This document shows positions 1 through 64,000 of a stretch of 64,000 bases of DNA, one piece after another. The notes under the pieces are model-generated. The model saw only the letters and a program-made list of their open reading frames with translations. It was not told the origin of the DNA and searched no databases. Both the position numbers and the translations under genes were made by a program. Numbering within the stretch: position 1 is the stretch's first letter; each line of letters starts with the position of its first letter. The stretch is taken from assembly GCF_003018235.1 (NCBI RefSeq), contig NZ_CP027439.1; one strand, written 5' to 3'. This DNA comes from Escherichia coli. GTDB lineage: Bacteria; Pseudomonadota; Gammaproteobacteria; Enterobacterales; Enterobacteriaceae.

Positions 1-1
1 C

Positions 2-1996
2 GGCATACTCAGTGCGCTGGGATACTCCATCAATACCCTGACAATGTTCGGGATGGTGCTGGCCATCGGCCTGCTGGTTGATGACGCCATTGTGGTCGTG
101 GAAAACGTTGAACGCGTAATGGCTGAGGAAGGGCTAAAACCCCGCGCTGCAACACGAAAGTCTATGGAGCAGATCCAGGGGGCGTTGGTCGGCATTGCGC
201 TGGTCTTATCGGCAGTGTTTATTCCTATGGCCTTTTTTGGTGGCAGTACGGGGGTTATCTATCGACAGTTCTCCATTACGATTGTCTCGGCGATGGTGCT
301 GTCAGTGCTTGTTGCCCTCACCCTGACGCCTGCGCTTTGCGCCACTATACTGAAGCCGGTAAAGCCCGGTGAGCATGCCAAAAACCGTGGATTTTTTGGC
401 TGGTTTAACCGCCGTTTCGACGCCAGTAGCTCGCATTATTCACGTGCTGTCGGTCGTATGCTGAACGGAACAGGACGCTACTTAATCATATACGGCGTGA
501 TTGTCCTGGGTATGGCCTGGCTGTTTGCACGTCTGCCAACCGCATTCTTGCCTTCAGAAGATCAGGGCGTATTGGCTACGCAGGCCGTCCTACCCGCAGG
601 CGCGACTCAGGAGCGTTCTCAGCTTATTCTGGATCAGATTAATGACTGGTATCTCAATAAGGAGAAGCAAAACGTTGCTAACGTCCTGACGGTCAATGGT
701 TTTGGGTTCGCCGGTCGCGGGCAGAATATTGGTATTGCCTTTATCGGCCTGAAAGACTGGTCTAAGCGTGAAGGTAGTGAAAACAGCGTTGACGCCATCG
801 CGGCACGCGCTAATGAAGCCTTCTCTAAGCTCATCGATGCGCAAATCGCCGCGTTCAACTTGCCGCCAATTATTGCACTGGGTAACGCAACCGGCTTCGA
901 TTTTGAACTGATTGATCAAGCTGGCCTGGGGCATGAAAAACTCATGGAAGCCCGCAATACCCTGCTCCAGATGGCGCAGCAGCACCCTGACGTATTGATG
1001 GCCGTAAGGCCGAACGGCATGGAAGATACGCCTCAATATCGGATCAATATCGACCAGCAAAAAGCATCAGCACTGGGCGTTTCTCTGGAGGATATTAACA
1101 CCACGCTAAGTACCGCCTGGGCAGGAAGTTACGTCAATGACTTTATGGACAGAGGCAGGGTTAAAAAGGTTTATGTGATGAGCGATGCGTCTTGGCGCAT
1201 GATGCCGGACGATCTCAATAACTGGTACGTTCGCGCCGGTAACGGTAAAATGGTTTCCTTCGCAAGTTTTGCTGACGCTCAGTGGATTTATGGCTCGCCG
1301 CGCCTTGAGCGGTTCAATGGTCTGCCGTCCCTGGAAATACTTGGACAACCTGCACCGGGTCGAAGCTCAGGCGAAGCTATGGCTCTTATGGAGCAGTTAG
1401 CATCGCAGTTACCGAAAGGTATCGGTCACGACTGGACCGGGATGTCATATCAGGAACGCCTGAGTGGTCAGCAGGCTCCGGCGCTTTATGCCCTGTCGTT
1501 GATTATCGTTTTCCTGTGTCTGGCAGCGCTGTATGAAAGCTGGTCTATTCCATTTGCTGTGATGCTGGTAGTACCGCTAGGCGTCGTTGGTGCGTTGCTC
1601 GCAACGACCTTGCGTGGTCTCAATAACGACGTCTATTTCGTTGTCGGCCTGCTTACAACCATCGGTTTATCGGCGAAGAACGCGATCCTGATCGTTGAAT
1701 TTGCCAACGACATGATGGTGAAGGAAGGAAAAGGTCTAATTGAAGCAACGCTTGAGGCAGCACATATGCGTCTGCGCCCGATATTAATGACCTCACTGGC
1801 CTTTATACTCGGGGTTCTGCCACTGGCATTAAGCCGTGGAGCTGGGTCTGGCGCACAGAATGCCGTTGGGACTGGTGTCATTGGTGGGATGGTCGCGGCA
1901 ACGCTGCTGGCGATCTACTTTGTGCCAGTGTTCTTTGTCGTTGTACGCCGTCGTTTTACTGGCAAGCGTGTCAATGATGACGAGGATGATGAGTAA
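2..1996 (+). CDS. RND multidrug efflux permease, AcrB family (5'-partial; C-terminal ~650 aa in window)
   Basis: Frame is open from position 2 ([38 protein letters not shown]...), colinear with AcrB-type transporters to the C-terminus; no start codon in window. Confidence 0.9.
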
Positions 1997-2001
1997 TCAA
2001 A

Positions 2002-2031
2002 ATCACCGGAGCCCCTGCTCCGGTGATTTTT

Positions 2032-2033
<2 letters not shown>
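2002..2033 (+). terminator. Rho-independent terminator after RND gene
   Basis: GC hairpin caccggagc/gctccggtg followed by T-run (attttttc) right after stop codon. Confidence 0.6.
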
Positions 2034-2955
<922 letters not shown>

Positions 2956-3067
2956 TTAATCATGAGAAGGGTTCATAGACGCAATCATTTTAGCCTCGTT
3001 ACTCTCAATAATCACAGTTGATACACTTCTTCACAGTTAAATTCTCCAATTGCTCAGCAGGTTTATA

Positions 3068-3838
3068 ATGAAGGTTTTAATTGTCGGTGCGACCGGCAGT
3101 ATTGGTCGTCATGTTGTAGAAATGTCGATAGAAATGGGACATCAATCGAAAGCCCTGGTCCGTTCCCCAAAAAAAAGAAAATTGTTGCCACAGGGAATTG
3201 AGATTGTTTATGGCGACGTCTCTGTCCCGGAAACATTGACCGGCATTGGAGATGATATCGATGCCGTTATTTTCACCCTGGGATCAGATGGATTAGGCCG
3301 CATTGGTGCTCGGGCAGTGGACTATGGCGGGGTGAAAAATATTCTTCAACAACTTAAGCATCGGCGAGTCAGAGTTGCGCTGATGACTGCCATCGGCGTG
3401 ACAGAAAGAGAAGGTTCGTATAACCGCCAGACGGAAGCGCATGACTGGAAACGTCGTGCGGAACGCCTGGTTCGTGCCAGCGGTCACCCCTATACCATCG
3501 TCAGGCCTGGTTGGTTTGATTACAACAAACCGAATGAACAACAAATCGTCATGTTACAGGGAGACAGACGTCATTCAGGCACACCGATCGATGGCGTGAT
3601 TTCCCGTAAACAAATAGCCAGAGTACTGGTTAGCGCATTAACAGACGATGATGCTAAGAATAAAACGCTTGAACTCATTGCCGAAAAAGGGAAAGAGCAA
3701 CAGAATCTCACCCCACTTTTCTCAGCCCTGCAACAGGACCGCGCAGATAAAAACGATGGTATTCATGATTTAAACAACATGCCCATGGACTCAGAGCCTG
3801 AGTGCGTTGTTCGTGATCTTAATGCAATGACGCAATAA
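3068..3838 (+). CDS. NAD(P)H-binding oxidoreductase, NmrA-like/atypical SDR
   Basis: Rossmann motif MKVLIVGATGSIGRHVV at N-terminus; start chosen at internal ATG of ORF 3050..3838. Confidence 0.75.
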   Translation: MKVLIVGATGSIGRHVVEMSIEMGHQSKALVRSPKKRKLLPQGIEIVYGDVSVPETLTGIGDDIDAVIFTLGSDGLGRIGARAVDYGGVKNILQQLKHRRVRVALMTAIGVTEREGSYNRQTEAHDWKRRAERLVRASGHPYTIVRPGWFDYNKPNEQQIVMLQGDRRHSGTPIDGVISRKQIARVLVSALTDDDAKNKTLELIAEKGKEQQNLTPLFSALQQDRADKNDGIHDLNNMPMDSEPECVVRDLNAMTQ

Positions 3839-3848
3839 GATAAATATA

Positions 3849-3878
3849 AAAAAGGCGGTATATTCTACCGCCTTTTTT
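3849..3878. terminator. Bidirectional hairpin terminator between convergent genes
   Basis: aaaaaaggcggta-tatt-ctaccgcctttttt, stem flanked by A-run and T-run. Confidence 0.65.
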
Positions 3879-3880
3879 AA

Positions 3881-4936
3881 TTACGCCTTCAATGAGGCCA
3901 TATCGATCACAAAGCGATATTTTACATCACTCTTTAGCATCCGCTGCCAGGCCGTGTTAATATCCGAAATATTAATCAACTCAATATCAGACGTTATCTG
4001 ATGCTTTGCACAGAAATCGATCATTTCCTGTGTCTCCGCAATCCCACCAATGACCGAGCCAGCCACCGATTTTCGTCCTAAAATCAGCGGCGCGCTGTTC
4101 AGCATCGGATTCAAGTCTCCCAGATACCCCACAAGCACCAGTGTTCCGCTCAGCGCCAGCGTCGGAATATAGGGATTCAGATCATGCACATAAGGAACCG
4201 TATCGATAATCAAATCAAACTGGTTATGTGCTTCCTGCATCTGCTTTTCATCGGTTGAAATAACAATATGCGTGGCCCCCAGACGGCGAGCATCGGCCTC
4301 TTTGTTCGGCGAACGACTGAATAACGTGACTTCCGCACCCAGCGCTTTGGCTAATTTTATCGCCATATGCCCCAGACCACCCAACCCAACGACCACAACT
4401 TTGCTGCCCGGGCCAACATTCCAGTGACGAAGCTGTGACCAGGTGGTGATACCCGCGCACAGCAGCGGTGCTGCACCTTTTAAATCCAGCGTATCAGGTA
4501 CTTTGATAACGAATTTTTCGGTGACCACAATCTTGTCCGAATAGCCGCCATAGGTTGGCATATGGTCATGCCTGTCAATGTCGTTATAGGTTAAGGTATT
4601 GCCCTCTTCACAGTACTGCTCCAGCCCCTGCTCACAGGGCTTACAATGCTGGCAGGAGTCCACCATGCAACCTACACCGGCATAGTCGCCCACGCGGAAT
4701 TCGGTCACCGCCTTGCCAATCTGAGTCACTCGGCCAATGATTTCATGCCCCGGCACCATCGGATATTTTACACCGCCCCAGTCATTAAACGCATTGTGGA
4801 TGTCTGAGTGACAAACGCCGCTGTATAAAATCTCGATAACCACATCGTTATCGCGCGGATCGCGGCGAACAAAATTGTGTGGTACTAAATCCTCTTTCGC
4901 GGCAAAAGCGGCATAACCTTTCACATTTAAGGTCAT
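3881..4936 (-). CDS. Zinc-type NAD(P)-dependent alcohol dehydrogenase (YahK/cinnamyl-ADH-like)
   Basis: GVCHSDIH zinc motif, GHEIIGRV, GLGGLGHMAIK Rossmann motif; start at ATG 4936 (MTLNVKG) preceded by GGAG. Confidence 0.9.
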   Translation of the reverse strand: MTLNVKGYAAFAAKEDLVPHNFVRRDPRDNDVVIEILYSGVCHSDIHNAFNDWGGVKYPMVPGHEIIGRVTQIGKAVTEFRVGDYAGVGCMVDSCQHCKPCEQGLEQYCEEGNTLTYNDIDRHDHMPTYGGYSDKIVVTEKFVIKVPDTLDLKGAAPLLCAGITTWSQLRHWNVGPGSKVVVVGLGGLGHMAIKLAKALGAEVTLFSRSPNKEADARRLGATHIVISTDEKQMQEAHNQFDLIIDTVPYVHDLNPYIPTLALSGTLVLVGYLGDLNPMLNSAPLILGRKSVAGSVIGGIAETQEMIDFCAKHQITSDIELINISDINTAWQRMLKSDVKYRFVIDMASLKA

Positions 4937-5013
4937 CGTTGAATCTCCGAATAAGAAATGAAACGACATGATGGTCACACGGCGGCCATCATGTCCTTGG
5001 AAGAGTAAGAGGG

Positions 5014-5412
5014 TTATTGCGGGCGTAATTCGCCATATTTATAAGATGCCGTTGCGCCGCCATCAATCAGCAGATCGCTGCCGGTAATGTAGGTACCATT
5101 AGGCCCAAACAGAAACTCTGCCAGCGCACCAATCTCATCCGGCGTGCCTCCCCGCCCTGCCGGCGATTTATCAAGCATATTGCGATAAAACGCACCCCGT
5201 TCTGCGCTATTAAGCTCGTCATAGGCTAGGGGCGTAAAGATGATCCCGGCACTGATGCAGTTAATTCGCGCCCCACGTTTGCCCCACTTCACTGCTTCTG
5301 ACATGACACGGAGTGCATTACAACGCTTGGAAATCTGGTAGGCGTATAAGCTGTCTTCAATATCTTTCATCAGTGGCAACTCGAGCAGTTCCTCCGGCGG
5401 TAACGGGAGGGC
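5014..5412 (-). pseudogene. Truncated SDR oxidoreductase (C-terminal ~130 aa only), paralog of the gene at 6366..7193
   Basis: Translation LPLMKDIEDSLYAYQISKRCNALRVMSEAVKWGKRGARINCISAGIIFTPLAYDEL... aligns to the C-terminal half of the intact SDR; N-terminal half absent. Confidence 0.8.
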
Positions 5413-5535
5413 AGAATTTTCAAGATGTAGGCGTTTTATTTTATGGTTAATAATCACCGCCACTCTTATGGTGAGAGCATAAAAAAGCCCCCACGGGCTT
5501 TATTACTAAATTCAATACAAACAACAAATTATGCT

Positions 5536-5573
5536 CTTAACGTACGTTTTCGTTCCATTGGCCCTCAGACCCC
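5536..5573 (-). repeat. Tn3-family 38-bp terminal inverted repeat (solo end)
   Basis: Reverse complement GGGGTCTGAGGGCCAATGGAACGAAAACGTACGTTAAG matches the Tn3-family IR consensus GGGGTCTGA...TGGAACGAAAAC...CGTTAAG. Confidence 0.8.
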
Positions 5574-6270
5574 TCATACGGCTCTCGATGTATTCGTGGC
5601 AATCGGTTGGAATAGCAAAGGGTAACTGGTTATCCCGTAATGATTTGTCAAAATCGCCAGATGGGATCAGATAATCATCGAAATTCCTGTATCGGCGAGA
5701 TCCCTTTACCCAGATGTCACCTGAACGCAAGACTCCCTTCAGCTCATTCAGCACGCAAAATTCGTAATATTTTCGGTCAATGCCGGTGGGAGTGATCACC
5801 ACCTTTCTCCAGCTTTCCGGGATAAACCTGGTTGGCGCGGAAGGTGGTACTTTTCGGAGTTGTTTTCGATACATCTCTCTGACGGTATCAAGCGCGTCAC
5901 TGAGCTGCATTGCGGTAGGTGCAGCCCTGAACTGCAACGCGGACAGCATCCGGGGGGCGTATTTACGCAGCGTACTGTATTTTTCTGTGATTAGATGCAA
6001 CGGGTCGAAGTTGTCCTTACGTGACAGGAGCCGCGTCTCTTCCACACTGTTGATAAATTCCTGCCAGGGAAGGACGTCTTCTATTGCGGCCCAGGGATCT
6101 TCACCGGATTCTCTGGCATTAAGCAATGCCTGCCCGACGGTAACGTATTGCTTCAGCTTACTCTGAATCAGCTTTCCCGTTTGCTGGAGTCGTTCGGCCT
6201 GCGTGCGTTTTGCCCTGCTGAACAGACTGCCCAGAATACGCTCGTGCAGATCAATAACTTCGTCAGTCAG
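5574..6270 (-). pseudogene. Internal fragment of a Tn3-family transposase (TnpA), truncated at both ends
   Basis: ORF 5512..6306 translation (LSALQFRAAP, KYYEFCVLNELKGVLRSGDIWVKGSRRYRNFDDYLIP) resembles the middle part of Tn3-type TnpA; ~230 aa of an expected ~1000. Confidence 0.5.
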
Positions 6271-6336
6271 CGTTCTAATGATACTGACGATTAATATAAA
6301 TAACATAGCCCAGCCAGAAGGCTGGGCTAACAGGAA

Positions 6337-6364
6337 GGCAGACTATTCACGTGTAGATAGTCTG
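6337..6364 (-). terminator. Hairpin downstream of SDR gene
   Basis: gcagactat-N10-atagtctgc, 9-bp stem immediately 3' of the minus-strand stop. Confidence 0.4.
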
Positions 6365-6365
6365 C

Positions 6366-7193
6366 TTATGGCCTGAGTTCCCCGTATTTATAAGAGGCCG
6401 TCACGCCGCCATCAATCAGAATGTCACTCCCGCTGATATACGTCCCGGCTGGCCCGAAAAGGAGTTCGGCTAATGCACCTATTTCATCCGGGGTTCCACC
6501 TCGTCCGGCTGGCGATTTTTCAAGCATATTCCTGTAAAACTCTCCACGCTCCGGACTCGTTAATTCGTCATAGGCCAGAGGGGTGAAAATAATCCCTGCA
6601 CTGATACAGTTAATGCGCGCTCCGCGTTTACCCCATTTCACGGCTTCCGCCATCACGCGCAGTGCGTTACCACGTTTGGATATTTGATAGGCGTAGAGGC
6701 TGTCATCAATTTCTTTAACGAACGGCAAATCCAGTAATGCCTCAGGTGTCAGCGTGGCTAATGCATCGGCCTGTGACTGGGTCAGGGCATCAACATTCAG
6801 ACGATGACTGGATTGTGAACCGATCACCACAGCGGAGCCTCCGGGGGCAATAACCTTACCAAATTCTTCAAATACGACAGCAGTCCCATATAAATCAACC
6901 CGAAGAATATCTTGGGCTTTGGCCTGTGAGGGGGAGAGCCCCGCTGTATGGATGACGCCTTTTATGTCCCCCAGCTCGGTGGCCGTGCGGACCAGGTTCT
7001 GGACTGACTGTCGGGAACTGACATCAACGACAGCGGTACTGATCGTAAAGCCTGCTTTTGACAGAATTTCTTCGGCTGACTGCGCACTTTCAGCCTTAAT
7101 ATCAGCCAGTAAAATATGCTTACCCACACTGACTCTGCGCGCAATCGCCTGCGCAATTGAGCCACTTCCAATGACCACAATGATCTCTTTCAT
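6366..7193 (-). CDS. Short-chain dehydrogenase/reductase (SDR) family oxidoreductase
   Basis: 275 aa; N-terminal glycine-rich motif IIVVIGSGSIAQAIARR and SDR catalytic YxxxK (YAYQISK). Confidence 0.85.
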   Translation of the reverse strand: MKEIIVVIGSGSIAQAIARRVSVGKHILLADIKAESAQSAEEILSKAGFTISTAVVDVSSRQSVQNLVRTATELGDIKGVIHTAGLSPSQAKAQDILRVDLYGTAVVFEEFGKVIAPGGSAVVIGSQSSHRLNVDALTQSQADALATLTPEALLDLPFVKEIDDSLYAYQISKRGNALRVMAEAVKWGKRGARINCISAGIIFTPLAYDELTSPERGEFYRNMLEKSPAGRGGTPDEIGALAELLFGPAGTYISGSDILIDGGVTASYKYGELRP

Positions 7194-7259
7194 GCGATGT
7201 TCCTTATTGTCGGTGGATCAGTGCGGCCTGATTACAGGCCGCAATCTCACTGGTTGATA

Positions 7260-8408
7260 CTACAATGCGAGTTTAAGGATTGTGGTTAACACATCCGGGG
7301 TGTAGGTCTCAGCCAGCCCGAACCAGCGGGTATTCCCTTCCAGGTTTTCCAGGATACGGGGAAAGTCTGCCTCCGTTATTCCCAGTTGTGACAGACGAGT
7401 TGGGGTACCAATTTTATCAAACCATTTTTCAAGCGCCAGGATGCCTTGTTCAGCGGTTTTCAAACCGAACAGATGCTGCGCAAAACGCTCAAACTGAGAA
7501 GGATTCTGGCTGTGGTACCACTTCATCCATGCAGGCATTACAACGGATAACCCTGCACCATGGGGAACATTAAAGAGGGCTGACAGAGAATGCTCAATCA
7601 TGTGATTAGGGTAGCTGAATCCTGACGTTCCGGCATAGATCAGGCCATTAAGTGCCAGCGTTGCTGCCCATGCAAATTCCGCCCGGGCGTTGTAGTCGCC
7701 CGCATCTGCCAGCAACATTTCCGTCGTCTCCATGACCGTTGCGATAACCGATTCAACCAGACGTGACTGGATTTTCGGCTGCACCGCTGCTGTGAAATAA
7801 CCTTCAATGGAATGGGCGATAATGTCCGCTGCCGAATAGACAAGATAGTCCCGGGAGACCGTCTGCATCAGTGCCGGGTTCACAACGGAGACTTTCGGAA
7901 ACGTATGCACGGAATGCAGAGCAAATTTTTCCAGCGTGGCGTCATTGGTGACAACGGCACCACCGTTCATCTCACTGCCGGTCGCGGCAAGAGTCAGAAC
8001 AGAAAACACGGGTAAGGCAGCTTCGATTTGTCCTTTACCGATAAACAAATCCCAGACGTCGTTCTCATAAAGTGCGCCTGCCGCGACAGATTTCGCACTA
8101 TCCAGTACAGAACCGCCGCCCACGCTTAAAATGGCATCAACCTGGTGAGCACGCGCCAGCTGAATACCTTCTCTGACCTTAGAAATCAGCGGGTTGCTGA
8201 CTATCCCGCCAAACTCTACATACTGAATGCCGTGCTTTGTCAGGCTGTCGCTGATAGTGCTGAACAAACCATCTCGCTTGATGCGGTCACTGCCAAACGC
8301 CAGCAGAACTTTACTGACTTTCTGCTCTGCTAGGATCTGGCCGATCAGCTTTTCTTTGTCTGCACCAAATTCAATTCGGGTCGGGTTATAAAAACTGAAA
8401 TTATCCAT
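7260..8408 (-). CDS. Iron-containing alcohol dehydrogenase (YqhD/BdhA-like aldehyde reductase)
   Basis: 382 aa, N-terminus MDNFSFYNPTRIEFG typical of Fe-ADH family. Confidence 0.85.
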   Translation of the reverse strand: MDNFSFYNPTRIEFGADKEKLIGQILAEQKVSKVLLAFGSDRIKRDGLFSTISDSLTKHGIQYVEFGGIVSNPLISKVREGIQLARAHQVDAILSVGGGSVLDSAKSVAAGALYENDVWDLFIGKGQIEAALPVFSVLTLAATGSEMNGGAVVTNDATLEKFALHSVHTFPKVSVVNPALMQTVSRDYLVYSAADIIAHSIEGYFTAAVQPKIQSRLVESVIATVMETTEMLLADAGDYNARAEFAWAATLALNGLIYAGTSGFSYPNHMIEHSLSALFNVPHGAGLSVVMPAWMKWYHSQNPSQFERFAQHLFGLKTAEQGILALEKWFDKIGTPTRLSQLGITEADFPRILENLEGNTRWFGLAETYTPDVLTTILKLAL

Positions 8409-8541
8409 CAGTCACCTCTGTGAAATTAAGTCTGTGAATGCTGTTCTGTGTAACAACACTATAAGCAACTGACTCACAACCAACCAGATGGTAATATGAT
8501 GAATCAGTTACAACTAAATGATGTAAATAAGAGTACTGCTC

Positions 8542-9498
8542 ATGATTAATGAACTGCGTTCAGTGACCACCTTTATCCGGACTGTTGAGCTGGGAAGTCT
8601 GAGTAAAGCTGCTGAAGCCCAGCAAATATCACCTCAGGCGGCGAGTAAGGCCTTAAAGCAACTCGAAAGCTCTCTGGGCGTGAGGCTGTTTCACCGCACA
8701 ACACGGAGTATGTCGCTCACTGAGGAAGGGCAACGGTTTCTCGAAGCAGCCAAACCAGCACTGACCGGGTTACAGCAGGCTTTTGCTTCTGTCCGGCAGA
8801 CGCGGGAGGGGTTTTCCGGGCCATTGCGCATAGTGGCTCCGCGTTCTGTTGTACAGCATATTATTCACCCTGTGCTGATTGAATATTGTCGGCTTTACCC
8901 GGAAGTTCAGCCTGATGTCCAGCTTGATGACGGGGTGGATAACTGGGTTGAGAAGCGCGTGGATGTTGGTTTTCGGATTGCTGTTTCACCGCAGGATGGG
9001 CTGATTGCCAGACGCCTGTTTCCGTTGCAACTGATTATATGCGCATCGCCTGCATATCTTCGCAAATATGGTATGCCGAAATCACTGCATGACCTCAGTA
9101 ATCACCGCTGTAATACATTTCGACATGCCGCAACCGGGCGATTACTTCCCTGGACTGTGAAGGAAGGAGACAACATACAGGAGCACTATGTTAAGCCTGC
9201 CATGTCGACAAATGATGAGATGCTGGAATTACATGCCGTCCTTGCCGGAGAAGTTATTGCTCAGGTTGCAGCACCGACAGCAGCGCAATACATACGATCA
9301 GGTCAGCTTGTGCCACTGTTACTGGAGAATATCGCTGATGTCCACAGCCTGTTTCTCTATTATGGGAGCCGGGTCGCTCAGCCACTTCGTATTCGCCGTT
9401 TTATTGACCTTGCTGTTGAGCGCCTGGCCAGTAGAAAGGGCTTTGTTTTTTCCTCAGAAGAACTGAGACAGGCACATATTGAAGGTATTGCAATGTAA
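8542..9498 (+). CDS. LysR-family transcriptional regulator
   Basis: HTH region plus LysR effector domain; divergent from Fe-ADH; paralog of 12146..13105. Confidence 0.9.
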   Translation: MINELRSVTTFIRTVELGSLSKAAEAQQISPQAASKALKQLESSLGVRLFHRTTRSMSLTEEGQRFLEAAKPALTGLQQAFASVRQTREGFSGPLRIVAPRSVVQHIIHPVLIEYCRLYPEVQPDVQLDDGVDNWVEKRVDVGFRIAVSPQDGLIARRLFPLQLIICASPAYLRKYGMPKSLHDLSNHRCNTFRHAATGRLLPWTVKEGDNIQEHYVKPAMSTNDEMLELHAVLAGEVIAQVAAPTAAQYIRSGQLVPLLLENIADVHSLFLYYGSRVAQPLRIRRFIDLAVERLASRKGFVFSSEELRQAHIEGIAM

Positions 9499-9717
9499 CA
9501 GTACTGTTCTTCCCGGTATCGAAGTTAATACCTTCAATAAATCCATCACACTGGATGACTTTCTCCCAGATGCACTTCCCTCTCTCACACACAACTCGTT
9601 TGTATAATGTTGCGTGGTGCGAGGGACATCTGCTCCCGCAGCGACCGGAAACATCCCTGCCGTCAGGCAGAGAGCGAGGGACGCTGCCAGACCCTGCATT
9701 TTTTTGTCTATTTTCAT
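9454..9717 (-). CDS. Possible small secreted protein (signal-peptide-like N-terminus)
   Basis: MKIDKKMQGLAASLALCLTAGMFPVAAGA looks like a signal peptide; overlaps the 3' end of the LysR gene by 45 bp; no other support. Confidence 0.2.
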   Translation of the reverse strand: MKIDKKMQGLAASLALCLTAGMFPVAAGADVPRTTQHYTNELCVREGSASGRKSSSVMDLLKVLTSIPGRTVLLHCNTFNMCLSQFF

Positions 9718-9823
9718 ACAGATTTCCTGATACAGGAACGCCCGATTCCTGTCTGTGAATACGTCATGCCAACGAACAGAGAAAAACGGCCCCTGTACGG
9801 AGCCGTTAGCATGGTAAAACAGG

Positions 9824-10600
9824 TTATGACAGGTTACCGGCGTAGACCTGTGTCTGGCCGCCGTCGATGGTAAGATTTATACCGTTGATAAAACTGCTGG
9901 CGTCGGATGCCAGGAACACGACGCCGTCCCCGATCTCATCAGCACGACCAACACGTCCGACGGGGATCTCCGCTGCACATTTGGCGGCGAAGGCTTCAAC
10001 CTCCTCCGGGGTCATACCCTGCACGGTTTCATAGCCTTCAGTCGGGATAGCCCCTGGACTGATAACATTCACGCGGATATTGCGTGTCTTGAGCTCAGTG
10101 GTCCAGACTCGCGCCATGCCGATAACTGCCGCTTTGGTCGCGGCGTAAGTCGTGTATTCCGGCAGACCAATAAAGGCGGTCATGGAGGACGTCAGAATGA
10201 TTGAACCGCCAGCATTCATAATGGGCAGCATGGCTTGTACGGTGAATAACTGCCCCTTAAGGTTGATGTTCAGCATGTTGTCGAAAAACTCTTCGCTCAC
10301 GTCCTCTAGTTTCTTGCCTATGTAGTAGCCGGCATTAGAGAAAATGATGTCCAGATGACCTTTTTCCAGCTGAATGACTGAGGCGACATTCACCATGTCT
10401 TCCTTGCGGGAGACATCGGCAACGATGGCACGGGCATTTGGGCCAATCTGTTTAATCGCCTCATCCAGGACGTCCTGGCGGCGGCCCACTATATAGACAA
10501 AAGCACCTTCTTCAGCAAGGCGCTTTGCGCCCCCCAGACCGAGTCCCGTTCCGCCACCCGTGACCAGTGCCACTTTACCTTTTAACGTTTGAACCGACAT
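9824..10600 (-). CDS. SDR family oxidoreductase
   Basis: 258 aa; KVALVTGGGTGLGLG cofactor motif and NAG motif. Confidence 0.9.
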   Translation of the reverse strand: MSVQTLKGKVALVTGGGTGLGLGGAKRLAEEGAFVYIVGRRQDVLDEAIKQIGPNARAIVADVSRKEDMVNVASVIQLEKGHLDIIFSNAGYYIGKKLEDVSEEFFDNMLNINLKGQLFTVQAMLPIMNAGGSIILTSSMTAFIGLPEYTTYAATKAAVIGMARVWTTELKTRNIRVNVISPGAIPTEGYETVQGMTPEEVEAFAAKCAAEIPVGRVGRADEIGDGVVFLASDASSFINGINLTIDGGQTQVYAGNLS

Positions 10601-10630
10601 AAATATTCCTCTGTTTGTAATACAGGTGGC

Positions 10631-10924
10631 TTACGCGATCGTCTGCACGACGCTCATGCAGGAGAGATCGATAATGTCTTTGATTTTCTCTCCGAGGGCC
10701 AGATGATCAGGGGCGCGCATATAGCGCTCCCAGTCCTCCCGGGAATCGAACTCGGCAATCAGCACCACTGCCTGGGTTTCTGACCAGTCGAGTGTCTTTT
10801 CAACGCTGAAGGCTTTGATCCTCGGGACGATGGAGGGCAATTGGCGAAGGATGTCCACTACAGCAGACAGCTCGGCCTCAGTCTTACCTGGATATGTTTT
10901 GCCTATGAAAATATGTTTCAACAT
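10631..10924 (-). CDS. Dabb-family stress-responsive alpha/beta-barrel protein
   Basis: 97 aa; size and sequence pattern typical of Dabb domain proteins co-transcribed with oxidoreductases. Confidence 0.6.
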   Translation of the reverse strand: MLKHIFIGKTYPGKTEAELSAVVDILRQLPSIVPRIKAFSVEKTLDWSETQAVVLIAEFDSREDWERYMRAPDHLALGEKIKDIIDLSCMSVVQTIA

Positions 10925-10935
10925 TCGGGGCTCCT

Positions 10936-11997
10936 TCAGGCATTTTTCAGCGTAGACATGTCAATAGAGAAACGATATTTGACGTCACCCTTTTCCAGGC
11001 GGACATAAGCTTCATTAATCTCCTGGATGCCGATGACTTCCACATCGGATGTGATGTTGTGCTGACCGCAGAAATCGAGCATTTCCTGCGTTTCAGCAAT
11101 CCCGCCAATAAGTGACCCGGACAGGCTACGGCCGCCAAAAATAAGGCTGTAGGCTGAGACATCAATTTTGTCAGCAGAAGCGCCAACCAGCGTCAGATTA
11201 CCTTCCGGATGCAGCATATTGAGGTAAACATTCAGATCATGTGGAGCGGATACGGTATCGAGAATAAAATCAAACGTACCGGCGTGAGCCTGCATCTCTT
11301 CCGGGTTTCGTGACACCACTACTTCATGAGCACCAACACGGAGTGCATCTTCTTTCTTGGATGGAGATGTGGTGAAGAGAACCACATGTGCGCCCAGGGC
11401 GCGGGCAAATTTTACGCCCATATGTCCTAGTCCGCCCAGACCAACGATACCCACTTTCTGACCGGCCTTTACACCCCAGCGACGGATAGGGGAATAGGCA
11501 GTGATGCCCGCACATACCAGCGGAGCAACACCTGCCAGATCGAGATTTTCCGGTACCTGAAGAACAAAATGCTCATCCACCACAATGCTTTCGGCATAAC
11601 CACCGTAGGTCACCGGAGCAGTACCGTAATTATCCGGTGAGTTATACGTCAGCACCTTGGTAGGGGAATACTGTTCACGATTCGCTTTACAGTGAGGGCA
11701 GGTTGGATCGGCATCGACCAAGCAGCCCACAGCGACAATATCGCCAGCCTTGTGTTTTGTCACCGCCGTGCCCACCGAGATAACCCGGCCTACAATTTCA
11801 TGACCCGGAACAATCGGGTAAATGGTTGGCATGGCGCTGCCGAACTCATCACGCACATGGTGAATGTCAGAGTGGCAAACCCCGCAGAACAGAATATCAA
11901 TCCGGACATCGTGCTCATTCGGATCACGACGCGGGATCGATAACGGTGCAAGTGGGGATGTTGCGGACGTGGCCGCATAAGCTTTGGTTACGTACAT
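10936..11997 (-). CDS. Zinc-type NAD(P)-dependent alcohol dehydrogenase
   Basis: GVCHSDIH, GHEIVGRV, GLGGLGHMGVK motifs; paralog of 3881..4936. Confidence 0.9.
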   Translation of the reverse strand: MYVTKAYAATSATSPLAPLSIPRRDPNEHDVRIDILFCGVCHSDIHHVRDEFGSAMPTIYPIVPGHEIVGRVISVGTAVTKHKAGDIVAVGCLVDADPTCPHCKANREQYSPTKVLTYNSPDNYGTAPVTYGGYAESIVVDEHFVLQVPENLDLAGVAPLVCAGITAYSPIRRWGVKAGQKVGIVGLGGLGHMGVKFARALGAHVVLFTTSPSKKEDALRVGAHEVVVSRNPEEMQAHAGTFDFILDTVSAPHDLNVYLNMLHPEGNLTLVGASADKIDVSAYSLIFGGRSLSGSLIGGIAETQEMLDFCGQHNITSDVEVIGIQEINEAYVRLEKGDVKYRFSIDMSTLKNA

Positions 11998-12145
11998 TCT
12001 TTGCTCCCGTTGATCCCGGCCAGAAGTGCCGGGAAGTGCGACTACTATAGGGAGCTAATTATCAATATAATAGATAGTAAATCATTGAAGCTGTTGCAAG
12101 TATTAATTGATAATAATGTGAGTTATCCTGATAGGGAAAGGCATC

Positions 12146-13105
12146 ATGCTGACAAAAGACATTCGCGCGATAGATATACTGGCGAAAGCTGTGGAACTGG
12201 GCAGCCTGCGCCAGGCCGCTCTCGCAAAAGGGGTGACCTCACAGGCCGCCAGCCAGACACTCGCTCAACTTGAAGACTCACTGGGGGTGCGCCTTCTGCA
12301 CCGCACAACTCGCAGCCTCTCTCTGACAGAGGAGGGCAGGCAACTGCTGGAAGCCACACAACCGGCACTGGCGGTACTGGACCGTGCCCTTACGCGTGCA
12401 CGGCAGGCAAAGGACGAGGTTGCCGGTCCGTTGCGTATTGTTGGTCCCCGATCGGCCTTCACACCGGTTTTATGGCCAGTCATTGACGAATACTGCCGGC
12501 GCTACCCGGACGTTCAGCCAGAAGTGCAGCTTGATGACAACGTGGGGGACTGGGTTCTTGATCGAGTGGACGTGGGGTTTCGGTTTGGTTCTCCGCCTGC
12601 AGAGGGGCTTATCGCACGCCCGCTGTTCCGTGCGCAACTGATTATCTGTGCATCACCGGCATACCTCCGCACGCATGGTGTACCCCGTTCGCTGGAGGAA
12701 CTAGCGTACCACCGCTGCAGCGTCTTTCGCCATCCGGGAACGGATGCAATATTTCCCTGGTACGTAAATATAGGGGGAGAAATCCAGACACGAGAGTTTC
12801 CTCCAACCGTGGCAACAAACAGCACAGACATAGAAGTTGAGGCCACGCTGACCGGACAGGTCATCGCACAGCTCTCATCATTGTCCTCAGCTGCGCTGAT
12901 CCGCGCAGGCCGTCTTGTGCCCTTACTAACAGAGCATGTGGCCAGCCACCTTCATCTGTACGCTTACTACGGGAGCCGCAAAGCGCAGCCGCTGCGGGTC
13001 AGAAAATTTATCGAGCTCGCCGTCGAACGGTTAACGGACAACCGGGAGCTGACTCTGACTACAGATGAACTGCAGACGTATTCTGCTGAAAGGCTGAACC
13101 AGTAA
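12146..13105 (+). CDS. LysR-family transcriptional regulator
   Basis: 319 aa, HTH plus effector domain; divergent from the ADH gene. Confidence 0.9.
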   Translation: MLTKDIRAIDILAKAVELGSLRQAALAKGVTSQAASQTLAQLEDSLGVRLLHRTTRSLSLTEEGRQLLEATQPALAVLDRALTRARQAKDEVAGPLRIVGPRSAFTPVLWPVIDEYCRRYPDVQPEVQLDDNVGDWVLDRVDVGFRFGSPPAEGLIARPLFRAQLIICASPAYLRTHGVPRSLEELAYHRCSVFRHPGTDAIFPWYVNIGGEIQTREFPPTVATNSTDIEVEATLTGQVIAQLSSLSSAALIRAGRLVPLLTEHVASHLHLYAYYGSRKAQPLRVRKFIELAVERLTDNRELTLTTDELQTYSAERLNQ

Positions 13106-13725
13106 GTGACATGTACGAAAACGCCCTTTGTGAAAACAAGACGGGATTCAGATTCATAACCCAGTCAGATATGTCTGCTCCTGACACTTAGCTGACTTTT
13201 AACGGGAGAACAGCCTGGCGGGCTTATATATACAGTTATCGCAATAATTTGCGTGATTTCCTGTGCTGGGGACAATAATCCGCTCAGCACAATAATCGTT
13301 CTTAATTAGTGCCCCTCATTCATCAATCCCTCTCATCTTCTCCGCAGATCCGAAAACCTCCAGAGTAGGATCTTGTCTCACCCTACCGGCGCTGCACACC
13401 ACGACAACACAAGATGTAGCGGCTCTGTCAACTGCCTTGGCTACCAGATGTTGTGTTTATCTCTTCGTTCTGTGAGGGGCGCTGCACGCCGGAAAACGGA
13501 GCTTTGCTCAGGGCGTAATCGTGCTACACTTCCGGAAAGTCGTGAATACGTGAAAAATCGGATCACCTGAAAACCGCCATCCGTTAATTTAATCCAGTGG
13601 TTATCAGGCTGCTAATTATCAGACAAAGAAAACATCATGGCAGGGAAAGTCCTGTGTGTGATAGTCAGGTGAGTTAGCGGTGGTGAGGTAATGATTGCGG
13701 TTTGTGATTATTTATTGGAAAAGGA

Positions 13726-14070
13726 TTGCGGAAGGAATACGTGGACGAACAAAAACTTTTTGATGAGCTGAATGAGAATGGCCACCGGTTCGTGTGGTAT
13801 CTCTGCGAACCTGGTCTTGTACATCCGGACGGGATCTCCCCTGATACTCAGTTCATCGTTGATCAGAACGGGAAGGAACTGGCCCGCCGGTTAAATATTC
13901 ATGAACAGTCAGAAGATGGCTGGCGAATCGACACCTGGCACGCCAGAGATTTTGGAGGGCTGCCGGAAAGTGCTCTGAAGGTGGATTTGCATCTGCTGTT
14001 AACCCGGATTCTTATCGGAGAAACGGGTTCGATGTTTTCGTGGCCCTTTTTCCTGTCCGAAGAAGAGTGA
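13726..14070 (+). CDS. Hypothetical protein (TTG start in ORF track)
   Basis: 114-aa ORF directly upstream of and same strand as the IS-disrupted gene; no recognisable motifs. Confidence 0.3.
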   Translation: MRKEYVDEQKLFDELNENGHRFVWYLCEPGLVHPDGISPDTQFIVDQNGKELARRLNIHEQSEDGWRIDTWHARDFGGLPESALKVDLHLLLTRILIGETGSMFSWPFFLSEEE

Positions 14071-14108
14071 TCATAATGATGGGCAGGATTTCTCTTTAAG
14101 GAAAAAAC

Positions 14109-15839
<1,731 letters not shown>

Positions 15840-15842
15840 CAG

Positions 15843-16020
15843 ATATCAGCATTCACGGCTTGGGATGCGTGCCGTTTTACTGGCCAAACGATTGAGGAAG
15901 CTTAATGGTATGCCTTCCTCAAATCTTGATAATGGCAGTTGCTGGTCTGTACAACATGTATTGTGGACTGAGTGGAGGAAACAACGAAAATCCAGAGCCA
16001 GAATGGCATGCCCGGGTACC
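15843..16020 (+). pseudogene. 3' part of the IS-disrupted gene
   Basis: After removing the IS and one CAG copy, the 14109 frame continues to a TAA at about 16018..16020. Confidence 0.5.
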
Positions 16021-16086
16021 TAACTTTTTCAGATGCAGGGATGCGGACAGATCATAAATCTTCATGTAATGTTTCAGGAGTCAGTT

Positions 16087-16521
16087 ATGGAAAATATGAT
16101 GAAAACTATGCGTGAGTATTTCCCCACGCGAACAGTAGTGTTCGAACAGTCTCTGGATATGTTTGGTATCACCCGGGGTAAGGATGGGAAGCTCATATTT
16201 CCCCGTCATTCTGATAACCGTTTCCCGATCGGGCGTATCCGCAAACGTCTGGCAGCTTATGGCTGGCGCGGAGAACGTCTGAATCAGGAAGTAGCGCGTA
16301 TCGTCGCGGGTCCTGGTGTTCTTCCTGAAAGAAATGATTACAGCATATTTTTTCCTTACGGATGGGAACGTAACCAGCTTACCCCTGAGATGCGGAGAAT
16401 GTTTCCCCGGAAGACTGGTCGCCGCGTGCTGCTTATGCTGGATGAGCTCCATTATATTCATGACGCCGGGGAGCGTAAGTCGTTTTCACCAGAAAGTAAT
16501 GAAGCACCCGAGGTATCATGA
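16087..16521 (+). CDS. Hypothetical protein, translationally coupled to the downstream recombinase
   Basis: ATG at 16087 preceded by CAGGAG; stop overlaps recombinase start (ATGA). Confidence 0.6.
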   Translation: MENMMKTMREYFPTRTVVFEQSLDMFGITRGKDGKLIFPRHSDNRFPIGRIRKRLAAYGWRGERLNQEVARIVAGPGVLPERNDYSIFFPYGWERNQLTPEMRRMFPRKTGRRVLLMLDELHYIHDAGERKSFSPESNEAPEVS

Positions 16522-17300
16522 ATTACCCTTCTCTTCCCGGACAGGCCTACGCCCCGGAAAAAGTGCATCTACCTATGGCCATCGATTACCCGGCAGCGCT
16601 GGCCCTGCGTCAGATGGCAATCGTCCAGGACGAACTGCCGAAATACCTGCTGGCCCCGGAAGTGAGCGCCCTGCTGCATTATGTCCCCGATTTGCACCGC
16701 AAGATGCTGCTGGCCACGTTGTGGAATACCGGTGCGCGCATTAACGAAGCGCTGGCCCTGACCCGGAGTGATTTTTCGCTGGTGCCACCCTACCCGTTTG
16801 TGCAACTGGCCACGCTGAAACAGCGGGCGGAAAAAGCGGCCAGAACAGCAGGAAGAACGCCTGCCGGCAGCCAGGCGCATCGCTTGGTACCGCTGTCAGA
16901 TAAACAGTACGTCAGCCAGCTGGAGATGATGGTGGCCACGCTGAAAATTCCCCTCGAACGCAGGAATAAACGTACTGGCAGAACAGAGAAAGCACGCATC
17001 TGGGAAATTACCGACCGCACGGTCCGTACCTGGCTCAGCGAAGCGGTTGAAGCGGCAGCGGCTGACGGGGTGACGTTCTCCGTGCCGGTGACACCGCATA
17101 CATTCCGTCACAGCTATGCCATGCACATGTTGTACAACGGTATTCCGCTGAAAGTGCTGCAGAGCCTGATGGGACACAAGTCAGTCAGTTCGACAGAGGT
17201 GTACACGAAGGTGTTTGCACTGGACGTAGCTGCGCGACATCGGGTGCAGTTCCTGATGCCCAGTGATGATGCTGTGGCTATGCTCAGGGGAAACACCTAA
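16518..17300 (+). CDS. Tyrosine site-specific recombinase (phage-integrase family, plasmid resolvase-like)
   Basis: 260 aa; catalytic residues in GARINEALAL, HTFRHSYAMHML and GHKSVSSTEVYTKV. Confidence 0.85.
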   Translation: MNYPSLPGQAYAPEKVHLPMAIDYPAALALRQMAIVQDELPKYLLAPEVSALLHYVPDLHRKMLLATLWNTGARINEALALTRSDFSLVPPYPFVQLATLKQRAEKAARTAGRTPAGSQAHRLVPLSDKQYVSQLEMMVATLKIPLERRNKRTGRTEKARIWEITDRTVRTWLSEAVEAAAADGVTFSVPVTPHTFRHSYAMHMLYNGIPLKVLQSLMGHKSVSSTEVYTKVFALDVAARHRVQFLMPSDDAVAMLRGNT

Positions 17301-17430
17301 GTGGTAAAACAACTGAAGATTACTCCAGTGTGGTCACTTAGCGATTGAGGCTAAGTTCCAGAGTGGTGGCGTTCAGTTATACCCAAGTGTGACAGGCTGA
17401 CGCGCCCGTCGGGCTTGTCCAACCCTTCGC

Positions 17431-17455
17431 CTGCTCAGATCCAAGATCTGAACAG
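17431..17455. promoter_or_regulatory. Candidate recombinase core site (imperfect palindrome)
   Basis: CTGCTCAGATCCAAGATCTGAACAG: 9-11-bp inverted arms around a short spacer, ~130 bp downstream of the recombinase stop. Confidence 0.3.
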
Positions 17456-17615
17456 ACTCACGGTTTGCGCGGTGGGTCAACAAAATTAAATACGATCACC
17501 AGAAATATTTTCTGGACACTTTTTCCGATAGTGCCGAATTGTCCAGGTTGGAAAGCATTTTTTGTGCGTTGTTGAAGGGCCGCGACGAGTGGAGCAAGGT
17601 GACAAAAATAATGCT

Positions 17616-17639
17616 GGACAGAAAAACCTGAACGTCCAA
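17616..17639 (+). repeat. Conserved inter-cassette site, copy 1
   Basis: GGACAGAAAAACCTGAACGTCCAA; consensus GGACAGAATAACCTGAATGTCCAG. Confidence 0.7.
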
Positions 17640-18129
17640 TATGGGGAAAGGATTACGTGACGGGGCGGGTTTGCTAGCAGTTCTGCGAACGTACCAGCGC
17701 ATCGAGGACTGGTAATGCCAGCAGGCTATTACGTCCGGGCTGGAAAATCGAGAGTTGCGATGATGACGAGGCAAGGGGATCGCAGACATTAACCTCTGCA
17801 ATAGAATATCTATTGCGTGATTTATTATAAATGTTATCCCTTTATTGTTTTCCAATTATCCCCGCAGTTGAAGAAATCAGCACTGAATAAAATTTTCAAA
17901 ATTTTATTCATGATGCTTACAAATAAATTAATGTAGATGAATCATCGGGATAGACTATTCTACATCAACTGCATTCTTAATTTTACGTCAAAATCAAGCG
18001 TTGCACTAAAATAAATCCTTACTAGAATAGCTATCCAGAAGAATCACCATGTATTCTTCAGTCTGACCCTCGGGCGCAGATTCTTGTTGTATTAAAATAT
18101 TGGGAAAATAAATCAGGAGTGAAAATGCA

Positions 18130-18441
18130 GTGACAGAGACACGTTACACAACGTCTGAAAGCAAAAAAGCCCTGAATAATCAGAGCTTTATTACTGGATT
18201 GGAAATGACGGCCATCAAATCCAATTCAAAACACACCAAAGGCATGTCCTCAAGTGATGAAGATAATAGAAAACTATTCAATCTACGTCAACCGAATGCC
18301 TGCGGTAACAATCCCAAAGCCGTTATCGGAGGTACGATTATGTTGCCATTGCTCAACACGTTCATGAATGCCCCTCTTCTGAGTCAGGGGGCTACTATCC
18401 TGTTTCTTGGGCTTCTTATCCTTGCGCTCAAGAACCAGTGA
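18130..18441 (+). CDS. Small protein with C-terminal transmembrane tail (family A)
   Basis: C-terminal hydrophobic stretch IMLPLLNTFMNAPLLSQGATILFLGLLILAL; shares FNLRQ...GG...LL.Q pattern with 19121..19450; start codon uncertain. Confidence 0.5.
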   Translation: MTETRYTTSESKKALNNQSFITGLEMTAIKSNSKHTKGMSSSDEDNRKLFNLRQPNACGNNPKAVIGGTIMLPLLNTFMNAPLLSQGATILFLGLLILALKNQ

Positions 18442-18476
18442 TCGCACTGAGCTGGCTTCGGCCAGCTTCTTTACTT

Positions 18477-18500
18477 GGATAGAATCACCTGAACGTCCAG
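18477..18500 (+). repeat. Conserved inter-cassette site, copy 2
   Basis: GGATAGAATCACCTGAACGTCCAG, 36 bp after stop of 18130..18441. Confidence 0.7.
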
Positions 18501-18595
18501 TCGGGCGCTAATTTATAATAAATGACCGTAGAAGGGCCATTTCTACGGCAAAGTTCTGGAGATGATAAAATAAGGGCCTTAAACAATAAAAGGGC

Positions 18596-19003
18596 TTGCT
18601 TATGACACTGGACCAACTGCTTGAAATCCACGACTGCGCTGGGCTGAGCACCTATGAACAGGAAACAATTATATCTTTCATTAACCAGCGGCGAGGTGAC
18701 TTTGGTGTAAAAGCGTTTCCGGAAATTATGCCTCCAGTATCTTGCGGCTGGATCTCCAGAAGAACAAAACAACGTTCTCAGGAGCAGGCAGACGAAAATA
18801 GCTGGAATTATTATAAACAGAAGATTCAGGAATGGATAACGCTAATCGAATTGCATGAGGCATCACTTACTAGGGGGGAAAAGCTAAAGCGCTTTGTGGG
18901 AAAGCATAAATGGTGGTTAGGAGGCACTTGCGCAGTTATCGCATCAATTACAAGCACTGTGATAGCTAGCTGGATTCTTTCGTTATGGACTTGGGCTAAC
19001 TGA
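18596..19003 (+). CDS. Small protein with C-terminal transmembrane segment
   Basis: 135-aa ORF; C-terminal WWLGGTCAVIASITSTVIASWILSLW. Confidence 0.5.
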   Translation: MLMTLDQLLEIHDCAGLSTYEQETIISFINQRRGDFGVKAFPEIMPPVSCGWISRRTKQRSQEQADENSWNYYKQKIQEWITLIELHEASLTRGEKLKRFVGKHKWWLGGTCAVIASITSTVIASWILSLWTWAN

Positions 19004-19005
19004 CG

Positions 19006-19030
19006 TGACAGAAGCTGCGTTACGTCCAAG
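19006..19030 (+). repeat. Conserved inter-cassette site, degenerate copy
   Basis: GTGACAGAAGCTGCGTTACGTCCAAG directly after stop of 18596..19003. Confidence 0.5.
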
Positions 19031-19120
19031 TTGATAAAAAGTTGTTATCCACAGAGAACAGGGCGGTCATCCGGCGGGTTCAATAATATGATATTATTAC
19101 AGCACCTTAAAAAATAAGGA

Positions 19121-19450
19121 TTGCGGACGGATGATATATTGATAAAGGATACTCATGCGTGTAAAACGCAAAATACCCTGAGTAATCAGGGTATTAAACG
19201 CGGAAAAGTAAAGGTTGAGCGCTTTACATTTTCCATTCACACCAGAGGCGTGACTAAATCTAAAATTGATTCTACGGCAACGTTCAATCTACGTCAAATC
19301 GCCAATGGTTTTCCTGTTATGAAAATTACCGGAGGCTTCATGTTGTTAACCATCATCGACACCTATCTTCATGCTTCATTACTGACACAGATACTGGTAA
19401 TCCCGTTTATCTGTGCGGTGGTGTGGGCGGTAAAGAAAATCCGGGTATAA
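19121..19450 (+). CDS. Small protein with C-terminal transmembrane tail (family A paralog)
   Basis: ATFNLRQIANGFPVMKITGGFMLLTIIDTYLHASLLTQILVIPFICAVVWAV parallels the C-terminus of 18130..18441. Confidence 0.5.
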   Translation: MRTDDILIKDTHACKTQNTLSNQGIKRGKVKVERFTFSIHTRGVTKSKIDSTATFNLRQIANGFPVMKITGGFMLLTIIDTYLHASLLTQILVIPFICAVVWAVKKIRV

Positions 19451-19504
19451 CTTAAACATGGCTGGCTGAGAGGCCAGCCATGTTCAGTGAGTTTTGTTTC
19501 GAAT

Positions 19505-19529
19505 GGACAGAATAACCTGAATGTCCAAG
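19505..19529 (+). repeat. Conserved inter-cassette site, copy 3
   Basis: GGACAGAATAACCTGAATGTCCAAG. Confidence 0.7.
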
Positions 19530-19645
19530 TTTGCAAGGAATTGTGATCGTACTACAACCAGTGTCAACCTTCCTATAATGCAGATAATCTTCTATAATTT
19601 CTTTTAATTCTGTGGCGATGTCATTAAGGAAAAGAGGTATTATTT

Positions 19646-19903
19646 ATGGGAAATAAACACATCAGCGCCAGTGAAGCTAAAAAGATTAGTTCTTCAGTGA
19701 TACCTGATGCAGACAAAACACTTGATATGATATTTGGAGGAATAAAGCTCCAAGCAAGATTGGGCCAGACATCCTTTATTTATCCTGTCCATGAAAACAT
19801 TCTTGAGCAAGTGGTCAAGGTTCTAAGGGAATCTGGTTATAGGATTAACTCATCGAAGGCTAATGAGAATAACAAATTTATTATTGAAATTAGCTGGCAG
19901 TGA
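19646..19903 (+). CDS. Hypothetical small soluble protein
   Basis: 85-aa ORF with GAGG-like RBS (aaaagaggtattatttATG). Confidence 0.5.
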   Translation: MGNKHISASEAKKISSSVIPDADKTLDMIFGGIKLQARLGQTSFIYPVHENILEQVVKVLRESGYRINSSKANENNKFIIEISWQ

Positions 19904-19962
19904 AATAGAATCCGCTTTGTCTTTATTTTACCCTTGAAGCCACCCATTAGTGTGGCTTTTTT

Positions 19963-19986
19963 TGACAAGATTACCTGAATGTCCAG
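19963..19986 (+). repeat. Conserved inter-cassette site, copy 4
   Basis: GACAAGATTACCTGAATGTCCAGG. Confidence 0.7.
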
Positions 19987-19998
19987 GTAACGCGGGGA

Positions 19999-20445
19999 TT
20001 AATGAGAAGAATAGGTAGTTGGTATATTTAGCTTGAGTCCAATCTCCTTTATGAGATTGTAGGTATTTTCCTTACTGTTGCCAGCAAGTATTGAGGTGAT
20101 CTCATTAAGGTTTTGTGCTGCACCAAGAACTTCACCCTTTGATGGTACAAACTTCATACCTAAATAGCTTCTTTTTAGGCTACCAGGCAAGGCTGCATAC
20201 TTTGCCATTAACTGAGAAGCAGCATCTTTCAAATCGTGGATGGTTTCATGATTAGCTCTGAAATTTGTGATCGTCGCTTGCTCACGTAATAAAAGCGCTG
20301 TAATCCTCCCTAATTGTTCTCTGAATGATATATAAGGCTCAATGAATCTTTTTGCGATGAGTTGACCAACAACAAAAACGGTTACGCCGGTCAGAACAGT
20401 TACGGCAGCAGACGAACTCATAATTGTACCTAGTGACTGAATCAT
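19999..20445 (-). CDS. Hypothetical protein with N-terminal transmembrane helix
   Basis: 148 aa; N-terminal AAVTVLTGVTVFVVGQLIA; divergent from 20563..21042. Confidence 0.5.
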   Translation of the reverse strand: MIQSLGTIMSSSAAVTVLTGVTVFVVGQLIAKRFIEPYISFREQLGRITALLLREQATITNFRANHETIHDLKDAASQLMAKYAALPGSLKRSYLGMKFVPSKGEVLGAAQNLNEITSILAGNSKENTYNLIKEIGLKLNIPTTYSSH

Positions 20446-20483
20446 GGGGGTTATCCTATCTGGAGGGCAACAGCCTGTCTACT

Positions 20484-20507
20484 GTACAGAAAATGCTGTA
20501 TGTCCAG
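20484..20507 (+). repeat. Conserved inter-cassette site, divergent copy 5
   Basis: GTACAGAAAATGCTGTATGTCCAG between the divergent ORFs. Confidence 0.5.
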
Positions 20508-20562
20508 TCTGTGCTGGAATTATAATGGCAACCATGATCATCACAGGAAGAACGAGTAACAG

Positions 20563-21042
20563 ATGGCAACTGCGTGGGTGGATGTGGCTGATAATGCCGT
20601 AAAAATAGGTTTGGGGTCGTTGTTGACTATTTTAGGGGGGTGGCTGACTCTTAAGCTAACACAAAAGCACGAATTAAAAAAAGAAGCGGCAGTACAGGGA
20701 TTAAAAGATAAAGAAATAAAAACCAAACGATATGTGGAGTTTCTGACCTTGTCTCAATCTCTCATGCAAAAATATTTATATGAGCAGTGTGAAGCAAATA
20801 ACGATGATTATCTTGCCTATCTTCGCATACATAATGAGATAACGATCACGTCAGGTTTAGCCATAAGGAAAGCAGCATTTAAACTCCAGTTTGATGTTTC
20901 TACTTTCATTTTCTACAACAAAATACACGACACAGAACTCATTAATGCACTGAGGGATAAGGCTAGAAATTCTGTTTCCATGTTTCAGGCCATTGTGAAT
21001 GAGGAAATCTGCAACGGAAAGTTTGGCACAGCAAGCCAGTAG
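20563..21042 (+). CDS. Hypothetical protein with N-terminal transmembrane helix
   Basis: 159 aa; N-terminal IGLGSLLTILGGWLTLKL. Confidence 0.5.
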   Translation: MATAWVDVADNAVKIGLGSLLTILGGWLTLKLTQKHELKKEAAVQGLKDKEIKTKRYVEFLTLSQSLMQKYLYEQCEANNDDYLAYLRIHNEITITSGLAIRKAAFKLQFDVSTFIFYNKIHDTELINALRDKARNSVSMFQAIVNEEICNGKFGTASQ

Positions 21043-21046
21043 CGCT

Positions 21047-21071
21047 GGGCAGAATAACCTGAATGTTTAAC
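21047..21071 (+). repeat. Conserved inter-cassette site, copy 6
   Basis: GGGCAGAATAACCTGAATGTTTAAC, 4 bp after stop. Confidence 0.6.
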
Positions 21072-21299
21072 TGCCGGAGGAATTAACCGAGGGGCGTGAA
21101 AAGGCCGCTTACGCGGCCTCAGTTTTCTCTTGAACTCCTGAAGTCTATGTAGTCGATAAACTCAAGAATATAGTAGGCAATCACGCCTGTACCTACATAG
21201 ATAGCTCCGAATATCAGTGACTCACTCATTGAAGTGTACTCCTGAATAACACTCTATTGCACATAGCCGCAAGCCAGATCCCTCGCATCCAGTATAACC

Positions 21300-21490
21300 G
21301 GACTTACTCCACTGCAGTTTCAGAAACAACTACGTCTACAGGAAGCCAGACGATTGATGTTACGAGGTTCAGATGCCAGTATTGCCGGGTACAACGTTGG
21401 ATATGAAAGCACAAGTCAGTTCTCCCGGGAATATAGACGTTACTTCGGCTATCCCCCCAAAAAGGACATTGCACGATTACGCGAAACATA
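21300..21490 (+). pseudogene. AraC-family regulator, C-terminal HTH fragment only
   Basis: Translation ...[30 protein letters not shown] matches the second HTH of AraC/XylS proteins; no upstream body. Confidence 0.6.
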
Positions 21491-21529
21491 AACATCTTTG
21501 ACATTCGCGACGTCCGACCAGCCGAACAG

Positions 21530-21554
21530 GATAGAACACCCTGAACATCTCGGC
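21530..21554 (+). repeat. Conserved inter-cassette site, copy 7
   Basis: GGATAGAACACCCTGAACATCTCGG. Confidence 0.5.
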
Positions 21555-21653
21555 TGACTGTGCTTTCATTTTTAGTCGGTTAAGCAGACGCTTTTCTGTA
21601 ATTTCTTTCAGTTCAATGTAGCTGATACTTAACTTTTTGAAATAACTAATATT

Positions 21654-21941
21654 TCACCTCATTCGTTCGCTGGCAAGATTATAAACATCACTACGTTCAC
21701 GTTTCCCTACAGCAACAACAGCGATAACTAATTGATCATCAATCACCTGATAAACCAGGCGGAAGCCAGACGCACGAAGTTTAATTTTGTAGCAATCCTT
21801 TATCCCACGCAGTTTTGCTGATGGGATATGTGGATTTTCACTGCACTTCTTTAGCTTTTTAGCAAACTGCTGCTGAATTGCCTTATCCAGTTTTTGCCAT
21901 TCTTTCAGTGCATCTTCCCTGAATCTGACTGTGTAAGTCAT
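21654..21941 (-). CDS. RelE/StbE-family type II toxin
   Basis: 95 aa; ...CYKIKLRASGFRLVYQVIDDQLVIAVVAVGKRERSDVY resembles plasmid StbE/RelE. Confidence 0.85.
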   Translation of the reverse strand: MTYTVRFREDALKEWQKLDKAIQQQFAKKLKKCSENPHIPSAKLRGIKDCYKIKLRASGFRLVYQVIDDQLVIAVVAVGKRERSDVYNLASERMR

Positions 21942-22189
21942 AGGTAGCTATCCAGATCTACATCGTGCAGCTTCTGGTTGCTGCGTTCGGCGACCAGATT
22001 AACCAGTTCCTGATCGTCTAGGGCATCGAGCATCTTTTCATACAGTTCTGCGGGGACACAGTAAAAGGCGGGCTGGTTACGGTTCAGAATCGCGACTGGG
22101 TAACCATCACCGGCACTGACTGTCGCCATCGGGTTTTTTTTCAGTTCGCTGACACTGGCGCTAGTGTCACTCAGAATAATGTGGGGCAT
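21938..22189 (-). CDS. Phd/YefM/StbD-family antitoxin
   Basis: 83 aa, overlaps toxin start by 4 bp; classic antitoxin-toxin order. Confidence 0.8.
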   Translation of the reverse strand: MPHIILSDTSASVSELKKNPMATVSAGDGYPVAILNRNQPAFYCVPAELYEKMLDALDDQELVNLVAERSNQKLHDVDLDSYL

Positions 22190-22271
22190 AGGGCACCTTT
22201 AGAGACTATTTAACAGGTCTTTATAGTGTTCTAAAAAAGACCTCTTAACAAGTCTTTTTGTCATTTTACTC

Positions 22272-22316
22272 AATGTGCCGTAAAGCCCCGCCCTTCAGGG
22301 CGAGGAGGATGTCAAA
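22272..22316 (+). repeat. 45-bp direct repeat with hairpin, copy 1 (second copy at 26028..26072)
   Basis: AATGTGCCGTAAAGCCCCGCCCTTCAGGGCGAGGAGGATGTCAAA. Confidence 0.7.
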
Positions 22317-22412
22317 TAATAGGACCCCGAAAGGATTAGTAATGTGGCGTCTTTGCTACACAGGTGCTTTTGTAATATGTTGTATAGCGTACTCACTACA
22401 CAGGAGATGTGT

Positions 22413-22952
22413 ATGGCATTGTCACAGATCAGCGTTCGTATTGATGATGAACTCAAACAACGCACGGATGAAAAAATGAAACTGCTGAGAACCAACCCCA
22501 CGCAGGCCATTACGTTGCTCTATCAGTATATTGCTGAAAATGGGAAACTTCCCTTTACTGTCAGCACCCAACTCTTCACTTCAGAGGATTACACCCAAAA
22601 ATTAATCACCACAGTCAGATCTATTTATGAATACTGGCGCGCGCTTTCTGAGACATCAGCAACAACCAGAACGAAAAGTGGAATGGCCTATTCAATGGCA
22701 ATGGCAGCACATGTTTCGAAGCTGCACAGCGATCTGATACACAACTGCGGCACCTTGAGTGGTGAAGAAGTTGCCTCATTAATGATTGTTATGGAGGACA
22801 TTCTTTCTACGCCGCCATCTTTTTATCGCGGAGAAGCGCCCGATCAGGTGTTTCAGGATAAATTAAACGCTGCTGACCAAACTATTCTGATGATTGAAAA
22901 ATGTCATGGTATGAATGTTCAACGCGGGGAAAATTTTTACGCTCTCAGATGA
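22413..22952 (+). CDS. DinJ/RelB-like ribbon-helix-helix N-terminus with ~130-aa C-terminal extension
   Basis: N-terminal MALSQISVRIDDELKQRTDEKMKLLRTNPTQAITLLYQYIAENGKLPF resembles DinJ antitoxins; C-terminal domain unrecognised. Confidence 0.5.
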   Translation: MALSQISVRIDDELKQRTDEKMKLLRTNPTQAITLLYQYIAENGKLPFTVSTQLFTSEDYTQKLITTVRSIYEYWRALSETSATTRTKSGMAYSMAMAAHVSKLHSDLIHNCGTLSGEEVASLMIVMEDILSTPPSFYRGEAPDQVFQDKLNAADQTILMIEKCHGMNVQRGENFYALR

Positions 22953-22999
22953 ATGCACTGAATATGCAACAGCCCGTAAGGGTTTTTTTTGTGTACGCA

Positions 23000-23022
23000 G
23001 GACAGTTAATCCTAGTGTCCAG
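23000..23022 (+). repeat. Conserved inter-cassette site, copy 8
   Basis: GGACAGTTAATCCTAGTGTCCAG. Confidence 0.5.
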
Positions 23023-23085
23023 TGTGGAGCGGAAGTTACGTAACATTTGACGTAAGTATTTTTGGGATACTTATGAACTGAAATA

Positions 23086-23105
23086 AGATTTCGCATGCGA
23101 AATCT
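23086..23105. promoter_or_regulatory. parS-like palindrome 1
   Basis: AGATTTCGCATGCGAAATCT perfect palindrome. Confidence 0.6.
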
Positions 23106-23306
23106 ATTGCGTATCATTATTGATACTCTATGATTTCTCTGTATACTGTTCATATTGTCATGAACGTATGGCAACAAACGCAGTAGTAGATAGCTGCTTC
23201 TGCATCTTGGCGCAACGCCTGACTCACAGGAGTGTGTATGAAATACCGCAATGAATTCATATCATTACAGCAATACTTTTTCAATCCGCGCCGCCCCCTC
23301 TCAAAC

Positions 23307-23322
23307 ATTTCGCATGCGAAAT
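23307..23322. promoter_or_regulatory. parS-like palindrome 2 (parA operator position)
   Basis: ATTTCGCATGCGAAAT 15 bp upstream of the parA start. Confidence 0.6.
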
Positions 23323-23337
23323 CTTAAGGACTGTTAC

Positions 23338-24204
23338 ATGACACTGAAAATTGGACCTATCGGAAAATTAATCGTTATATGTAGCCAGAAGGGCGGAATC
23401 GTAAAATCGCAGTCATCCAGCGAAATAGCATATGATCTTCGAGAATCAGGTTTTCGTGTGCTTGAAATTGATATGGACTGGACTACTGGTCTGACAGAGA
23501 GAGCTTTCCCCGATAGCTTACCCTATGAGATAGAGCGCGAACCTTTAAGTAACAGTTTTACACCCGGCGAAGCGAATACATATCAGCTTTTCTTCCCGGA
23601 CACTGAAGTTCGACCGATTGAGCTTCCTGGCGGGCGTTTTTTTATTGGCGCTACCAGTGAGCTTAATGAAATTAACTACCGCAACAGCGACTGTATGTTC
23701 GACTTCAGAGACCGTATTGAAGAACTGAAGAAACAGTTTGATTTTATTATTGCTGATTCAGCGCCATCATATTCAAACGTTATGATCGCCGCACATATGT
23801 CAGCTGACTATCTTCTGATCCCTACTCTGTTGGAGAAGCAGGCCCGAAATGCAGTTGGTAAACAGCTTACTTACATGCAAAAAATAAAACGGAACTATAA
23901 TCCATCGTTGCAGTTTATGGGCACTTATGTGACCCAAACACCGGTAAAAAATTATAAAAAGCCGCTTAAAGAAGGGTATTTGGGACCTATTGATACACTG
24001 AATCTGAATCTACTCATTGAGATCCTTCAGGGAAAAGGATATTCCGAAGAGTACATTCTTGCCTATATATCATTTGTACCTGCTGCTGCCAAAGAAGCGA
24101 TAGAACTTGGCCTCTCATTTGATGAATATGATCCTAAGTGTCTTCCTGCAATTCAGTATAAAGAGCTTACCCAGAAAATTATTCAGATCGCAGGAGATAA
24201 ATAA
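23338..24204 (+). CDS. parA: ParA-family partition ATPase
   Basis: Deviant Walker A (ICSQKGGIVKSQ); overlaps parB start (TAATG). Confidence 0.8.
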   Translation: MTLKIGPIGKLIVICSQKGGIVKSQSSSEIAYDLRESGFRVLEIDMDWTTGLTERAFPDSLPYEIEREPLSNSFTPGEANTYQLFFPDTEVRPIELPGGRFFIGATSELNEINYRNSDCMFDFRDRIEELKKQFDFIIADSAPSYSNVMIAAHMSADYLLIPTLLEKQARNAVGKQLTYMQKIKRNYNPSLQFMGTYVTQTPVKNYKKPLKEGYLGPIDTLNLNLLIEILQGKGYSEEYILAYISFVPAAAKEAIELGLSFDEYDPKCLPAIQYKELTQKIIQIAGDK

Positions 24205-25235
24205 TGGCCAAGAAACCGTTTATGAAACGACTCAAGGCGCAGCAGGAAATGAAAAAAAACTCTGCTGTTGTCTCTGATATTGAACAAGTCATTGCAAATA
24301 AACAGCCAGATGAGAAGAGCCATGACGTATCTGCGCACCAGATTTTGACAGATATTTCCCGCCCGGTTCTTGAACCTGATGGACAGATAATCCGCGTCGA
24401 TATAAACCTGGTTTATGCTGAGGAACAAGTACGACCTGAAGAAGATTTCGATGAAGAGGTTATCGATGGTATGGCAGATACTTTCGAAACCATAGGGATG
24501 CTTACCCCGCCTCGTTGTTATCCCCGCGACAGACGTGGATACCAGATATGGTTAGGAGAAACACGAGTTCGTACTGCACGTAAACGTGGTGATACCCATA
24601 TTGATATTTATGTCGGTAAACCACCACGAGAAAGAAAAGAACGAATCATTGGTCAGCTCATTGAAAACCTTCAGCAATCGGGTTTAAAACCATTAGCGAC
24701 TGCAAGATCGTTCTATGAACTTAAGCATCACTTCAATATGACGGGTGAACAGATCGCAAAAACGATGGGTAAACCAACCTCATTTGTCAGTAAACATCTT
24801 CGTCTCATTGATGCTCCAGAGAATGTTACCGCCCTTCTCCGGGATAAAGTGACATCCGATATTGATTTGGCTTACACACTAATACAGGTAAATGAAAGGG
24901 CTCCTGAAGAAGCCGAGAAGCTTATTGCAGCTGCGCGGGAATCTGGTATTTCACGCGCGCAAGTTAAAGCTGTTCTTGATGAGGTTAAGAACAAAAGCAA
25001 CCGTGAGATTTCGCATGCGAAATCTAAAGCTCAGAATAAAAGGCCATCCAAGTCTCTTAATAACAATTCAGATGTAAAAAGCTGGCAGGTAGTTGTCGAG
25101 ATTGACGGTCAGCAGGGAGTAATAATGACCGACCGTGCGCCAGAGGAAGATGGCTATGTGTGGGTTAAATTAGATATTGGTGAAATATCCGTCGAGGCTT
25201 CAGAGGTTCGTGTCAAGGGAATGCGGTCTTTGTGA
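24204..25235 (+). CDS. parB: ParB-family partition protein
   Basis: 343 aa downstream of parA; ParB/Spo0J-like HTH region (GEQIAKTMGKPTSFVSKHLRL). Confidence 0.75.
   Translation: MAKKPFMKRLKAQQEMKKNSAVVSDIEQVIANKQPDEKSHDVSAHQILTDISRPVLEPDGQIIRVDINLVYAEEQVRPEEDFDEEVIDGMADTFETIGMLTPPRCYPRDRRGYQIWLGETRVRTARKRGDTHIDIYVGKPPRERKERIIGQLIENLQQSGLKPLATARSFYELKHHFNMTGEQIAKTMGKPTSFVSKHLRLIDAPENVTALLRDKVTSDIDLAYTLIQVNERAPEEAEKLIAAARESGISRAQVKAVLDEVKNKSNREISHAKSKAQNKRPSKSLNNNSDVKSWQVVVEIDGQQGVIMTDRAPEEDGYVWVKLDIGEISVEASEVRVKGMRSL
25006..25025. promoter_or_regulatory. parS-like palindrome 3 (inside parB)
   Basis: AGATTTCGCATGCGAAATCT. Confidence 0.55.
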
Positions 25236-25672
25236 TGAAATCAACCCCATTCACTGAAATGGCCACTGCATTCCGTGGCCAAATTGTCCGTCTCTGGGCG
25301 CTTCGATATCCCGGAACTCAATCCGAAGCAGCTGCTGCATTAACAGAAGCTGCTATCAATCTTGGATACGTTACAAGAAGTAGACCTGTGCCTGGAGCAG
25401 CCTTATTATCATGGTTATCGAATCCCGCTGAAACGCCTCTGTGGGCGGCTCAGACCGCATTAACGATGATGCTCAAGATTGGCTGGAAGCCAGAGAGTAA
25501 TCAAGAATGGTGTGGGATGTCGGCACTGATATTCAGAGCTAATCGTAAACTTTCACTTGAACTGTTAGTTGCATCCTTGCCTGATAGTATAGACAGGCAA
25601 ACTGCTACAGGATGGTTTGTGGCTGCAATAGAAGAAGATGCCCACTACCGTTATAACAGGAAATTCAGATGA
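25232..25672 (+). CDS. Hypothetical protein
   Basis: 146-aa ORF overlapping parB stop. Confidence 0.5.
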   Translation: MMKSTPFTEMATAFRGQIVRLWALRYPGTQSEAAAALTEAAINLGYVTRSRPVPGAALLSWLSNPAETPLWAAQTALTMMLKIGWKPESNQEWCGMSALIFRANRKLSLELLVASLPDSIDRQTATGWFVAAIEEDAHYRYNRKFR

Positions 25673-25992
25673 CCTTTCAGGAGCTTGATGCTTGTATTGC
25701 TGGCTCTGGTAGGCGTTCTATCGCTTCAGCGTTAATCGCTTTTATTCTCGATGCGTTTGATGATGGACAGGACGGAGTTGATCTTGATTCTTTCCAGAGC
25801 CAGATGCGCTTCGTTCGCAACAATGTAACAACCGTAGCCAACTATCTGCAGCGACAGGGGGTTCTCCATATACTGTATTACCGTGATGGTGCCGCAGAAC
25901 GTCAGTATGAGACCGTTAATAATTATGGACGATGGGCAAAACAGCACTATCGTCCTTCTCAGGCACTTATTCAGTTGCACCGCCGTAATTAA
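25669..25992 (+). CDS. Hypothetical protein
   Basis: 107-aa ORF, overlapping start/stop with the upstream ORF. Confidence 0.5.
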   Translation: MTFQELDACIAGSGRRSIASALIAFILDAFDDGQDGVDLDSFQSQMRFVRNNVTTVANYLQRQGVLHILYYRDGAAERQYETVNNYGRWAKQHYRPSQALIQLHRRN

Positions 25993-25994
25993 AG

Positions 25995-26020
25995 CAAAGA
26001 TTTCGCATGCGAAATCTTTG
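25995..26020. promoter_or_regulatory. parS-like palindrome 4 (26-bp perfect palindrome)
   Basis: CAAAGATTTCGCATGCGAAATCTTTG. Confidence 0.6.
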
Positions 26021-26027
26021 CTTACCT

Positions 26028-26072
26028 AATGTGCCATAAAGCCCCGTCCTTCTGGACGGGGAGGATGTCAAA
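26028..26072 (+). repeat. 45-bp direct repeat with hairpin, copy 2
   Basis: AATGTGCCATAAAGCCCCGTCCTTCTGGACGGGGAGGATGTCAAA; stem shows compensatory changes relative to copy 1. Confidence 0.7.
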
Positions 26073-26074
26073 GG

Positions 26075-27349
26075 TCATCGTATCATTGCCACCGGGAGGT
26101 CAGTCCAGCGTGTCGTATATGCTGGTGACAACATTTCGCGCTTCATTTGCCACTCAGGAGCTATGCCTCGCCCCGCAAACCACACTTTCCCAAGTCCAGA
26201 ATGGTTAATACCGTCCACGACTTTCATCAATTGATTACTGTTGCTTCGGGGCAGAGTATCATCAAACAGATTCAACTGTGAAACTCCGGTCGGCGTAAAA
26301 TCGTTCAGCATGCAGCCTGCCCTTACATAGCGGTGGCCATTCACCCAGATCCTGTCCAGGGCTTTGACGGCAGCGGCAATGATGTCCGGTGTATCCTGCG
26401 TGGGGATGAGCAGCTTTTCACTGGCCAGATTACCGTAGTAGGGCTCATTTACGGCAAACGGCGATGTTTTCACAAATACGACAATATGCCTGCAGAACTG
26501 CCGTTCGCCGCGCAGCTTTTCCGCAGCACGCTCAGCGTACTGACAGACTGCCTGACGCAGGGCTTCATACGTTGTGATACGCTCCCCAAAAGACCTGCTG
26601 CAGACAATCTGCTGTTTCGGCGGGGGAGCTTCTTCAAGCGAAATACAGCTTTCTCCGTTGAGTTCCCGGACCGTTCTCTCCAGTACAACGTTGAAATTCT
26701 TCCGGATAAATACGGGGTTCGCGCGCGCCAGCTGCAGTGCAGTGGTGATGCCCATTGTGCTTAGTTTCCTGGATATCCTGCTGCCAACTCCCCAGATTTC
26801 TTCCACCGGCTGCAGTGAAAGCAGTTTCTCCGTTCGTTTCGGATTGTGTGATGTCAGGGCAAGCACACCACCGAATTGTGGCCATTCCTTGGACGCCCAT
26901 TGCGCGCTTTTAGCCAGCGTTTTGGTTGGCCCCATCCCGACACCTATTGTCAGCCCCGTTCCTGAGCGCACGTGTTCGCGTAGCTGCCGCCCAAAGTCCT
27001 CATAGTCGATGCAGTTGTCTATACCACGGATATCGAGAAACATCTCATCGATGCTGTACTGTTCCACACGTGGCGCCAGCTCTTCTAGGTGAGTCATCAC
27101 CCTGTTAGACATGGACGCGTACAGCTCGTAATTGCTTGAGAACACGATGATCTGCTCAGAGAATTCCGCCTTCTTCAGTTGAAACCACGGCACTCCCATT
27201 TTGATACCCAGCAACTTCGCTTCTTTTGAACGGGCGATAACGCAACCATCATTGTTACTGAGTACCACAACCGGCTTGTTTCGCAAATCAGGTCGAAATA
27301 CTTTCTCGCAGCTGGCATAAAATGAATTCACATCAGCGAGCGCAAACAT
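26075..27349 (-). CDS. umuC: Y-family translesion DNA polymerase V catalytic subunit (UmuC/MucB-type)
   Basis: 424 aa; N-terminal [41 protein letters not shown]. Confidence 0.9.
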
Positions 27350-27771
27350 CAGCGTACCTCACGCGTCTTGTGTATGAATGCCGTCACTACCCCGAAAATC
27401 TGCAGATCTTCCGGATAGAGGGTGGGGTAGGCTGGATTCATCGGCAGCAGGGCAATACGGGGCTTAAGCTGCAGGCGTTTGACAGTAAACTCGCCGTCAA
27501 TTTCAGCAATAACGATGTCCCCCTGCAGTGGTTTTTCAGCTTTATCGACCACCATCAGATCACCGGAGTGCAACCCCATATTCTGCATCGAATCACCTAT
27601 GGCCCGGACAAAGAAAGTTGCAGCCGGACGTCGGATACAGTAGGCATTCAGATCCAGTTCGTCTTCGGTGTAGTCTGCGGCCGGTGACGGAAAACCTGCT
27701 GGGCAACGTTCGGTGAAAAGTGGTGCGGTAGATAGTTCTGGTTCAGGTGCCGCTGGAACAAAAAGGATCAT
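27349..27771 (-). CDS. umuD: UmuD/MucA-type protein (LexA-like self-cleaving peptidase)
   Basis: GFPSPAADY and GDSM...K motifs; start MILFVPAAP; stop overlaps umuC start. Confidence 0.85.
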
Positions 27772-27793
27772 GGTATACTTCTTTAAATACCTG

Positions 27794-27809
27794 TTTATAT
27801 ATACAGTAT
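27794..27809. promoter_or_regulatory. LexA (SOS) box upstream of umuDC
   Basis: CTGTTTATATATACAG = CTGT-N8-ACAG, ~25 bp upstream of umuD start. Confidence 0.8.
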
Positions 27810-27892
27810 AATTTAAGATATTTTCCATTCCGCAAGCTGAATTTTACGCTGCCATGCCAGGTGATTGTTCTGGCGAACAAAACAGATGCGTG

Positions 27893-27901
27893 TTATCCAC
27901 A
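27893..27901. promoter_or_regulatory. DnaA box
   Basis: TTATCCACA exact consensus, upstream of the iteron cluster. Confidence 0.6.
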
Positions 27902-27974
27902 GAACCGGTGCATAACCCTGTGAGTTGATATCCGCTCTGCTCTGAAGGACAGGGTTTTTCGGCGGATTAGGTAA

Positions 27975-28220
27975 AGTCTACTGTATGCGACATTTTGATT
28001 TAGTTTTTTCCACTGGCTAGATCCAATAAATATATCCATATAGACCCTTAGAGATCCTAGAAGATCCCCGATCGCTGCAGGCCGCTCCGTTACTGGTCTC
28101 ATAGATGATTAATGTCTACTGTGTGCTACATAATGTCTATTGTATGCGACATAATATCTATTGAGTGCTACAAAAGGTCTACTATGTGCTACCATAAGGT
28201 CTACTGTGAGCTACTAAGAT
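27975..28220. repeat. RepFIB-type upstream iteron cluster
   Basis: Repeated ~21-bp units TCTACTGTGTGCTACATAA / TCTATTGTATGCGACATAA / TCTATTGAGTGCTACAAAA / TCTACTATGTGCTACCATAA / TCTACTGTGAGCTACTAAG plus nearby GATC sites. Confidence 0.8.
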
Positions 28221-28251
28221 ATTTTTTGTTCACACTAAACAGGGAAATAAA

Positions 28252-29139
28252 ATGTCTAATAAAATCAATGAACAATTCCTGAATATCAAGGAAATTAACA
28301 AGCGAACGGGAGAAGAGCTCACGCTTATATCCACAAGTGAGTCCAGTGTTCAGGTAGTTCCGTTGATGCGCCTTGGTGTTTTTGTCCCGACTCTTAAAGG
28401 GACCGATAAAGCTAAAATTACCCGCAATACCGTTGATGCTTCGAAAGATTTTAATACGCTTTCGCTCTACAGCTCTGAGGGATTCGAGAAGGTCATTATT
28501 AGTGGTCCCCGACTTGATATGGACACTGATTTTAAAGTTTGGGTTGGCATAATTTCCGTTCTGACAGACAGTGATCATCCGATCACCAAAGAAGGAAAAA
28601 TCGTGATACCTTTCAGCGAATTTGCGCATCGCTGCGGATTCCCACGGGGGAGGATGAAACAGGAACTTCGCACTCGCCTGAAAGACTCGATAAAGAAGAT
28701 TATGTCCACAATTGTCGAATTTTCGAAAGACTCCGGGAAACCAACAGAGAAGACGCAGATGGTGCAACTCATGGGGGAGTCCACAATAGACATTGGTAAT
28801 GATCTTGTTCTGCTTACACCCAGTATGTCTTTAAAAGATCTTTACGCCAGTGAGTATAAAGTCCTGCTCAAGCTAAAAGCGCTAAAAAGCCTGGCTCGTA
28901 AGGAGTCTGCTCAGGCTCTGTATCTCTATTTGGAAGGTCTGCCCACAAATCCTGCTCCAGTTAGTATTAAGCGTTTTCGCGAACGTCTCAACCTTACATC
29001 CAGAACTGCACTGCAGAATGCCACCATTAAGAAAGCTCTAAAGCAGCTGGAAGAAATTGGTTATCTGGAATATCAGGAAATGAGGAGTGGCAGGGACATC
29101 GCGTTTAATATCATCAAACGTAATCCGAAGCTTCAGTAA
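28252..29139 (+). CDS. repA: Replication initiator RepA of a RepFIB-type (iteron) replicon
   Basis: 295 aa; PVALMRLGVFVP-like N-terminus, ITGPRLDMDTDFKVW and NPKL C-terminus match RepFIB RepA. Confidence 0.85.
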   Translation: MSNKINEQFLNIKEINKRTGEELTLISTSESSVQVVPLMRLGVFVPTLKGTDKAKITRNTVDASKDFNTLSLYSSEGFEKVIISGPRLDMDTDFKVWVGIISVLTDSDHPITKEGKIVIPFSEFAHRCGFPRGRMKQELRTRLKDSIKKIMSTIVEFSKDSGKPTEKTQMVQLMGESTIDIGNDLVLLTPSMSLKDLYASEYKVLLKLKALKSLARKESAQALYLYLEGLPTNPAPVSIKRFRERLNLTSRTALQNATIKKALKQLEEIGYLEYQEMRSGRDIAFNIIKRNPKLQ

Positions 29140-29245
29140 GCTACTGTATGCTACATATTGTCCCATTATCTTGAGCGATAACTCCCAAAGTATTCATCTC
29201 GCTGTTATGAGACATTTGTTAATAGCATACAGTAGACATTTCAGT
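29140..29245. repeat. Downstream iterons of the replicon
   Basis: GCTACTGTATGCTACATATTG and inverted ATAGCATACAGTAGACATTTC after repA. Confidence 0.6.
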
Positions 29246-29560
29246 TATGTGGCCTCAGCGTCGTGTGCGGGCTGTGCCGTGCCTCCAACTTAGCCGGGTT
29301 GGCGTTGATGCAAGGGTACGCTTCGCCGCTGCGGTCACCCGGTCCCTCCTTCCCGTCTGCCGTGATTTTCCGGTCGTTCACCCGCTCAGATTTCGCGGTA
29401 TCACCCTCCAACTCCCGTCAGCCGAGTGCGTCAGGCTGCGGCTTCCCTTGCGCCCCTGCATCCCCGCCTTATCGCCCGGCTTTTATGGAGGCACGGCACC
29501 GCCCGGTGTCGCGGAATATGTGAACAACGGAGGAAATCCCATGCAGTATGCGAAACTCCC

Positions 29561-29986
29561 ATGCAGTATGCGAAACCTGTCACTCTGAACGTTGAAGAGT
29601 GCGACCGTCTGTCTTTTCTGCCTTACCTGTTTGGCCTGGATTTTCTGTATGCCGAAGCGTCTGTATACGCGCTGGCGAAACAAATGATGCCGGAATATCA
29701 GGGAGGTTTCTGGCACTTCATCCGCCTGCCGGACGGTGGCGGTTACATGATGCCGGATGGCGACCGTTTCCACATGGTGAACGGTGCAAACTGGTTTGAC
29801 CGTACCGTGAGTGCTGATGCCGCAGGCATCATTCTGATTTCCCTTGTGATTAACCGCCAGTTGTGGCTGTACCACGACAGCGGGGATGCAGGACTGACCC
29901 AGCTTTACCGGATGCGCGATGCGCAGTTGTGGCGTCACATCGAATTTCACCCTGAATGCAACGCGATTTACGCGGCACTGGACTGA
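29561..29986 (+). CDS. klcA: KlcA/ArdB-family anti-restriction protein
   Basis: 141 aa; LSFLPYLFG...[19 protein letters not shown]...[13 protein letters not shown] pattern. Confidence 0.75.
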
Positions 29987-30032
29987 TTAACGGACGGGGC
30001 GGCAATGCCGCCCCTGTAAAGGAGACGAGAAC

Positions 30033-30455
30033 ATGTACTGTACTGTTAAAGAAATTATCCGCGAAGTGCTGGATACAGACGTGCCGGACAGTGAATGCGT
30101 TTTTGCCGTGGTGCTGACACGTGGGGATGTGCGTCACATAGCCCAGGACTGGAGTCTGACAGACGATGAGCTGGAAGCCGTCATGCAGCGGCTGGACGAT
30201 GCCTTTGAGCATGGTGCGGATGTCAGCATTGTTCACGACGTTGTTCGTGAACTGATGGAGGAAAAGCGCGCCAGCCGTCAGGTGACAGTCCCGGCGGTGA
30301 TGCTGGAAAAAGTGATGGCGCTGGCAGGCAGTGAAATGAAGCGCCTGTATGCCGTCGGGAGTGAGAACGGGGGCGACGGTGACGCATTCGTCAGGGAGGA
30401 ACGCGAAGCAATAAACGTTGTGTTACAGGCGCTGGACGGGGAGCACATGTCATGA
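30033..30455 (+). CDS. Hypothetical leading-region protein
   Basis: 140-aa ORF between klcA and the Frpo-like repeat. Confidence 0.5.
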   Translation: MYCTVKEIIREVLDTDVPDSECVFAVVLTRGDVRHIAQDWSLTDDELEAVMQRLDDAFEHGADVSIVHDVVRELMEEKRASRQVTVPAVMLEKVMALAGSEMKRLYAVGSENGGDGDAFVREEREAINVVLQALDGEHMS

Positions 30456-30643
30456 ATATCAGCACGGAAACCCGCGAAATTCTGCGCAATTACAAAGCCG
30501 TGATTAATGCGTGGCGTCGTGAAATGGGACAGAAACCGCTCACCACCGCACAGATTGTTGATGAAATCTGCGATTTTGTGGCGAATCAGCAGGCGGTTTT
30601 CCTCGGTGGTCACTACATCCTTCAGGGCAGCAGAAACAGGTGA
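30452..30643 (+). CDS. Hypothetical small protein
   Basis: 63-aa ORF overlapping the upstream stop. Confidence 0.35.
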   Translation: MNISTETREILRNYKAVINAWRREMGQKPLTTAQIVDEICDFVANQQAVFLGGHYILQGSRNR

Positions 30644-30867
30644 TACAGGGGCAGGCGGTGGAGGCCGCCTGTCAGCCCGCGCGAAAACCCCTGGCAGGCT
30701 GACGCCTGCCGGAAGGGAAGCGGGCCACGCTGACGCGTCGCCCGTTACCCTTCCTGTTTGTGATGTGCCCGGAATGTTTTTTTCTGATGTTATTTTTCTG
30801 TGGTTACCGTGCTTGTTATTGTTCTTCTTCTTTTTCCTCTTCCTCTTCTTTCCGTTCCTCTCCTGTT

Positions 30868-31395
30868 TATGGCTTTTCCGGGCGTCCCCCTGACGGGGCG
30901 GGCTGTCGTGAACGGAGCCAGCGAAGCTGTCTCCGCCCTGGCGGGCTTCCATCCCTGACGCGAAACCCTGGCTTGCAGCGACCGTTCCGGTCGCGCCGCC
31001 TCTGTCGCGCCGTGGCCTGCGCTCCTGGCATCCCGGCAAAAGGCCGCCGGGATGTAAGGGGCAACGCCGTTTCGCGCACGCGCTCTCCGTCGTTGCGGCG
31101 GGCCCCTGCTCATTGCCTGCCGGGTGCCACACACCCGTATGAGTCCCTGTCGCCGGGGGCTGAGACAGCCACAACCTGCCGCACTGACTGTCCAGGGTAA
31201 ATGAACAGCCCACAAAATTTTTTACCCAAAAACCGGTAAAAAATTTTGCGTTCTGCCCAGGACAGGTGCGTCAGGCCGTGGCAGTGATGCCCCTTGCGGC
31301 GAAGGTTCTCAAACGGGTGAAGTTCATACCACAGGGAATACAGCAGCAGGTTCCCGCGAAACGTCAAAACCGCGGCTCCCGAAACTCAACGGGTG
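30868..31395 (+). repeat. Frpo/ssi-like leading-region repeat, copy 1
   Basis: ~500-bp GC-rich element shared with 34163..34700 and 39676..40128; contains hairpin AAAATTTTTTACC-N8-GGTAAAAAATTTT. Confidence 0.75.
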
Positions 31396-31907
31396 ATGTT
31401 CTTTAAAAATCAGGATTTATTTCAGCCTCCGGCAATACGCATTTATTTGTTCTGTCAGTCATCCGGCTGACAGGTAATGAGAACGCAGGAACAGAAGGAG
31501 GAAAACACCGGAAAGCGTCAGATGCAGATATGAAAAAAGCAGGTCAGGGACCTGCTTAATCCATGCCGCAGAGACTGCACGAACAGTTTTTGCGGCTCCA
31601 GTCAATCGTCATAAGAGGCTAAATTATGACAATAAGTATTGTTTCACCTTCCGCAGCGGCTGTAAAGCCCCGCCGTCATCCCCGTTTCAGACGCGAAGAC
31701 ATCCCCGCGCCGGAAATTGACCCCGTGCTGAAAGCCTTCGGGCGACACATAGCCCGGAGTTTTCACCGGGGGCGTGGTGCACACATCCCCGCCATGAAAA
31801 ACACGGCCTTCGGGCAGGTGCTCCGCACACTCGAACTGAAACGCGCTTTTAACTGATGAGGTGAGCCGCCCCGCGAGGGGCGGCAACAGACGGAAGGAGA
31901 ACATTTT

Positions 31908-33269
31908 ATGACATTAGCAGCAATCACCATGACCGCCCCGGAAGCCGCCAGCCCTGTGCAGATGTACCGCGCGACCTACTCACCGGATGACAACAAACTG
32001 CGCCTGTATGCCGCGTCACGTCTTGACCCGGAGACGTATAAGAAAGTCCATGATGCCGGTTTCCGCTGGGCACCAAAACAGGCGCTGTTTGTCGCGCCAG
32101 CTTGGACACCGGGCCGGGAAGATGTGCTCCTCTCACTTGCCGGAGAGATTGAGGATGAAGACAGCACACTCGCTGAACGTCAGGAAGCACGGGCGGAGCG
32201 GTTTACTGGATACAGCGGAAAGCGGGCCAGTGAATCCGCACAGGCACTTGATGAAGTGGAAAGACTGGCCGCGATGATCCCGCCCGGTCAGCCCATTCTT
32301 GTGGGGCATCACAGCGAACGCCGCGCCCGTCGTGATGCGCAGCGTATTGAAAACGGCATGAAACGTGCTGTGATGCTCTTTGAACGTGCAGAATACTGGG
32401 AAGAGCGGGCGCGCTCGGCACTGCTTCACGCGAAGTATAAAGAACGTCCGGACGTTCGCTGGCGTCGTATCAAAAAAATCGAAGCTGATTTGCGCAAGTC
32501 TGAAAAGACCATCGCGCAGTCGCAGAAATATCTGACGATGTGGCGGGCTGAATCGCTGGATCTGAATATGGCAAAACTCATCAGCAGTCATGACCATATC
32601 AGCGCCTGTTTCCCGCTGGATACGTATCCGCGCCCGGCAGAAAAAAGCCAGTATGAAGGAAGTCGCTCGTTATGGTCGGCCCTGGATGATGACATCATCA
32701 CCACGGAGCAGGCCCGTGAAATTGCGATCCGCTGTCATGAACGGCAGATTCAGCGTCAGCAACGCTGGGTTAACCACTATCAGAACCGCCTGATCTATGA
32801 GCGTGCCATGCTGGACGAAAGCGGCGGCGTGGTTACCCGGACACAGGATTTTGAGCCGGGCGGACAGGTTTTCAGCCGGGGTGAGTGGCTGACCATCATC
32901 CGCGTGAACAAAAGCAACGGGGCGGTGAGTTCAGTCACAACGCCAAATTACAGTTTTCTCGGGTACAGCGGCACGATGAAAGTGACGCCCGATCGCATCA
33001 CGGACTACAAAGCACCATCGGCAGAAGAGGCTGCCGTCGCCAGCCAGGCCGCGAAGCGTCCGCCGGTAGTCAACTATCCGGGGGAAGGTTTCCGGGAAAT
33101 GACAAAGGCACAGTGGGCCGCCCTGCCCCGGGACTGTAAGGCCGTGCGCAGTGTGGCAGAAGCAGAAGACCACGGGGCATACCGCTACCGCCGCACAATG
33201 GACAATAATTTCCGTCTGGTGAATGTGTATATCACCGACATGAAAATTACGGAAATCCCACAGAAATAA
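31908..33269 (+). CDS. Hypothetical leading-region protein
   Basis: 453-aa ORF with GGAAGGAG RBS, first gene after Frpo-like copy 1. Confidence 0.7.
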   Translation: MTLAAITMTAPEAASPVQMYRATYSPDDNKLRLYAASRLDPETYKKVHDAGFRWAPKQALFVAPAWTPGREDVLLSLAGEIEDEDSTLAERQEARAERFTGYSGKRASESAQALDEVERLAAMIPPGQPILVGHHSERRARRDAQRIENGMKRAVMLFERAEYWEERARSALLHAKYKERPDVRWRRIKKIEADLRKSEKTIAQSQKYLTMWRAESLDLNMAKLISSHDHISACFPLDTYPRPAEKSQYEGSRSLWSALDDDIITTEQAREIAIRCHERQIQRQQRWVNHYQNRLIYERAMLDESGGVVTRTQDFEPGGQVFSRGEWLTIIRVNKSNGAVSSVTTPNYSFLGYSGTMKVTPDRITDYKAPSAEEAAVASQAAKRPPVVNYPGEGFREMTKAQWAALPRDCKAVRSVAEAEDHGAYRYRRTMDNNFRLVNVYITDMKITEIPQK

Positions 33270-33315
33270 GGTATATCCCCCCGGGAAATCCCCGGGGGAT
33301 GACGGAGATAATGAC

Positions 33316-33879
33316 ATGCACAGTCAGTTAAAAGAACGTATCCGGCTGATGCGCGCAAGGCTGGATAACGCCGCGCCGGTTGCTGAAATCCGGGCTGAAT
33401 CTCAGCTTTTTGTGACTCCTGCCCCGGTCTGTGATCGCCTGGTGACGCTGGCGGAGATCAGCAACCGTGATCACATTCTGGAACCCTCTGCCGGCACCGG
33501 GGCCATACTGCGGGCGATTCGGGATACCGCGCCGGGGGCCATGTGTGATGCGGTGGAAATCAACAGCGGGCTGGTCCGGTATCTGCGGGAAAATTTTAAC
33601 GGTGTCAGGGTTCAGTGTGGCGACTTCATGGAATGGCAGCCGGTGCAGTATTACAGCCGGGTTATCATGAATCCGCCGTTCAGCCACGGGCAGGATATCC
33701 GGCATATCCTGCGGGCCTTTTCCCTGTTGCGTCCGGGTGGCGTGCTGGTTGCCGTCTGTCTGAACGGGCCGCGCCAGCAGGAGAAGCTGTTACCGTTTTC
33801 TGACGTCCGCGAGGAGCTGCCACGCGGCACGTTTGCTTATACCGATGTTCCGACGATGATTATTCGTCTGCGTGCCTGA
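33316..33879 (+). CDS. Orphan SAM-dependent DNA methyltransferase (N6-adenine type)
   Basis: SAM-binding EPSAGTGAIL and catalytic NPPF motif; no adjacent restriction enzyme. Confidence 0.75.
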   Translation: MHSQLKERIRLMRARLDNAAPVAEIRAESQLFVTPAPVCDRLVTLAEISNRDHILEPSAGTGAILRAIRDTAPGAMCDAVEINSGLVRYLRENFNGVRVQCGDFMEWQPVQYYSRVIMNPPFSHGQDIRHILRAFSLLRPGGVLVAVCLNGPRQQEKLLPFSDVREELPRGTFAYTDVPTMIIRLRA

Positions 33880-34060
33880 TGACTCCGGGCAGGCGGGAGG
33901 ACAAATGCCCGTCTGCCCGCGCCGGGAAAAGACCGCGCGCCGGTGGCGCTGAAAGGGGCCGCGCTCACGCGCCGCCCCTTACATTACGCGGACATTCTGC
34001 TGTGGGCTTCTGTCTTTTCAGACCTGTCATTTGTCTGTTACTGATGATGTTGTTGTTCCT

Positions 34061-34108
34061 GCTACTGCTACTGCTACTGCTACTGCTACTGCTACTGCTA
34101 CTGCTACT
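34061..34108. repeat. Hexanucleotide tandem repeat (GCTACT)x8
   Basis: Eight perfect tandem copies read directly, followed by a CT-rich tract. Confidence 0.9.
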
Positions 34109-34162
34109 GTTCTTCTTTTTTCTGCTGTTCTGATTACTGCCTGTTTTGTTGTTCTCCTGCTT

Positions 34163-34700
34163 ATGCCTTTTCCGGGCGTCCCCCTGGCGGGGCGGGCTGT
34201 CGTGAACGGAGCCAGCGAAGCTGTCTCCGCCCTGGCGGGCTTCCATCCCTGACGCGAAACCCCGGGCTTGCAGCGACCGTTCCGGTCGCGCCGCCTCTGT
34301 CGCGCCGTGGCCTGCGCTCCCGGCATCCCGGCAAAAGGCCGCCGGGATGTAAGGGGCAACGCCGTTTCGCAAACCGCGCTTCACGTCGTTGCGGCGGGTC
34401 CCTGTCCGTTGTTGTGTCCGGTGCCATTCACCTGTTTAAGCCCCTGTCGCCGGGGGCTGATACAGCCACAACCGTCTCCGCCAGTCCAGGGGTGAAATGT
34501 ACATCCCGCAAAACTTTTTGCCCAAAAGCAGGCAAAAACTTTTGCGGTCTGCCCCCGGACAGTCGTTTCCGGCCGTGGCAGTGATGCCCCTTGCGGCGAA
34601 GGTTCTCAAAAAGGTGATGGTGAATACCGGAGGGAACAAAAGGCAGGTCCCCGCAAAACGTCAAAACCGCGGCTCCCGAAACTCAAAAGATGATGGGGGC
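34163..34700 (+). repeat. Frpo/ssi-like leading-region repeat, copy 2
   Basis: Near-identical blocks to copy 1 (GCGTCCCCCTG...GGCAACGCCGTTTCGC) and copy 3. Confidence 0.75.
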
Positions 34701-34728
34701 TGAAAACATCAACAGAAGGAGGCACATC

Positions 34729-35558
<830 letters not shown>

Positions 35559-35621
35559 GAGAGGTGCCGGACGGGAACGCGTCCGGCAGACATACAACCA
35601 TCCCGGTCAAAGGAGAAATAT

Positions 35622-37580
35622 ATGTCAGTTACAGAGTCTAAGACAAAAACGGAGCGTAAATCCAGCCGTAAACCTGCAAAAACGCAGGAAACAGTCCTGT
35701 CTGCCCTGCTGGCGCAGACGGAGGAAGTGAGCGTGCCGCTGGCCTCACTGATTAAATCACCGCTGAATGTGCGCACGGTGCCGTATTCTGCGGAGTCCGT
35801 CAGCGAACTGGCGGACTCCATTAAAGGCGTCGGCCTGTTACAGAATCTGGTTGTTCATGCCCTGCCAGGTGACCGTTACGGTGTCGCCGCAGGTGGTCGC
35901 CGACTGGCTGCACTCAACATGCTGGCAGAGCGTGGCATCATTCCGGCTGACTGGCCTGTCCGTGTGAAGGTCATTCCGCAGGAGCTGGCGACGGCGGCAT
36001 CAATGACTGAAAACGGTCATCGTCGGGATATGCACCCTGCTGAACAGATTGCCGGATTCCGCGCAATGGCGCAGGAAGGCAAAACACCTGCACAAATCGG
36101 TGATTTGCTGGGCTATTCACCCCGCCATGTCCAGCGAATGCTGAAACTGGCAGATCTTGCGCCTGTCATCCTCGATGCGCTGGCAGAAGACCGCATCACC
36201 ACCGAACACTGTCAGGCGCTGGCACTGGAGAACGACACCGCGCGTCAGGTGCAGGTGTTTGAAGCCGCCTGCCAGTCAGGATGGGGTGGAAAACCGGAAG
36301 TGCAGACCATTCGTCGTCTGGTGACCGAAAGTGAAGTGGCGGTGGCGGGGAACAGTAAATTCCGCTTCGTGGGGGCTGATGCCTTCTCGCCAGATGAACT
36401 GCGCACCGATTTGTTCAGCGACGACGAGGGTGGCTATGTGGACTGTGTTGCGCTCGATGTCGCCCTGCTGGAAAAACTCCAGGCTGTCGCAGAGTTCCTT
36501 CGGGAAGCCGAAGGCTGGGAATGGTGCGCCGGACGTATGGAGCCTGTTGGTGAGTGCCGTGAGGATGCCGGAACATACCGCTGTCTGCCGGAGCCGGAAG
36601 CGGTGCTGACGGAGGCGGAAGAAGAACGCCTGAACGAACTGATGGCACGTTACGACGCGCCGGAAAACCAGAGTGAGGAATCCGACCTGCTGGAAGCCGA
36701 AATGAAGCTGATGCGCTGCATGGCGAAGGTCAGGGCGTGGACGCCGGAGATGCGTGCCGGAAGTGGCGTGGTGGTGTCCTGGCGTTATGGCAACGTGTGT
36801 GTCCAGCGTGGTGTGCAGTTGCGCAGTGAGGATGATGTGGCTGATAACGATTACCGCACGGAACAGGTGCAGGAGAAAGCCTCAGTGGAGGAAATCAGTC
36901 TGCCGCTGCTGACGAAAATGTCCTCAGAGCGCACGCTGGCAGTCCAGGCGGCACTGATGCAGCAATCAGACAAATCCCTGGCACTTCTGGCATGGACACT
37001 CTGTCTGAATGTATTTGGCAGTGGAGCGTACAGCAATCCCGCCAGAATCCGCCTGGAATGTGAGCATTATTCGCTGACCAGCGATGCGCCGTCAGGGAAG
37101 GAAGGTGCCGCATTCATGGCGATGATGGCAGAAAAAGCCCGTCTTGCCGCCCTGCTGCCGGATGGATGGGCACGGGATATGACGACGTTCCTGTCACTCA
37201 GTCAGGAGGTGCTGTTATCACTGCTCAGTTTCTGCACCGCGTGCAGTATCCACGGTGTCCAGACCCGTGAGTATGGTCACACGTCACGCAGTCCGCTGGA
37301 TTCGCTGGAAAGCGCCATCGGCTTTCACATGCGCGACTGGTGGCAGCCGACAAAAGCAAACTTCTTCGGACACCTGAAAAAGCCGCAGATTATCGCAGCC
37401 CTGAATGAGGCAGGACTGTCCGGTGCTGCACGGGACGCGGAGAAGATGAAGAAAGGCGATGCGGCTGAACATGCAGAGTTCCACATGAAAGACAACCGCT
37501 GGGTGCCTGGCTGGATGTGTGCACCACGCCCACAGACGGATGCCACTGAACGCACCGATAACCTGGCTGATGCCGCCTGA
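35622..37580 (+). CDS. ParB-like nuclease domain protein (F-type leading region)
   Basis: 652 aa; N-terminal ParB/Srx motif (SLIKSPLNVRTVPYS...GLLQNLVV...GGRRLAALNML). Confidence 0.8.
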   Translation: MSVTESKTKTERKSSRKPAKTQETVLSALLAQTEEVSVPLASLIKSPLNVRTVPYSAESVSELADSIKGVGLLQNLVVHALPGDRYGVAAGGRRLAALNMLAERGIIPADWPVRVKVIPQELATAASMTENGHRRDMHPAEQIAGFRAMAQEGKTPAQIGDLLGYSPRHVQRMLKLADLAPVILDALAEDRITTEHCQALALENDTARQVQVFEAACQSGWGGKPEVQTIRRLVTESEVAVAGNSKFRFVGADAFSPDELRTDLFSDDEGGYVDCVALDVALLEKLQAVAEFLREAEGWEWCAGRMEPVGECREDAGTYRCLPEPEAVLTEAEEERLNELMARYDAPENQSEESDLLEAEMKLMRCMAKVRAWTPEMRAGSGVVVSWRYGNVCVQRGVQLRSEDDVADNDYRTEQVQEKASVEEISLPLLTKMSSERTLAVQAALMQQSDKSLALLAWTLCLNVFGSGAYSNPARIRLECEHYSLTSDAPSGKEGAAFMAMMAEKARLAALLPDGWARDMTTFLSLSQEVLLSLLSFCTACSIHGVQTREYGHTSRSPLDSLESAIGFHMRDWWQPTKANFFGHLKKPQIIAALNEAGLSGAARDAEKMKKGDAAEHAEFHMKDNRWVPGWMCAPRPQTDATERTDNLADAA

Positions 37581-37634
37581 TGAACAACCACACCGCCCCG
37601 CCGGAGACGGGGCGGCAGCAAGGGAGATACCGTG

Positions 37635-38069
37635 ATGAAAACTGAACTGACCCTGAATGTATTACAGACCATGAACGCACAGGAATATGAAGATATCCGG
37701 GCTGCCGGAAGTGATGAACGCCGTGAGCTGACTCACGCCGTGATGCGGGAGCTGGATGCGCCGGATAACTGGACGATGAACGGCGAGTACGGCAGCGAGT
37801 TTGGCGGCTTTTTCCCCGTCCAGGTCCGTTTCACGCCTGCCCACGAACGTTTTCACCTGGCGTTATGTTCACCGGGCGATGTCTCTCAGGTCTGGGTGCT
37901 GGTTCTGGTGAATGCCGGTGGTGAGCCGTTTGCGGTGGTTCAGGTACAGCGGCGGTTTGCACCGGAAGCCGTCAGCCATTCACTGGCACTGGCGGCGTCA
38001 CTGGATACGCAGGGGTACAGCGTTAACGACATCATCCATATCCTGATGGCGGAAGGAGGTCAGGTATGA
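37635..38069 (+). CDS. psiB: Plasmid SOS inhibition protein B
   Basis: [40 protein letters not shown]... matches F PsiB. Confidence 0.95.
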
Positions 38070-38785
38070 GCGTACGTTCACAGGCACTGGTTCCCCTCAG
38101 CACAGAGCAACAGGCCGCATGGCGGGCGGTGGCGGAGACAGAAAAACGCCGCCATCAGGGTAACACGCTGGCGGAATATCCGTATGCGGGGGCGTTTTTC
38201 CGCTGTCTGAACGGAAGCCGCAGGATATCGCTGTCTGACCTGCGATTTTTCATGCCGTCCCTGACCGCAGAAGAACTGCACGGCAACCGTCTTCAGTGGC
38301 TGTATGCAGTCGATGTGCTGATTGAAACACAGGGCGAGGTCTGCCTCCTTCCCCTTCCCGGTGATGCAGCAGAGCGGTTGTTTCCGTCGGTGCGGTTTCG
38401 TGTCAGGGAGCGCAGTCGCCATAAATCCGCGCTGGTCATGCAGAAGTACAGCCGCCAGCAGGCACGGGAGGCAGAGCAGAAAGCCCGTGCGTACCAGGCG
38501 CTGGTCGCTCAGGCTGAAATCGAACTGGCATTCCATTCGCCGGAAACAGTCGGAAGCTGGCATGCACGCTGGAGTGACCGGGTGGCAGAGCATGACCTGG
38601 AAACCCTGTTCTGGCAGTGGGGCGAGCGTTTTCCGTCACTGGCCGGAATGGAACGCTGGCAGTGGCAGGATATGCCGTTCTGGCAGGTTATTGCGGAAGC
38701 CAGTCTTGCAGCAAGAGAGGCCGGTCACGCTGTCCGTGAGATGGAGCGGTGGATGGTGCCGAACAAACTCCGGGAGGCTGCGTGA
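38066..38785 (+). CDS. psiA: Plasmid SOS inhibition protein A
   Basis: 239 aa immediately after psiB with ATGA overlap; matches F PsiA. Confidence 0.9.
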
Positions 38786-39006
38786 TGCGGCAACAATCAC
38801 ACAGATTACCCGTAAACAGCCTGAATGAGCGGGTTATTTTCAGGAAAAGTGAGTGTGGTCAGCGTGCAGGGATATGGGCTATGATGTGCCCGGCGCTTGA
38901 GGCTTTCTGCCTCATGACGTGAAGGTGGTTTGTTGCCGTGTTGTGTGGCAGAAAGAAGATAGCCCCGTAGTAAGTTAATTTTCATTAACCACCACGAGGC
39001 ATCCCT

Positions 39007-39219
39007 ATGTCTAGTCCACATCAGGATAGCCTCTTACCGCGCTTTGCGCAAGGAGAAGAAGGCCATGAAACTACCACGAAGTTCCCTTGTCTGGTGTGTG
39101 TTGATCGTGTGTCTCACACTGTTGATATTCACTTATCTGACACGAAAATCGCTGTGCGAGATTCGTTACAGAGACGGACACAGGGAGGTGGCGGCTTTCA
39201 TGGCTTACGAATCCGGTAA
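39007..39219 (+). CDS. mok: Mok, overlapping leader reading frame of the hok/flm locus
   Basis: 70-aa frame overlapping hok in another frame, as in hok/sok-type loci. Confidence 0.6.
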
Positions 39220-39223
39220 GTAG
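39065..39223 (+). CDS. hok: Hok/FlmA-family type I toxin
   Basis: Manual translation [52 protein letters not shown] (52 aa); Sok antisense RNA expected on the opposite strand just upstream. Confidence 0.9.
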
Positions 39224-39675
39224 CAACCTGGAGGCGGGCGCAGGCCCGCCTTTTCAGGACTGATGCTGGTCTGACTACTGAAGCGCCTTTATAAAGGGGC
39301 TGCTGGTTCGCTGGTAGCCCCTTTCTCCTTGCTGATGTTGTACGGGCATGAACAACCTGACTTCAGGAAGATCGTTTCCCTTCAGGAACGGGGATGAACG
39401 CGCGCCTGCGGCGCCCGTTCTTTTCCCCCGCCTTCTCTGGTTATGGCCTGTCAGAAATCACATCACCTTCCCTGTGATTATTCTCTTTTTCTTCCTGCTC
39501 TGATTCTGACTACTGCAGTGTTGTCCTGTCTGCTAGGCGCACCTTCGGCTCCCGGCTGCCTGGCGGCATCCGGTCGTCAGGCCCGACTCCGACAGGCAGC
39601 TGCTGGCGCACCTGCCAGTCTCCGCCGAACCCGCTGGCGCGGTTTCGGGCTGTCGCTACGGTCCGATGCGTGAAA

Positions 39676-40128
39676 ACCACAGGCTTGCAGCGACCGTTCC
39701 GGTCGCGCCGCCTCTGTCGCGCCGTAGCCTGCGCTCCCGGCATCCCGGCAAAAGGCCGCCGGGATGTAAGGGGCAACGCCGTTTCGCAAACCGCGCTTCA
39801 CGTCGTTGCGGCGGGTCCCTGCCCGTTGTTGTGTCCGGTGCCATTCACCTGTTTAAGCCCCTGTCGCCGGGGGCTGATACAGCCACAACCTGCCGCACTG
39901 ACTGTCCAGGGTAAATGAACAGCCCACAAAATTTTTTACCCAAAACCCGGTAAAAAATTTTGCGTTCTGCCCAGGACAGGTGCGTCAGGCCGTGGCAGTG
40001 ATGCCCCTTGCGGCGAAGGTTCTCAAACAGGTGATGGTTAATACCGGAGGGAACAAAAGGCAGGTCCCCGCAAAACGTCAAAACCGCGGCTCCCGAAACT
40101 CAACAGATGATGGGGGCTGAAAACCAGA
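39676..40128 (+). repeat. Frpo/ssi-like leading-region repeat, copy 3
   Basis: Shares the 3' block with copy 1 and the central block with copy 2. Confidence 0.75.
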
Positions 40129-40137
40129 GAAAGCAGG

Positions 40138-40425
40138 ATGAGTACCCGAAATATCCACGTTAACACCGCGTCGTACACGCTTCTTGTTGCCGGGAAGAAA
40201 AAAAACACCGGGGAAGAGTGGGACGTCCTGGAATTCAGCAGCCTGACTGAGCTGAAAAAATATCGCAAAAGCCACCCGGAAAAGATGGCCTTCAGCTATA
40301 GCTACGCGCTCAGCCAGGGTGTGGATACGCAGTTCCGCCATATCAACATTGCGGAAGCTGATCACTTCAAACAGTTCCTGCGTCAGATTAAGCGTGCCGG
40401 CCTCGATATCCGGGCGATCTGCTGA
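40138..40425 (+). CDS. Hypothetical leading-region protein
   Basis: 95-aa ORF immediately after Frpo-like copy 3. Confidence 0.6.
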   Translation: MSTRNIHVNTASYTLLVAGKKKNTGEEWDVLEFSSLTELKKYRKSHPEKMAFSYSYALSQGVDTQFRHINIAEADHFKQFLRQIKRAGLDIRAIC

Positions 40426-40542
40426 CCGGATGTGATGAATATCCCTCCTGATTGTTGCAATGTTGTTAATGGAGAACGGGGGGATGATATTAAGCGGAAA
40501 AATTTTTTATTAAATTTATTCTTTCATAAAGGAGTAGCTGTT

Positions 40543-41364
40543 ATGCGATTAGCTTCCCGTTTTGGTCGGTATAATTCCATCCGCCGTGAACGTCCTTTAA
40601 CGGATGATGAATTAATGCAGTTCGTGCCTTCGGTATTTTCCGGTGATAAACATGAGTCCCGGAGTGAACGTTATACGTATATTCCAACAATCAATATCAT
40701 CAATAAGTTACGTGATGAAGGTTTCCAGCCATTCTTTGCCTGTCAGAGTCGGGTTCGTGATTTGGGGCGTCGGGAATACAGTAAATATATGTTACGTCTT
40801 CGTAGGGAAGGGCATATTAACGGGCAGGAAGTTCCTGAAATTATCCTGCTTAATTCACATGATGGTTCATCCAGTTATCAGATGATCCCGGGAATTTTTC
40901 GTTTTGTCTGCACAAATGGCCTGGTGTGCGGAAATAATTTTGGCGAAATCCGCGTTCCACATAAAGGTGATATTGTCGGGCAGGTTATCGAGGGAGCGTA
41001 TGAAGTGCTCGGTGTCTTTGATAAGGTCACTGATAATATGGAGGCAATGAAAGAAATTCATCTTAACAGTGACGAGCAACATTTATTTGGCAGAGCTGCC
41101 CTGATGGTCAGGTATGAAGATGAAAATAAAACGCCGGTGACGCCTGAACAGATAATTACTCCCCGTCGTCGGGAGGATAAACAGAACGATCTCTGGACAA
41201 CCTGGCAGCGGGTTCAGGAGAATATGATAAAAGGTGGATTATCGGGGCGAAGTGCCTCCGGGAAAAATACCAGGACAAGAGCCATTACAGGTATTGATGG
41301 TGATATAAGAATCAACAAAGCATTATGGATGATTGCCGAACAGTTCAGGGAGTGGAAGTCATGA
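40543..41364 (+). CDS. DUF932-like plasmid protein
   Basis: 273 aa from MRLASRFGRYNS with AAAGGAG RBS; resembles DUF932 family. Confidence 0.6.
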   Translation: MRLASRFGRYNSIRRERPLTDDELMQFVPSVFSGDKHESRSERYTYIPTINIINKLRDEGFQPFFACQSRVRDLGRREYSKYMLRLRREGHINGQEVPEIILLNSHDGSSSYQMIPGIFRFVCTNGLVCGNNFGEIRVPHKGDIVGQVIEGAYEVLGVFDKVTDNMEAMKEIHLNSDEQHLFGRAALMVRYEDENKTPVTPEQIITPRRREDKQNDLWTTWQRVQENMIKGGLSGRSASGKNTRTRAITGIDGDIRINKALWMIAEQFREWKS

Positions 41365-41415
41365 TAATATAAGTAAAGCCCCGAAAAATTTTTCGGGGCT
41401 TTACTTATATTATCA
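41362..41415. terminator. 54-bp perfect palindrome, bidirectional terminator between convergent genes
   Basis: TGATAATATAAGTAAAGCCCCGAAAAATTTTTCGGGGCTTTACTTATATTATCA. Confidence 0.7.
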
Positions 41416-41660
41416 TCCTGCGGCATTGCTATGTCGTCTGATATGCCTCAATTTCATCAACTGGCTTTTCGGTAGTATGTAAATATTGTGCCCGCGAAAA
41501 ATGGTCTGGCAGGAGGCTGCGCAGTTACCGGATATATATAAGATGGGTTCCCGCTTTGCGGGGCTTCGGCCAGTCAGTATTGTCACTCATATGATATTTT
41601 TGTGTGTGGCCTTCCATGCCGCTTTTGCGGCATAACCGATATCTGACAATGTCTGTAAGA

Positions 41661-42170
41661 TTAATTGTTCTGCACGCTGTTAATTTCCGGAAGTGATTTC
41701 TTCGTGGTCGGAACCTGGATGCCTTTACTGCTCTTTATCCCGGTATAAATCCGGTAAACCTCTGATGCGTAGGCAAGACGTCTCTGGTTCTGGCGTTCGG
41801 TCTTCCTGAATCCAGCATTGTATGCACCAACGGCCTCCCAGGAGACGCCCCATTTTTTAAAGGCTATTGCCAGATAATAAGCACCGGTATAAATGTTCAT
41901 GCAGGGATCTGTTGTCAGATGTTCCGGCTTAATTCCATAGCGGGCCAGTTCGTTAAAATGCTGGGAATCTACCTGCATCAGTCCGCTGCCATATCCCGTT
42001 ACCGGATTAATACCGATGGCATTAACCCGGTAACGGGATTCTTTCCATGATATTGCTCTCAGTAAATCAGGATCTATTTTGTAATCCCGGCCTGCAAGAT
42101 CAAAGCAATCAGTGGCATGGCAGATCTCATTTATAAACATCAGGCAGATGGCTAACATCCATTTTTTCAT
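41661..42170 (-). CDS. Lytic transglycosylase (F orf169 / gene X type)
   Basis: 169 aa from [12 protein letters not shown] (signal peptide) with Slt-domain motifs; location next to oriT as in F. Confidence 0.85.
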
Positions 42171-42199
42171 TTTTCCACCTCTGGTGACTTTATCCGTAA

Positions 42200-42540
42200 A
42201 TAATTTAACCCACTCCACAAAAAGGCTCAACAGGTTGGTGGTTCTCACCACCAAAAGCACCACACCCCACGCAAAAACAAGTTTTTGCTGATTTTTCTTT
42301 ATAAATAGAGAGTTATGAAAAATTAGTTTCTCTTACTCTCTTTATGATATTTAAAAAAGCGGTGGTACTGACTATTTTTATAAAAAACATTATTTTATAT
42401 TAGGGGCGCTGCTAGCGGCGCGGTGTGTTTTTTTATAGGATAACGCCAGGGGCGCTGCTAGCGGTGCGTCCCTGTTTGCATTATGAATTTTAGTGTTTCG
42501 AAATTAACTTTATTTTATGTTCAAAAAAGGTAATCTCTAA
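42200..42540 (-). other. oriT: Origin of transfer (oriT), F-type
   Basis: Minus strand carries the F nic-region sequence (GGTGTGGTGCTTTTGGTGGTGAGAACCACC...); direct repeats GGGGCGCTGCTAGCGG upstream of traM. Confidence 0.8.
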
Positions 42541-42923
42541 TGGCTAAGGTGAACCTGTATATCAGCAATGATGCTTATGAAAAAATAAATGCGATTATTG
42601 AGAAGCGTCGACAGGAAGGGGCAAGGGAAAAAGATATCAGTTTTTCAGCAACAGCTTCAATGCTTCTTGAACTGGGGCTTCGTGTACATGAGGCTCAGAT
42701 GGAGCGTAAAGAGTCTGCATTTAATCAGACTGAGTTTAATAAATTGCTTCTTGAATGCGTTGTAAAAACACAATCATCAGTAGCGAAAATTTTGGGTATT
42801 GAGTCTCTCAGTCCTCATGTCTCCGGAAATCCAAAGTTTGAATATGCCAATATGGTTGAAGATATCAGGGAGAAGGTATCATCTGAGATGGAGCGATTTT
42901 TTCCAAAAAATGATGATGAATAA
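42540..42923 (+). CDS. traM: Relaxosome protein TraM
   Basis: 127 aa, near-identical to F TraM (MAKVNLYISNDAYEKINAIIEKRRQEGAREKD...). Confidence 0.95.
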   Translation: MAKVNLYISNDAYEKINAIIEKRRQEGAREKDISFSATASMLLELGLRVHEAQMERKESAFNQTEFNKLLLECVVKTQSSVAKILGIESLSPHVSGNPKFEYANMVEDIREKVSSEMERFFPKNDDE

Positions 42924-43034
42924 AAGAAATTTGACTTCGTTCAAATATCAGAGTTTTTATGATTTAAAAGGGTGACAGTACGAAAGATAATTAGTATATT
43001 AATTACGTGGTTAATGCCACGTTAAAATTTGAAT

Positions 43035-43113
43035 TTGAAAATCGCCGATGCAGGGAGTTCACGTCTCCCTGCATCGACTGTCCATAGAATCCTTTGTGAG
43101 GAGGTTCCTATGT
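43035..43113 (-). ncRNA. finP: FinP antisense RNA (approximate coordinates)
   Basis: Stable hairpin GATGCAGGGAG-N8-CTCCCTGCATC in the traJ leader; position matches F finP; ends not determinable. Confidence 0.4.
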
Positions 43114-43799
43114 ATCCGATGGATCGTATTCAACAAAAACATGCTCGTCAAATAGATCTGCTGGAAAATCTGACGGCAGTTATTCAGGATTATCCAAATC
43201 CAGCCTGTATCAGGGACGAAACTGGAAAATTTATTTTTTGCAATACGCTGTTTCATGAGTCATTTCTTACACAAGATCAAAGTGCTGAAAAATGGCTTCT
43301 GTCGCAGAGAGATTTTTGTGAATTGATCTCTGTCACAGAGATGGAAGCATACAGGAATGAGCATACGCATCTTAATCTTGTAGAGGATGTTTTTATTCAG
43401 AACAGATTCTGGACAATATCTATTCAGTCATTTCTTAATGGACACAGAAATATCATTCTGTGGCAATTTTATGATGCTGCTCATGTTCGTCATAAAGACA
43501 GTTATAATCAAAAAACGATTGTCAGTGATGATATCAGAAATATAATCAGAAGAATGAGTGATGATTCTTCTGTATCATCATATGTAAATGATGTCTTTTA
43601 CTTATATAGCACCGGAATCAGTCATAATGCTATAGCAAGAATATTAAACATATCCATCTCCACATCAAAGAAACACGCGTCTCTGATATGCGACTACTTC
43701 TCTGTTTCTAATAAAGATGAGTTAATCATCTTACTCTACAATAAAAAGTTTATTCATTATTTGTACGAGAAGGCTATGTGTATCATAAATACGCGTTAA
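43110..43799 (+). CDS. traJ: Transfer operon activator TraJ
   Basis: Start MYPMDRIQQKHARQIDLLENL with GAGG RBS; position between traM and traY. Confidence 0.85.
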   Translation: MYPMDRIQQKHARQIDLLENLTAVIQDYPNPACIRDETGKFIFCNTLFHESFLTQDQSAEKWLLSQRDFCELISVTEMEAYRNEHTHLNLVEDVFIQNRFWTISIQSFLNGHRNIILWQFYDAAHVRHKDSYNQKTIVSDDIRNIIRRMSDDSSVSSYVNDVFYLYSTGISHNAIARILNISISTSKKHASLICDYFSVSNKDELIILLYNKKFIHYLYEKAMCIINTR

Positions 43800-43897
43800 T
43801 AAAGTGTTAATAAAATATAGACTTTCCGTCTATTTACCTTTTCTGATTATTCTGCAAACATAAGTAGTAACCAGAAGATAAACAGCGGGAGGTGTTA

Positions 43898-44293
43898 TTG
43901 AAAAGATTTGGTACACGTTCTGCAACAGGTAAGATGGTAAAACTAAAATTACCTGTAGATGTGGAAAGTCTATTAATTGAGGCAAGTAACAGAAGCGGAA
44001 GAAGTCGATCGTTTGAGGCAGTAATAAGACTTAAAGATCATCTTCACCGCTATCCAAAGTTTAACAGGGCAGGGAATATCTATGGTAAGTCGCTGGTTAA
44101 GTATCTGACAATGCGTCTGGATGATGAAACTAACCAGCTACTTATTGCAGCCAAAAATCGTAGTGGATGGTGTAAAACAGATGAGGCTGCAGACAGAGTT
44201 ATTGATCATTTGATCAAGTTTCCTGATTTTTATAACTCGGAGATATTCAGGGAGGCAGATAAAGAGGAAGATATAACATTTAATACACTCTAG
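43898..44293 (+). CDS. traY: Relaxosome accessory protein TraY (TTG start)
   Basis: (M)KRFGTRSATGKMVKLKLPVDVESLLIEASNRSGRSRSFEAV... with GGGAGG RBS before TTG. Confidence 0.85.
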   Translation: MKRFGTRSATGKMVKLKLPVDVESLLIEASNRSGRSRSFEAVIRLKDHLHRYPKFNRAGNIYGKSLVKYLTMRLDDETNQLLIAAKNRSGWCKTDEAADRVIDHLIKFPDFYNSEIFREADKEEDITFNTL

Positions 44294-44325
44294 TTTTATT
44301 CATTTATCCGAAATTGAGGTAACTT

Positions 44326-44685
44326 ATGAATGCTGTTTTAAGTGTTCAGGGTGCTTCTGCGCCCGTCAAAAAGAAGTCGTTTTTTTCTAAATTCACTCGT
44401 CTGAATATGCTTCGCCTGGCTCGCGCTGTGATCCCGGCTGCTGTTCTGATGATGTTCTTCCCGCAACTGGCAATGGCAGCACAGGGCCAGGACCTGATGG
44501 CAAGCGGTAACACCACGGTTAAGGCGACCTTCGGTAAGGACTCCAGTGTTGTTAAATGGGTCGTTCTGGCTGAAGTTCTGGTCGGTGCGGTCATGTACAT
44601 GATGACCAAAAACGTCAAGTTCCTGGCCGGTTTTGCCATCATCTCTGTATTTATTGCTGTGGGTATGGCCGTCGTTGGCCTCTGA
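44326..44685 (+). CDS. traA: F-pilin precursor TraA
   Basis: 119 aa with long leader; mature part [50 protein letters not shown]. Confidence 0.95.
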
Positions 44686-44699
44686 CAGGAAATAAAACG

Positions 44700-45011
44700 A
44701 TGTCGGGAGACGAGAATAAACTTAAGAAATATCGTTTCCCGGAAACACTGACCAACCAGAGCCGCTGGTTTGGCCTGCCACTGGATGAACTGATCCCCGC
44801 AGCAATCTGTATTGGCTGGGGTATCACAACATCGAAATATCTGTTCGGTATTGGTGCAGCGGTTCTGGTTTATTTCGGGATTAAAAAACTGAAAAAAGGG
44901 CGGGGCAGTTCCTGGTTACGTGACCTGATTTACTGGTATATGCCAACAGCCCTGCTGCGCGGTATTTTTCATAATGTTCCCGATTCGTGTTTCCGGCAGT
45001 GGATTAAATAG
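44700..45011 (+). CDS. traL: Pilus assembly protein TraL
   Basis: F tra operon order and size (103 aa). Confidence 0.85.
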
Positions 45012-45032
45012 AACTGATACCAGGATTGTTAT

Positions 45033-45599
45033 ATGGAACACGGTGCCCGTTTAAGTACCAGTCGTGTAATGGCCATCGCCTTTATATTTATGTCAGTGCT
45101 TATTGTTCTCAGCCTCTCTGTTAACGTCATTCAGGGGGTGAATAACTACCGTCTTCAGAATGAGCAACGCACTGCCGTGACGCCAATGGCATTTAATGCC
45201 CCCTTTGCCGTGTCACAGAACAGTGCCGACGCCTCTTATTTACAGCAGATGGCGCTGTCATTTATTGCCCTCCGTCTGAATGTTTCATCAGAAACCGTCG
45301 ATGCCTCACATCAGGCGCTTCTGCAATATATCCGCCCGGGTGCACAGAACCAGATGAAAGTTATTCTGGCTGAAGAAGCGAAGCGTATTAAAAACGATAA
45401 CGTGAACTCAGCCTTTTTCCAGACCAGTGTTCGTGTCTGGCCTCAGTATGGCCGTGTGGAAATTCGTGGTGTGCTTAAAACCTGGATTGGTGATTCAAAA
45501 CCTTTCACTGATATCAAACATTACATCCTTATTCTGAAGCGGGAAAACGGGGTGACCTGGCTGGATAATTTCGGGGAAACAGACGATGAGAAAAAATAA
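45033..45599 (+). CDS. traE: Pilus assembly protein TraE
   Basis: 188 aa with N-terminal TM; F order. Confidence 0.85.
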
Positions 45600-46314
45600 T
45601 ACAGCAATAATATTCGGCGGCCTGTTTTTTTCCTGCAGCGTGATGGCCGGAGCCGGTACGCTGGCACCCACCGTGGTGCCAATGGTGAACGGTGGTCAGG
45701 CCAGTATTGCCATCAGCAATACCAGCCCGAATCTGTTTACCGTTCCCGGTGACCGGATTATCGCCGTGAACAGTCTGGATGGTGCCCTGACCAGTAATGA
45801 GCAGACCGCCTCCGGCGGTGTGGTGGTTGCCACCGTCAACAAAAAGCCCTTTACGTTCATTCTGGAAACAGAACGTGGTCTGAATCTTTCCATTCAGGCC
45901 GTTCCCCGTGAAGGCGCGGGGCGTACCATTCAGCTGGTCAGTGACCTGCGCGGAACCGGAGAAGAAGCCGGTACGTGGGAAACGTCCACGCCTTACGAAT
46001 CCCTGCTTGTGACCATCAGCCAGGCCGTCCGTGGCGGAAAATTACCCGCAGGCTGGTATCAGGTCCCGGTGACAAAGGAAACCCTGCAGGCCCCGGCGGG
46101 GCTGTCTTCAGTGGCAGATGCCGTATGGACGGGGAATCACCTGAAGATGGTCCGCTTTGCCGTGGAAAATAAAACGCTGTCTGCCCTGAATATCCGGGAA
46201 AGTGACTTCTGGCAGCCGGGAACCCGTGCCGTGATGTTCAGCCAGCCTGCCAGCCAGTTACTGGCAGGTGCGCGCATGGATGTGTATGTCATCCGTGACG
46301 GGGAGGGCAACTGA
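45586..46314 (+). CDS. traK: Secretin-like protein TraK
   Basis: 242 aa with signal peptide; F order. Confidence 0.85.
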
Positions 46315-47741
46315 TGGCCAGTATCAATACCATTGTGAAACGCAAGCAGTACCTGTGGCTGGGGATTGTGGTTGTCGGTACAGCCTCCGCGATTGGTGGG
46401 GCACTGTATCTGTCTGATGTGGACATGTCCGGTAACGGTGAAACCGTGGCTGAACAGGAGCCTGTGCCGGATATGACCGGTGTGGTGGATACGACCTTTG
46501 ATGACAAGGTGCGTCAGCATGCCACCACAGAGATGCAGGTGACGGCAGCGCAGATGCAGAAGCAGTATGAGGAAATCCGTCGTGAGCTGGATGTTCTGAA
46601 CAAACAGCGCGGTGATGACCAGCGTCGTATTGAAAAGCTGGGACAGGACAATGCCGCCCTGGCAGAGCAGGTAAAAGCCCTGGGTGCTAATCCCGTCACG
46701 GCGACCGGTGAGCCTGTACCGCAGATGCCTGCCTCACCGCCCGGCCCGGAAGGCGAACCACAGCCAGGAAACACACCCGTATCTTTCCCGCCGCAGGGCA
46801 GCGTTGCTGTTCCACCGCCGACGGCGTTTTATCCCGGGAATGGTGTCACGCCACCACCACAGGTGACGTACCAGTCTGTGCCGGTGCCTAACCGGATACA
46901 GCGTAAGGTGTTTACCCGTAATGAGGGAAAACAGGGACCCTCGCTGCCGTACATTCCGTCAGGAAGTTTTGCGAAAGCCATGCTGATTGAAGGGGCGGAT
47001 GCCAATGCCTCTGTCACTGGTAATGAATCCACGGTGCCGATGCAGCTGCGTATCACCGGCCTGGTGGAAATGCCGAACAGCAAAACGTATGACGCAAAGG
47101 GATGTTTTGTGGGTCTGGAAGCCTGGGGGGATGTCTCCAGTGAGCGTGCCATTGTACGTACCCGCAATATCAGCTGCCTGAAGGACGGCAAAACCATTGA
47201 TATGCCGATTAAGGGGCATGTCAGCTTCCGGGGTAAAAACGGTATTAAGGGCGAAGTGGTGATGCGTAACGGCAAAATCCTCGGCTGGGCATGGGGCGCG
47301 GGATTTGTTGACGGTATCGGTCAGGGAATGGAGCGTGCTTCCCAGCCGGCTGTCGGGCTGGGTGCCACTGCTGCTTACGGGGCCGGCGATGTCCTTAAAA
47401 TGGGTATCGGTGGCGGCGCATCGAAAGCCGCACAGACGCTCAGTGACTACTACATCAAACGTGCCGAACAGTATCACCCGGTGATACCGATTGGTGCGGG
47501 CAACGAAGTGACCGTGGTGTTCCAGGACGGCTTCCAGCTGAAAACCGTGGAAGAGATGGCGCTGGAGCGCACGCAGAACAGAGCGGAAGAAGATAATCCG
47601 GAAAGTCCGGTTCCTGTTCCGCCATCAGCTGAAAGTCATCTTAACGGCTTTAATACTGACCAGATGCTGAAGCAGCTGGGCAACCTGAATCCGCAGCAGT
47701 TTATGTCCGGCAGCCAGGGAGGAGGCAACGATGGCAAATAA
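46314..47741 (+). CDS. traB: T4SS core protein TraB (VirB10-like)
   Basis: 475 aa, N-terminal TM, coiled-coil and proline-rich region. Confidence 0.9.
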   Translation: MASINTIVKRKQYLWLGIVVVGTASAIGGALYLSDVDMSGNGETVAEQEPVPDMTGVVDTTFDDKVRQHATTEMQVTAAQMQKQYEEIRRELDVLNKQRGDDQRRIEKLGQDNAALAEQVKALGANPVTATGEPVPQMPASPPGPEGEPQPGNTPVSFPPQGSVAVPPPTAFYPGNGVTPPPQVTYQSVPVPNRIQRKVFTRNEGKQGPSLPYIPSGSFAKAMLIEGADANASVTGNESTVPMQLRITGLVEMPNSKTYDAKGCFVGLEAWGDVSSERAIVRTRNISCLKDGKTIDMPIKGHVSFRGKNGIKGEVVMRNGKILGWAWGAGFVDGIGQGMERASQPAVGLGATAAYGAGDVLKMGIGGGASKAAQTLSDYYIKRAEQYHPVIPIGAGNEVTVVFQDGFQLKTVEEMALERTQNRAEEDNPESPVPVPPSAESHLNGFNTDQMLKQLGNLNPQQFMSGSQGGGNDGK

Positions 47742-48318
47742 TATGTCGTCCCGTCAGGCGTGCCATGCCGCCCGGTATGTTGTCGCCCGGGTTCTGCGAG
47801 GACTGTTCTGGTGTCTGAAATACGCCGTCATTCTGCCACTGGCCACAATGGCCCTGATGGCTCTGTTTGTTTTATGGAAGGACAACACCACGCCGGGAAA
47901 ATTGCTGGTTCAGGAGATCGAGTTTGTAAGGGGCAGAACGCCAGCGGGGTTATATCCGGTCCGATACTGCTCGAACAGTTTTGGTTCCGATTTAGCGATG
48001 CCTCCGTCTGTAACGTGCGGTTTTCGCCGGGGGGATGCTGCAGAATATGCCAGGGAGACTGACCGGTCACTGATGCAACTGTTCACCGCATTATGGGCAA
48101 CGCTGGCACTGATGTATGTCTCGCTGGCGGTGATCTCCGGAAAATGTCCGATGCGACCCGGAAAAATGAAATGTGTCCGGGTGGTAACCGCAGATGAACA
48201 TCTGAAGGAAGTTCTTACGGAAGATGCTTCCCTGCCGGAAAAAATCAGGAAATGGCCTGTTTATCTTCCTGATGACAGAACAAACAGAAACAACGGAGAT
48301 AAAAATGAACATGCGTAA
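47731..48318 (+). CDS. traP: Conjugal transfer protein TraP
   Basis: 195-aa membrane protein in F position. Confidence 0.75.
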   Translation: MANNMSSRQACHAARYVVARVLRGLFWCLKYAVILPLATMALMALFVLWKDNTTPGKLLVQEIEFVRGRTPAGLYPVRYCSNSFGSDLAMPPSVTCGFRRGDAAEYARETDRSLMQLFTALWATLALMYVSLAVISGKCPMRPGKMKCVRVVTADEHLKEVLTEDASLPEKIRKWPVYLPDDRTNRNNGDKNEHA

Positions 48319-48625
48319 TATTAATGTTATTACAGCCCTCTCTGTGCCGGGTAAAACCGTGTCAGATGATTTTATTCATGCTGTTCTCAGTAACTGCGCC
48401 ACAAGAATCGTACTTCCTGCACCGGAGAAATTCGGTTCTGAGTCATTGCCGCACAATTTTAATATGGCTGCTGTCGGTGTGATGAAGAAGGGTATGTCGA
48501 TGAGCTTATTTTCTTCTCCGGGGCATATTGTGGTTGCCGGACAATCCGGTGACGGAAAATCTGTTCCGGTGAAAGAACTAATCGACAGAATTATTCAGAA
48601 ATATAAGGAACCCTTCGATGAATAA
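48305..48625 (+). CDS. trbD: Conjugal transfer protein TrbD (by position)
   Basis: 106-aa ORF between traP and trbG. Confidence 0.55.
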   Translation: MNMRNINVITALSVPGKTVSDDFIHAVLSNCATRIVLPAPEKFGSESLPHNFNMAAVGVMKKGMSMSLFSSPGHIVVAGQSGDGKSVPVKELIDRIIQKYKEPFDE

Positions 48626-48869
48626 GCTGGTTTCTGATGGCAGCGTCAAAAAAATAAATTATCCGGTGCTGTATGAGTCCGTAATAACACCTCCGTTATG
48701 TGAAGTCAGTGCACCAGAACCTGATGCGGGTGGGAAACGCATTGTGGCATATGTTTATAAATCATCACGGAATACGGTTTTTGAAAATCCTGACATTGTA
48801 AAAACCTGTACGGTCAGGGATTTGAAGAATGATTTTGTGAACTGCGATGAGAAAGGTGAGGGACAATGA
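48618..48869 (+). CDS. trbG: Conjugal transfer protein TrbG
   Basis: 83-aa ORF in F position. Confidence 0.65.
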   Translation: MNKLVSDGSVKKINYPVLYESVITPPLCEVSAPEPDAGGKRIVAYVYKSSRNTVFENPDIVKTCTVRDLKNDFVNCDEKGEGQ

Positions 48870-49381
48870 AACAGATTTCTTTATTTATTCCTCTGCTGGG
48901 GACCTTATTACTTTCCGGCTGTGCCGGAACCAGTACGGAATTTGAGTGTAACGCCACCACATCCGATACCTGTATGACGATGGAGCAGGCCAATGAGAAG
49001 GCCAAAAAACTGGAGCAGTCCTCAGAAGCAAAGCCGGTTGCGGCATCACTGCCGCGCCTGGCTGAAGGGAACTTCCGGACAATGCCGGTGCAGACCGTCA
49101 CCGCGACCACTCCGTCCGGCAGCGGGCCTGTAGTGACTGCACTTCCGGAGCAGAAACTGCTGGCACCACGCCCGCTGTTTACCGCTGCCCGGGAAGTGAA
49201 AACGGTTGTTCCGGTCAGCTCAGTTGCGCCGGTAACGCCTCCCCGTCCGTTAAGAACGGGTGAGCAGACGGCAGCATTATGGATAGCACCATATATTGAT
49301 AATCAGGATGTTTATCATCAGCCATCCAGTGTGTTTTTTGTTATTAAACCATCTGCGTGGGGAAAACCACGTATTAATTAA
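48866..49381 (+). CDS. traV: Outer-membrane lipoprotein TraV
   Basis: Lipobox LLLSGCAG; 171 aa; F order. Confidence 0.9.
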   Translation: MKQISLFIPLLGTLLLSGCAGTSTEFECNATTSDTCMTMEQANEKAKKLEQSSEAKPVAASLPRLAEGNFRTMPVQTVTATTPSGSGPVVTALPEQKLLAPRPLFTAAREVKTVVPVSSVAPVTPPRPLRTGEQTAALWIAPYIDNQDVYHQPSSVFFVIKPSAWGKPRIN

Positions 49382-49515
49382 CTGGCCCTGAAGTTGTATA
49401 TCAGCCGGCAATGCCGGCGGGCTTTCTGTATTCAAAATCTGCCTGTAAAACGAGTGCCCTGTGCGTGAAAAGGGATGGGCGGTAGCGTGTCAGAACATGT
49501 CGGGAGGAATATTCC

Positions 49516-49737
49516 GTGAGTGATGAAGCCGATGAAGCATATTCAGTGACAGAACAGATGACCATGACAGGAATAAACCGGATACGCCAGAAAATAAATG
49601 CTCATGGTATTCCTGTTTATCTCTGTGAAGCATGCGGTAATCCTATTCCGGAAGCCCGGCGGAAAATATTTCCCGGTGTGACGTTATGTGTTGAATGTCA
49701 GGCGGATCAGGAAAGGCAGAGGAAACACTATGCATAA
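49516..49737 (+). CDS. traR: TraR (DksA/TraR C4 zinc-finger family)
   Basis: 73 aa with CEACGNPIPEARRKIFPGVTLCVEC zinc finger. Confidence 0.9.
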   Translation: MSDEADEAYSVTEQMTMTGINRIRQKINAHGIPVYLCEACGNPIPEARRKIFPGVTLCVECQADQERQRKHYA

Positions 49738-50203
49738 ATCAGAAACTGAAAAAATAGATTCTATCCTGGATGAACATCAACAGATATATCGCAGACATAA
49801 CCGAATAGATAACATCCTGGCGTTTTTTGCGTGTATTGCATGGATTCCCTGTATTATTGCTGCGTTCGGCGTTGATGGTATATATCTGAAAATCCTGTTT
49901 GCGGTCCTTGCCTGCTGTGGTGCGGTATGCTTTTTTATTTTCTTCTTCACCCTCCTGCCGGAATCACTCATGGTCCTCAGCCGTCAGAGCCTGCTTCAGC
50001 TTATGCGTCTGACTGAAGACGTACCGGATGCGAGACAGGAACTGCTTAACCGTCTGCTGTCCGGTAAAAAACTGACTGGTCGGAATGAAAAGGATATCCG
50101 GCGTCTCTGGCAGGATAAAGTGGATGCAATGCAGGAGTCTGCCACCCGTCAGCGTGAACAGGATACCATTCGGAAGTTTGCTGAAGAGAGTAAATCTGAA
50201 TGA
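49730..50203 (+). CDS. Hypothetical membrane protein inserted between traR and traC
   Basis: 157 aa from MHKSETEKID; two predicted TM helices; no counterpart in canonical F order. Confidence 0.55.
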   Translation: MHKSETEKIDSILDEHQQIYRRHNRIDNILAFFACIAWIPCIIAAFGVDGIYLKILFAVLACCGAVCFFIFFFTLLPESLMVLSRQSLLQLMRLTEDVPDARQELLNRLLSGKKLTGRNEKDIRRLWQDKVDAMQESATRQREQDTIRKFAEESKSE

Positions 50204-50527
50204 AAATCTGCTGTGTTTTATAACCTCATAAGTTAACTGAAGGAATATTCAGTGATTAATATTTAACTGGAGGTAATAAAGAATGCATACCTTTATCTTT
50301 CTTGTGCTGATGAAAAATGTTGGCGGTGGTGGTATCTGGAATATTACACCCATGCCAAATACGGATGTATGTGCACAGATCCTTCGGAGAATAGAAGCGC
50401 GTGGAGGCAGGGCTTAGGAAATTCAGGGGAGTGTATTGAAGTTAAAACAAATGAACCTTTGAACAACGTGATGGAAACACTGAATGGTGATGGGCAATGA
50501 GTGCTTACTGCTTCGAAGGAAAATGAA

Positions 50528-50890
50528 ATGAAGTCGATATATTTAAAATCTGTTCTGGCTTTTATATTTGTTGGCGTTATGGCTATGTTGATATGTGGTC
50601 TTTTTTACAATGATTACCTTGAGCAACAACCTGCAACACCAGAACAACTGACAGAGATTACACAGGATATCCCCTGTGCAGCAGAAGCATTTAAGGAAGC
50701 TATTAAGTCTGACACATCTGATTATCAGCCTGAACCTTTAAGTCTTGGTAAGGCAAAAGAGCTTGCATCAGCGTGTAGAGAAAGAAACGAAATGGCAGAG
50801 GTGAAACGGGTAAGAGAAAATGAGCGCAATAAGATTCGCGAAAAACAAATTCAGGCATTAAATGATGCTCATTCAGTAAAGGAACGTTAA
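50528..50890 (+). CDS. Hypothetical protein with N-terminal TM/signal segment
   Basis: 120 aa from MKSIYLKSVLAFIFVGVMAMLICG; no counterpart in canonical F order. Confidence 0.5.
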   Translation: MKSIYLKSVLAFIFVGVMAMLICGLFYNDYLEQQPATPEQLTEITQDIPCAAEAFKEAIKSDTSDYQPEPLSLGKAKELASACRERNEMAEVKRVRENERNKIREKQIQALNDAHSVKER

Positions 50891-51015
50891 TCCTGGTTTC
50901 CTGTTAAAAGCCTCCATCTCTTATTTGTGCTGTGGTTTCAGGAATGGCACTGCGTGATATATCCACGGCCACAGACTGATATTTTCCTTTTTTAAACGCA
51001 CTAAGGAATACTCAT

Positions 51016-53646
51016 ATGAGTAATAACCCACTTGAGGCCGTCACTCAGGCGGTTAACTCCCTCGTCACAGCACTGAAACTGCCTGACGAATCAGCAAAGG
51101 CCAATGAAGTGCTGGGCGAAATGAGCTTCCCGCAGTTCAGCCGTCTGCTGCCGTACCGTGATTACAACCAGGAATCCGGTCTGTTCATGAATGACACCAC
51201 GATGGGCTTTATGCTGGAAGCCATTCCCATCAATGGGGCGAATGAGTCCATTGTGGAGGCCCTCGATCATATGCTGCGCACCAAACTGCCGCGCGGTATT
51301 CCGTTGTGTATCCATCTGATGTCCAGTCAGCTGGTTGGTGACAGGATTGAATACGGGCTGCGTGAGTTCTCCTGGTCTGGCGAACAGGCCGAACGGTTTA
51401 ACGCCATTACCCGTGCCTATTATATGAAAGCGGCAGCGACACAGTTTCCGCTGCCGGAGGGGATGAATCTGCCCCTGACCCTGCGCCATTACCGGGTGTT
51501 TATCTCGTACTGTTCTCCCTCGAAGAAAAAAAGCCGGGCTGACATTCTGGAAATGGAAAATCTGGTGAAAATCATCCGTGCCTCTTTTCACGGCGCAAAA
51601 ATCACCACACAGACAGTGGATGCACAGGCTTTCATCGAGATTGTCGGGGAGATGATTAACCATAATCCGGACTCTCTGTACCCGAAAAGACGTCAGCTGG
51701 ACCCGTATTCTGATCTGAATTATCAGTGTGTGGAGGACAGTTTTGATCTGAAGGTCCGGGCGGATTACCTGACGCTGGGGCTGCGTGAGAACGGCAGGAA
51801 CAGCACAGCCCGTATCCTGAATTTCCATCTGGCCCGTAACCCGGAAATCGCCTTCCTGTGGAACATGGCCGATAACTACAGCAATCTGCTGAACCCGGAA
51901 ATGTCCATTTCCTGCCCGTTCATCCTGACGCTGACACTGGTGGTGGAAGATCAGGTGAAAACCCACAGTGAAGCCAACCTGAAGTACATGGACCTGGAGA
52001 AAAAGTCGAAGACCTCCTATGCCAAATGGTTTCCGTCCGTGGAGAAAGAGGCGAAGGAGTGGGGGGAACTGCGCCAGCGGCTGGGCTCCGGTCAGTCTTC
52101 TGTCGTGTCCTACTTCCTTAACATCACAGCATTCTGCAAGGATAACAATGAAACGGCTCTGGAAGTGGAGCAGGACATTCTGAACAGCTTTCGTAAAAAC
52201 GGTTTTGAGCTGATTTCACCGCGCTTTAACCACATGCGCAATTTCCTGACCTGCCTGCCCTTTATGGCCGGGAAAGGGCTGTTTAAACAGCTGAAAGAGG
52301 CCGGTGTGGTTCAGCGCGCAGAGAGCTTTAATGTGGCCAACCTGATGCCGTTAGTGGCGGATAACCCCCTGACACCGGCAGGCCTGCTGGCACCCACCTA
52401 CCGTAACCAGCTGGCGTTTATCGATATCTTCTTTAAGGGGATGAATAACACCAACTACAACATGGCGGTCTGTGGCACCTCCGGGGCCGGTAAAACCGGG
52501 CTGATACAGCCACTTATCCGCAGCGTGCTGGACTCCGGGGGCTTTGCCGTGGTGTTCGACATGGGGGATGGCTACAAGTCTTTGTGTGAGAACATGGGGG
52601 GCGTATATCTGGACGGTGAAACCCTGCGCTTTAACCCGTTTGCGAACATCACTGATATTGACCAGTCAGCGGAGCGTGTCCGTGACCAGTTGTCGGTGAT
52701 GGCCAGCCCCAACGGTAACCTGGATGAAGTGCATGAAGGTCTGTTGCTGCAGGCGGTCAGAGCCTCCTGGCTGGCTAAAAAGAAGCAGGCGCGCATTGAT
52801 GATGTGGTGGATTTCCTGAAAAACGCCCGTGATAACGACCAGTATGTCGAGTCACCGACCATCCGCAGCCGTCTGGACGAAATGATTGTGCTGCTTGACC
52901 AGTACACTGCCAACGGCACTTACGGCCGGTATTTTAACTCTGATGAACCGTCCCTACGGGATGATGCCAGAATGGTGGTGCTGGAGCTGGGCGGACTGGA
53001 AGACCGTCCGTCACTGCTGGTTGCGGTGATGTTCAGCCTTATCATTTACATCGAGAACCGGATGTACCGCACGCCGCGTAACCTCAAGAAACTGAACGTC
53101 ATTGATGAAGGCTGGCGTCTGCTGGACTTCAAAAATCGTAAAGTTGGTGAGTTTATTCAAAAAGGTTACCGCACCTGTCGCCGTCATACCGGTGCCTATA
53201 TCACCATCACACAGAACATCGTCGACTTTGACTCTGACAAGGCATCCAGCGCAGCCCGTGCGGCATGGGGTAACTCCTCCTACAAAATTATCCTCAAACA
53301 GAGTGCGAAGGAGTTCGCGAAATATAACCAGTTATTCCCGGATCAGTTCCAGCCACTGCAGCGCGACATGATTGGTAAGTTTGGTGCGGCCAAAGACCAG
53401 TGGTTCAGTTCCTTCCTGCTGCAGGTGGAAAACCATTCCTCCTGGCACCGTCTGTTTGTGGACCCGTTAAGCCGTGCCATGTACAGCTCTGACGGCCCGG
53501 ATTTTGAGTTTGTGCAGCAGAAACGCAGAGAGGGTATGAGTATTCATGAGGCGGTGTGGCAGCTGGCGTGGAAGAAATCGGGGCCGGAGATGGCTTCGCT
53601 GGAGGCCTGGCTGGAAGAACATGAGAAATACAGGAGTGTTGCATGA
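51016..53646 (+). CDS. traC: T4SS ATPase TraC (VirB4-like)
   Basis: 876 aa; Walker A GTSGAGKTG. Confidence 0.95.
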   Translation: MSNNPLEAVTQAVNSLVTALKLPDESAKANEVLGEMSFPQFSRLLPYRDYNQESGLFMNDTTMGFMLEAIPINGANESIVEALDHMLRTKLPRGIPLCIHLMSSQLVGDRIEYGLREFSWSGEQAERFNAITRAYYMKAAATQFPLPEGMNLPLTLRHYRVFISYCSPSKKKSRADILEMENLVKIIRASFHGAKITTQTVDAQAFIEIVGEMINHNPDSLYPKRRQLDPYSDLNYQCVEDSFDLKVRADYLTLGLRENGRNSTARILNFHLARNPEIAFLWNMADNYSNLLNPEMSISCPFILTLTLVVEDQVKTHSEANLKYMDLEKKSKTSYAKWFPSVEKEAKEWGELRQRLGSGQSSVVSYFLNITAFCKDNNETALEVEQDILNSFRKNGFELISPRFNHMRNFLTCLPFMAGKGLFKQLKEAGVVQRAESFNVANLMPLVADNPLTPAGLLAPTYRNQLAFIDIFFKGMNNTNYNMAVCGTSGAGKTGLIQPLIRSVLDSGGFAVVFDMGDGYKSLCENMGGVYLDGETLRFNPFANITDIDQSAERVRDQLSVMASPNGNLDEVHEGLLLQAVRASWLAKKKQARIDDVVDFLKNARDNDQYVESPTIRSRLDEMIVLLDQYTANGTYGRYFNSDEPSLRDDARMVVLELGGLEDRPSLLVAVMFSLIIYIENRMYRTPRNLKKLNVIDEGWRLLDFKNRKVGEFIQKGYRTCRRHTGAYITITQNIVDFDSDKASSAARAAWGNSSYKIILKQSAKEFAKYNQLFPDQFQPLQRDMIGKFGAAKDQWFSSFLLQVENHSSWHRLFVDPLSRAMYSSDGPDFEFVQQKRREGMSIHEAVWQLAWKKSGPEMASLEAWLEEHEKYRSVA

Positions 53647-54029
53647 CCACAACGCAAAAAACGACTGACGTTACAGCCCGTCGACGCAGCCACTGGTGGT
53701 GGACGGTGCCGGGATGCCTGGCAATGGTGTTACTGAACGCAGCCGTCAGTTACGGCATTGTCAGACTGAACGCACCAGTGACTGTCGCCTTCAACATGAA
53801 ACAGACCGTGGATGCGTTTTTTGACAGCGCCAGTCAGAAACAACTGTCAGAAGCACAGTCAAAAGCCCTTTCAGCGCGTTTTAATACGGCACTGGAAGCC
53901 AGCCTGCTGACGTGGCAGCAGAAACACCACGCGGTCATTCTGGTTTCGCCTGCCGTGGTACAGGGGGCACCGGATATCACCCGGGAAATCCAGCAGGATA
54001 TTGCCCGGCGGATGAGGGCGGAGCCATGA
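53643..54029 (+). CDS. trbI: Conjugal transfer protein TrbI
   Basis: 128 aa with N-terminal TM; F order. Confidence 0.85.
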   Translation: MTTTQKTTDVTARRRSHWWWTVPGCLAMVLLNAAVSYGIVRLNAPVTVAFNMKQTVDAFFDSASQKQLSEAQSKALSARFNTALEASLLTWQQKHHAVILVSPAVVQGAPDITREIQQDIARRMRAEP

Positions 54030-54658
54030 GATGCCGGGGGCTGATTGCCCTGCTGATATGGGGGCAGAGTGTGGCCGCAGCCGATCTTGGCACCTGGGGC
54101 GATCTGTGGCCGGTGCAGGAGCCGGACATGCTGACGGTGATCATGCAGCGCCTGACGGCACTGGAGCAGTCCGGTGAGATGGGCCGGAAAATGGATGCCT
54201 TTAAGGAGCGGGTGATCCGCAACAGCCTGCGGCCCCCTGCCGTTCCCGGAATCGGACGCACGGAAAAATACAGCAGCCGGTTGTTTGACCCGTCCGTCAG
54301 ACTGGCTGCGGATATCCGGGATAACGAAGGGCGGGTGTTTGCCCGTCAGGGAGAAGTGATGAATCCGCTGCAGTATGTCCCTTTTAACCAGACGCTGTAT
54401 TTCATCAATGGCGATGATCCGGCGCAGGTGACCTGGATGAAACGCCAGACGCCGCCCACACTGGAGAGCAAAATTATCCTCGTGCAGGGCAGTATCCCGG
54501 AGATGCAGAAGTCTCTGGACAGCCGTGTTTACTTTGACCAGAACGGTGTGCTCTGCCAGCGCCTCGGCATTGATCAGGTCCCGGCACGGGTGAGCGCCGT
54601 TCCCGGCGATCGCTTCCTGAAGGTGGAATTTATTCCGGCAGAGGAGGGCAGAAAATGA
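54026..54658 (+). CDS. traW: Pilus assembly protein TraW
   Basis: Start MRCRGLIALLIWGQSVAA (signal peptide); F order. Confidence 0.85.
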   Translation: MRCRGLIALLIWGQSVAAADLGTWGDLWPVQEPDMLTVIMQRLTALEQSGEMGRKMDAFKERVIRNSLRPPAVPGIGRTEKYSSRLFDPSVRLAADIRDNEGRVFARQGEVMNPLQYVPFNQTLYFINGDDPAQVTWMKRQTPPTLESKIILVQGSIPEMQKSLDSRVYFDQNGVLCQRLGIDQVPARVSAVPGDRFLKVEFIPAEEGRK

Positions 54659-55647
54659 AGCGAAGCCTGTGGCTGCTGATGTTATTCCTTCTCGCCGGTC
54701 ATGTCCCTGCAGCGTCTGCGGATTCTGCCTGTGAGGGGCGTTTTGTAAACCCGATCACGGATATCTGCTGGAGCTGTATTTTCCCGCTCTCGCTGGGCAG
54801 TATCAAAGTCAGTCAGGGTAAGGTCCCCGACACAGCGAACCCGTCGATGCCCATTCAGATTTGTCCGGCACCGCCGCCGCTGTTCAGGCGTATCGGGCTG
54901 GCCATTGGTTACTGGGAGCCGATGGCGCTGACGGACGTCACCCGATCACCGGGATGCATGGTTAACCTGGGCTTCAGCCTGCCGGCTTTTGGTAAAACGG
55001 CACAGGGAACGGCGAAAAAGGATGAGAAGCAGGTGAACGGGGCGTTCTATCACGTTCACTGGTACAAATACCCGCTGACGTACTGGCTTAACATCATCAC
55101 ATCGCTGGGCTGTCTGGAAGGTGGTGACCTGGATATCGCTTATCTTTCTGAAATCGACCCCACCTGGACGGACAGCAGCCTGACCACCATTCTCAATCCG
55201 GAAGCTGTCATCTTTGCCAATCCGATAGCACAGGGGGCCTGTGCAGCAGATGCCATTGCCAGCGCCTTTAATATGCCTCTCGATGTTCTGTTCTGGTGTG
55301 CCGGTTCGCAGGGCAGTATGTACCCGTTCAATGGCTGGGTGAGTAATGAGTCCAGTCCGTTGCAGTCCTCCCTGCTGGTCAGTGAACGCATGGCGTTCAA
55401 GCTGCACCGTCAGGGCATGATTATGGAAACCATCGGGAAAAATAACGCCGTCTGTAATGAATATCCGTCCCCAATCCTGCCCAAAGAACGCTGGCGTTAC
55501 CAGATGGTGAATATGTACCCGGACAGCGGACAGTGCCACCCGTTCGGGCGCAGTGTGACCCGCTGGGAAACCGGGAAAAATCCGCCCAATACAAAGAAAA
55601 ACTTCGGCTACCTGATGTGGCGTAAACGTAACTGTGTCTTCCTGTGA
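54655..55647 (+). CDS. traU: Conjugal transfer protein TraU
   Basis: 330 aa with signal peptide; F order. Confidence 0.9.
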   Translation: MKRSLWLLMLFLLAGHVPAASADSACEGRFVNPITDICWSCIFPLSLGSIKVSQGKVPDTANPSMPIQICPAPPPLFRRIGLAIGYWEPMALTDVTRSPGCMVNLGFSLPAFGKTAQGTAKKDEKQVNGAFYHVHWYKYPLTYWLNIITSLGCLEGGDLDIAYLSEIDPTWTDSSLTTILNPEAVIFANPIAQGACAADAIASAFNMPLDVLFWCAGSQGSMYPFNGWVSNESSPLQSSLLVSERMAFKLHRQGMIMETIGKNNAVCNEYPSPILPKERWRYQMVNMYPDSGQCHPFGRSVTRWETGKNPPNTKKNFGYLMWRKRNCVFL

Positions 55648-55652
55648 GGTGA

Positions 55653-56294
55653 ATGATGAAGCTGAGTATGAAATCTCTGGCAGCACTGCTGATGATGCTG
55701 AACGGGGCGGTTATGGCGTCAGAAAACGTGAACACTCCTGAAAACCGCCAGTTCCTGAAGCAGCAGGAAAATTTAAGCAGACAACTGCGTGAAAAACCTG
55801 ACCATCAGCTGAAAGCCTGGGCGGAGAAGCAGGTGCTGGAAAACCCCCTTCAGCGTTCAGATAACCATTTCCTGGATGAGCTGGTTCGTAAACAGCAGGC
55901 TTCGCAGGACGGGAAACCCCGGCAGGGTGCTCTGTATTTTGTGTCGTTTTCCATTCCCGAAGAGGGGCTGAAACGAATGCTGGGCGAAACCCGGCACTAC
56001 GGTATACCCGCCACACTGCGGGGCATGGTGAACAATGACCTGAAGACCACCGCTGAAGCCGTGCTGTCCCTGGTGAAAGACGGCGCGACTGATGGTGTTC
56101 AGATCGACCCGACGCTGTTTTCACAGTATGGCATTCGCAGTGTACCGGCACTGGTGGTGTTCTGCAGTCAGGGATACGACATCATCCGGGGAAACCTGCG
56201 GGTCGGCCAGGCGCTGGAGAAAGTGGCCGCCACGGGTGACTGCTGGCAGGTGGCTCATGATTTACTGGCAGGGAAAGGAGATTCCGGGAAATGA
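55653..56294 (+). CDS. trbC: Pilus assembly protein TrbC
   Basis: 213 aa with signal peptide; F order. Confidence 0.85.
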   Translation: MMKLSMKSLAALLMMLNGAVMASENVNTPENRQFLKQQENLSRQLREKPDHQLKAWAEKQVLENPLQRSDNHFLDELVRKQQASQDGKPRQGALYFVSFSIPEEGLKRMLGETRHYGIPATLRGMVNNDLKTTAEAVLSLVKDGATDGVQIDPTLFSQYGIRSVPALVVFCSQGYDIIRGNLRVGQALEKVAATGDCWQVAHDLLAGKGDSGK

Positions 56295-58099
56295 AACGTA
56301 TTTTACCTCTGATACTGGCTCTGGTTGCCGGCATGGCACAGGCTGACAGCAACAGTGATTACCGGGCCGGCTCTGATTTTGCTCACCAGATCAAAGGACA
56401 GGGAAGCAGCAGTATTCAGGGCTTTAAGCCACAGGAGAGTATCCCCGGCTATAACGCGAATCCGGACGAGACAAAATACTACGGTGGCGTGACTGCCGGC
56501 GGGGATGGCGGCCTGAAAAATGACGGCACCACGGAATGGGCGACCGGTGAAACCGGAAAAACCATCACAGAGTCATTCATGAACAAGCCGAAAGACATTC
56601 TTTCACCGGATGCACCGTTTATCCAGACCGGCAGGGATGTGGTGAACCGGGCTGACAGCATTGTGGGAAACACCGGGCAGCAGTGCAGTGCGCAGGAGAT
56701 TAGCCGGAGTGAATACACGAATTACACCTGTGAGCGGGATTTACAGGTGGAGCAGTACTGCACACGAACTGCCCGTATGGAGCTGCAGGGGAGTACCACA
56801 TGGGAAACCCGGACGCTGGAGTATGAAATGAGTCAGCTACCTGCACGTGAAGTGAATGGTCAGTATGTTGTCTCCATTACCTCTCCCGTTACCGGTGAAA
56901 TTGTCGATGCGCATTACAGCTGGAGTCGTACTTACCTGCAGAAGAGTGTACCTATGACAATTACAGTACTGGGAACCCCACTGAGCTGGAATGCCAAATA
57001 CTCAGCAGATGCCTCATTTACACCAGTACAGAAAACACTGACTGCCGGTGTTGCTTTTACGTCATCTCACCCCGTCCGGGTCGGGAATACAAAATTCAAA
57101 CGTCATACGGCAATGAAGCTGCGTCTGGTTGTCAGGGTAAAAAAAGCCTCGTACACCCCGTATGTTGTCTGGTCTGAAAGCTGCCCGTTCAGCAAGGAGC
57201 TGGGGAAACTGACAAAAACAGAATGTACGGAGGCTGGCGGGAACAGGACGCTGGTGAAAGACGGTCAGTCATACAGCATGTACCAGAGCTGCTGGGCATA
57301 CCGGGACACGTATGTCACGCAGTCAGCAGACAAGGGAACCTGTCAGACCTACACCGACAATCCTGCCTGTACCCTGGTGTCGCACCAGTGCGCCTTTTAC
57401 TCCGAAGAAGATGCCTGTCTGCATGAATATGCCACGTACTCCTGCGAGTCAAAAACATCCGGGAAAGTGATGGTCTGTGGGGGAGACGTCTTCTGTCTCG
57501 ATGGCGAATGCGATAAGGCTCAGAGCGGGCAGAGTAATGATTTTGCCGAAGCCGTTTCTCAGCTGGCGGCACTGGCCGCTGCAGGTAAGGATGTCGCGGC
57601 GCTGAACGGGGTGGATGTCCGTGCTTTCACCGGACAGGCGAAATTTTGTAAGAAGGCTGCAGCCGGATACAGCAACTGCTGTAAGGACAGCGGCTGGGGA
57701 CAGGATATTGGGCTGGCCAAATGCAGCAGTGATGAAAAAGCCCTGTCTAAAGCAAAATCAAACAAACTGACCGTCAGCGTCGGGGAATTCTGTTCGAAGA
57801 AAGTGCTGGGTGTCTGTCTGGAGAAAAAACGCAGCTACTGTCAGTTTGATTCGAAACTGGCGCAGATAGTCCAGCAGCAGGGGCGCAACGGGCAGCTACG
57901 TATCAGTTTTGGTAGTGCGAAGCATCCTGACTGTCGGGGAATTACGGTTGATGAACTGCAGAAAATTCAGTTCGACAGACTGGATTTCACTAACTTCTAC
58001 GAAGACCTGATGAATAACCAGAAAATCCCTGACAGTGGCGTTCTGACGCAGAAAGTGAAAGAGCAGATTGCTGAACAGCTGAAACAGGCAGGACAGTAA
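56291..58099 (+). CDS. traN: Mating-pair stabilisation protein TraN
   Basis: 602 aa, signal peptide, cysteine-rich C-terminal half. Confidence 0.9.
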   Translation: MKRILPLILALVAGMAQADSNSDYRAGSDFAHQIKGQGSSSIQGFKPQESIPGYNANPDETKYYGGVTAGGDGGLKNDGTTEWATGETGKTITESFMNKPKDILSPDAPFIQTGRDVVNRADSIVGNTGQQCSAQEISRSEYTNYTCERDLQVEQYCTRTARMELQGSTTWETRTLEYEMSQLPAREVNGQYVVSITSPVTGEIVDAHYSWSRTYLQKSVPMTITVLGTPLSWNAKYSADASFTPVQKTLTAGVAFTSSHPVRVGNTKFKRHTAMKLRLVVRVKKASYTPYVVWSESCPFSKELGKLTKTECTEAGGNRTLVKDGQSYSMYQSCWAYRDTYVTQSADKGTCQTYTDNPACTLVSHQCAFYSEEDACLHEYATYSCESKTSGKVMVCGGDVFCLDGECDKAQSGQSNDFAEAVSQLAALAAAGKDVAALNGVDVRAFTGQAKFCKKAAAGYSNCCKDSGWGQDIGLAKCSSDEKALSKAKSNKLTVSVGEFCSKKVLGVCLEKKRSYCQFDSKLAQIVQQQGRNGQLRISFGSAKHPDCRGITVDELQKIQFDRLDFTNFYEDLMNNQKIPDSGVLTQKVKEQIAEQLKQAGQ

Positions 58100-58122
58100 G
58101 GTAGGGAAAATAACCGGGGGAA

Positions 58123-58383
58123 ATGATGAAAGTCATATTCACGTCGAACCGTTTTATTGATTTTCTTATCCGGCTTTTGATTACAGCGATTGTCATTTCC
58201 CCGGTAATTATCTGGTCGTGGGATACGGTAAAAGAAACCACTGCAGGTGAGATACTTGCTGCTGCTTTCGTTATTTTTTACTCCGGTGTGCTCCTGTTTA
58301 TTCTGTATTTTTGTTTTTCTGCCCTGACTGACCTGCAGAAACCTGATGAAAGAAAAAGTGATGAAAGGAATGAAGATGAATAA
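58123..58383 (+). CDS. trbE: Conjugal transfer protein TrbE
   Basis: 86-aa membrane protein between traN and traF. Confidence 0.75.
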   Translation: MMKVIFTSNRFIDFLIRLLITAIVISPVIIWSWDTVKETTAGEILAAAFVIFYSGVLLFILYFCFSALTDLQKPDERKSDERNEDE

Positions 58384-59119
58384 AGCATTACTGCCACTGT
58401 TACTCTGCTGCTTTATTTTTCCGGCGTCAGGAAAAGATGCAGGCTGGCAGTGGTATAACGAGAAAATAAATCCGAAGGAAAAAGAAAATAAACCAGTACC
58501 TGCAGCCCCCCGTCAGGAGCCGGACATTATGCAGAAACTGGCCGCACTGCAGACGGCAACAAAGCGGGCGCTGTACGAAGCCATTCTGTATCCCGGTGTG
58601 GATAATTTTGTGAAATATTTCCGTCTGCAGAATTACTGGACTCAGCAGGCCGGGCTTTTCACCATGAGCGCCAGAAAGGCCATGCTGGCACATCCTGAAC
58701 TGGACTATAACCTGCAGTACAGCCATTACAACGGTACGGTACGGAACCAGCTGGCAGCAGACCAGGCGCAGCAGCGACAGGCCATTGCGAAACTGGCTGA
58801 ACACTACGGCATCATGTTTTTTTACCGGGGGCTGGACCCTATTGACGGGCAGCTGGCGCAGGTCATTAATGGCTTCAGGGATACCTATGGTCTGAGTGTT
58901 ATTCCCGTATCCGTGGATGGCGTGATTAATCCGCTGTTGCCGGATTCCCGGACTGACCAGGGGCAGGCGCAGCGCCTCGGCGTGAAATATTTCCCGGCCA
59001 TGATGCTGGTTGACCCGAAACAGGGCAGTGTTCGCCCGTTATCATACGGCTTTATTTCGCAGGATGATCTGGCAAAACAGTTCCTGAACGTTTCTGAAGA
59101 TTTTAAACCAAATTTTTAA
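58376..59119 (+). CDS. traF: Pilus assembly protein TraF (thioredoxin-like)
   Basis: Start MNKALLPLLLCCFIFPASG; F order. Confidence 0.9.
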   Translation: MNKALLPLLLCCFIFPASGKDAGWQWYNEKINPKEKENKPVPAAPRQEPDIMQKLAALQTATKRALYEAILYPGVDNFVKYFRLQNYWTQQAGLFTMSARKAMLAHPELDYNLQYSHYNGTVRNQLAADQAQQRQAIAKLAEHYGIMFFYRGLDPIDGQLAQVINGFRDTYGLSVIPVSVDGVINPLLPDSRTDQGQAQRLGVKYFPAMMLVDPKQGSVRPLSYGFISQDDLAKQFLNVSEDFKPNF

Positions 59120-59134
59120 TCGCGGATTTGATTT

Positions 59135-59482
59135 ATGAGTGAAGATTATTTGAAAATGTTTACAGGTGTTTTTCTGTTAATATTTGTCATTATTGCCGGT
59201 TATTTCTTTTCTGAGCGTAATGACAGGAAAATGTTTCTCCTGAGCTCACTGGTTTTCCTTGTTATTAATATCGCGTGTTTATATGTGCTTACCGCCAGTC
59301 TCTGGTTTCTGTGTGGTGCAATTATGAATCAGGGCGCAGCAATGGTTGTTCCAATGGTTATTGGCTCATTACCGGACGTTACGAGCTTCGACAGGTTCAG
59401 AAGAATATTTGTCTGTATTATGTTGTCATCAGTATGGTCCGGAATGATGTGGTTTTTTATAAGGGGGCTTATGACAGGCTAA
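59135..59482 (+). CDS. trbA: Conjugal transfer protein TrbA
   Basis: 115-aa polytopic membrane protein in F position. Confidence 0.75.
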   Translation: MSEDYLKMFTGVFLLIFVIIAGYFFSERNDRKMFLLSSLVFLVINIACLYVLTASLWFLCGAIMNQGAAMVVPMVIGSLPDVTSFDRFRRIFVCIMLSSVWSGMMWFFIRGLMTG

Positions 59483-59600
59483 GTCATATAAAACGGTAAT
59501 AAAAACCATACAAAATAATGAGGTTGAACTGATTAATATCACACAAACGCGAATATTACAGACATAAATACTCTCATGTAAATAATAACCGGAGTTTAAC

Positions 59601-59885
59601 ATGATAAGTAAACGCAGATTCTCTTTACCCCGGCTTGATATTACGGGAATGTGGGTATTTTCCCTGGGTGTCTGGTTTCATATCGTCGCCCGTCTTGTTT
59701 ACAGCAAACCCTGGATGGCTTTTTTTCTGGCGGAGCTGATTGCGGCCATCCTTGTGCTGTTCGGCGCATACCAGGTGCTGGATGCATGGATTGCCCGTGT
59801 CAGCCGGGAAGAGCGTGAGGCACTGGAAGCCAGGCAACAGGCCATGATGGAAGGGCAGCAGGAGGGCAGACATGTCTCTCATTAA
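59601..59885 (+). CDS. traQ: Pilin chaperone TraQ
   Basis: 94-aa membrane protein; F order. Confidence 0.8.
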   Translation: MISKRRFSLPRLDITGMWVFSLGVWFHIVARLVYSKPWMAFFLAELIAAILVLFGAYQVLDAWIARVSREEREALEARQQAMMEGQQEGRHVSH

Positions 59886-60417
59886 ATCACTGTTGTTCAC
59901 CCTGTTGCTGGCATCCGCTGCCGTGCAGGCCTCCACCCGGGATGAAATTGAACGACTCTGGAATCTGCAGGGCATGGCCGCGCAGCCTGCACAACCGGCA
60001 GCAGGCACGTCAGCCAGGACAGAAAAGCCAGCCCCCCGCTGGTTCCGCCTCAGCAACGGCAGGCAGGTTAACCTGGCCGACTGGAAGGTGGTGCTGTTTA
60101 TGCAGGGGCATTGCCCTTACTGTCACCAGTTTGACCCGGTACTGAAACAGCTGGCACAGCAGTACGGCTTTTCCGTTTTTCCCTACACCCTGGATGGTCA
60201 GGGGGATACCGCCTTTCCGGAGGCATTGCCGGTGCCACCGGACGTGATGCAGACCTTCTTCCCGAATATCCCGGTGGCCACACCGACTACCTTCCTGGTC
60301 AACGTCAACACGCTTGAGGCATTACCGCTTTTACAGGGGGCAACGGATGTTGCCGGTTTTATGGCGCGGATGGATACCGTTCTGCAGATGTACGGAGGGA
60401 AAAAAGGTGCGAAATAA
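59872..60417 (+). CDS. trbB: Thiol:disulfide interchange protein TrbB
   Basis: Signal peptide plus CPYC thioredoxin motif. Confidence 0.9.
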   Translation: MSLIKSLLFTLLLASAAVQASTRDEIERLWNLQGMAAQPAQPAAGTSARTEKPAPRWFRLSNGRQVNLADWKVVLFMQGHCPYCHQFDPVLKQLAQQYGFSVFPYTLDGQGDTAFPEALPVPPDVMQTFFPNIPVATPTTFLVNVNTLEALPLLQGATDVAGFMARMDTVLQMYGGKKGAK

Positions 60418-60709
60418 GCAGGTGGTGTTACTCATTGCCGGAATATCCGGCATCGCGACGGGAATAATCGTCAGCCTGAATATCCCCTTTATCCATCAGG
60501 GGCTTTTTTATCCCGCCAGCCCTGTAGAAATTGTCGTTTCGCTGTGCCTTACCTTTTCTGTTTCTGTTGTGTTTTTTGTGGGGGCAATTGTGGGATGGAT
60601 TTCGGTGTCTGAAATATATTACAGCCGCAGGACTGGACGGAAATATCGGGATATTCCTGCTGAAATGTCGTATGCGCCGGGAGAACACATTAAGGGAGGG
60701 CAAGAATGA
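60407..60709 (+). CDS. trbJ: Conjugal transfer protein TrbJ (GTG start)
   Basis: GTG at 60407 after GGAGGG RBS; ~100-aa membrane protein; F order. Confidence 0.6.
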   Translation: MRNKQVVLLIAGISGIATGIIVSLNIPFIHQGLFYPASPVEIVVSLCLTFSVSVVFFVGAIVGWISVSEIYYSRRTGRKYRDIPAEMSYAPGEHIKGGQE

Positions 60710-62082
60710 TGCCACGCATTAAACCTCTTCTGGTTCTTTGTGCTGCTTTACTGACGGTCACACCCGCAGCGTCAGCGGATGTGAACAGCGACATGAATCA
60801 GTTCTTTAACAAGCTGGGCTTCGCCTCCAATACCACACAGCCGGGCGTCTGGCAGGGGCAGGCCGCCGGTTATGCTTACGGTGGCTCCCTGTATGCCCGT
60901 ACTCAGGTCAAAAATGTTCAGCTGATTTCCATGACGCTGCCGGATATCAATGCCGGATGTGGCGGCATCGACGCCTATCTCGGCTCGTTCAGTTTTATTA
61001 ATGGCGAGCAGCTGCAGCGTTTTGTTAAGCAGATTATGAGCAATGCTGCCGGTTACTTTTTTGACCTTGCCCTGCAGACAACGGTGCCGGAAATCAAAAC
61101 CGCAAAAGACTTCCTGCAGAAAATGGCAAGCGACATTAACAGTATGAACCTCAGTTCCTGCCAGGCGGCACAGGGGATTATCGGCGGGCTCTTCCCCCGG
61201 ACGCAGGTGTCCCAGCAGAAAGTCTGTCAGGACATTGCCGGTGAGAGCAATATTTTTGCTGACTGGGCGGCTTCCCGGCAGGGATGTACCGTTGGCGGTA
61301 AATCTGACAGCGTCAGGGATAAAGCCAGCGACAAGGATAAGGAGCGGGTGACCAAAAACATTAACATCATGTGGAATGCGCTTTCCAAAAACAGAATGTT
61401 TGACGGCAACAAAGAGCTGAAAGAGTTTGTGATGACGCTGACCGGCTCACTGGTGTTTGGTCCCAACGGCGAAATCACACCGCTGTCAGCCAGAACCACT
61501 GACCGCTCAATTATCCGGGCCATGATGGAAGGCGGCACAGCAAAAATTTATCACTGCAACGATTCTGATAAATGCCTGAAAGTGGTGGCAGACACACCGG
61601 TGACCATCAGCCGGGATAATGCACTGAAGTCTCAGATTACTAAACTTCTGGCCAGCATTCAGAACAAGGCGGTCAGTGACACGCCTCTGGATGACAAGGA
61701 AAAAGGCTTTATTTCCAGTACCACCATCCCCGTCTTCAAATACCTGGTTGACCCGCAGATGCTCGGTGTTTCCAACAGTATGATTTACCAGCTGACGGAC
61801 TATATCGGTTACGACATCCTGCTGCAGTACATTCAGGAGCTGATACAGCAGGCCCGGGCGATGGTGGCCACAGGAAATTATGACGAAGCAGTTATCGAAC
61901 ATATTAACGACAACATGAATGATGCCACCCGGCAGATTGCGGCGTTTCAGTCACAGGTGCAGGTACAGCAGGATGCGCTGCTGGTTGTCGATCGTCAGAT
62001 GAGCTACATGCGTCAGCAGCTTTCCGCCCGCATGCTCAGTCGTTACCAGAACAACTATCACTTCGGAGGGAGCACGCTGTGA
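60706..62082 (+). CDS. traH: Pilus assembly protein TraH
   Basis: 458 aa with signal peptide; F order. Confidence 0.9.
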   Translation: MMPRIKPLLVLCAALLTVTPAASADVNSDMNQFFNKLGFASNTTQPGVWQGQAAGYAYGGSLYARTQVKNVQLISMTLPDINAGCGGIDAYLGSFSFINGEQLQRFVKQIMSNAAGYFFDLALQTTVPEIKTAKDFLQKMASDINSMNLSSCQAAQGIIGGLFPRTQVSQQKVCQDIAGESNIFADWAASRQGCTVGGKSDSVRDKASDKDKERVTKNINIMWNALSKNRMFDGNKELKEFVMTLTGSLVFGPNGEITPLSARTTDRSIIRAMMEGGTAKIYHCNDSDKCLKVVADTPVTISRDNALKSQITKLLASIQNKAVSDTPLDDKEKGFISSTTIPVFKYLVDPQMLGVSNSMIYQLTDYIGYDILLQYIQELIQQARAMVATGNYDEAVIEHINDNMNDATRQIAAFQSQVQVQQDALLVVDRQMSYMRQQLSARMLSRYQNNYHFGGSTL

Positions 62083-64000
62083 ATGAAGTTTATGTGATTG
62101 CCGGTGGTGAGTGGTTGCGGAATAACCTGAACGCCATTGCCGCTTTTATGGGAACCAGGACGTGGGATTCCATTGAAAAAATTGCGCTCACATTGTCTGT
62201 TCTCGCGGTGGCCGTGATGTGGGTACAGCGGCACAACGTGATGGATTTGCTGGGCTGGGTGGCCGTGTTTGTGCTTATCAGCCTGCTGGTTAATGTCCGC
62301 ACATCGGTGCAGATTATTGATAACAGTGACCTGGTCAAAGTTCACCGGGTGGATAATGTGCCGGTCGGACTGGCGATGCCACTTTCACTGACGACCCGTA
62401 TCGGGCATGCAATGGTGGCCAGTTACGAGATGATCTTCACGCAACCGGACAGTGTCACCTACAGCAAAACGGGGATGCTGTTTGGCGCAGAACTGGTATC
62501 AAAAAGCACCGACTTTTTGTCCCGGAATCCGGAAATCGCCAATCTTTTCCAGGATTATGTGCAGAACTGCGTGATGGGGGATATTTACCTGAACCACAAA
62601 TATACGCTGGAGGAGCTGATGGCCTCCGCTGATCCCTACACGCTGATTTTTTCCCGCCCCAGCCCGCTGCGGGGCGTTTATGACAGCAATAATAATTTCG
62701 TAACCTGTAAGGACGCTTCGGTTTCGCTGAAAGACAAGCTGAATCTGGACACACAGAGTGGCGGAAAAACCTGGCATTATTATGCCCAGCAGCTATTTGG
62801 CGGACGCCCTGATCCTAACCTGCTGTTCAGTACGCTGATTGGCGACAGTTACAGTTACTTCTATGGCTCAAGTAAATCAGCCAGCCAGATCATCCGCCAG
62901 AATGTCACCATCAATGCGCTGAAGGAGGGGATCACCAGTTATGCCGCACGTAATGGTGATTCGGCCAGCCTGGTGAATCTGGCCACCACATCATCGATGG
63001 AGAAGCAACGTCTGGCACATGTCTCCATCGGTCATGTGGCGATGCGGACACTGCCCATGACGCAGACCATCCTGACGGGGATCGCCATCGGTATTTTCCC
63101 GCTCCTGGTACTGGCGGCTGTCTTCAACAAACTGACGCTGTCCGTCCTGAAAGGCTATGTGTTTGCCCTGATGTGGTTGCAGTCATGGCCAATGTTGTAC
63201 GCCATTCTGAACAGCGCCATGACATTTTATGCAAAGCAGAATGGTGCACCGGTGGTGCTCTCGGAAATTTCACAGATACAGCTGAAATACTCCGATCTGG
63301 CTTCCACTGCCGGGTATCTTTCCATGATGATCCCGCCATTATCCTGGATGATGGTCAGGGGGCTCGGGGCAGGATTTTCCAGTGTGTACAGCCATTTCGC
63401 TTCCTCTGCTATCAGCCCGACCGCCAGTGCAGCAGGCAGTGTGGTTGACGGTAATTACTCCTACGGCAACATGCAGACGGAGAACGTTAACGGCTTCAGC
63501 TGGAGCACCAACAGCACCACGTCGTTTGGTCAGATGATGTACCAGACCGGCAGTGGCGCAACCGCCACACAGACCCGTGACGGTAATATGGTGATGGATG
63601 CAAGCGGAGCGATGTCCCGGTTACCGGTCGGCATCAATGCAACGCGTCAGATTGCGGCGGCACAACAGGAAATGGCCCGGGAAGCATCGAACAGAGCAGA
63701 AAGTGCCCTGCATGGGTTCAGCAGCAGTATTGCCAGTGCCTGGAACACGCTCAGTCAGTTTGGTTCTAACCGGGGGAGCAGTGATTCTGTCACCGGTGGT
63801 GCTGACAGCACGATGAGTGCTCAGGACTCCATGATGGCCAGCCGTATGCGCAGTGCAGTGGAAAGCTATGCGAAGGCGCATAATATCAGTAATGAGCAGG
63901 CGACTCAGGAACTGGCATCAACAAGTACCAGGCTATCTGGTGGAATGTATGCTGATGCTCATGCTGAATGGGGGGTTAAACCTAAAATTCTTGGTGTTGG
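62079..64000 (+). CDS. traG: Mating-pair stabilisation protein TraG, N-terminal part (3'-partial)
   Basis: GTG start overlapping traH stop; translation (M)NEVYVIAGGEWLRNNLNAIAAFMGTRTWDS... open to window end. Confidence 0.9.
   Translation, partial: MNEVYVIAGGEWLRNNLNAIAAFMGTRTWDSIEKIALTLSVLAVAVMWVQRHNVMDLLGWVAVFVLISLLVNVRTSVQIIDNSDLVKVHRVDNVPVGLAMPLSLTTRIGHAMVASYEMIFTQPDSVTYSKTGMLFGAELVSKSTDFLSRNPEIANLFQDYVQNCVMGDIYLNHKYTLEELMASADPYTLIFSRPSPLRGVYDSNNNFVTCKDASVSLKDKLNLDTQSGGKTWHYYAQQLFGGRPDPNLLFSTLIGDSYSYFYGSSKSASQIIRQNVTINALKEGITSYAARNGDSASLVNLATTSSMEKQRLAHVSIGHVAMRTLPMTQTILTGIAIGIFPLLVLAAVFNKLTLSVLKGYVFALMWLQSWPMLYAILNSAMTFYAKQNGAPVVLSEISQIQLKYSDLASTAGYLSMMIPPLSWMMVRGLGAGFSSVYSHFASSAISPTASAAGSVVDGNYSYGNMQTENVNGFSWSTNSTTSFGQMMYQTGSGATATQTRDGNMVMDASGAMSRLPVGINATRQIAAAQQEMAREASNRAESALHGFSSSIASAWNTLSQFGSNRGSSDSVTGGADSTMSAQDSMMASRMRSAVESYAKAHNISNEQATQELASTSTRLSGGMYADAHAEWGVKPKILGV

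Follow-up and report, generated by a model that had tools for sequence, protein, structure and literature searches.

Two small open reading frames (ORFs) in a stretch of Escherichia coli contig NZ_CP027439.1 that was analysed over its whole length of 64,000 nucleotides, hereafter the window, raise the question of what a pair of look-alike genes encodes when the protein sequence itself is mute. ORF A (18130..18441, 103 aa) and ORF C (19121..19450, 109 aa) had been described in a first-pass annotation as paralogues with a conserved C-terminal region, and this description was borne out. The two align over 93 residues with 31% identity (E=6e-13), a likeness far in excess of chance, and both end in a hydrophobic stretch and a basic tail, with Kyte-Doolittle 19-residue maxima of 2.02 in A (residues 82-100, then KNQ) and 2.27 in C (then KKIRV), well over the membrane-helix threshold in each case. 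The motif LL.Q, taken at first as the end of the hydrophobic tail, precedes the hydrophobic helix. The most likely start of C is TTG 19139 and not 19121, so that the frames of A and C would each comprise 103 codons. That the protein sequence yields no function, as had also been stated, held true: A, C and the short peptides within them had no match in Pfam, NCBIfam and PADLOC and no useful one in PHROGs. The findings assembled here make it probable that A and C represent one self-contained type I toxin-antitoxin-like module of ~400 bp with a hok/mok/sok-style logic, present in two diverged copies, and both modules appear to be carried in an array of cassettes that 24-bp sites delimit (Table 1).

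Table 1. Features of the array and of modules A and C (SD, Shine-Dalgarno sequence; sRNA, small RNA).
Feature	Coordinates	Strand	Remarks
resD	16518..17300	+	260-aa tyrosine recombinase; Phage_integrase/Xer-like HMM matches
Head element H, 33 bp, opens array	17513..17545	+	TGGACACTTTTTCCGATAGTGCCGAATTGTCCA
24-bp boundary site 1, start of cassette A	17615..17638	+	TGGACAGAAAAACCTGAACGTCCA; repeat family D1/D2; junctions
Putative sense -10, module A	18093..18098	+	TAAAAT; positional conservation; strong -35 absent
SD1 and mini-ORF, A	18115..18133	+	AGGAG 18115-18119; ATG CAG TGA 18125-18133
Leader frame A	18130..18339	+	70 codons, in frame with toxin-like ORF A
Predicted ~100-nt antisense sRNA A	18155..18256	-	three stem-loops; terminator hairpin 18166-18189
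Antisense promoter A	18263..18291	-	TTGACG (18291-18286), 17 nt, TATTAT (18268-18263)
Anti-SD block and SD2 region, A	18297..18334	+	18297-18306 and 18325-18334, predicted pairing; GGAGG 18328-18332
Toxin-like ORF A	18340..18441	+	MLPLLNTFMNAPLLSQGATILFLGLLILALKNQ (33 aa); own SD, ATG
Terminator, module A	18449..18468	+	Rho-independent, GAGCTGGCTTCGGCCAGCTT and T-rich tail; terminator scan
24-bp site 2, A/B boundary	18476..18499	+	TGGATAGAATCACCTGAACGTCCA
ORF B	18602..19003	+	133 aa, predicted all-helical, phrog_34759
Degenerate B/C boundary site	19006..19028	+	TGACAGAAGCTGCGTTACGTCCA, one base deleted; read from sequence
Putative extended -10 of sense promoter, module C	19092..19097	+	TGaTATTAT
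SD1 and mini-ORF, C	19116..19142	+	AAGGA; ATG ATA TAT TGA 19131-19142
Leader frame C	19139..19339	+	67 codons, in frame with toxin-like ORF C
Predicted ~100-nt antisense sRNA C	19161..19262	-	terminator hairpin 19172-19195
Antisense promoter C	19269..19297	-	TTGACG, 17 nt, TAGAAT
SD2 and toxin-like ORF C	19331..19450	+	GGAGG 19331-19335; ORF 19340..19450, MLLTIIDTYLHASLLTQILVIPFICAVVWAVKKIRV (36 aa)
Terminator hairpin, module C	19457..19482	+	CATGGCTGGCTGAGAGGCCAGCCATG and T-rich tail; read from sequence
24-bp site, end of cassette C	19504..19527	+	TGGACAGAATAACCTGAATGTCCA

Seven lineages, diverged from one another and drawn from plasmids, from Rac-like and P2-like prophages (one of each) and from a metagenome contig, retain the same module parts. 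On the 5' side these are a sense -10, SD1 with a mini-ORF of 2-3 codons, and a TGA overlapping the GTG or TTG start of a leader of ~70 codons, on the 3' side a membrane peptide of 33-39 aa and then a terminator. The (extended) sense -10 ends 25-27 nt before the ATG of the mini-ORF in six of the seven lineages and 33 nt before it in C; no clear -35 was seen, and a generic promoter scan did not call this promoter. All seven lineages possess the ATG-NNN-TGA / (G/T)TGA overlap, by which the mini-ORF stop meets the leader start at GTG 18130 in A and at TTG 19139 in C. The leader is free of in-frame stops over its ~70 codons in every lineage, with 3-8 stops in the other frames (3 and 7 in A, 6 and 7 in C). 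Further downstream an internal SD (GGAGG/GAAGG/GAGG/GGAG) and a start codon are conserved across lineages, and the consensus fold of the seven lineages places this SD in a 9-pair helix with the anti-SD block, which is kept in the A type, L020 and L023, is weak in C and comprises a single covarying pair. The terminator hairpin of module A is retained in L008, L014, L017, L020 and L023.

The minus strand of the leader carries signals of its own. Terminators with 10-bp stems and T-runs were found there within both ORFs by a terminator scan, and a promoter scan returned antisense promoters matching the consensus at 10 of 12 positions in A as well as in C; both hexamers and their spacing are conserved across all lineages, and promoter and terminator keep position and sequence in the seven lineages. 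The structure of the predicted antisense RNA comprises 33 pairs, with 94.8% of cells paired, and 14 of these pairs change on both sides, compared with 4.8 +/- 1.6 in shuffles, none of which reached 14 (0/500), and with 2-4 pairs in slid controls. Several G-U pairs are valid on the minus strand only, and the alifold consensus energy amounts to -39 to -41 kcal/mol on that strand versus -23 for the plus strand. The MFE z-score is -5.5 for antisense A and -6.5 for antisense C. A covariance model of the element matched exactly two places in the 64-kb window (E ~1e-19 to 1e-24), namely antisense A (E=5e-24) and antisense C (E=3e-19). The predicted sRNA covers leader codons ~10-42 with perfect complementarity.

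What had looked like conserved protein motifs in A and C is mostly a set of nucleic-acid signals. The codons of FNLRQ (TTCAATCTACGTCAA) are the complement of the conserved minus-strand -35 box, and the region around them is the reverse complement of the minus-strand promoter, TTGACG-17-TATTAT/TAGAAT. Similarly, the codons of 'KALNNQS' or 'ALNNQS' coincide with the minus-strand terminator hairpin and those of NACG with the anti-SD block, while the 'GG' codons are the GGAGG Shine-Dalgarno sequence 4-7 nt ahead of the internal ATG. To read FNLRQ and GG as protein motifs, as in the earlier description, was largely a mistake.

A clear protein-coding substitution pattern is limited to the last 33-36 codons. 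In the last 33 codons differences are distributed over the three codon positions as 49/21/78, with pN/pS of 0.18-0.64 and, for toxin-like ORF A, down to 0.1-0.2, and the peptides have hydropathy maxima of 2.0-2.3 and a basic tail; in the first 70 codons the corresponding values are 73/62/101 and ~0.55. Decay of the loci to remnants or non-coding DNA, with spurious ORFs and a likeness owed only to repeated non-coding array sequence, would agree with the very small family and with the many module copies left unannotated by PGAP, but the strong codon-position periodicity and low pN/pS of the peptide ORF, its conserved SD and start codon, and the copies outside the arrays, in prophages, which keep all parts intact, make it hardly credible.

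More speaks for the view that A and C are 103-aa tail-anchored membrane proteins active for example in exclusion, immunity or defence, for which the minus-strand signals would be incidental or a means of tuning. Six of the seven lineages keep the long frame open, and it is stop-free where other frames hold 3-8 stops, the leader region contains two indels that are both in frame, the arrangement of SD1 and start is conserved, and the leader pN/pS of ~0.55 is the lowest among six frames (0.61-1.25 in the others), a weak coding signal. However, in L023 an in-frame TGA lies exactly within the internal SD and is followed by GAGG-N7-ATG and an intact hydrophobic ORF of 36 aa, so that the peptide there forms a cistron of its own. 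The frameshift variant P0017 dissociates the peptide frame from the leader, an extra A (homopolymer frameshift) interrupts the long frame in L005, and gene callers elsewhere call the short ORF alone (P0019, P0021); a single continuous ORF, by which a class of ~100-aa tail-anchored proteins would be recognised, does not run through all homologues. In addition, the N-terminal 'motifs' fall on exactly the bases that make up the promoter, terminator and anti-SD signals, some compensatory changes in the antisense structure alter leader amino acids, and the N-terminal domain has no family or structural match. We thus regard this view as quite improbable. The first-pass picture of tail-anchored proteins of ~105 aa was largely a misreading, although its guess at a toxin is consistent with our findings. 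Because the leader is open throughout and fused with the peptide in the window, a fusion product of 103 aa is possible and might be the actual protein.

All these comparisons draw on a tiny family. An exhaustive HMM search among 1.84 billion representatives returned seven proteins at E<1e-3, a word-index search for homologues likewise found seven family members only, and the C type amounts to little more than a single sequence, so that comparative power rests on ~7 related lineages. Supposed Klebsiella homologues of C with 34% identity were rejected, as they proved to be ordinary A-type copies.

If the modules operate in the hok/mok/sok manner that we consider probable, a weak sense promoter with an extended -10 would give rise to an mRNA of ~350 nt, carrying in order SD1 and the mini-ORF, the ~70-codon leader with its weak GTG or TTG start, the internal GGAGG and ATG of the peptide, and the terminator. 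A strong antisense promoter within the leader frame would yield the ~100-nt sRNA of three stem-loops with a Rho-independent end. The anti-SD block in the leader would mask the internal ribosome-binding site, which would be unmasked solely by ribosomes translating the leader, comparable to the coupling of mok to hok. By pairing with the leader, the antisense RNA would block or destabilise the message and keep the membrane peptide off. Upon loss of the cassette or plasmid, or decay of the sRNA, stable mRNA could then be translated and the peptide could damage the inner membrane, with post-segregational killing or stabilisation of the cassette, possibly also abortive infection, as the outcome.

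A toxin is suggested by the peptide itself, since hydropathy of 2.0-2.3 together with a basic tail resembles known type I toxins; Hok, Ldr, TisB and DinQ are hydrophobic toxins of this type with comparable hydropathy and a basic tail. Generic features of type I systems were found as well, namely a small (<60 aa) hydrophobic peptide in a cistron of its own with a predicted membrane helix and, in silico, the signals of an sRNA antisense to the putative toxin mRNA. The reading gains further from the addiction and defence genes of related arrays and neighbours, among which are RelE/ParE-Phd, ToxN, DinQ-like toxins and an OLD/GajA-like ATPase. The same structural evidence would also suit a regulated small membrane protein, concerned for instance with exclusion of phages or of conjugation or with modulation of a membrane complex, whose sRNA is an ordinary regulator. 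Several further genes for small membrane proteins without an assigned role lie in adjacent cassettes, and the copy in the P2-like prophage lies between tail-fibre and DinI/S24-peptidase genes. Against such a non-toxic role stand the layers of silencing, with weak starts, a masked SD and a strong, constitutive-looking antisense promoter, a peptide whose size and composition match known toxins of the pore or depolarisation type, and arrays rich in addiction modules. Multi-layer silencing is a hallmark of lethal type I toxins (hok/sok, tisB/istR, dinQ/agrB), and we therefore deem a non-toxic peptide unlikely.

Known systems resemble the modules in logic and differ in their parts. Like hok/mok/sok (parB of R1; srnB, pndA, flmA), A and C are borne by plasmids or prophages, encode a small membrane peptide as putative toxin, possess a predicted mRNA of ~350-400 nt with its own terminator and a short cis-antisense RNA predicted to target an upstream leader and not the toxin start, and may depend for toxin translation on an overlapping or preceding leader ORF. 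However, the peptide measures 33-39 aa instead of the ~50 of Hok and is devoid of the periplasmic Cys domain of Hok; the predicted antisense RNA of ~100 nt has three hairpins and, unlike sok, would pair with leader codons ~10-42 and not with the leader ribosome-binding site; and the leader, in contrast to mok, is in frame with the peptide, fused to it in most copies and preceded by a start-stop-like mini-ORF. With the enterobacterial systems ldr/rdl, dinQ/agrB and its plasmid DinQ-like relative DqlB, tisB/istR-1 and zorO/orzO, whose toxins measure 27-35 aa, the modules would share a hydrophobic peptide with charged ends, an sRNA that targets the mRNA in its 5' portion and a toxin ribosome-binding site masked by structure. 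DinQ-like genes adjoin the same arrays. Yet agrB, istR and orzO are divergent or upstream sRNA genes of limited complementarity, whereas the antisense RNA of A and C would be a fully overlapping cis-antisense inside a long leader. Neither long nor short ORFs had any Pfam or NCBIfam match, Hok/Gef included, even at E<=10, no Rfam Sok was found, no NCBIfam or Pfam model of DinQ or DqlB matched the peptides, and Rfam gave nothing relevant over 15800-23600 at E<=1. A and C are thus best read as a putative new type I toxin-antitoxin-like family without a match in Pfam, NCBIfam, PADLOC or Rfam. Annotation tends to miss type I loci, since neither of their components has a counterpart in protein databases, and the present family is everywhere entered as 'hypothetical protein' (103-109 aa) or left out; its recognition would explain a conserved plasmid and prophage gene and may offer a compact model of translational control in several tiers, made up of mini-ORF, leader, masked SD and cis-antisense RNA.

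Downstream of resD each of A, B and C forms a cassette of its own, lying between sites of the pattern TGGACAGAA-N10-GTCCA, for which the chance expectation is 0 matches. All 24-bp sites are directly repeated in the same orientation; the degenerate B/C site was missed by a gapless repeat search. Homology with IncX1 plasmids begins exactly at site 2 and stops at the site that ends cassette C. The variable part of a site travels with the downstream cassette, the left arm of site 2, TGGATAGAA, travels with cassette A, and plasmid-to-plasmid comparison locates the exchange within the AGAAT that belongs to the left arm, with homology breakpoints within 5 bp of one another. Exchange at one such fixed point would allow cassettes to be shuffled between IncF, IncX1 and other backbones. 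In a comparison that sampled ~30 loci, element H, which carries the same TGGACA/TGTCCA arms as the 24-bp sites, was found to head arrays at 13+ distinct loci of different Enterobacterales, 101-103 bp from its start to the first 24-bp site in six loci and 91-186 bp in the rest. It usually adjoins a ResD-family gene, in both orientations; ResD of the window is 86% identical to that of the F plasmid, and the recombinase next to H shares 86% identity with ResD of the window in Hafnia (L029) and 42-44% in other genera.

Several known kinds of site were considered for the 24-bp repeats and rejected. Their sequence differs from the rfsF region upstream of ccdAB read in F and R64; neither the 24-bp pattern nor H was found in the F rfsF region or the rest of the 14-kb locus, and H was not found in the R64 locus. 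Only one sequence resembling the site occurs in F, 298 bp downstream of resD. A ParB centromere does not fit sites that travel with cassettes into backbones without this parAB, a role as operators only would leave the breakpoints within 5 bp unexplained, and crossover by a serine recombinase at the palindrome centre disagrees with position 11, which already segregates with the downstream cassette. Sequence and architecture also differ from attC, Xer and shufflon sites: the boundaries are 24-bp sites of the above pattern and not attC sites with their structured R/L-box imperfect palindromes, the array sites lack the 28-bp XerC-6-XerD organisation of Xer/pdif, and we take the 24-bp site to differ in sequence and length from dif, cer and psi. 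ResD scored 63 and 49 bits with integron integrase models, far below their cut-offs of 265 and 435, and does not qualify as IntI. Toxin-antitoxin cassettes of chromosomal integrons are comparable in that they are single-cassette addiction modules with own promoters and are thought to stabilise the array, but they are of type II and depend on attC and IntI, whereas A and C would be RNA-controlled and are associated with TGGACAGAA-N10-GTCCA sites and a ResD-like neighbour. The pdif modules of Acinetobacter likewise are small, often toxin-antitoxin modules with short recombinase-type sites, combined in different ways on varied plasmid backbones; their sites of 28 bp (11-6-11, Xer) alternate in orientation, in contrast to the direct repeats of other sequence and the 33-bp head element found here. 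A literature search that covered the sequence of the site, cassettes linked to ResD and type I systems of IncX plasmids returned nothing relevant. Tentatively, and with somewhat more doubt than assurance, the arrays might be seen as an undescribed integron-like system of single-gene cassettes on Enterobacterales plasmids, with A and C as its new RNA-controlled addiction family that employs a three-step translational relay from mini-ORF to leader to toxin and stabilises the array.

On IncF and IncX plasmids for resistance or virulence, A and C may serve as addiction modules by which accessory cassettes are stabilised. The array context may even outweigh the modules, as the junctions point to site-specific exchange of cassettes beside plasmid resolution genes; if true, genes for defence, addiction and small membrane proteins would have a second, integron-like route of being shuffled among enterobacterial plasmids. 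A neighbouring ORF, 19999..20445 on the minus strand, matches phrog_7512, a family of unknown function.

ORF B is unrelated to A and C and not a paralogue of either. A role as their obligatory partner was not upheld, since it adjoins an A/C-type module in four of seven contexts and in variable order, and a B-specific antisense arrangement was dismissed as L017 does not retain the hairpin that precedes B. Among Pfam, NCBIfam, PADLOC and PHROGs its one match is the PHROG family, which is of unknown function; its AlphaFold model (pLDDT 67) is all-helical, and Foldseek found no match to this fold in the PDB below E=2.9. Counted from the annotated start at 18602, the terminal transmembrane segment ascribed to B is present as a hydrophobic stretch (1.92), but the stretch is far weaker in the homologues of B (1.14 and 1.53), so that the tail is not a conserved membrane anchor.

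The ORFs A and C, which had been proposed to be paralogous, align over 93 residues with 31% identity (E=6e-13), and both C-termini are hydrophobic (Kyte-Doolittle 19-mer maxima of 2.02 and 2.27, respectively) with basic residues at the end, so that these two claims of the first-pass annotation were borne out. Its protein motifs turned out differently. FNLRQ corresponds to a 15-nt block, TTCAATCTACGTCAA, which is the exact complement of a minus-strand sigma-70 promoter, and 'GG' corresponds to a GGAGG upstream of an in-frame ATG. The suggestion of toxins was partly right in spirit, but the anatomy was wrong, as the motifs are nucleic-acid signals and not protein. A and C probably represent a new family of type I toxin-antitoxin-like modules, combining a sense leader frame, an antisense RNA and a membrane peptide, with a logic closest to that of hok/mok/sok; what the sequences show directly are the conserved signals, the covariation of the RNA, the coding of the peptide and an ORF split in one relative.

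Coordinates of features in the window and of array-associated elements in homologous loci (L numbers)
Feature	Position	Strand	Description
ORF A	18130..18441	+	103 aa
ORF B	18596/18602..19003	+	133-135 aa
ORF C	19121..19450	+	109 aa
Antisense promoter, A	18291..18263	-	TTGACG-17-TATTAT, near-consensus sigma-70
Antisense promoter, C	19297..19269	-	TTGACG-17-TAGAAT, near-consensus sigma-70
Antisense terminator hairpin, A	18189..18166	-	10-bp stem, then T-run
Antisense terminator hairpin, C	19195..19172	-	10-bp stem, then T-run
SD2 (internal Shine-Dalgarno), A	18328-18332	+	GGAGG, 7 nt upstream of in-frame ATG
SD2 (internal Shine-Dalgarno), C	19331-19335	+	GGAGG, 4 nt upstream of in-frame ATG
Short ORF, A	from internal ATG	+	MLPLLNTFMNAPLLSQGATILFLGLLILALKNQ, 33 aa
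Short ORF, C	from internal ATG	+	MLLTIIDTYLHASLLTQILVIPFICAVVWAVKKIRV, 36 aa
Cassette array	17513-21550		single-gene cassettes separated by 24-bp sites
Head element	17513-17545	+	33-bp palindromic, TGGACAyTTTTTCCGATAGTGCCGnAAtGTCCA
24-bp sites	17615, 18476, 19006 (one base deleted), 19504, 19962, 20483, 21046, 21529 (weak)	+	
Head element, other loci	L001 4748; L004 3445; L005 5194; L006 4135; L014 5006 and 9829; L028 6782; L029 4082; L033 7999; L034 6356; L040 9497; L041 12282; L044 1806		
Rpn gene, other loci	L005 3880-4815; L014 2796-3737; L019 969-1904; L045; L048 2296-3141; L049 3-941		

The minus-strand promoters and hairpins inside A and C were located by a generic signal scan, and in both ORFs the hairpin lies ~70 nt beyond the promoter. 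On the sense strand the hairpin block translates as (K)ALNNQS or TLSNQG; between A and C it displays two fully compensatory pair changes and one T-G wobble, which pairs on the minus strand only. Seven minus-strand sequences share a consensus fold of three stem-loops with 33 pairs and 94.8% of cells paired, in which 14 pairs are changed on both sides, compared with 4.8 +/- 1.6 in column shuffles (0/500 reach 14) and 2-4 in slid controls with partners shifted by 1-3 columns. The consensus folding energy amounts to -41 kcal/mol on the minus versus -23 kcal/mol on the plus strand, with folding z-scores of -5.5/-6.5 versus -2.5/-5.1. The middle hairpin is about equally stable on either strand, as is expected for a sense/antisense pair meeting via complementary loops. 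An Rfam search gave no match for the antisense RNA, and within the window a covariance model of the element common to A and C matched only at these two places.

Codon-position and pN/pS analyses were performed among four A-type lineages. In the last 33 codons differences are distributed 49/21/78 over the codon positions with a pN/pS of 0.18-0.64, values which leave hardly any room for spurious ORFs; dN/dS is about 0.1 in the comparison with the most distant member, and selection on the peptide clearly acts at the level of the protein. The first 70 codons show 73/62/101 differences and a pN/pS of about 0.55, only modestly better than the 0.61-1.25 of the other five frames, and dS is depressed there, which is to be expected if the nucleotides themselves are constrained. 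The leader frame lacks stops over ~70 codons in every lineage, with 3-8 stops in each other frame, and two indels keep the frame. The leader thus seems to require translation while its amino-acid sequence is of little importance, which resembles mok of hok/sok. The absence of stops and the in-frame indels would also suit a genuine 103-aa tail-anchored protein, a reading we regard as improbable, because in the metagenome contig L023 the frame ends (...ALI-TGA) inside the internal Shine-Dalgarno sequence (TGAGG), followed 7 nt on by an ATG and a 36-aa hydrophobic ORF, and because the homologue P0017 carries a frameshift likewise uncoupling leader and peptide. L023 is the decisive case, as a stop between the two makes the peptide an independent cistron. 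One Klebsiella plasmid group has an additional A in an A-run of the leader.

The A/C family is very small, with 7 clusters in an index of 5.8 billion proteins and 7 matches at E<1e-3 among 1.84 billion representatives. Homologues are carried by IncX1 plasmids (L008-L012), Salmonella plasmids (L014, L045), Klebsiella and E. coli F-type plasmids (L005, L006, L018, L019), the end of a Rac-like prophage (L017), a P2-like prophage region (L020-L022) and the contig L023. The order of the module parts is identical in 7/7 sequence-distinct lineages. On the plus strand an (extended) -10, with its end 25-27 nt (33 nt in C) ahead of a mini-ORF, is followed by the Shine-Dalgarno sequence SD1, the mini-ORF ATG-NNN-TGA (in C, ATG ATA TAT TGA) with a GTG or TTG start overlapping its stop (GTGA/TTGA), and the leader frame of ~67-70 codons; then come the antisense terminator hairpin and antisense promoter on the minus strand, and again on the plus strand SD2 with its start codon ATG (GTG in L017) and the hydrophobic peptide of 32-39 aa, before a GC-rich hairpin and T-run end the module. 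A helix between the conserved leader block TGCCTGCGGT (18297-18306; 'NACG' in translation) and the SD2 region (18325-18334) is predicted in the A-type, L020 and L023 sequences; this anti-SD helix is poor in C and is weakly suggested by one covarying pair.

We infer that ribosomes bind at SD1 and, after translating the mini-ORF, start again with poor efficiency at the overlapping GTG/TTG. Leader translation would melt the anti-SD helix and allow initiation at SD2, and where the frames are fused, leader ribosomes would simply continue into the peptide. Abundant antisense RNA would pair with leader codons ~10-42, leading to an elongation block or cleavage, and when its synthesis stops, the peptide would enter the inner membrane and act as a toxin. 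That the same architecture serves a peptide in a non-toxic role is an alternative with a small but appreciable chance. The type I logic proposed for the A/C modules would be nearest to hok/mok/sok; in sequence, protein-family searches revealed no relationship to Hok, Ldr, TisB or DinQ/DqlB, and none was seen to any Rfam antitoxin.

ORF B had also been reported to end in a transmembrane segment. Its hydrophobic end indeed scores 1.92, but its homologues reach just 1.14 and 1.53, and the tail is not conserved. The B family is small (9 clusters; profile match phrog_34759) with the conserved core WNYYKQKIQEWITLIELHEASLTRGEKLKRFVGKHKW, and its AlphaFold model is helical (pLDDT 67) with no fold match in the PDB. 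B adjoins an A/C-type module in 4/7 independent contexts in variable order (A-B-C in the window, B-C in IncX1 L001, A-B in prophage L017, B-A in Salmonella plasmid L045) and lies apart from one in a Klebsiella phage-plasmid and three other arrays; a functional link is possible. In L017 the site separating A from B has decayed, so A and B moved together.

The A/C modules are carried as cassettes in a repeat-bounded array, which itself merits dedicated study. The 24-bp sites (consensus TGGACAGAA-N10-GTCCA) are all in direct orientation, and none is expected by chance. As they lie between the ORFs, A, B and C are three separate cassettes, and the array explains the A/C paralogy. Blocks of homology to IncX1, IncF and Klebsiella plasmids have both their ends exactly at these sites, and single cassettes have differing neighbours across plasmids: cassette A is preceded by three different upstream sequences (window, L005, L006), and the cassette starting TTACCTGAGTGTCCAACCCATT comes after A in L018, after C in L001 and after a third cassette in L012. 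Since the variant left arm TGGATAGAA is always present on cassette A and the site from position 11 onward always travels with the downstream cassette, the exchange point falls within positions 6-10 (AGAAT). This agrees with strands being exchanged at a single fixed point where one arm ends, and with neither homologous recombination nor a central serine-recombinase crossover. In a scan of one genome per species the site was present in about 13 Enterobacterales genera, and no description of it was found in the searchable literature, which is not proof of novelty.

The head element opens every array examined, and its arms TGGACA/TGTCCA are those of the 24-bp sites; the first site starts 101-103 bp from the head start in six loci (window included) and 91-186 bp elsewhere. 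The recombinase just upstream of the array (16518..17300) is 86% identical to plasmid F ResD. The head usually has a ResD-family gene beside it: such genes are its neighbours in the window, L004, L005/L019, L029 (86% identical to the window ResD) and L048, and distant relatives (42-44% identity) do so in differing orientations in Rouxiella, Erwinia and L040, a metagenome-assembled Enterobacteriaceae genome. The best candidate for the cassette enzyme is a recombinase of the ResD family, acting in cis or in trans. It is a candidate only, because head neighbours vary, with a divergent serine resolvase beside arrays L006, L014 and L049, because IncX1 plasmids lack a tyrosine recombinase, because L048 and L049 have the same cassettes behind ResD and behind the serine resolvase, respectively, and because the rfsF region of F and R64, considered as array site, differs in sequence. 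The cassettes common to L048 and L049 comprise a B-like gene, two small ORFs and ParE-Phd, located behind ccdAB-ResD-Rpn in L048 and Rpn-serine resolvase in L049. A gene for an Rpn-family (PF04754, YhgA-like) recombination-promoting nuclease adjoins the head in many plasmids and is absent within the window; it may take part in cassette movement. In L040 and L044, loci with distant ResD relatives, a DnaA-box-like TTATCCACA lies inside a conserved ACTAGATGTTGATTATCCACAGAA block between head and first site. Plasmid F (L002) has neither head element nor cassettes; it carries a lone site-like sequence, TGGACAGAACAACCTAATGAACA (5970-5993), 298 bp downstream of resD, a distance similar to the 315 bp of the first site in the window, and could thus represent a platform that is empty or has decayed.

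The array is enriched in small membrane proteins without assigned function. The two cassettes after C encode small proteins with N-terminal membrane segments (19999..20445, -, phrog_7512 match, E=2e-46; 20563..21042, +), and the cassette 21070-21528 contains a 36-aa hydrophobic peptide ORF (21119..21229, -; MSESLIFGAIYVGTGVIAYYILEFIDYIDFRSSREN) with an AGGAG Shine-Dalgarno sequence and a strong terminator (hairpin 21102-21119, minus strand), which may be a further type I-like toxin, as well as a fragment like the C-terminal HTH of an AraC-family regulator (21354..21491, +), which appears to be a gene remnant. Further cassettes in related arrays hold genes for defence or addiction, namely an OLD/GajA/AriA-like ATPase and its 169-aa partner (IncX1 L001 9976-12914), ToxN and RelE/ParE-Phd (L014 9961-10554; window 21654-22189), and DinQ-like toxin genes adjoin arrays. 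One cassette of the IncX1 array contains a group II intron (ltrA; L001 5966-9975); in IncR plasmids, a group II intron reverse transcriptase (retA) and rfsF-resD were reported in the same backbone (PMC9412624).

The window is a strongly mosaic piece of enterobacterial plasmid DNA: its sub-segments match IncX1, IncF or Klebsiella IncFIA/FII plasmids at 98-99% identity, and the best single record covers <=34% of 16000-24000. Upstream, an IS3-family transposase ORF (15064..15831) ends about 200 bp before a 162-aa ORF (16033..16521; phrog_26837, E=5e-65), which shares 4 nt with the start of resD. The region that contains rfsF in F and R64 may have been lost here through the IS, and the 162-aa product is a possible accessory factor of ResD. 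Downstream follow the RelE/ParE-Phd pair, a RelB-like gene and parAB, and farther on tra genes. Two copies of the perfect palindrome AAGATTTCGCATGCGAAATCTT (23085-23105 and 23304-23324) flank the parA start and probably serve as an operator for partition or as a centromere-like site.

Follow-up and report, generated by a model that had tools for sequence, protein, structure and literature searches.

Two divergently transcribed ORFs of an F-like plasmid, here called A and B, appear to encode small proteins that are each anchored in the membrane by the N-terminus, and a divergent copy of a repeated site lies in the spacer between them. The question raised by this locus is whether A and B work together as a two-component module, co-regulated from the spacer, or whether they are separate passengers of the array to which the site belongs. 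The window, which is the whole 64-kb stretch of DNA analysed, was recognised as part of an F-like plasmid by its RepFIB iterons and rep at 28.1–29.1 kb, parAB, umuDC-like genes, and a tra region. The features discussed below are collected in Table 1.

A and B are conserved genes

The original prediction placed the two ORFs at 19999–20445 (minus strand) and 20563–21042 (plus strand), separated by 117 bp. Both were found there in divergent orientation, and the spacer between them, 20446–20562, has exactly that length. Missing coding signatures had been named as a result that would speak against the pair, and the signatures are present: A and B are conserved genes under purifying selection, with dN/dS values against diverged homologues of 0.10–0.34 for ORF A and 0.09–0.18 for ORF B, and the alignments of both families contain many conserved columns.

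The shared architecture claimed for the two proteins was also borne out, as AlphaFold2 and hydropathy give each ORF one N-terminal membrane helix and a helical bundle. In the AlphaFold2 models, which are confident (pLDDT 85.1 for A and 82.1 for B), the N-terminal helix of each protein is long and extends into the bundle. The Kyte-Doolittle analysis shows a single hydrophobic segment per protein, clear in A (residues 13–31, KD 2.06) and borderline in B (residues 12–30, KD 1.54). The net charge after this segment is positive in both proteins, so the positive-inside rule suggests an N-out, C-in topology in which a tether in the inner membrane would hold the bundle in the cytoplasm. Compared with each other by hhalign, A and B gave a probability of 0.3%, with no detectable relationship. 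Profiles from Pfam, NCBIfam, and PADLOC yielded no useful match for A, B, or their neighbours, and a search of PADLOC-DB 2.0 returned zero matches at E ≤ 1 for A, B, and two neighbouring ORFs. Fold searches with the A and B models retrieved generic four-helix bundles only, and nothing significant among viral models.

ORF A matches phrog_7512 over its full length (E = 2.3e-46, residues 9–147 against profile positions 1–141 of 141), a family without known function whose sole phage record is the phage-plasmid D6. A single-sequence search gave 26 clusters of homologues at 90% identity and a profile search gave 84; an IEPY motif after the TM helix and an IPTTY tail at the C-terminus are conserved. 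The called start of ORF A at 20445 is probably eight codons too long, and translation probably begins at Met9 (ATG at 20421), because the predicted transcription start lies near 20446 and the upstream ATG is missing in diverged homologues, which retain a TAGGT Shine-Dalgarno sequence followed by ATGAGT (an MSSS start).

The homologues of ORF B form 59 clusters at 90% identity, and 239 clusters at 50% identity were obtained in a search of 1.84 billion representatives. Its N-terminal tail and hydrophobic helix are strongly conserved (W.V.D.AVKIGLG). The family to which ORF B belongs is larger, with B as one of its branches, and many proteins of ~180 aa share only the first ~50 residues with it; the W.V.D.AVKIGLG motif, the hydrophobic helix, and the basic stretch are common to these relatives, the helical domains beyond them diverge, and none of the relatives is in Pfam. 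The frequent public name of ORF B, 'peptidase M14', is an annotation artefact, with no Pfam or NCBIfam match at E ≤ 1 and a structure composed of a TM helix and a bundle. The four-helix-bundle sensor domains of histidine kinases and chemoreceptors (TorS, NarX, and 4HB_MCP) sit in the periplasm, enclosed by two TM helices, whereas ORF B has one TM helix and a bundle that is cytoplasmic by its charge bias; identity to these domains is 5–12%, and the four-helix fold is too common for the likeness to imply common ancestry.

Table 1. Positions of the genes, sites, and regulatory features of the locus in the window
Feature	Coordinates	Strand	Description
ResD-like tyrosine recombinase	16518..17300	+	260 aa; 314 bp upstream of site 1
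Site 1	17614..17639	+	41.8 bits; first of the array
Site 2	18475..18500	+	32.2 bits
Site 3	19503..19528	+	43.1 bits
Neighbouring cassette ORF	19646..19903	+	85 aa; accompanies A in 6 array-bearing loci
Site 4	19961..19986	+	22.6 bits; 3' boundary of the A cassette, with site end and A stop codon 12 nt apart
ORF A	19999..20445	-	148 aa as called, probably 140 aa; predicted TM helix and cytoplasmic helical bundle
Divergent spacer	20446..20562		117 bp; core 100% conserved across IncFIB, IncX1, and IncX4 plasmids
ORF A sigma-70 promoter (predicted)	20453..20481	-	TAGACA 20481-20476, 17 nt, TAGGAT 20458-20453; -35 abuts site 5
Site 5	20482..20507	+	CTGTACAGAAAATGCTGTATGTCCAG; 22.6 bits; between the two promoters
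Likely -10 of ORF B	20521..20526	+	TATAAT, 14 nt after site 5; read from the sequence
Conserved palindrome	20534..20541		ATGATCAT; ORF B leader region
ORF B	20563..21042	+	159 aa; N-terminal tail and hydrophobic helix, basic stretch, four-helix bundle (predicted)
Site 6	21045..21070	+	29.9 bits; bounds the B cassette, begins 3 nt past the B stop codon
Terminator-like hairpin	21102..21119	+	after site 6

A family of 26-bp sites forms a co-oriented array

The site is a 26-bp imperfect inverted repeat with the consensus CTGGACAGAATnACCTGAAyGTCCAG, also written CTGGACAGAATnACCTG(A/T)A(C/T)GTCCAG. A weight matrix was built from 23 distinct copies in other replicons, with the spacer type left out. 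Applied to the 64-kb window, it recovers six sites and no more, each of them on the plus strand and located between 17614 and 21070. No other position there exceeds 6.5 bits, and 50 random windows peaked at 17.3 bits. The divergent copy claimed for the spacer is thus a genuine member of the family, being recovered at 22.6 bits on the plus strand in the orientation of the array. Its span had been given as 20484–20507; the end base agrees, and the start lies at 20482 in our analysis. From the common end base 20507, we take the array of the original prediction to be this six-copy array.

The element is asymmetric. Among 69 distinct flanks to the right of the site, 49 have G at positions +9 and +10, with (A/G)A(A/T)TAA next, and this motif is present in 42% of right flanks compared with 0–3% of controls. 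The whole directional element measures ~42 bp, consisting of the 26-bp repeat and GGAATTA 8–10 bp further on. Mutations in the arms are uncompensated among the site copies, so a hairpin under selection is unlikely. Terminator-like hairpins precede three of the sites, and the unit formed by the site, GGAATTAA..GAGGGGCGT, and a hairpin recurs in many arrays.

Near-consensus sites were detected in at least 1,100 plasmid records, all from Enterobacterales, and they are co-oriented within every locus found. The carriers include IncX1, IncX4, IncFIB (pECOS88, the plasmid of E. coli S88), IncHI2, and Salmonella plasmids, pKpQIL-like and pMT1 plasmids, and contigs of Pantoea, Cedecea, Hafnia, and Erwinia. 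Genome-scan matches outside Enterobacterales were singletons, in about the number expected by chance. Neither the site sequence nor a description of the element was found in open-access full text; the single literature match to the sequence was a coincidental PCR primer. Compared by eye, the site fits none of the LexA box, CRP/FNR, sigma-54, Xer/dif, Tus/Ter, and hix-like patterns.

Cassette boundaries lie within the sites

Sites 4, 5, and 6 bracket the single genes A and B tightly. The other intervals of the array contain a small hydrophobic ORF region, the 85-aa ORF, and a 135-aa phrog_34759 protein; a decayed site at 19004 separates the last of these from the second small hydrophobic ORF that comes after it. 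The window does not encode the dinQ and dqlB peptides, for which related plasmids carry annotations. Of the 48 distinct cassettes whose ORF reaches 50 aa or more, half have it in one orientation relative to the site and half in the other (24 to 24), indicating that the site is not just a promoter element upstream of genes. Orientation is fixed for each cassette, as A is always antiparallel to the sites, and B and the 85-aa gene are always parallel to them.

The breakpoints of the alignments coincide with the sites. IncX4 plasmids align from 19971 to 21066, so the block of A and B that they share with the window ends inside sites 4 and 6. The matches of B-only plasmids start at 20482–20486, which is the beginning of site 5. 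The centre and right arm of site 5, AAAATGCTGTATGTCCAG, travel with B, and the left arm tracks the left-hand neighbour: CTGTAC, CTGGAC, TTGGAC, and CTGAGC occur as left-arm variants, and AGAAAATGCTGTATGTCCAG remains with B throughout. We consider it very probable that A and B have an independent cassette architecture.

The predicted ORF A promoter in the spacer is conserved upstream of A in A-only plasmids, and the likely -10 of ORF B, which is TATACT in most homologues, is conserved at B-only loci; no good -35 partner was found for the TATAAT of the window, from which transcription of B is predicted to start near 20533. As site 5 abuts the -35 of A and sits 14 nt upstream of the -10 of B, any binder of this site would affect both promoters, and co-regulation through the shared site is the sole link between A and B that we consider likely. 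Rfam covariance models applied to 17000–22300 gave only two sub-threshold matches at chance level.

A and B occur together and apart

Absence of the pair from other replicons had been named as a second result that would count against it, and the pair does recur: the type found in the window is present in ~17 plasmid records and the pECOS88 type in 193 (≥80% of length). A occurs in 344 plasmid records and B in 658, and ~60% of the A-bearing plasmids have B adjacent. The adjacency recurs in three lineages, a Pantoea contig among them, which together with the ~60% figure leaves room for some functional or regulatory coupling.

The association is not obligate in the plasmid records or in 27 viral contigs. 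None of 18 A-bearing viral contigs carries B, and none of 9 B-bearing ones carries A. The alleles also do not co-vary in the pECOS88-type plasmids or in Pantoea: in ColV-type/pECOS88-type plasmids, B is 98.7% identical and the adjoining A allele is only 57% identical, and the Pantoea contig, which was found independently via the site, has pseudogenised copies, a window-like A beside a B of a different clade. A Salmonella plasmid has the gene order B, an 84-aa gene, and A.

Each gene is also found alone in settings outside the arrays. In a P2-like prophage of Klebsiella, A has gpA on one side and the portal gene on the other, and so occupies the P2 gpA-gpQ hotspot, which has been defined and shown to contain anti-phage systems (PMC9122126). 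A lambdoid prophage has A as a moron on the opposite strand of its nin region, in the phage-plasmid D6 it lies between humD and phd/doc, and in V. cholerae the chromosome-2 superintegron contains it as a cassette of 590 bp with VCR/attC repeats on either side. In P2-like prophages, B occurs alone on the opposite strand between gpV and gpS; IncX1/IncHI2 plasmids carry it upstream of an OLD/GajA-like ATPase, and an Erwinia chromosome has it beside an HNH nuclease.

The array resembles several known systems and differs from each

A tyrosine recombinase gene lies upstream of site 1, and we presume it to be ResD-like from the ccdA-ccdB-int synteny, which matches the gene order of the F plasmid. This recombinase adjoins the arrays here, in pKpQIL-like plasmids, and in IncX4 plasmids, but the arrays of IncX1 plasmids adjoin a serine resolvase instead. 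Six sampled homologues of the recombinase (85–93% identity) had no site within 3 kb. The ResD-like recombinase was rejected as the cognate enzyme since co-occurrence fails in these six homologues; it is present in >5,000 plasmid records, compared with the at least 1,100 that contain near-consensus sites.

The array resembles integrons, pdif modules, and CUP/operator repeats but fails the defining features of each. Like integron arrays, it is made of packed, mostly single-gene units with co-oriented imperfect inverted-repeat sites and cargo rich in TA and defence genes, and a homologue of A is itself a cassette of the V. cholerae superintegron. A preprint reports that integron cassettes encode anti-phage systems (bioRxiv 10.1101/2024.07.02.601686). 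The attC sites of integrons, however, are 57–141 bp long with R''/L''/L'/R' boxes and a GTTRRRY core, whereas the site described here has 26 bp (~42 bp with the extension), and its only GTT stretch (GTTCAGG in the reverse complement) does not fit that core. No IntI was found beside the array, the neighbouring recombinase scoring 63 bits against the cut-off of 265 for integrase_gron. The cassettes also differ from those of integrons in having their own promoters and in facing either direction (24 to 24).

The pdif/Xer modules of Acinetobacter plasmids are comparable in that small modules, often of TA or resistance genes, lie between short recombination sites in varied plasmid contexts. The pdif sites are 28 bp long, have one arm for XerC and one for XerD, and take alternating orientations. 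The array sites, in contrast, all share one orientation and have no resemblance to dif. In the CUP repeats of the IncN plasmid pKM101 and the IncP/IncW operators, a repeated promoter or operator stands before accessory genes, and recombination rearranges the region. Those repeats are replicon-specific and tied to a plasmid regulator (ArdK, KorA, or KorB), whereas the 26-bp element is common to IncF, IncX, IncHI2, pMT1-like, and Pantoea/Erwinia replicons, with no regulator conserved alongside.

A proposed explanation for the locus

That A and B, two uncharacterised cargo genes, stand side by side is nothing unusual in itself; the notable part of the locus is the array, together with the two protein families as candidates for defence. 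By a narrow preference, we regard A and B as independent single-gene accessory cassettes that are neighbours by chance and encode stand-alone, membrane-anchored exclusion or defence proteins. The plasmid array would be punctuated by the ~42-bp directional elements, which delimit the cassettes, and exchange at these elements, homologous or site-specific, would shuffle the cassettes among IncF, IncX, IncHI2, and other Enterobacterales replicons, giving rise to A-only, B-only, and mixed-allele arrangements. If the elements are recombination sites, a circle with one site could integrate into a resident site, which would produce co-oriented arrays with genes in either orientation. Alternatively, the element may be a repeated operator, and its 26–42 bp of identity could allow homologous recombination to shuffle the modules. 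A factor that binds site 5 could regulate both divergent promoters.

Tethered to the inner membrane by the N-terminal helix with the bundle in the cytoplasm, each protein might act singly, e.g., by disturbing membrane events during infection. The genomic context makes it conceivable, at somewhat less than an even chance, that A and B are each a stand-alone protein of the exclusion or abortive-infection type at the inner membrane. They share with the single-gene exclusion proteins of the P2 hotspot (old, tin, and the systems of PMC9122126) the character of small stand-alone cargo, and the Klebsiella homologue of A occupies the same slot, but neither has sequence similarity or specific fold similarity to any system tested. 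The points against a defence role are that homology to defence proteins is lacking and that the fold matches are generic.

The two-component module of the original prediction survives as far as the recurrence of the pair is concerned, and not as an obligate pairing. In such a module, A and B could be a membrane toxin and its antagonist, or a sensor and an effector that assemble via their TM helices, with co-regulation from the spacer. The divergent layout with its 117-bp spacer is conserved in ~210 plasmids and the Pantoea contig, the architectures of the two proteins are alike, and a single conserved site lies between the two promoters. Against these points, each gene is abundant alone, including in prophage hotspots and an integron cassette, the 27 viral contigs never combine the two, the alleles are mixed without co-variation, the proteins have no sequence homology, and each gene has its own flanking sites; we judge a true module to be distinctly unlikely. 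That the spacer site is instead a divergent copy of the RepFIB iterons at 28110–28214, tying the pair to replication control, is highly improbable. The spacer and the iterons at 27973–28216 do have the 10-mer GTCTACTGTA in common, but the TGTCTA part of it is the predicted -35 of A, and with a weight matrix of the iterons the best spacer position scores 8.4 bits (rank 23 of 127,960) compared with 27–32 bits for real iterons, a noise level at which unrelated positions outscore the spacer. IncX1 and IncX4 plasmids, whose initiator is a different one, moreover have the identical spacer.

A further reading is that A and B are plasmid-selfish membrane proteins unrelated to phage, serving in entry or surface exclusion, modulation of membrane stress, or post-segregational killing like that of the small type I toxins of neighbouring cassettes. 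Both products are predicted to be membrane anchored, their carriage is mostly on conjugative plasmids, and dinQ/dqlB type I toxins as well as type II TA pairs are found among the neighbours. However, both genes also occur in prophages and A in a chromosomal integron, settings in which plasmid exclusion or addiction would be of little use; neither gene has a conserved adjoining gene for a cognate antitoxin; and at 140–160 aa the proteins are far larger than type I toxins. This reading seems unlikely to us. A bolder version of the preferred reading, in which an unrecognised cassette-exchange platform of Enterobacterales plasmids would use the sites with GGAATTA for recombination and would carry A and B as new single-protein, membrane-anchored anti-phage effectors, is speculative and also unlikely, if slightly less so.

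Such a platform, if real, would be integron-like in function with a different mechanism, stockpiling single-gene defence, TA, and exclusion cassettes and shuffling them among IncF, IncX, IncHI2, and related replicons. On the reading of A and B as independent cassettes, the pair would not be a new two-gene system; rather, the array would move small genes among the dominant clinical plasmid families of E. coli, Klebsiella, and Salmonella, and it would account for the mosaic character of 'hypothetical protein' regions in IncX and IncF plasmids. The 26-bp site would then provide a simple sequence handle for harvesting candidate single-gene defence or exclusion proteins, A and B included. Members of both families are known from P2 hotspots, lambdoid prophages, and a Vibrio integron, yet Pfam and the searched PADLOC catalogue lack them, and A and B are cheap candidates for phage-challenge screens. 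Other cargo encoded in neighbouring cassettes comprises Abi_2, a DpnII/MboI-like nuclease domain, DUF2971, HEPN (a weak match), ParE/Phd, and HigB.

Alleles of A and B at other loci

Most plasmid-borne homologues of B, the rightward gene of the divergent pair, keep the palindrome ATGATCAT in the leader; the P2-prophage copies are without it, and their upstream region differs (TTTACA…TACAAT). In the E. coli plasmid p573-5 (L001, 8996-9442), B is frameshifted by the loss of 1 nt at a G-run, which reads TTAGGGGGGTGGCTG in the window and TTAGGGGGGGGCTG in L001, so that RefSeq annotates only a 97-aa remnant of B there. Both A and B are pseudogenes in a Pantoea gossypiicola contig (L070, 11281-12140), where the divergent layout is the same and the surrounding array has five sites. 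This locus was located by the site search and not through the A and B proteins.

Repeats and units in and near the array

A second inverted repeat lies between the ResD-like recombinase gene and site 1, the first of the 26-bp array sites. Its arms are identical to those of the sites and its spacer is 21 nt. A pKpQIL-like Klebsiella plasmid (L075) also keeps this repeat, on the downstream side of the homologous recombinase, and the repeat may represent a separate "primary" site.

A recurrent "empty" unit, composed of a site, GGAATTAA(A/C)CGAGGGGCGT and a GC-rich terminator hairpin, was observed in the window (21071-21119) and at many other loci. The unit ends or punctuates many arrays and could mark an array terminus or be a cassette of minimal size. 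At 21527-21552 there is a site-like sequence that is very degenerate (4.6 bits), and just past the array are a TA pair and a protein with an N-terminal RelB-like domain.

Other features

Two array ORFs end in tails of ~30 aa each (…ATILFLGLLILALKNQ and …ILVIPFICAVVWAVKKIRV). In related plasmids, the cassettes of these ORFs contain type I toxins (dinQ/dqlB); neither ORF is dinQ or dqlB itself, and both may be other small membrane toxins. The "malate dehydrogenase" annotation of a cassette protein in L001 and in L005, another locus, is wrong, as the protein has a DpnII/MboI-like restriction-endonuclease domain.

The rep gene (28252-29139) is flanked on both sides by iterons, and a perfect repeat of the hexanucleotide CTGCTA (×8.5; 34059-34109) reads as poly-Leu in one frame.

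Coordinates of the features (in the window unless a locus is named)
Feature	Position	Detail
Second inverted repeat	17512-17546	CTGGACA CTTTTTCCGATAGTGCCGAAT TGTCCAG
ORFs with very hydrophobic C-terminal tails	18130-18441; 19121-19450	
Palindrome, B leader	20534-20541	ATGATCAT
TA pair; 202-aa protein	21654-22189 and 22344-22952	ParE/Phd type (pair)
Weaker outlying iterons (three)	27628-27648; 29136-29156; 29220-29240	RepFIB type
Solitary iteron	27973	RepFIB type, upstream of tandem array
Tandem iteron array	28111-28216	Five 21-bp units, RepFIB type
DpnII/MboI-like cassette protein	L001 9686-10480; L005 2623-3501	Pfam E 3e-50

Follow-up and report, generated by a model that had tools for sequence, protein, structure and literature searches.

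An orphan AraC-family remnant at the edge of a plasmid cassette array is probably the scar of a 7,318-bp deletion

Near the end of an array of small gene cassettes on an Escherichia coli plasmid lie the last codons of a transcriptional regulator, and the fragment raises two questions: what became of the rest of the gene, and whether the part that is left still does anything. The stretch of DNA analysed, 64 kb in length and referred to here as the window, belongs to an F-type conjugative plasmid encoding TraC, TraN, TraH, a Rep3-type RepB, ParAB and UmuDC. A preliminary description had proposed that only the last ~60 codons of an AraC/XylS regulator, with its second helix-turn-helix (HTH), remain inside the array, that an array site follows them, and that the array has captured or truncated unrelated genes. 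The fragment and its immediate flanks are made up of the following features, in which L096 denotes the metagenome contig OLHG01000868.1.

21299..21303, + strand: CGGAC, bases 1-5 (the left arm) and sole surviving part of the site that closed the last cassette; left deletion breakpoint
21304..21491, + strand: AraC/XylS remnant, codons 237-298 plus stop of a 298-aa regulator with AraC_N and HTH_18 domains
21492..21527, + strand: native 3' flank of the AraC gene, 36 bp, colinear with L096 9346-9381
21528..21553, + strand: degenerate array site AGGATAGAACACCCTGAACATCTCGG, with a good left arm and centre and a right arm that is not GTCCA

The open reading frame list gives a + strand frame of 74 codons, 21267-21488, closing at the stop codon 21489-21491. 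This frame matches Pfam HTH_18 over profile positions 16-76 of 80 (E=1.7e-14, 54 bits, cut-off 33.6), and the match spans the second HTH only; what is left of the first HTH, which occupies residues 203-243 in the source protein, is its last few residues. The part derived from the regulator is 21304-21488, whose 62 codons encode a sequence identical to residues 237-298 of the 298-residue source protein, so that the proposed ~60 codons with a second HTH were borne out. We place the start of AraC-derived DNA at 21304 because homology to the plasmid p94EC-4 stops at 21303 (...TATAACCGGAC). Comparison with p94EC-4 and with the full-length gene indicates that GGAC at 21300-21303 is common to both parents, and the 12 in-frame codons 5' of the remnant (21267-21302) belong not to AraC but to the cassette, whose DNA is open here by chance.

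The fragment is also an orphan, as had been suggested. An in-frame upstream AraC body was sought by tblastn in all frames of the 64-kb window, and no part of the full-length protein other than residues 234-298 was found; since no AraC body is present in any frame, there is no hidden upstream continuation of the gene. The N-terminal sensor/dimerisation domain, AraC_N in the source gene, does not accompany the remnant in the window. A relative encoded on a Sphingomonas plasmid (298 aa, AraC_N + HTH_18) aligns to the window through residues 225-289 only, and nothing else in the 64 kb matches it in any frame. In RefSeq, the PGAP label on the identical sequence in plasmid pDEC5B-4 is that of a pseudogene, 'incomplete; partial in the middle of a contig; missing N-terminus'.

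The array beside the remnant has the following parts.

16518..17300, + strand: ResD-type tyrosine recombinase gene, 260 aa (Pfam Phage_integrase, E=7e-19), just upstream of the array
17379..17600, + strand: conserved leader before the first array site, aligning with the sequence that leads up to the first site in L090, L092 and L091 and with part of L008
17615..21071, + strand: cassette array with seven 26-bp sites, consensus TGGACAGAATnACCTGAATGTCCAAG, all in one orientation and starting at 17615, 18476, 19005, 19504, 19962, 20483 and 21046
21072..21298, - strand: body of the last cassette, with a 36-aa hydrophobic ORF (21119-21229) and a terminator-like hairpin (21102-21119)

Each cassette carries one small ORF. 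The sites were recognized as a repeat family, by a pattern search (4 matches against 0 expected) and by a matrix scan, the site consensus being drawn from 29 sites. The last cassette is 89% identical to its counterpart in p94EC-4 (L002 5001-5259) and 93.7% identical to L096 1585-1839. Its sole ORF, on the minus strand at 21119-21229 (MSESLIFGAIYVGTGVIAYYILEFIDYIDFRSSREN), is kept in p94EC-4-type plasmids and in L096; it has no Pfam match and could be a small membrane peptide or toxin. As to whether the remnant is inside the array, it lies at the distal edge, past the last canonical site (21046), and is not enclosed by a pair of good sites.

Plasmids (pDEC5B-4, p94EC-4, L093, L094) differ in which cassettes they carry and in the order of these, with the junctions falling within sites. 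The segment equivalent to window 17640-19503 is missing from pDEC5B-4, L093 and L094, with a junction inside a single site, and the same cassettes stand in other orders in p94EC-4 and other plasmids. When the same cassette is compared across contexts, the left cassette brings site positions 1-5 and the right one positions 10-26; the exchange point is therefore placed between 5/6 and 9/10. Further array loci were found at L002 5001-8389, L090 4232-8395, L091 2933-6905, L092 4237-6595, L006 3620-3974 and L096 1059-1860, and the array is widespread on enterobacterial plasmids (F-type, IncR-like and ~45-kb ones), near multimer-resolution and partition genes. Our literature search found no description of such an array, which is not proof of absence, and neither array nor leader has an Rfam match above threshold; the array is apparently undescribed. 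It is of greater interest than the AraC remnant.

The leader alignments adjoin different recombinase genes, and the stretch of L008 examined has no array site. Part of the leader is also present at L096 815-981. This ~200-bp leader was seen in four contexts, among them behind resD, behind an Rpn gene and in divergent orientation to a serine recombinase gene. Its sequence includes TGGACA-N20-ATGTCCAGG, and its inverted repeat varies between plasmids yet stays complementary (CAGATC..GATCTG in some, CAGAA..TTCTG in others).

The full-length source gene was found by scanning metagenome contigs with a back-translated pattern for an 18-residue peptide of the remnant. Two loci were returned: L095, which is the remnant itself with an insertion-sequence end at the equivalent of window 21256, as in pDEC5B-4, and L096, which holds a complete gene. 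The L096 gene (8449-9345) encodes 298 residues with Pfam AraC_N and HTH_18 domains; its C-terminal 62 residues are identical to the remnant, and the DNA is 96.7% identical over window 21294-21811. Between remnant and source gene there are two nucleotide differences, both synonymous. Other searches were less productive. Among PLSDB plasmids and 5,426 E. coli genomes (tblastn, blastn), the remnant was matched in pDEC5B-4 alone, and a word-indexed search of 5.8 billion proteins with a 74-aa query returned only a 55-aa self-match and short relatives at <=75% identity. That search missed the exact full-length source protein, though it is on record, as did one made later with the full-length sequence, and negatives from short queries need caution. 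A peptide-pattern scan of 100,044 species genomes gave, as the best among the matches listed, an 80% match in a Neisseria metagenome-assembled genome (MAG); over its 60 residues the remnant shares 80% identity with the end of that protein and ~75% with Pseudomonas proteins. For the full-length source protein, the best relatives are at 55% (unnamed) and 48% (Chelonobacter oris). The source gene has a GC content of 38%.

By architecture, the source regulator is an unremarkable AraC_N-type protein with no close relatives. Like other AraC_N (PF06719) regulators it combines AraC_N with HTH_18 and is divergent from oxidoreductase/hydrolase genes, the usual layout of the subfamily; the window remnant differs from these in keeping residues 237-298 only. 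The order of elements in L096 is as follows.

Array leader, then site (1059) with a 148-aa cassette
Site (1581) with the small-peptide cassette, 93.7% identical to window 21050-21303
1835: normal site, CGGACAAAATGATCTGCATGTCTAAT, 20.3 bits
Minus strand: genes of the CMD family, amidohydrolase_2, aldo-keto reductase, YdgH/BhsA-like, cupin, short-chain dehydrogenase and alpha/beta hydrolase types
8449-9345: AraC gene, divergent from the seven enzyme genes
9382, 36 bp after AraC: site TGGATAGAACATCCTGAACATCTCGG, 15.0 bits
Small-gene fragment and relE, the same as in the window

In this contig an eight-gene, 7.5-kb module (1840-9386) fills a single cassette position, and its GC content (41.8%) agrees with that of the cassettes (41.3%). 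The idea that the array captured unrelated genes is supported descriptively, in that AraC and seven enzyme genes form one 7.5-kb unit between two array sites in OLHG01000868.1. The module is absent from PLSDB, and the intact form was found in L096 and L098 only, the latter being a Logan contig that is 100% identical to OLHG01000868.1 and possibly from the same sample; coverage is ~6.6x. A chimeric assembly is unlikely, because the AraC gene is intact and both junctions resemble normal sites.

Aligned to L096, the window has the same arrangement minus 7,318 bp (L096 1840-9157). Window 21050-21303 corresponds to L096 1585-1839 and window 21294 onward to L096 9148 onward. On the left, L096 is broken after base 5 of a 26-bp array site (...CCAGTATAACCGGAC|AAAATG); on the right, between AraC codons 236 and 237 (...CAAATGACAGGAC|TTACTCC); the window carries the product (...CCAGTATAACCGGAC|TTACTCC). 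Base 5 of the site (...TATAACCGGAC|) was thus joined to AraC codon 237 (|TTACTCCA...), and both the source gene and the point of truncation can be named. The ends share a microhomology of GGAC (21300-21303), or 8 of 10 bases if it is written as ATnACnGGAC. An intact counterpart of the truncated site is CGGACGAAATGACGGGAACGTCCAAG in p94EC-4 (L002:5255), in which the sequence runs on past the position of window 21303 as CGGAC GAAATGACGGGAACGTCCAAG, the remainder of a normal site. The deleted 7,318 bp have no blastn match in the 64-kb window. When the eight module proteins were compared with the window, the one corresponding match was that of AraC residues 234-298, the others being to unrelated SDR paralogues at 22-34% identity.

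The scar is shared by three further E. coli plasmid records, pDEC5B-4, L093 and L094, the last two being draft assemblies. L093 and L094 are colinear with window 19504-27434, across both array and scar, and in pDEC5B-4, where the scar junction is retained, an IS3 insertion lies 48 bp left of it. In these three and the window, the context of the remnant is the same and the junction identical each time, and the 36-bp 3' flank of the AraC gene is present solely in the window lineage and L096. As a separate observation on pDEC5B-4 (L001 and L003, NZ_CP038392.1), two inverted copies of one IS3-family element flank the equivalent of window 20397-21255; that segment is missing, and array and AraC scar lie ~47 kb apart. 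This layout looks like an IS-mediated inversion with deletion, later than the scar, which moved it away from the array.

We therefore read the remnant as a deletion scar, an inert pseudogene left by loss of most of an eight-gene module, with a probability of about 0.88. In an ancestor plasmid the distal end of the cassette array held the 7.5-kb module, bounded by an array site on each side. A single 7,318-bp deletion in the window lineage then removed the seven enzyme genes along with the AraC promoter and start, AraC_N and the first HTH; the degenerate distal site of the module survived, together with 62 AraC codons and their native 3' flank of 36 bp. The comparison shows the deletion and its endpoints, whereas the agent that made it is inferred. 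The direction of the change is certain, because an insertion cannot rebuild 236 AraC codons and 21 site bases. The earlier suggestion of truncation by the array fits this well, as the window truncation begins exactly in the left arm of the site bounding the 7.5-kb unit. That of capture stands for the module as a whole but not for the remnant itself, which was left by the later deletion and not taken in as a fragment.

The alternative that the array picked up the remnant as a fragment of a foreign AraC gene, with the full-length metagenome locus unrelated or secondary, draws on the array-type sequence found on both flanks. We consider it very improbable. The full-length gene belongs to the same array and has, at 94-97% identity, the cassette found upstream and the junction found downstream of the remnant, and a later insertion that restored the 236 codons and 21 site bases is not credible; moreover, the left boundary of the remnant has only 5 site bases, and the remnant has never been seen in another array context. 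Judged as a cassette it fails at both ends, with 5 site bases (CGGAC) on the left and a 6.8-bit degenerate site on the right. Less probable still is a sequencing or assembly artefact, that is, a full-length gene that was frameshifted or mis-joined. We found no point in its favour, the AraC body being absent from every frame of the window and the identical junction recurring in three more independently deposited E. coli records.

Whether the remnant does anything is a separate matter. The loss of the promoter, the start codon, the sensor domain and one of the two HTH motifs argues, from sequence, that it is probably non-functional and inert. The native AraC start and the divergent promoter region fall within the deleted 7,318 bp, and a consensus scan of the + strand over 20900-21500 found no promoter-like site. 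The first in-frame starts are TTG at 21354 and ATG at 21357, giving at most 44-45 residues, or half a DNA-binding domain. It could nonetheless be imagined that this 44-45-aa HTH peptide, with AGGAAG 10-12 nt upstream of the start, is made and either binds DNA or interferes with an AraC-family regulator: the 62 codons have neither stops nor frameshifts, the differences from the intact gene are two and both synonymous, and a 55-aa product is called by one gene caller. We regard such a working small gene as highly unlikely, as it would have one of the two HTH motifs that the AraC family requires, the consensus scan gave it no upstream promoter-like site, it is labelled a pseudogene in RefSeq, selection cannot be read from just two synonymous changes in 185 nt, and it is confined to one plasmid lineage. 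The remnant is thus an ordinary gene remnant of a known kind, already annotated as such, and the 55-aa "helix-turn-helix protein" of some E. coli assemblies is best treated as a pseudogene. It bears the same label as the incomplete pseudogenes of mosaic plasmids in RefSeq, but here the parent gene, the 7,318-bp deletion and both breakpoints are known to the base.

How the deletion was made is harder to decide, and the odds are about even between the array's putative site-specific recombinase and plain microhomology slippage. The recombinase would have broken the DNA at the array site and joined it to a GGAC-bearing pseudo-site within the AraC gene. We favor this slightly, because the left endpoint coincides exactly with the boundary between arm and exchange region in a genuine site; the scar falls at site position 5/6, the left limit of the array's exchange interval. 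The site and the AraC pseudo-site are in direct orientation, and by a manual base count the pseudo-site is like its partner at 13 of 26 bases, including GGAC and CTGCA. At the other end of the module, too, an array site abuts a truncated gene. On the other hand, both sites that follow the same left cassette (L002:5255 and L096:1835) have a rare A as their base 7, and since this base goes with the left cassette, it hints that exchange takes place to the right of position 7. The scar retains AraC bases at site positions 6-7, a sequence that does not allow such an exchange, which counts against the recombinase.

The same deletion by replication slippage or RecA-independent illegitimate recombination between the copies of ATnACnGGAC has, in our estimate, somewhat less than an even chance; replication stalled at the site's inverted repeat (TGGAC...GTCCA) may have contributed. 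Identity at 8 of 10 bases at both breakpoints is sufficient for ordinary slippage, and the AraC pseudo-site has no conserved right arm; the 26-base junction sequence of the window, identical to it except at position 1, scores -18 bits. The rare position-7 base that stays with the left cassette likewise suggests that canonical exchange is to the right of the observed junction. Against slippage, the left endpoint is exactly on the 5-base left arm of the cassette-boundary site even though ~29 copies of GGAC are expected within the 7.3 kb that were lost, and the older junction between site and truncated gene at the other end of the module suggests that sites have been involved in joins repeatedly. 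In its strongest form, the recombinase explanation would make the junction 21303/21304 the footprint of an enzyme that shuffles an apparently undescribed integron-like array, one that takes in modules and erodes them by secondary-site deletion, but we hold this larger proposal as tentative and rather doubtful.

Whichever mechanism acted, the remnant provides a dated, base-resolved before-and-after pair for the surrounding cassette array. The pair shows that the array is able to hold a 7.5-kb regulated enzyme module, beyond single small genes, and that an array site can serve as the endpoint of a large deletion. The site at L096:1835 and the AraC pseudo-site make a concrete substrate pair for finding the recombinase that acts here and the position of strand exchange.

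The array resembles integrons in having one-gene units, short sites in a single orientation and an adjoining tyrosine recombinase gene, and in the shuffling of cassettes between plasmids with a defined exchange point that splits each site between neighbours; the joining of a site to non-site sequence is also as in integrase secondary-site events. The array differs from integrons as follows. The adjoining recombinase scores 63 bits on the integron-integrase model TIGR02249 (cut-off 265), and is on that ground not IntI, and it scores 49 on PRK15417 (cut-off 435). By inspection of the consensus, the sites are 26-bp and duplex-type, with no GTTRRRY core or attC-type long imperfect palindrome. Furthermore, most of each array site moves with the downstream cassette, and the neighbouring recombinase varies by plasmid, being ResD in some and a serine recombinase in others.

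A second point of comparison is the ResD/rfsF system of F, IncR and IncI1 plasmids, as the adjoining recombinase is a ResD orthologue, 86% identical over 252 aa to ResD of the F plasmid. The rfsF site is a hot spot of plasmid-backbone divergence (PMC8004404, PMC9412624), and in RepFIA it lies upstream of oriV-1, ccdAB and resD (PMC4398462). The array, in contrast, is downstream of resD, and arrays also stand beside serine recombinase genes (L090, L092). The identification of array sites with rfsF was dropped as unsupported, the described position of rfsF upstream of ccdAB-resD (PMC4398462) setting the two apart. Downstream of resD, the F plasmid has one half-degenerate site-like sequence only: the lone TGGACAGAACAACCTAATGAACACAG at 7970-7995 (L004, NC_002483), ~295 bp from resD. 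As at window 21528, an intact left half is combined with a degenerate right arm, and the sequence may be a relic of an array boundary.

The pdif modules of Acinetobacter plasmids, which are flanked by XerC/XerD sites, are similar as well: they too are small plasmid-borne modules of genes with a short recombinase site at each end, and toxin-antitoxin genes stand beside the present arrays (relE/phd in the window, L006 and L096). The array consensus, however, bears no resemblance to XerC/XerD arms, and all of its sites are in one orientation. Xer/dif-like sites were considered and rejected, as no dif-like 28-mer (GGTGCGCATAA-N6-TTATGTTAAAT, <=3 mismatches) occurs anywhere in the window.

Beyond the remnant, the array gives way to the following features.

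21554..21653, - strand: 5' third of a small gene, whose complete form in Salmonella and Raoultella plasmids has 82 aa, cut at the degenerate site, 85-98% identical to the 5' ends of plasmid genes
21654-21941, - strand: relE/parE-type toxin gene (Pfam ParE_toxin, E=4e-16)
21938-22189, - strand: phd/yefM-type antitoxin gene (PhdYeFM, E=1.6e-5, below the Pfam cut-off)

The array site said to follow the remnant is real, at 21528-21553, but degenerate. On the 29-site matrix it reaches 6.8 bits, where most sites have 20-40 bits, and only one other non-array position in the window attains that level. Its left half alone gives 12.3 bits, a value exceeded at three unrelated positions in the window. Judged by the window alone it is indistinguishable from a chance match, an explanation that we dropped given the L096 copy and the break in homology. 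The L096 counterpart at 9382 (TGGATAGAACATCCTGAACATCTCGG) scores 15.0 bits, a level met in 1 of 30 shuffles of the 64 kb. We accept 21528-21553 as a site because of this better-preserved copy and its exact position at the homology break; it is the distal boundary site of the former module, slightly more decayed in the window than in L096.

Homology of the small-gene fragment to its relatives, which are hypothetical genes in Salmonella, Raoultella and Klebsiella plasmids, begins at 21554. The junction of this fragment with the site is already present in L096 and is older than the AraC deletion. In the window, ATT occupies the position of the small gene's start codon. We also considered whether relE/phd had arrived together with the AraC gene and rejected this, since homologous modules occur elsewhere with no AraC nearby. 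Such modules are found at 70-85% identity on other plasmids, and the relE/phd module (21654..22189) is plasmid backbone, not part of the AraC gene.

Several other repeats were noted in the window. A 51-bp direct repeat, 86% identical between 22266-22316 and 26022-26072 and containing the GC-rich hairpin AAAGCCCCGCCCTTCAGGGCGAGGAGG, encloses two small ORFs, a RelB-like gene, parA and parB; its first copy is overlapped by a weak Rfam match to HgcC (E=0.011) that falls short of the threshold. A composite repeat of ~600 bp is present in three copies, 66-98% identical (30814-31413, 34108-34710 and 39674-40127), in the leading-region part of the plasmid, where GC content is 57-58%. A run of CTG/CTA triplets is found at 34035-34130.

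Follow-up and report, generated by a model that had tools for sequence, protein, structure and literature searches.

The plasmid-borne E. coli DNA analysed here, a stretch of 64,000 nucleotides referred to as the window, carries two short, hairpin-forming repeats on either side of a DinJ-like gene, parA, parB and two ORFs. An earlier note had described this gene arrangement correctly and had suggested that the repeats are a structured RNA element or a module-boundary site, which raises the question of what these units are and where they come from. The copies are very probably terminal-only PATEs, that is, fused-end relics of an IS609-like insertion sequence of the IS200/IS605 family. Such transposon relics are already known, and the copies are not a new regulatory or boundary signal of the plasmid.

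Three copies of a 46-nt unit

The elements and their parts are located as follows, where fused left and right ends denote the interpretation developed below.

22266–22269, + strand: target TTAC of copy 1, the left cleavage/target site, outside the element proper (read from the sequence)
22270–22315, + strand: copy 1, 46-nt element read as fused left and right ends
22270–22281 and 22282–22285, + strand: spacer and guide AAAG of copy 1
22286–22305, + strand: hairpin of copy 1, CCCCGCCC TTCA GGGCGAGG, with one C·A mismatch
22306–22311 and 22312–22315, + strand: AGGATG and right cleavage site TCAA of copy 1
26022–26025, + strand: target tetranucleotide TTAC of copy 2, by the same guide/target rule as copy 1
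26026–26071, + strand: copy 2, 46-nt element read as fused left and right ends
26026–26037 and 26038–26041, + strand: spacer and guide AAAG of copy 2
26042–26061, + strand: hairpin of copy 2, perfect over 8 bp, CCCCGTCC TTCT GGACGGGG
26062–26067 and 26068–26071, + strand: AGGATG and TCAA of copy 2
27925–27975, − strand: copy 3, decayed, with TTAC at 27974–27971 and the element at 27970–27925
27958–27955, 27946–27943 and 27928–27925, − strand: guide position AAAA, loop TTCA and TCAA of copy 3
27954–27947 and 27942–27935, − strand: hairpin arms CCCTGTCC and GAGCAGAG of copy 3

The repeats had been placed at 22272 and 26028 in the same orientation, both of which are correct, and their match extends to 51 nt (22266–22316 against 26022–26072) with 86% identity. 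Within it, the 19-mer AATGTGCCRTAAAGCCCCG has exactly two occurrences in the 64 kb, where 0.05 would be expected, and none of 100 shuffles gave two. A third copy, overlooked in the earlier note, is located at 27925–27975 between umuD and the repB iterons. This copy is inverted and diverged, forming an inverted repeat with copy 2 (74% complementary), and is identical to copy 2 at 37 of 50 positions, whereas the window background and shuffles reach at most 26–29. An nhmmer profile built only from copies outside the window recovers exactly the three window copies, with copy 3 at E = 2.5e-4 and the next match at E = 0.25; this profile of independent short forms places copies 1 and 2 at E = 1.4e-15 and 3.1e-14, respectively. 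The copy number is low, at three per 64 kb, and copies 2 and 3 enclose umuDC, inverted relative to each other.

Copies 1 and 2 share a layout consisting of TTAC, 12 nt, AAAG, one 8-bp hairpin, 6 nt and TCAA, and in all three copies TCAA ends 10 nt past the hairpin foot. Copy 3 pairs TTAC with AAAA rather than AAAG, a mismatch consistent with its apparent decay. Each 46-nt unit lacks terminal inverted repeats and is too short for a transposase, and the flanks (GCTTAC^...^AGGTCA, where ^ marks the element border) show no target-site duplication. Moreover, the copies are gene-free and neither tnpA nor tnpB lies within the window; for tnpB, this was searched by tblastn with a single TnpB query, that of a Serratia element (L047).

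The perfect 8-bp stem claimed for copy 2 (CCCCGTCC/GGACGGGG) is indeed found, and the matching 6–7-bp stem claimed for copy 1 forms seven of the eight pairs, with one C·A mismatch on the + strand. The idea that paired changes preserve the structure holds for one compensatory stem position (C–G in copy 1, T–A in copy 2), whereas the second difference is uncompensated.

Relationship to IS200/IS605-family ends

The core of the repeat, CCCGnnnTTCnGnnCGnGGAGGATGTCAA, is the right end that insertion sequences of the IS200/IS605 family (IS1341-type) conserve, and in them it forms the 3' end of the TnpB guide-RNA scaffold. Far from occurring only at this locus, it is very widespread in other plasmids and genomes: at least 120 stretches in Halobacteria, Actinomycetes, Proteobacteria, Nitrospira and Planctomycetota match the core pattern, with many copies per genome, and the repeat has matches in 640 plasmid records as well as in 363 of the 5426 complete E. 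coli genomes, both counts including the right ends of full-length elements. In nearly all of the plasmid records listed, the 46-bp units are unannotated. Among the matches listed, the sequence 3' of ...GATGTCAA is never conserved, which therefore marks the element end, and the flank after TCAA is unrelated in all 124 of them. The core often lies 3' of a tnpB gene among these matches; 'long' copies follow an ORF of 380–640 aa, all three of the ORFs tested are RNA-guided TnpB (NF040570, E = 3e-59 to 5e-110), and one locus (L016) matches the IS1341 sense-overlapping RNA of Rfam (sot0042) at 195 bits.

The 5' half of the window copies is also present at the left ends of full-length elements. The left end of E. 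coli IS609 reads TTTAT^CCGGTGCGCCGTAAAA-CCCCGTCC... and its right end GGAT-CCACGTCCTTCAGGGCGTGG-AGGATGTCAA^, while the Serratia L047 left end reads TTTTATC^AGGTGCGCCGTAAAA-CCCCGTCCTTCAGGGAGGGG. IS609 and its Serratia plymuthica relative can be summarized by the left end (T)TTAT^C.GGTGCGCCGTAAAA-CCCCGTCCTTCAGGG.GGGG and the right end ...GGAT-CC(A/C)CGTCCTTCAGG(G/A)CG(T/G)GG-AGGATGTCAA^, and the window copies align to the former with their 5' half and to the latter with their 3' half. However, IS609, a member of the IS200/IS605 family, is about 1.75 kb long and contains two genes (tnpA and insQ/tnpB) and two palindromes, whereas the window copies retain one palindrome and none of the genes. A copy in an IncI2 plasmid (L002) has the left-end arm of IS609, CCCCGTCC, fused to the right-end arm, GGGCGTGG, a junction characteristic of deletion between the palindromes. 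To judge from these ends, the closest E. coli relative of the window copies is IS609. Nevertheless, IS609 itself is probably not the direct parent, because both it and the Serratia element use TTAT with AAAA, where copies 1 and 2 use TTAC with AAAG, and because its left-end spacer differs from theirs at several positions. No full-length parent was found whose left end is exactly the enterobacterial one (TTAC^C..ATGTGCCGTAAAG).

The mechanistic paradigm of the family is IS608 of Helicobacter pylori, with TTAC and AAAG on the left and TCAA located 10 nt 3' of the hairpin foot on the right (He et al. 2011, PMC3201880). The window copies follow this layout with both ends fused and show the same functional tetranucleotides, AAAG adjoining the hairpin foot on its 5' side, although TTAC lies 16 nt from the foot rather than 19 nt, there is a single hairpin without a right-end guide, and the hairpins share no nucleotide similarity.

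Across 73 family members, the hairpin is conserved and covaries: 87% of the stem cells pair, and 24 cells changed on both sides compared with 8.2 in shuffles, a value of 24 being reached by none of 500 shuffles. Guide and target covary as well in the short forms, where AAAG accompanies TTAC in 15 of 16, AAAA accompanies TTAT in 15 of 17 and CAAG accompanies TGAC in 21 of 27, whereas 31 of 33 long-form right ends lack such a target. The constraint on the hairpin is of transposon origin: in IS200/IS605 elements it is the subterminal palindrome and, within their TnpB guide RNA, the last stem. Very probably it is conserved and covaries because intact relatives need both recognition of the top strand by the Y1 transposase and the terminal stem of the guide RNA, and thus as a transposase-binding palindrome rather than as a terminator.

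Fused ends of this kind have been described in haloarchaea, in which 52-bp terminal-only PATEs derive from ISHwa23 and HqIRS46 through repeat-mediated loss of the core (Dyall-Smith et al. 2011, PMC3119063), and in which the RNA VNG_R0052 likewise joins a left end to a right end (Gomes-Filho et al. 2015, PMC4615843). SotRNAs, HgcC and fused left/right-end RNA have in common an 8-bp stem capped by a UUCA tetraloop (PMC4615843). Like haloarchaeal PATEs, the window copies are about 50 bp long, have no ORF, inverted terminal repeats or target duplication, and contain one palindrome, with an 8-bp stem and a TTCA loop, bordered 5' by part of the left end and 3' by the tail of the right end; a left tetranucleotide target is also shared, as would be an origin by deletion between subterminal palindromes. 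In haloarchaeal copies such as GTTAC^GGAGAATCGAGGAGAAAG-CCCCGCCCTTCAGGGCGGGG-AGGATGTCAA, hairpin and tail match those of the window nearly base for base. In contrast, the window copies have a different left-end spacer and a very low copy number, and are found on conjugative-type IncF plasmids of Enterobacteriaceae instead of haloarchaeal chromosomes. TnpB guide RNAs (omega-RNA/reRNA; sot0042 RF02656, HgcC RF00062) have in common with them the last stem-loop and the AGGA(U/G)GUCA tail, but not the rest of the scaffold or tnpB. REP/REPIN sequences, mobilised by RAYT, are likewise short intergenic hairpin repeats linked to the Y1 (HUH) transposase superfamily; however, they differ in consensus, carry a 5' GTAG tetranucleotide, occur in hundreds of chromosomal copies, usually in inverted pairs, and depend on a RAYT gene present in single copy, features that the window copies all lack. 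One Kistimonas genome contains many near-identical short copies with differing flanks.

Insertion, probable immobility and alternative explanations

In the proposed origin, what inserted as single-stranded DNA 3' of TTAC would have been the parent element or, possibly, the mini form. Everything between the near-identical subterminal palindromes would have been lost, tnpA and tnpB as well as the larger part of the guide-RNA scaffold, and the 46-nt form may either have inserted as such or have decayed in place from a full element. The surviving unit would then comprise the left-end spacer, the left guide AAAG pairing with TTAC, one hairpin corresponding by analogy to the TnpA-binding palindrome, and the tail AGGATG-TCAA, whose right cleavage site lies 10 nt away from the foot of the hairpin. 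Direct support comes from the homology to full-length element ends, the architecture and the lack of copy 2 at the corresponding site of related plasmids. The site of copy 2, flanked by the last parS-like palindrome on one side and the umuC stop codon on the other, is empty in E. coli p623213_2 and C. freundii MGH281, which lack about 46–50 bp exactly there, although the empty-site junction is not base-perfect, the flanks being approximately 85–88% identical. For copies 1 and 3, no empty site and no informative relatives were found, and direct evidence of insertion is confined to copy 2.

Each of the three copies marks a point at which homology to other plasmids begins or ends: the phd-side flank of copy 1 loses it at 22267 (query position 268), and the umuD side of copy 3 at 27929–27930, the TCAA edge. 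As a description, 'module-boundary site' is therefore apt, given also the related plasmids devoid of copy 2, but there is no evidence of a boundary or recombination function, and nothing shows that the copies caused the breaks. These breakpoints, the inverted pair around umuDC and the direct orientation of copies 1 and 2 on the same strand, as left and right ends require, each of the two retaining TTAC, AAAG, hairpin and TCAA, are what favours active movement, with the copies either as ends of a composite 'peel-and-paste' transposon or as recombination hot spots shuffling the dinJ-like/parAB and umuDC modules. Nevertheless, both forms of active module movement are very unlikely. The parAB-orf-orf module occurs without either element in more than 600 plasmids and p623213_2 has the same parAB–umuC junction minus copy 2, which is therefore a simple insertion and not a module edge. 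Moreover, 46 nt at 86% identity is a poor substrate for homologous recombination, intergenic junctions simply tolerate insertions, and the segment from copy 1 to copy 2 was not found at another TTAC in any second plasmid. The right-end guide is also absent, and its removal prevents a stable transpososome (He et al., PMC3201880). The relics themselves are probably immobile as well, since this guide (GAAT/GGAT in intact elements) is missing and neither tnpA nor tnpB is present in the window, although the multiple copies in Kistimonas and the strain-specific 52-bp copies in Haloquadratum (PMC3119063) hint that a short form may move.

It is scarcely likely that the copies act as functional RNA signals, whether terminator, attenuator, insulator or small RNA, for instance a guide RNA in trans for the chromosomal TnpB (InsQ). 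The copy 2 hairpin is stable (−22 kcal/mol, z = −2.6) and, on the − strand, follows the umuC stop codon immediately and precedes CTTTAT; the copy 3 hairpin is followed on its own + strand by TTTTT. However, a terminator scan made no call at any of the three copies, copy 1, set in a divergent promoter region, has no gene upstream whose transcription it could end, and plasmids without copy 2 retain an adjacent palindrome and T-run able to serve as terminator. The tails contain AGGATGTCAA without a T-run on the + strand and only CTTTAYGG on the − strand (copies 1 and 2). With no T-run directly after the hairpin and an empty scan, an intrinsic (Rho-independent) terminator was rejected. Thus, of the structured RNA element idea, the conserved and covarying hairpin stands, while its role as a plasmid terminator or attenuator does not. 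Regarding small RNAs, a haloarchaeal PATE RNA is expressed and its overexpression altered growth (PMC4615843), and IS609 insQ is carried by most E. coli genomes. Nevertheless, only about 30 nt are left of a scaffold of more than 100 nt, and the upstream sequence, a parS-like palindrome and ORF end at copy 2 and a promoter region at copy 1, resembles no scaffold. With Rfam HgcC, the alignment covers just the last stem and tail of both same-orientation copies, with scores of 32.2 and 25.2 bits against a threshold of 50. A functional TnpB guide RNA (omega-RNA) was likewise rejected, lacking the ~100–150 nt scaffold upstream of the terminal stem, which as a rule overlaps the 3' end of tnpB, and, by tblastn with one TnpB, a tnpB in the window.

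Remnants of hok/sok-type toxin–antitoxin leaders or Xer (dif/cer-like) sites are extremely improbable. A copy in pP136-4 (L005) sits behind a hok promoter with the initial ~57 nt of the hok mRNA, and in IncI2 plasmids a copy abuts hok/sok; however, these contexts are insertions at TTAC or ATAC beside or inside hok loci, and Rfam sok matches only the true locus at 38891–39067 and none of the three copies, even at E ≤ 10. Although GTGCCATAA and GGATGTCAAAT loosely resemble XerC and XerD arms, they would lie 23 nt apart and not 6–8. Both origins are refuted by the homology to IS ends, the same sequence being found at the ends of tnpB elements in archaea and Actinomycetes.

Significance of the probable fused-end relics

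The main value of identifying these units as IS200/IS605 relics lies in annotation, since 46-bp units of this kind may be misread as terminators, as hairpins with a regulatory role or as recombination sites, and fused IS609-like ends would account for the repeat in the plasmid records and E. coli genomes counted above. On this plasmid, the copies appear to be passive relics without a role in partition, SOS mutagenesis or replication. A bearing on an open question of plasmid biology would follow only from the improbable shuffling of modules: it is most doubtful that fused-end mini-elements drive plasmid mosaicism, either through single-strand excision and insertion of the enclosed DNA by TnpA or as crossover points during conjugative single-strand transfer, but this would explain why all three lie exactly at homology breakpoints. 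As relics, the elements offer an easy way to trace former IS200/IS605 activity on conjugative plasmids, whose single-stranded stage is exploited by these transposons. Moreover, the near-identity of hairpin and tail from haloarchaea to enterobacteria reflects a tight constraint imposed by TnpA and TnpB on this end.

Three copies of a hairpin element in the window

The direct repeat described in the earlier note is present at both sites in the same orientation, and a decayed relative lies further downstream:

Copy 1: 22266-22316, + strand, direct repeat with copy 2 (51 nt, 86% identity)
Copy 2: 26022-26072, + strand, direct repeat with copy 1 (51 nt, 86% identity)
Copy 3, decayed: 27925-27975, inverted, between umuD and the repB iterons

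The 19-mer on the 5' side of copies 1 and 2 occurs exactly twice in the 64 kb, against 0.05 expected, and none of 100 shuffles contained two. Copy 3 shares 37 of 50 positions with copy 2, compared with 26 for the best unrelated window site and no more than 29 in 30 shuffles. Moreover, a profile HMM built from copies outside the window only recovered copies 1, 2, and 3 with E-values of 1.4e-15, 3.1e-14, and 2.5e-4, respectively, and no other window site below 0.25. The sequence GTAAAGCCCCGCC at 31658-31676 corresponds to the left-end guide and the start of the hairpin arm, with the rest of the element absent (nhmmer E 0.25), and is probably a chance match. The stem of copy 2 is perfect over 8 bp, as had been claimed, and closes on a 4-nt loop, while the matching stem of copy 1 carries one C.A mismatch. 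The proposal that paired changes preserve the structure holds for one position, altered on both sides (C-G to T-A), and does not hold for a second difference, which is uncompensated. Over 22100-26300, the window is 99.7% identical to the E. coli O55:H7 plasmid pDEC5B-4 (IncFIA/FIC).

Distribution and relationship to IS609

The element is not confined to this window, since a search with 71 nt from around copy 2 hit 640 plasmid records, among them IncI2 mcr-1, pESI-like Salmonella, Klebsiella, Pantoea, and Arsenophonus plasmids, with the annotation "none" in nearly all. Alignment of five plasmid copies with those of the window delimits a discrete unit, TTAC(C)..ATG.GCCGTAAAG-CCCCGTCC-TTCA-GGGCGGGG-AGGATGTCAA, both flanks of which are unrelated. 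A scan of one genome per prokaryotic species with the core pattern CCCGNNNTTCNGNNCGNGGAGRATGTCAA gave at least 124 matches on at least 120 stretches of DNA; those listed include Halobacteria, Actinomycetes, Alpha-, Beta-, Gamma-, and Deltaproteobacteria, Nitrospira, Planctomycetota, and others. The core is often multicopy (>30 loci in one Kistimonas MAG, four contigs in a Frankia), and many matches lie at contig ends. The sequence 3' of ...GATGTCAA is unrelated in all 124 matches listed and, therefore, the core was taken as the end of a mobile element. A literature search with the raw sequence GGAGGATGTCAA returned primer matches alone.

Two classes can be distinguished among the core matches. 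In front of long copies (...GGAAT-CCCCG...) lies an ORF of 380-640 aa that ends ~45 nt before the element end, and all three such ORFs tested encode the RNA-guided endonuclease TnpB (NF040570; E-values: Serratia 5e-110, Natrialba 3e-59, Arthrobacter 2e-64). At the Natrialba locus, the Rfam model sot0042 scores 195 bits with a match that ends within the motif. This model represents the sense-overlapping transcript of IS1341-type tnpB, now named omega-RNA. The Rfam model HgcC gave sub-threshold matches at the Serratia and Sulfuritalea right ends and at copies 1 and 2, its alignment to the window being limited to the last stem and tail (CccCGcccUUuAgggCGggGAGGAGGUCA). An 8-bp stem with a UUCA tetraloop is the right-end motif common to sotRNAs, HgcC, and a PATE-derived RNA (Gomes-Filho et al. 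2015, PMC4615843). The sub-threshold matches to HgcC and sot0042 are thus not GC-hairpin noise, as a first reading had it, and pointed to the correct identity. The guide-RNA scaffold exceeds 100 nt and only its last stem remains in the window copies, so the window element does not qualify as a functional guide RNA.

Short copies, the type found in the window, contain no ORF, start at T(T/G)A(C/T), and resemble in their 5' half the left end of full-length elements. This end reads TTTTATC/AGGTGCGCCGTAAAA-CCCCGTCCTTCAGGGAGGGG-ATATAAGG (slash, element edge) in a Serratia plymuthica element with divergent tnpA and tnpB and GGTTAC/GGAGAATCAAGGAGAAAG-hairpin in the Natrialba element; three further loci (L041, L010, and L124) have left ends of the same behaviour. 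The Serratia element is ~80% identical to IS609 (tnpA and insQ/tnpB), which occurs at >=80% coverage in 4858 of 5426 complete E. coli genomes. As read from K-12 BW25113 and from a copy splitting a TetR gene in strain 675SK2, IS609 begins with TTTAT/CCGGTGCGCCGTAAAA-CCCCGTCCTTCAGGGCGGGG-ATATA.GG and ends with GGAT-CCACGTCCTTCAGGGCGTGG-AGGATGTCAA/. The first ~28 nt of the window copies align to this left end and the last ~22 nt to the right end. The tnpA gene of IS609 is annotated as a pseudogene in both copies inspected (BW25113, between ydcL and ydcO, and 675SK2), with an internal stop in BW25113, which makes mobilization of IS609-type ends in trans doubtful in such hosts.

The clearest fusion is the IncI2 copy, whose left arm CCCCGTCC is the IS609 left-end arm and whose right arm GGGCGTGG is the right-end arm, giving a chimeric, mismatched hairpin. 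A deletion between two near-identical palindromes would generate exactly such a fused, chimeric copy, and the same process has been described in Haloquadratum, where the 1500-bp ISHwa23 and the PATE (palindrome-associated transposable element) HqIRS46 collapse to 52-bp "terminal-only" PATEs (Dyall-Smith et al. 2011, PMC3119063). No full-length parent with the exact left end TTAC/C..ATGTGCCGTAAAG was found.

Several other copies deserve mention. Besides ~ten long, tnpB-type right ends, the Kistimonas sp. bin40 MAG (L086-L117) contains over 25 almost identical short forms, TGAC/CCAGTGCGCGGCAAG-hairpin-AGGATGTCAA, in unrelated surroundings, so that either the short form is mobile there or core deletion is very frequent. 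In a palindromic variant, TTGACATCCT-hairpin-AGGATGTCAA, a right-end tail stands on both sides, in inverted form (Nitrosomonas, L015 3368-3412; Shimwellia, L028; the Kistimonas MAG, L095). The Nitrosomonas example follows a umuC-like ORF at a distance of 46 nt, echoing copy 2 right after umuC, an association that may be a coincidence.

Functional anatomy and insertion sites

IS608 TnpA cuts the top strand at two sites: on the 3' side of TTAC, located 19 nt 5' of the left palindrome, and on the 3' side of TCAA, located 10 nt 3' of the right palindrome. Recognition of each site relies on its pairing with a guide of 4 nt that directly precedes the hairpin foot; on the left, this guide is AAAG (PMC3201880). 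Copies 1 and 2 read TTAC, 12 nt, AAAG, hairpin, AGGATG, TCAA, and thus share these tetranucleotides with IS608, with the TCAA end 10 nt from the foot in both. Among distinct short forms, the target in the flank can be predicted from the guide (AAAG with TTAC in 15 of 16, AAAA with TTAT in 15 of 17, CAAG with TGAC in 21 of 27); long-form right ends (guide GAAT) lack such a target in 31 of 33. Since the target lies outside the element, this covariation is attributable to TnpA-type insertion only. As regards the strand used, the IS200/IS605 family favours the template of the lagging strand or the single strand that is transferred.

The covariance analysis that had been suggested also shows a hairpin that covaries. 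Over 73 distinct sequences, 87% of stem cells pair, against 37-58% with the 3' partner slid by 1-3 columns, and 24 cells are changed on both sides, against 8.2 in shuffles (0/500 reach 24); the outer pairs are fixed by the search pattern and only the inner ones are informative. One pair occurs as U-G (22), C-G (18), G-C (15), and U-A (6). The frequent T.G at this pair, which would be C.A on the opposite strand, points to folding of the TTAC...TCAA strand, i.e., the transposon top strand and guide-RNA sense strand.

E. coli p623213_2 and C. freundii MGH281 share the parAB-orf-orf/umuC junction at 85-88% identity and lack ~46-50 bp exactly at the copy 2 site, which is bounded by the last parS-like palindrome and the stop codon of umuC. 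On the phd/relE side of copy 1, homology to other plasmids stops at 22267, within TTAC, and on the umuD side of copy 3, it stops at 27929-27930, the TCAA edge; no relatives sharing both flanks of either copy were found. The near-identical plasmid pE105-3 (L130, NZ_CP072314, 1827-8620) is 100% identical to the window in copies 2 and 3, carries an IS3-family insertion in place of umuC, and has other sequence replacing copy 1 and the 5' end of the dinJ-like gene; considered as an empty site for copy 1, it was rejected, as its breakpoint lies instead within the dinJ-like gene. From these alignments, all three copies coincide with mosaic junctions, with simple insertion evident for copy 2 alone. 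Thus, the "module-boundary" proposal captures the position of the copies but not the origin of copy 2. In another reading, same-strand pairs of the element would serve as transposon ends, or as crossover points at which plasmid modules are shuffled. This reading is very improbable, given that the parAB module is common on plasmids that lack the elements, that copy 2 arose by simple insertion, and that the copies have no right-end guide.

A perfect 20-bp palindrome, AGATTTCGCATGCGAAATCT, occurs four times, twice upstream of parA (23086-23105, 23305-23324), once in the 3' part of parB (25006-25025), and once after two small ORFs (25998-26017), the last being kept in p623213_2 and MGH281. ParB probably binds these palindromes as parS-like centromere sites, which mark the limits of the partition module better than do the transposon relics. 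Shortly before the DinJ-like gene (ATG 22414), GCGTCTTTGCTACACAGG at 22347-22364 recurs as GCGTACTCACTACACAGG at 22387-22404, in direct orientation and at a distance of 40 bp. The two may form an operator pair for the DinJ-like protein, an antitoxin-like regulator whose gene has no toxin gene next to it. Iterons of 21-22 bp (consensus ~CATAATGTCTACTGTGTGCTAC), five in tandem and one outlier (28108-28216 and 27972-27993), precede a repB-family initiator gene (28252-29139), and the TTAC target of copy 3 adjoins the outlying iteron.

Role on the plasmid

No tnpB was matched in the window at E < 5 (tblastn, Serratia TnpB query). The right-end guide (GAAT/GGAT of intact right ends) is absent from the window copies, and in IS608 its removal prevents a stable transpososome (PMC3201880). 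The terminator role once suggested was not borne out: there is no terminator-type tail, a terminator scan made no call at the copies, and the element does not qualify as an intrinsic terminator. Plasmids without copy 2 retain, after umuC, the neighbouring palindrome with a T-run behind it. A minus-strand sigma-70/sigma-54 promoter (TTGACA...; TGGCAC) was discarded, given 25-27 nt to any -10-like hexamer and no call there by a promoter scan, and a Xer/dif-like site, with weak arm resemblance and a central region of 23 nt, was abandoned once IS homology emerged.

Two contexts had prompted a further candidate, a hok/sok leader or mini-Sok remnant. In E. coli pP136-4 (L005, NZ_CP080227, 2960-3280), the mini-element lies within a hok leader, preceded by the hok promoter and by ~57 nt that resemble hok mRNA and end in GGTTTATTAC. 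A group II intron (Rfam group-II-D1D4-3, 3110-3274) interrupts this copy 3 nt short of its end, GGAGGATGT/GTGCGCCC, an arrangement reminiscent of the targeting of hairpins by introns and other small mobile repeats. In the IncI2 mcr-1 plasmid pXDL-MCR-1.18 (L002, 2868-3046), the chimeric copy is directly upstream of hok/sok in opposite orientation, and most of the ~60-kb plasmids listed have it at a similar position in the record. Both are insertions beside or within hok loci; Rfam sok has no match at the window copies, and the element does not qualify as a hok/sok locus. At gathering level, the Rfam matches in other parts of the window represent the usual features of F-like plasmids:

14650-14772, isrC
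31534-31631, AS-pc01
38891-39067, sok (hok/sok locus)
43005-43116, traJ 5' UTR/FinP
62798-62883, AS-traG

Judged by sequence, the element has every structural feature expected of a terminal-only PATE of the IS200/IS605 family, and copy 2 is also present or absent at an otherwise conserved site among related plasmids. Fused-end PATEs are already published for haloarchaea, and a description on enterobacterial plasmids was not found in the literature; PATE-like elements have been noted in Geobacillus (PMC10055086), and bacterial counterparts of fused-end PATEs were predicted by Gomes-Filho et al. (PMC4615843). Given large near-identical families with differing flanks (Kistimonas, Haloquadratum), the short form may be mobilized in trans. 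The copies are IS609-like relics with high confidence. Since they have no tnpB match, no right-end guide, a single scaffold stem, and no terminator tail, they are read, somewhat less firmly, as passive relics that are probably inert and immobile and, most likely, serve no function for the plasmid.
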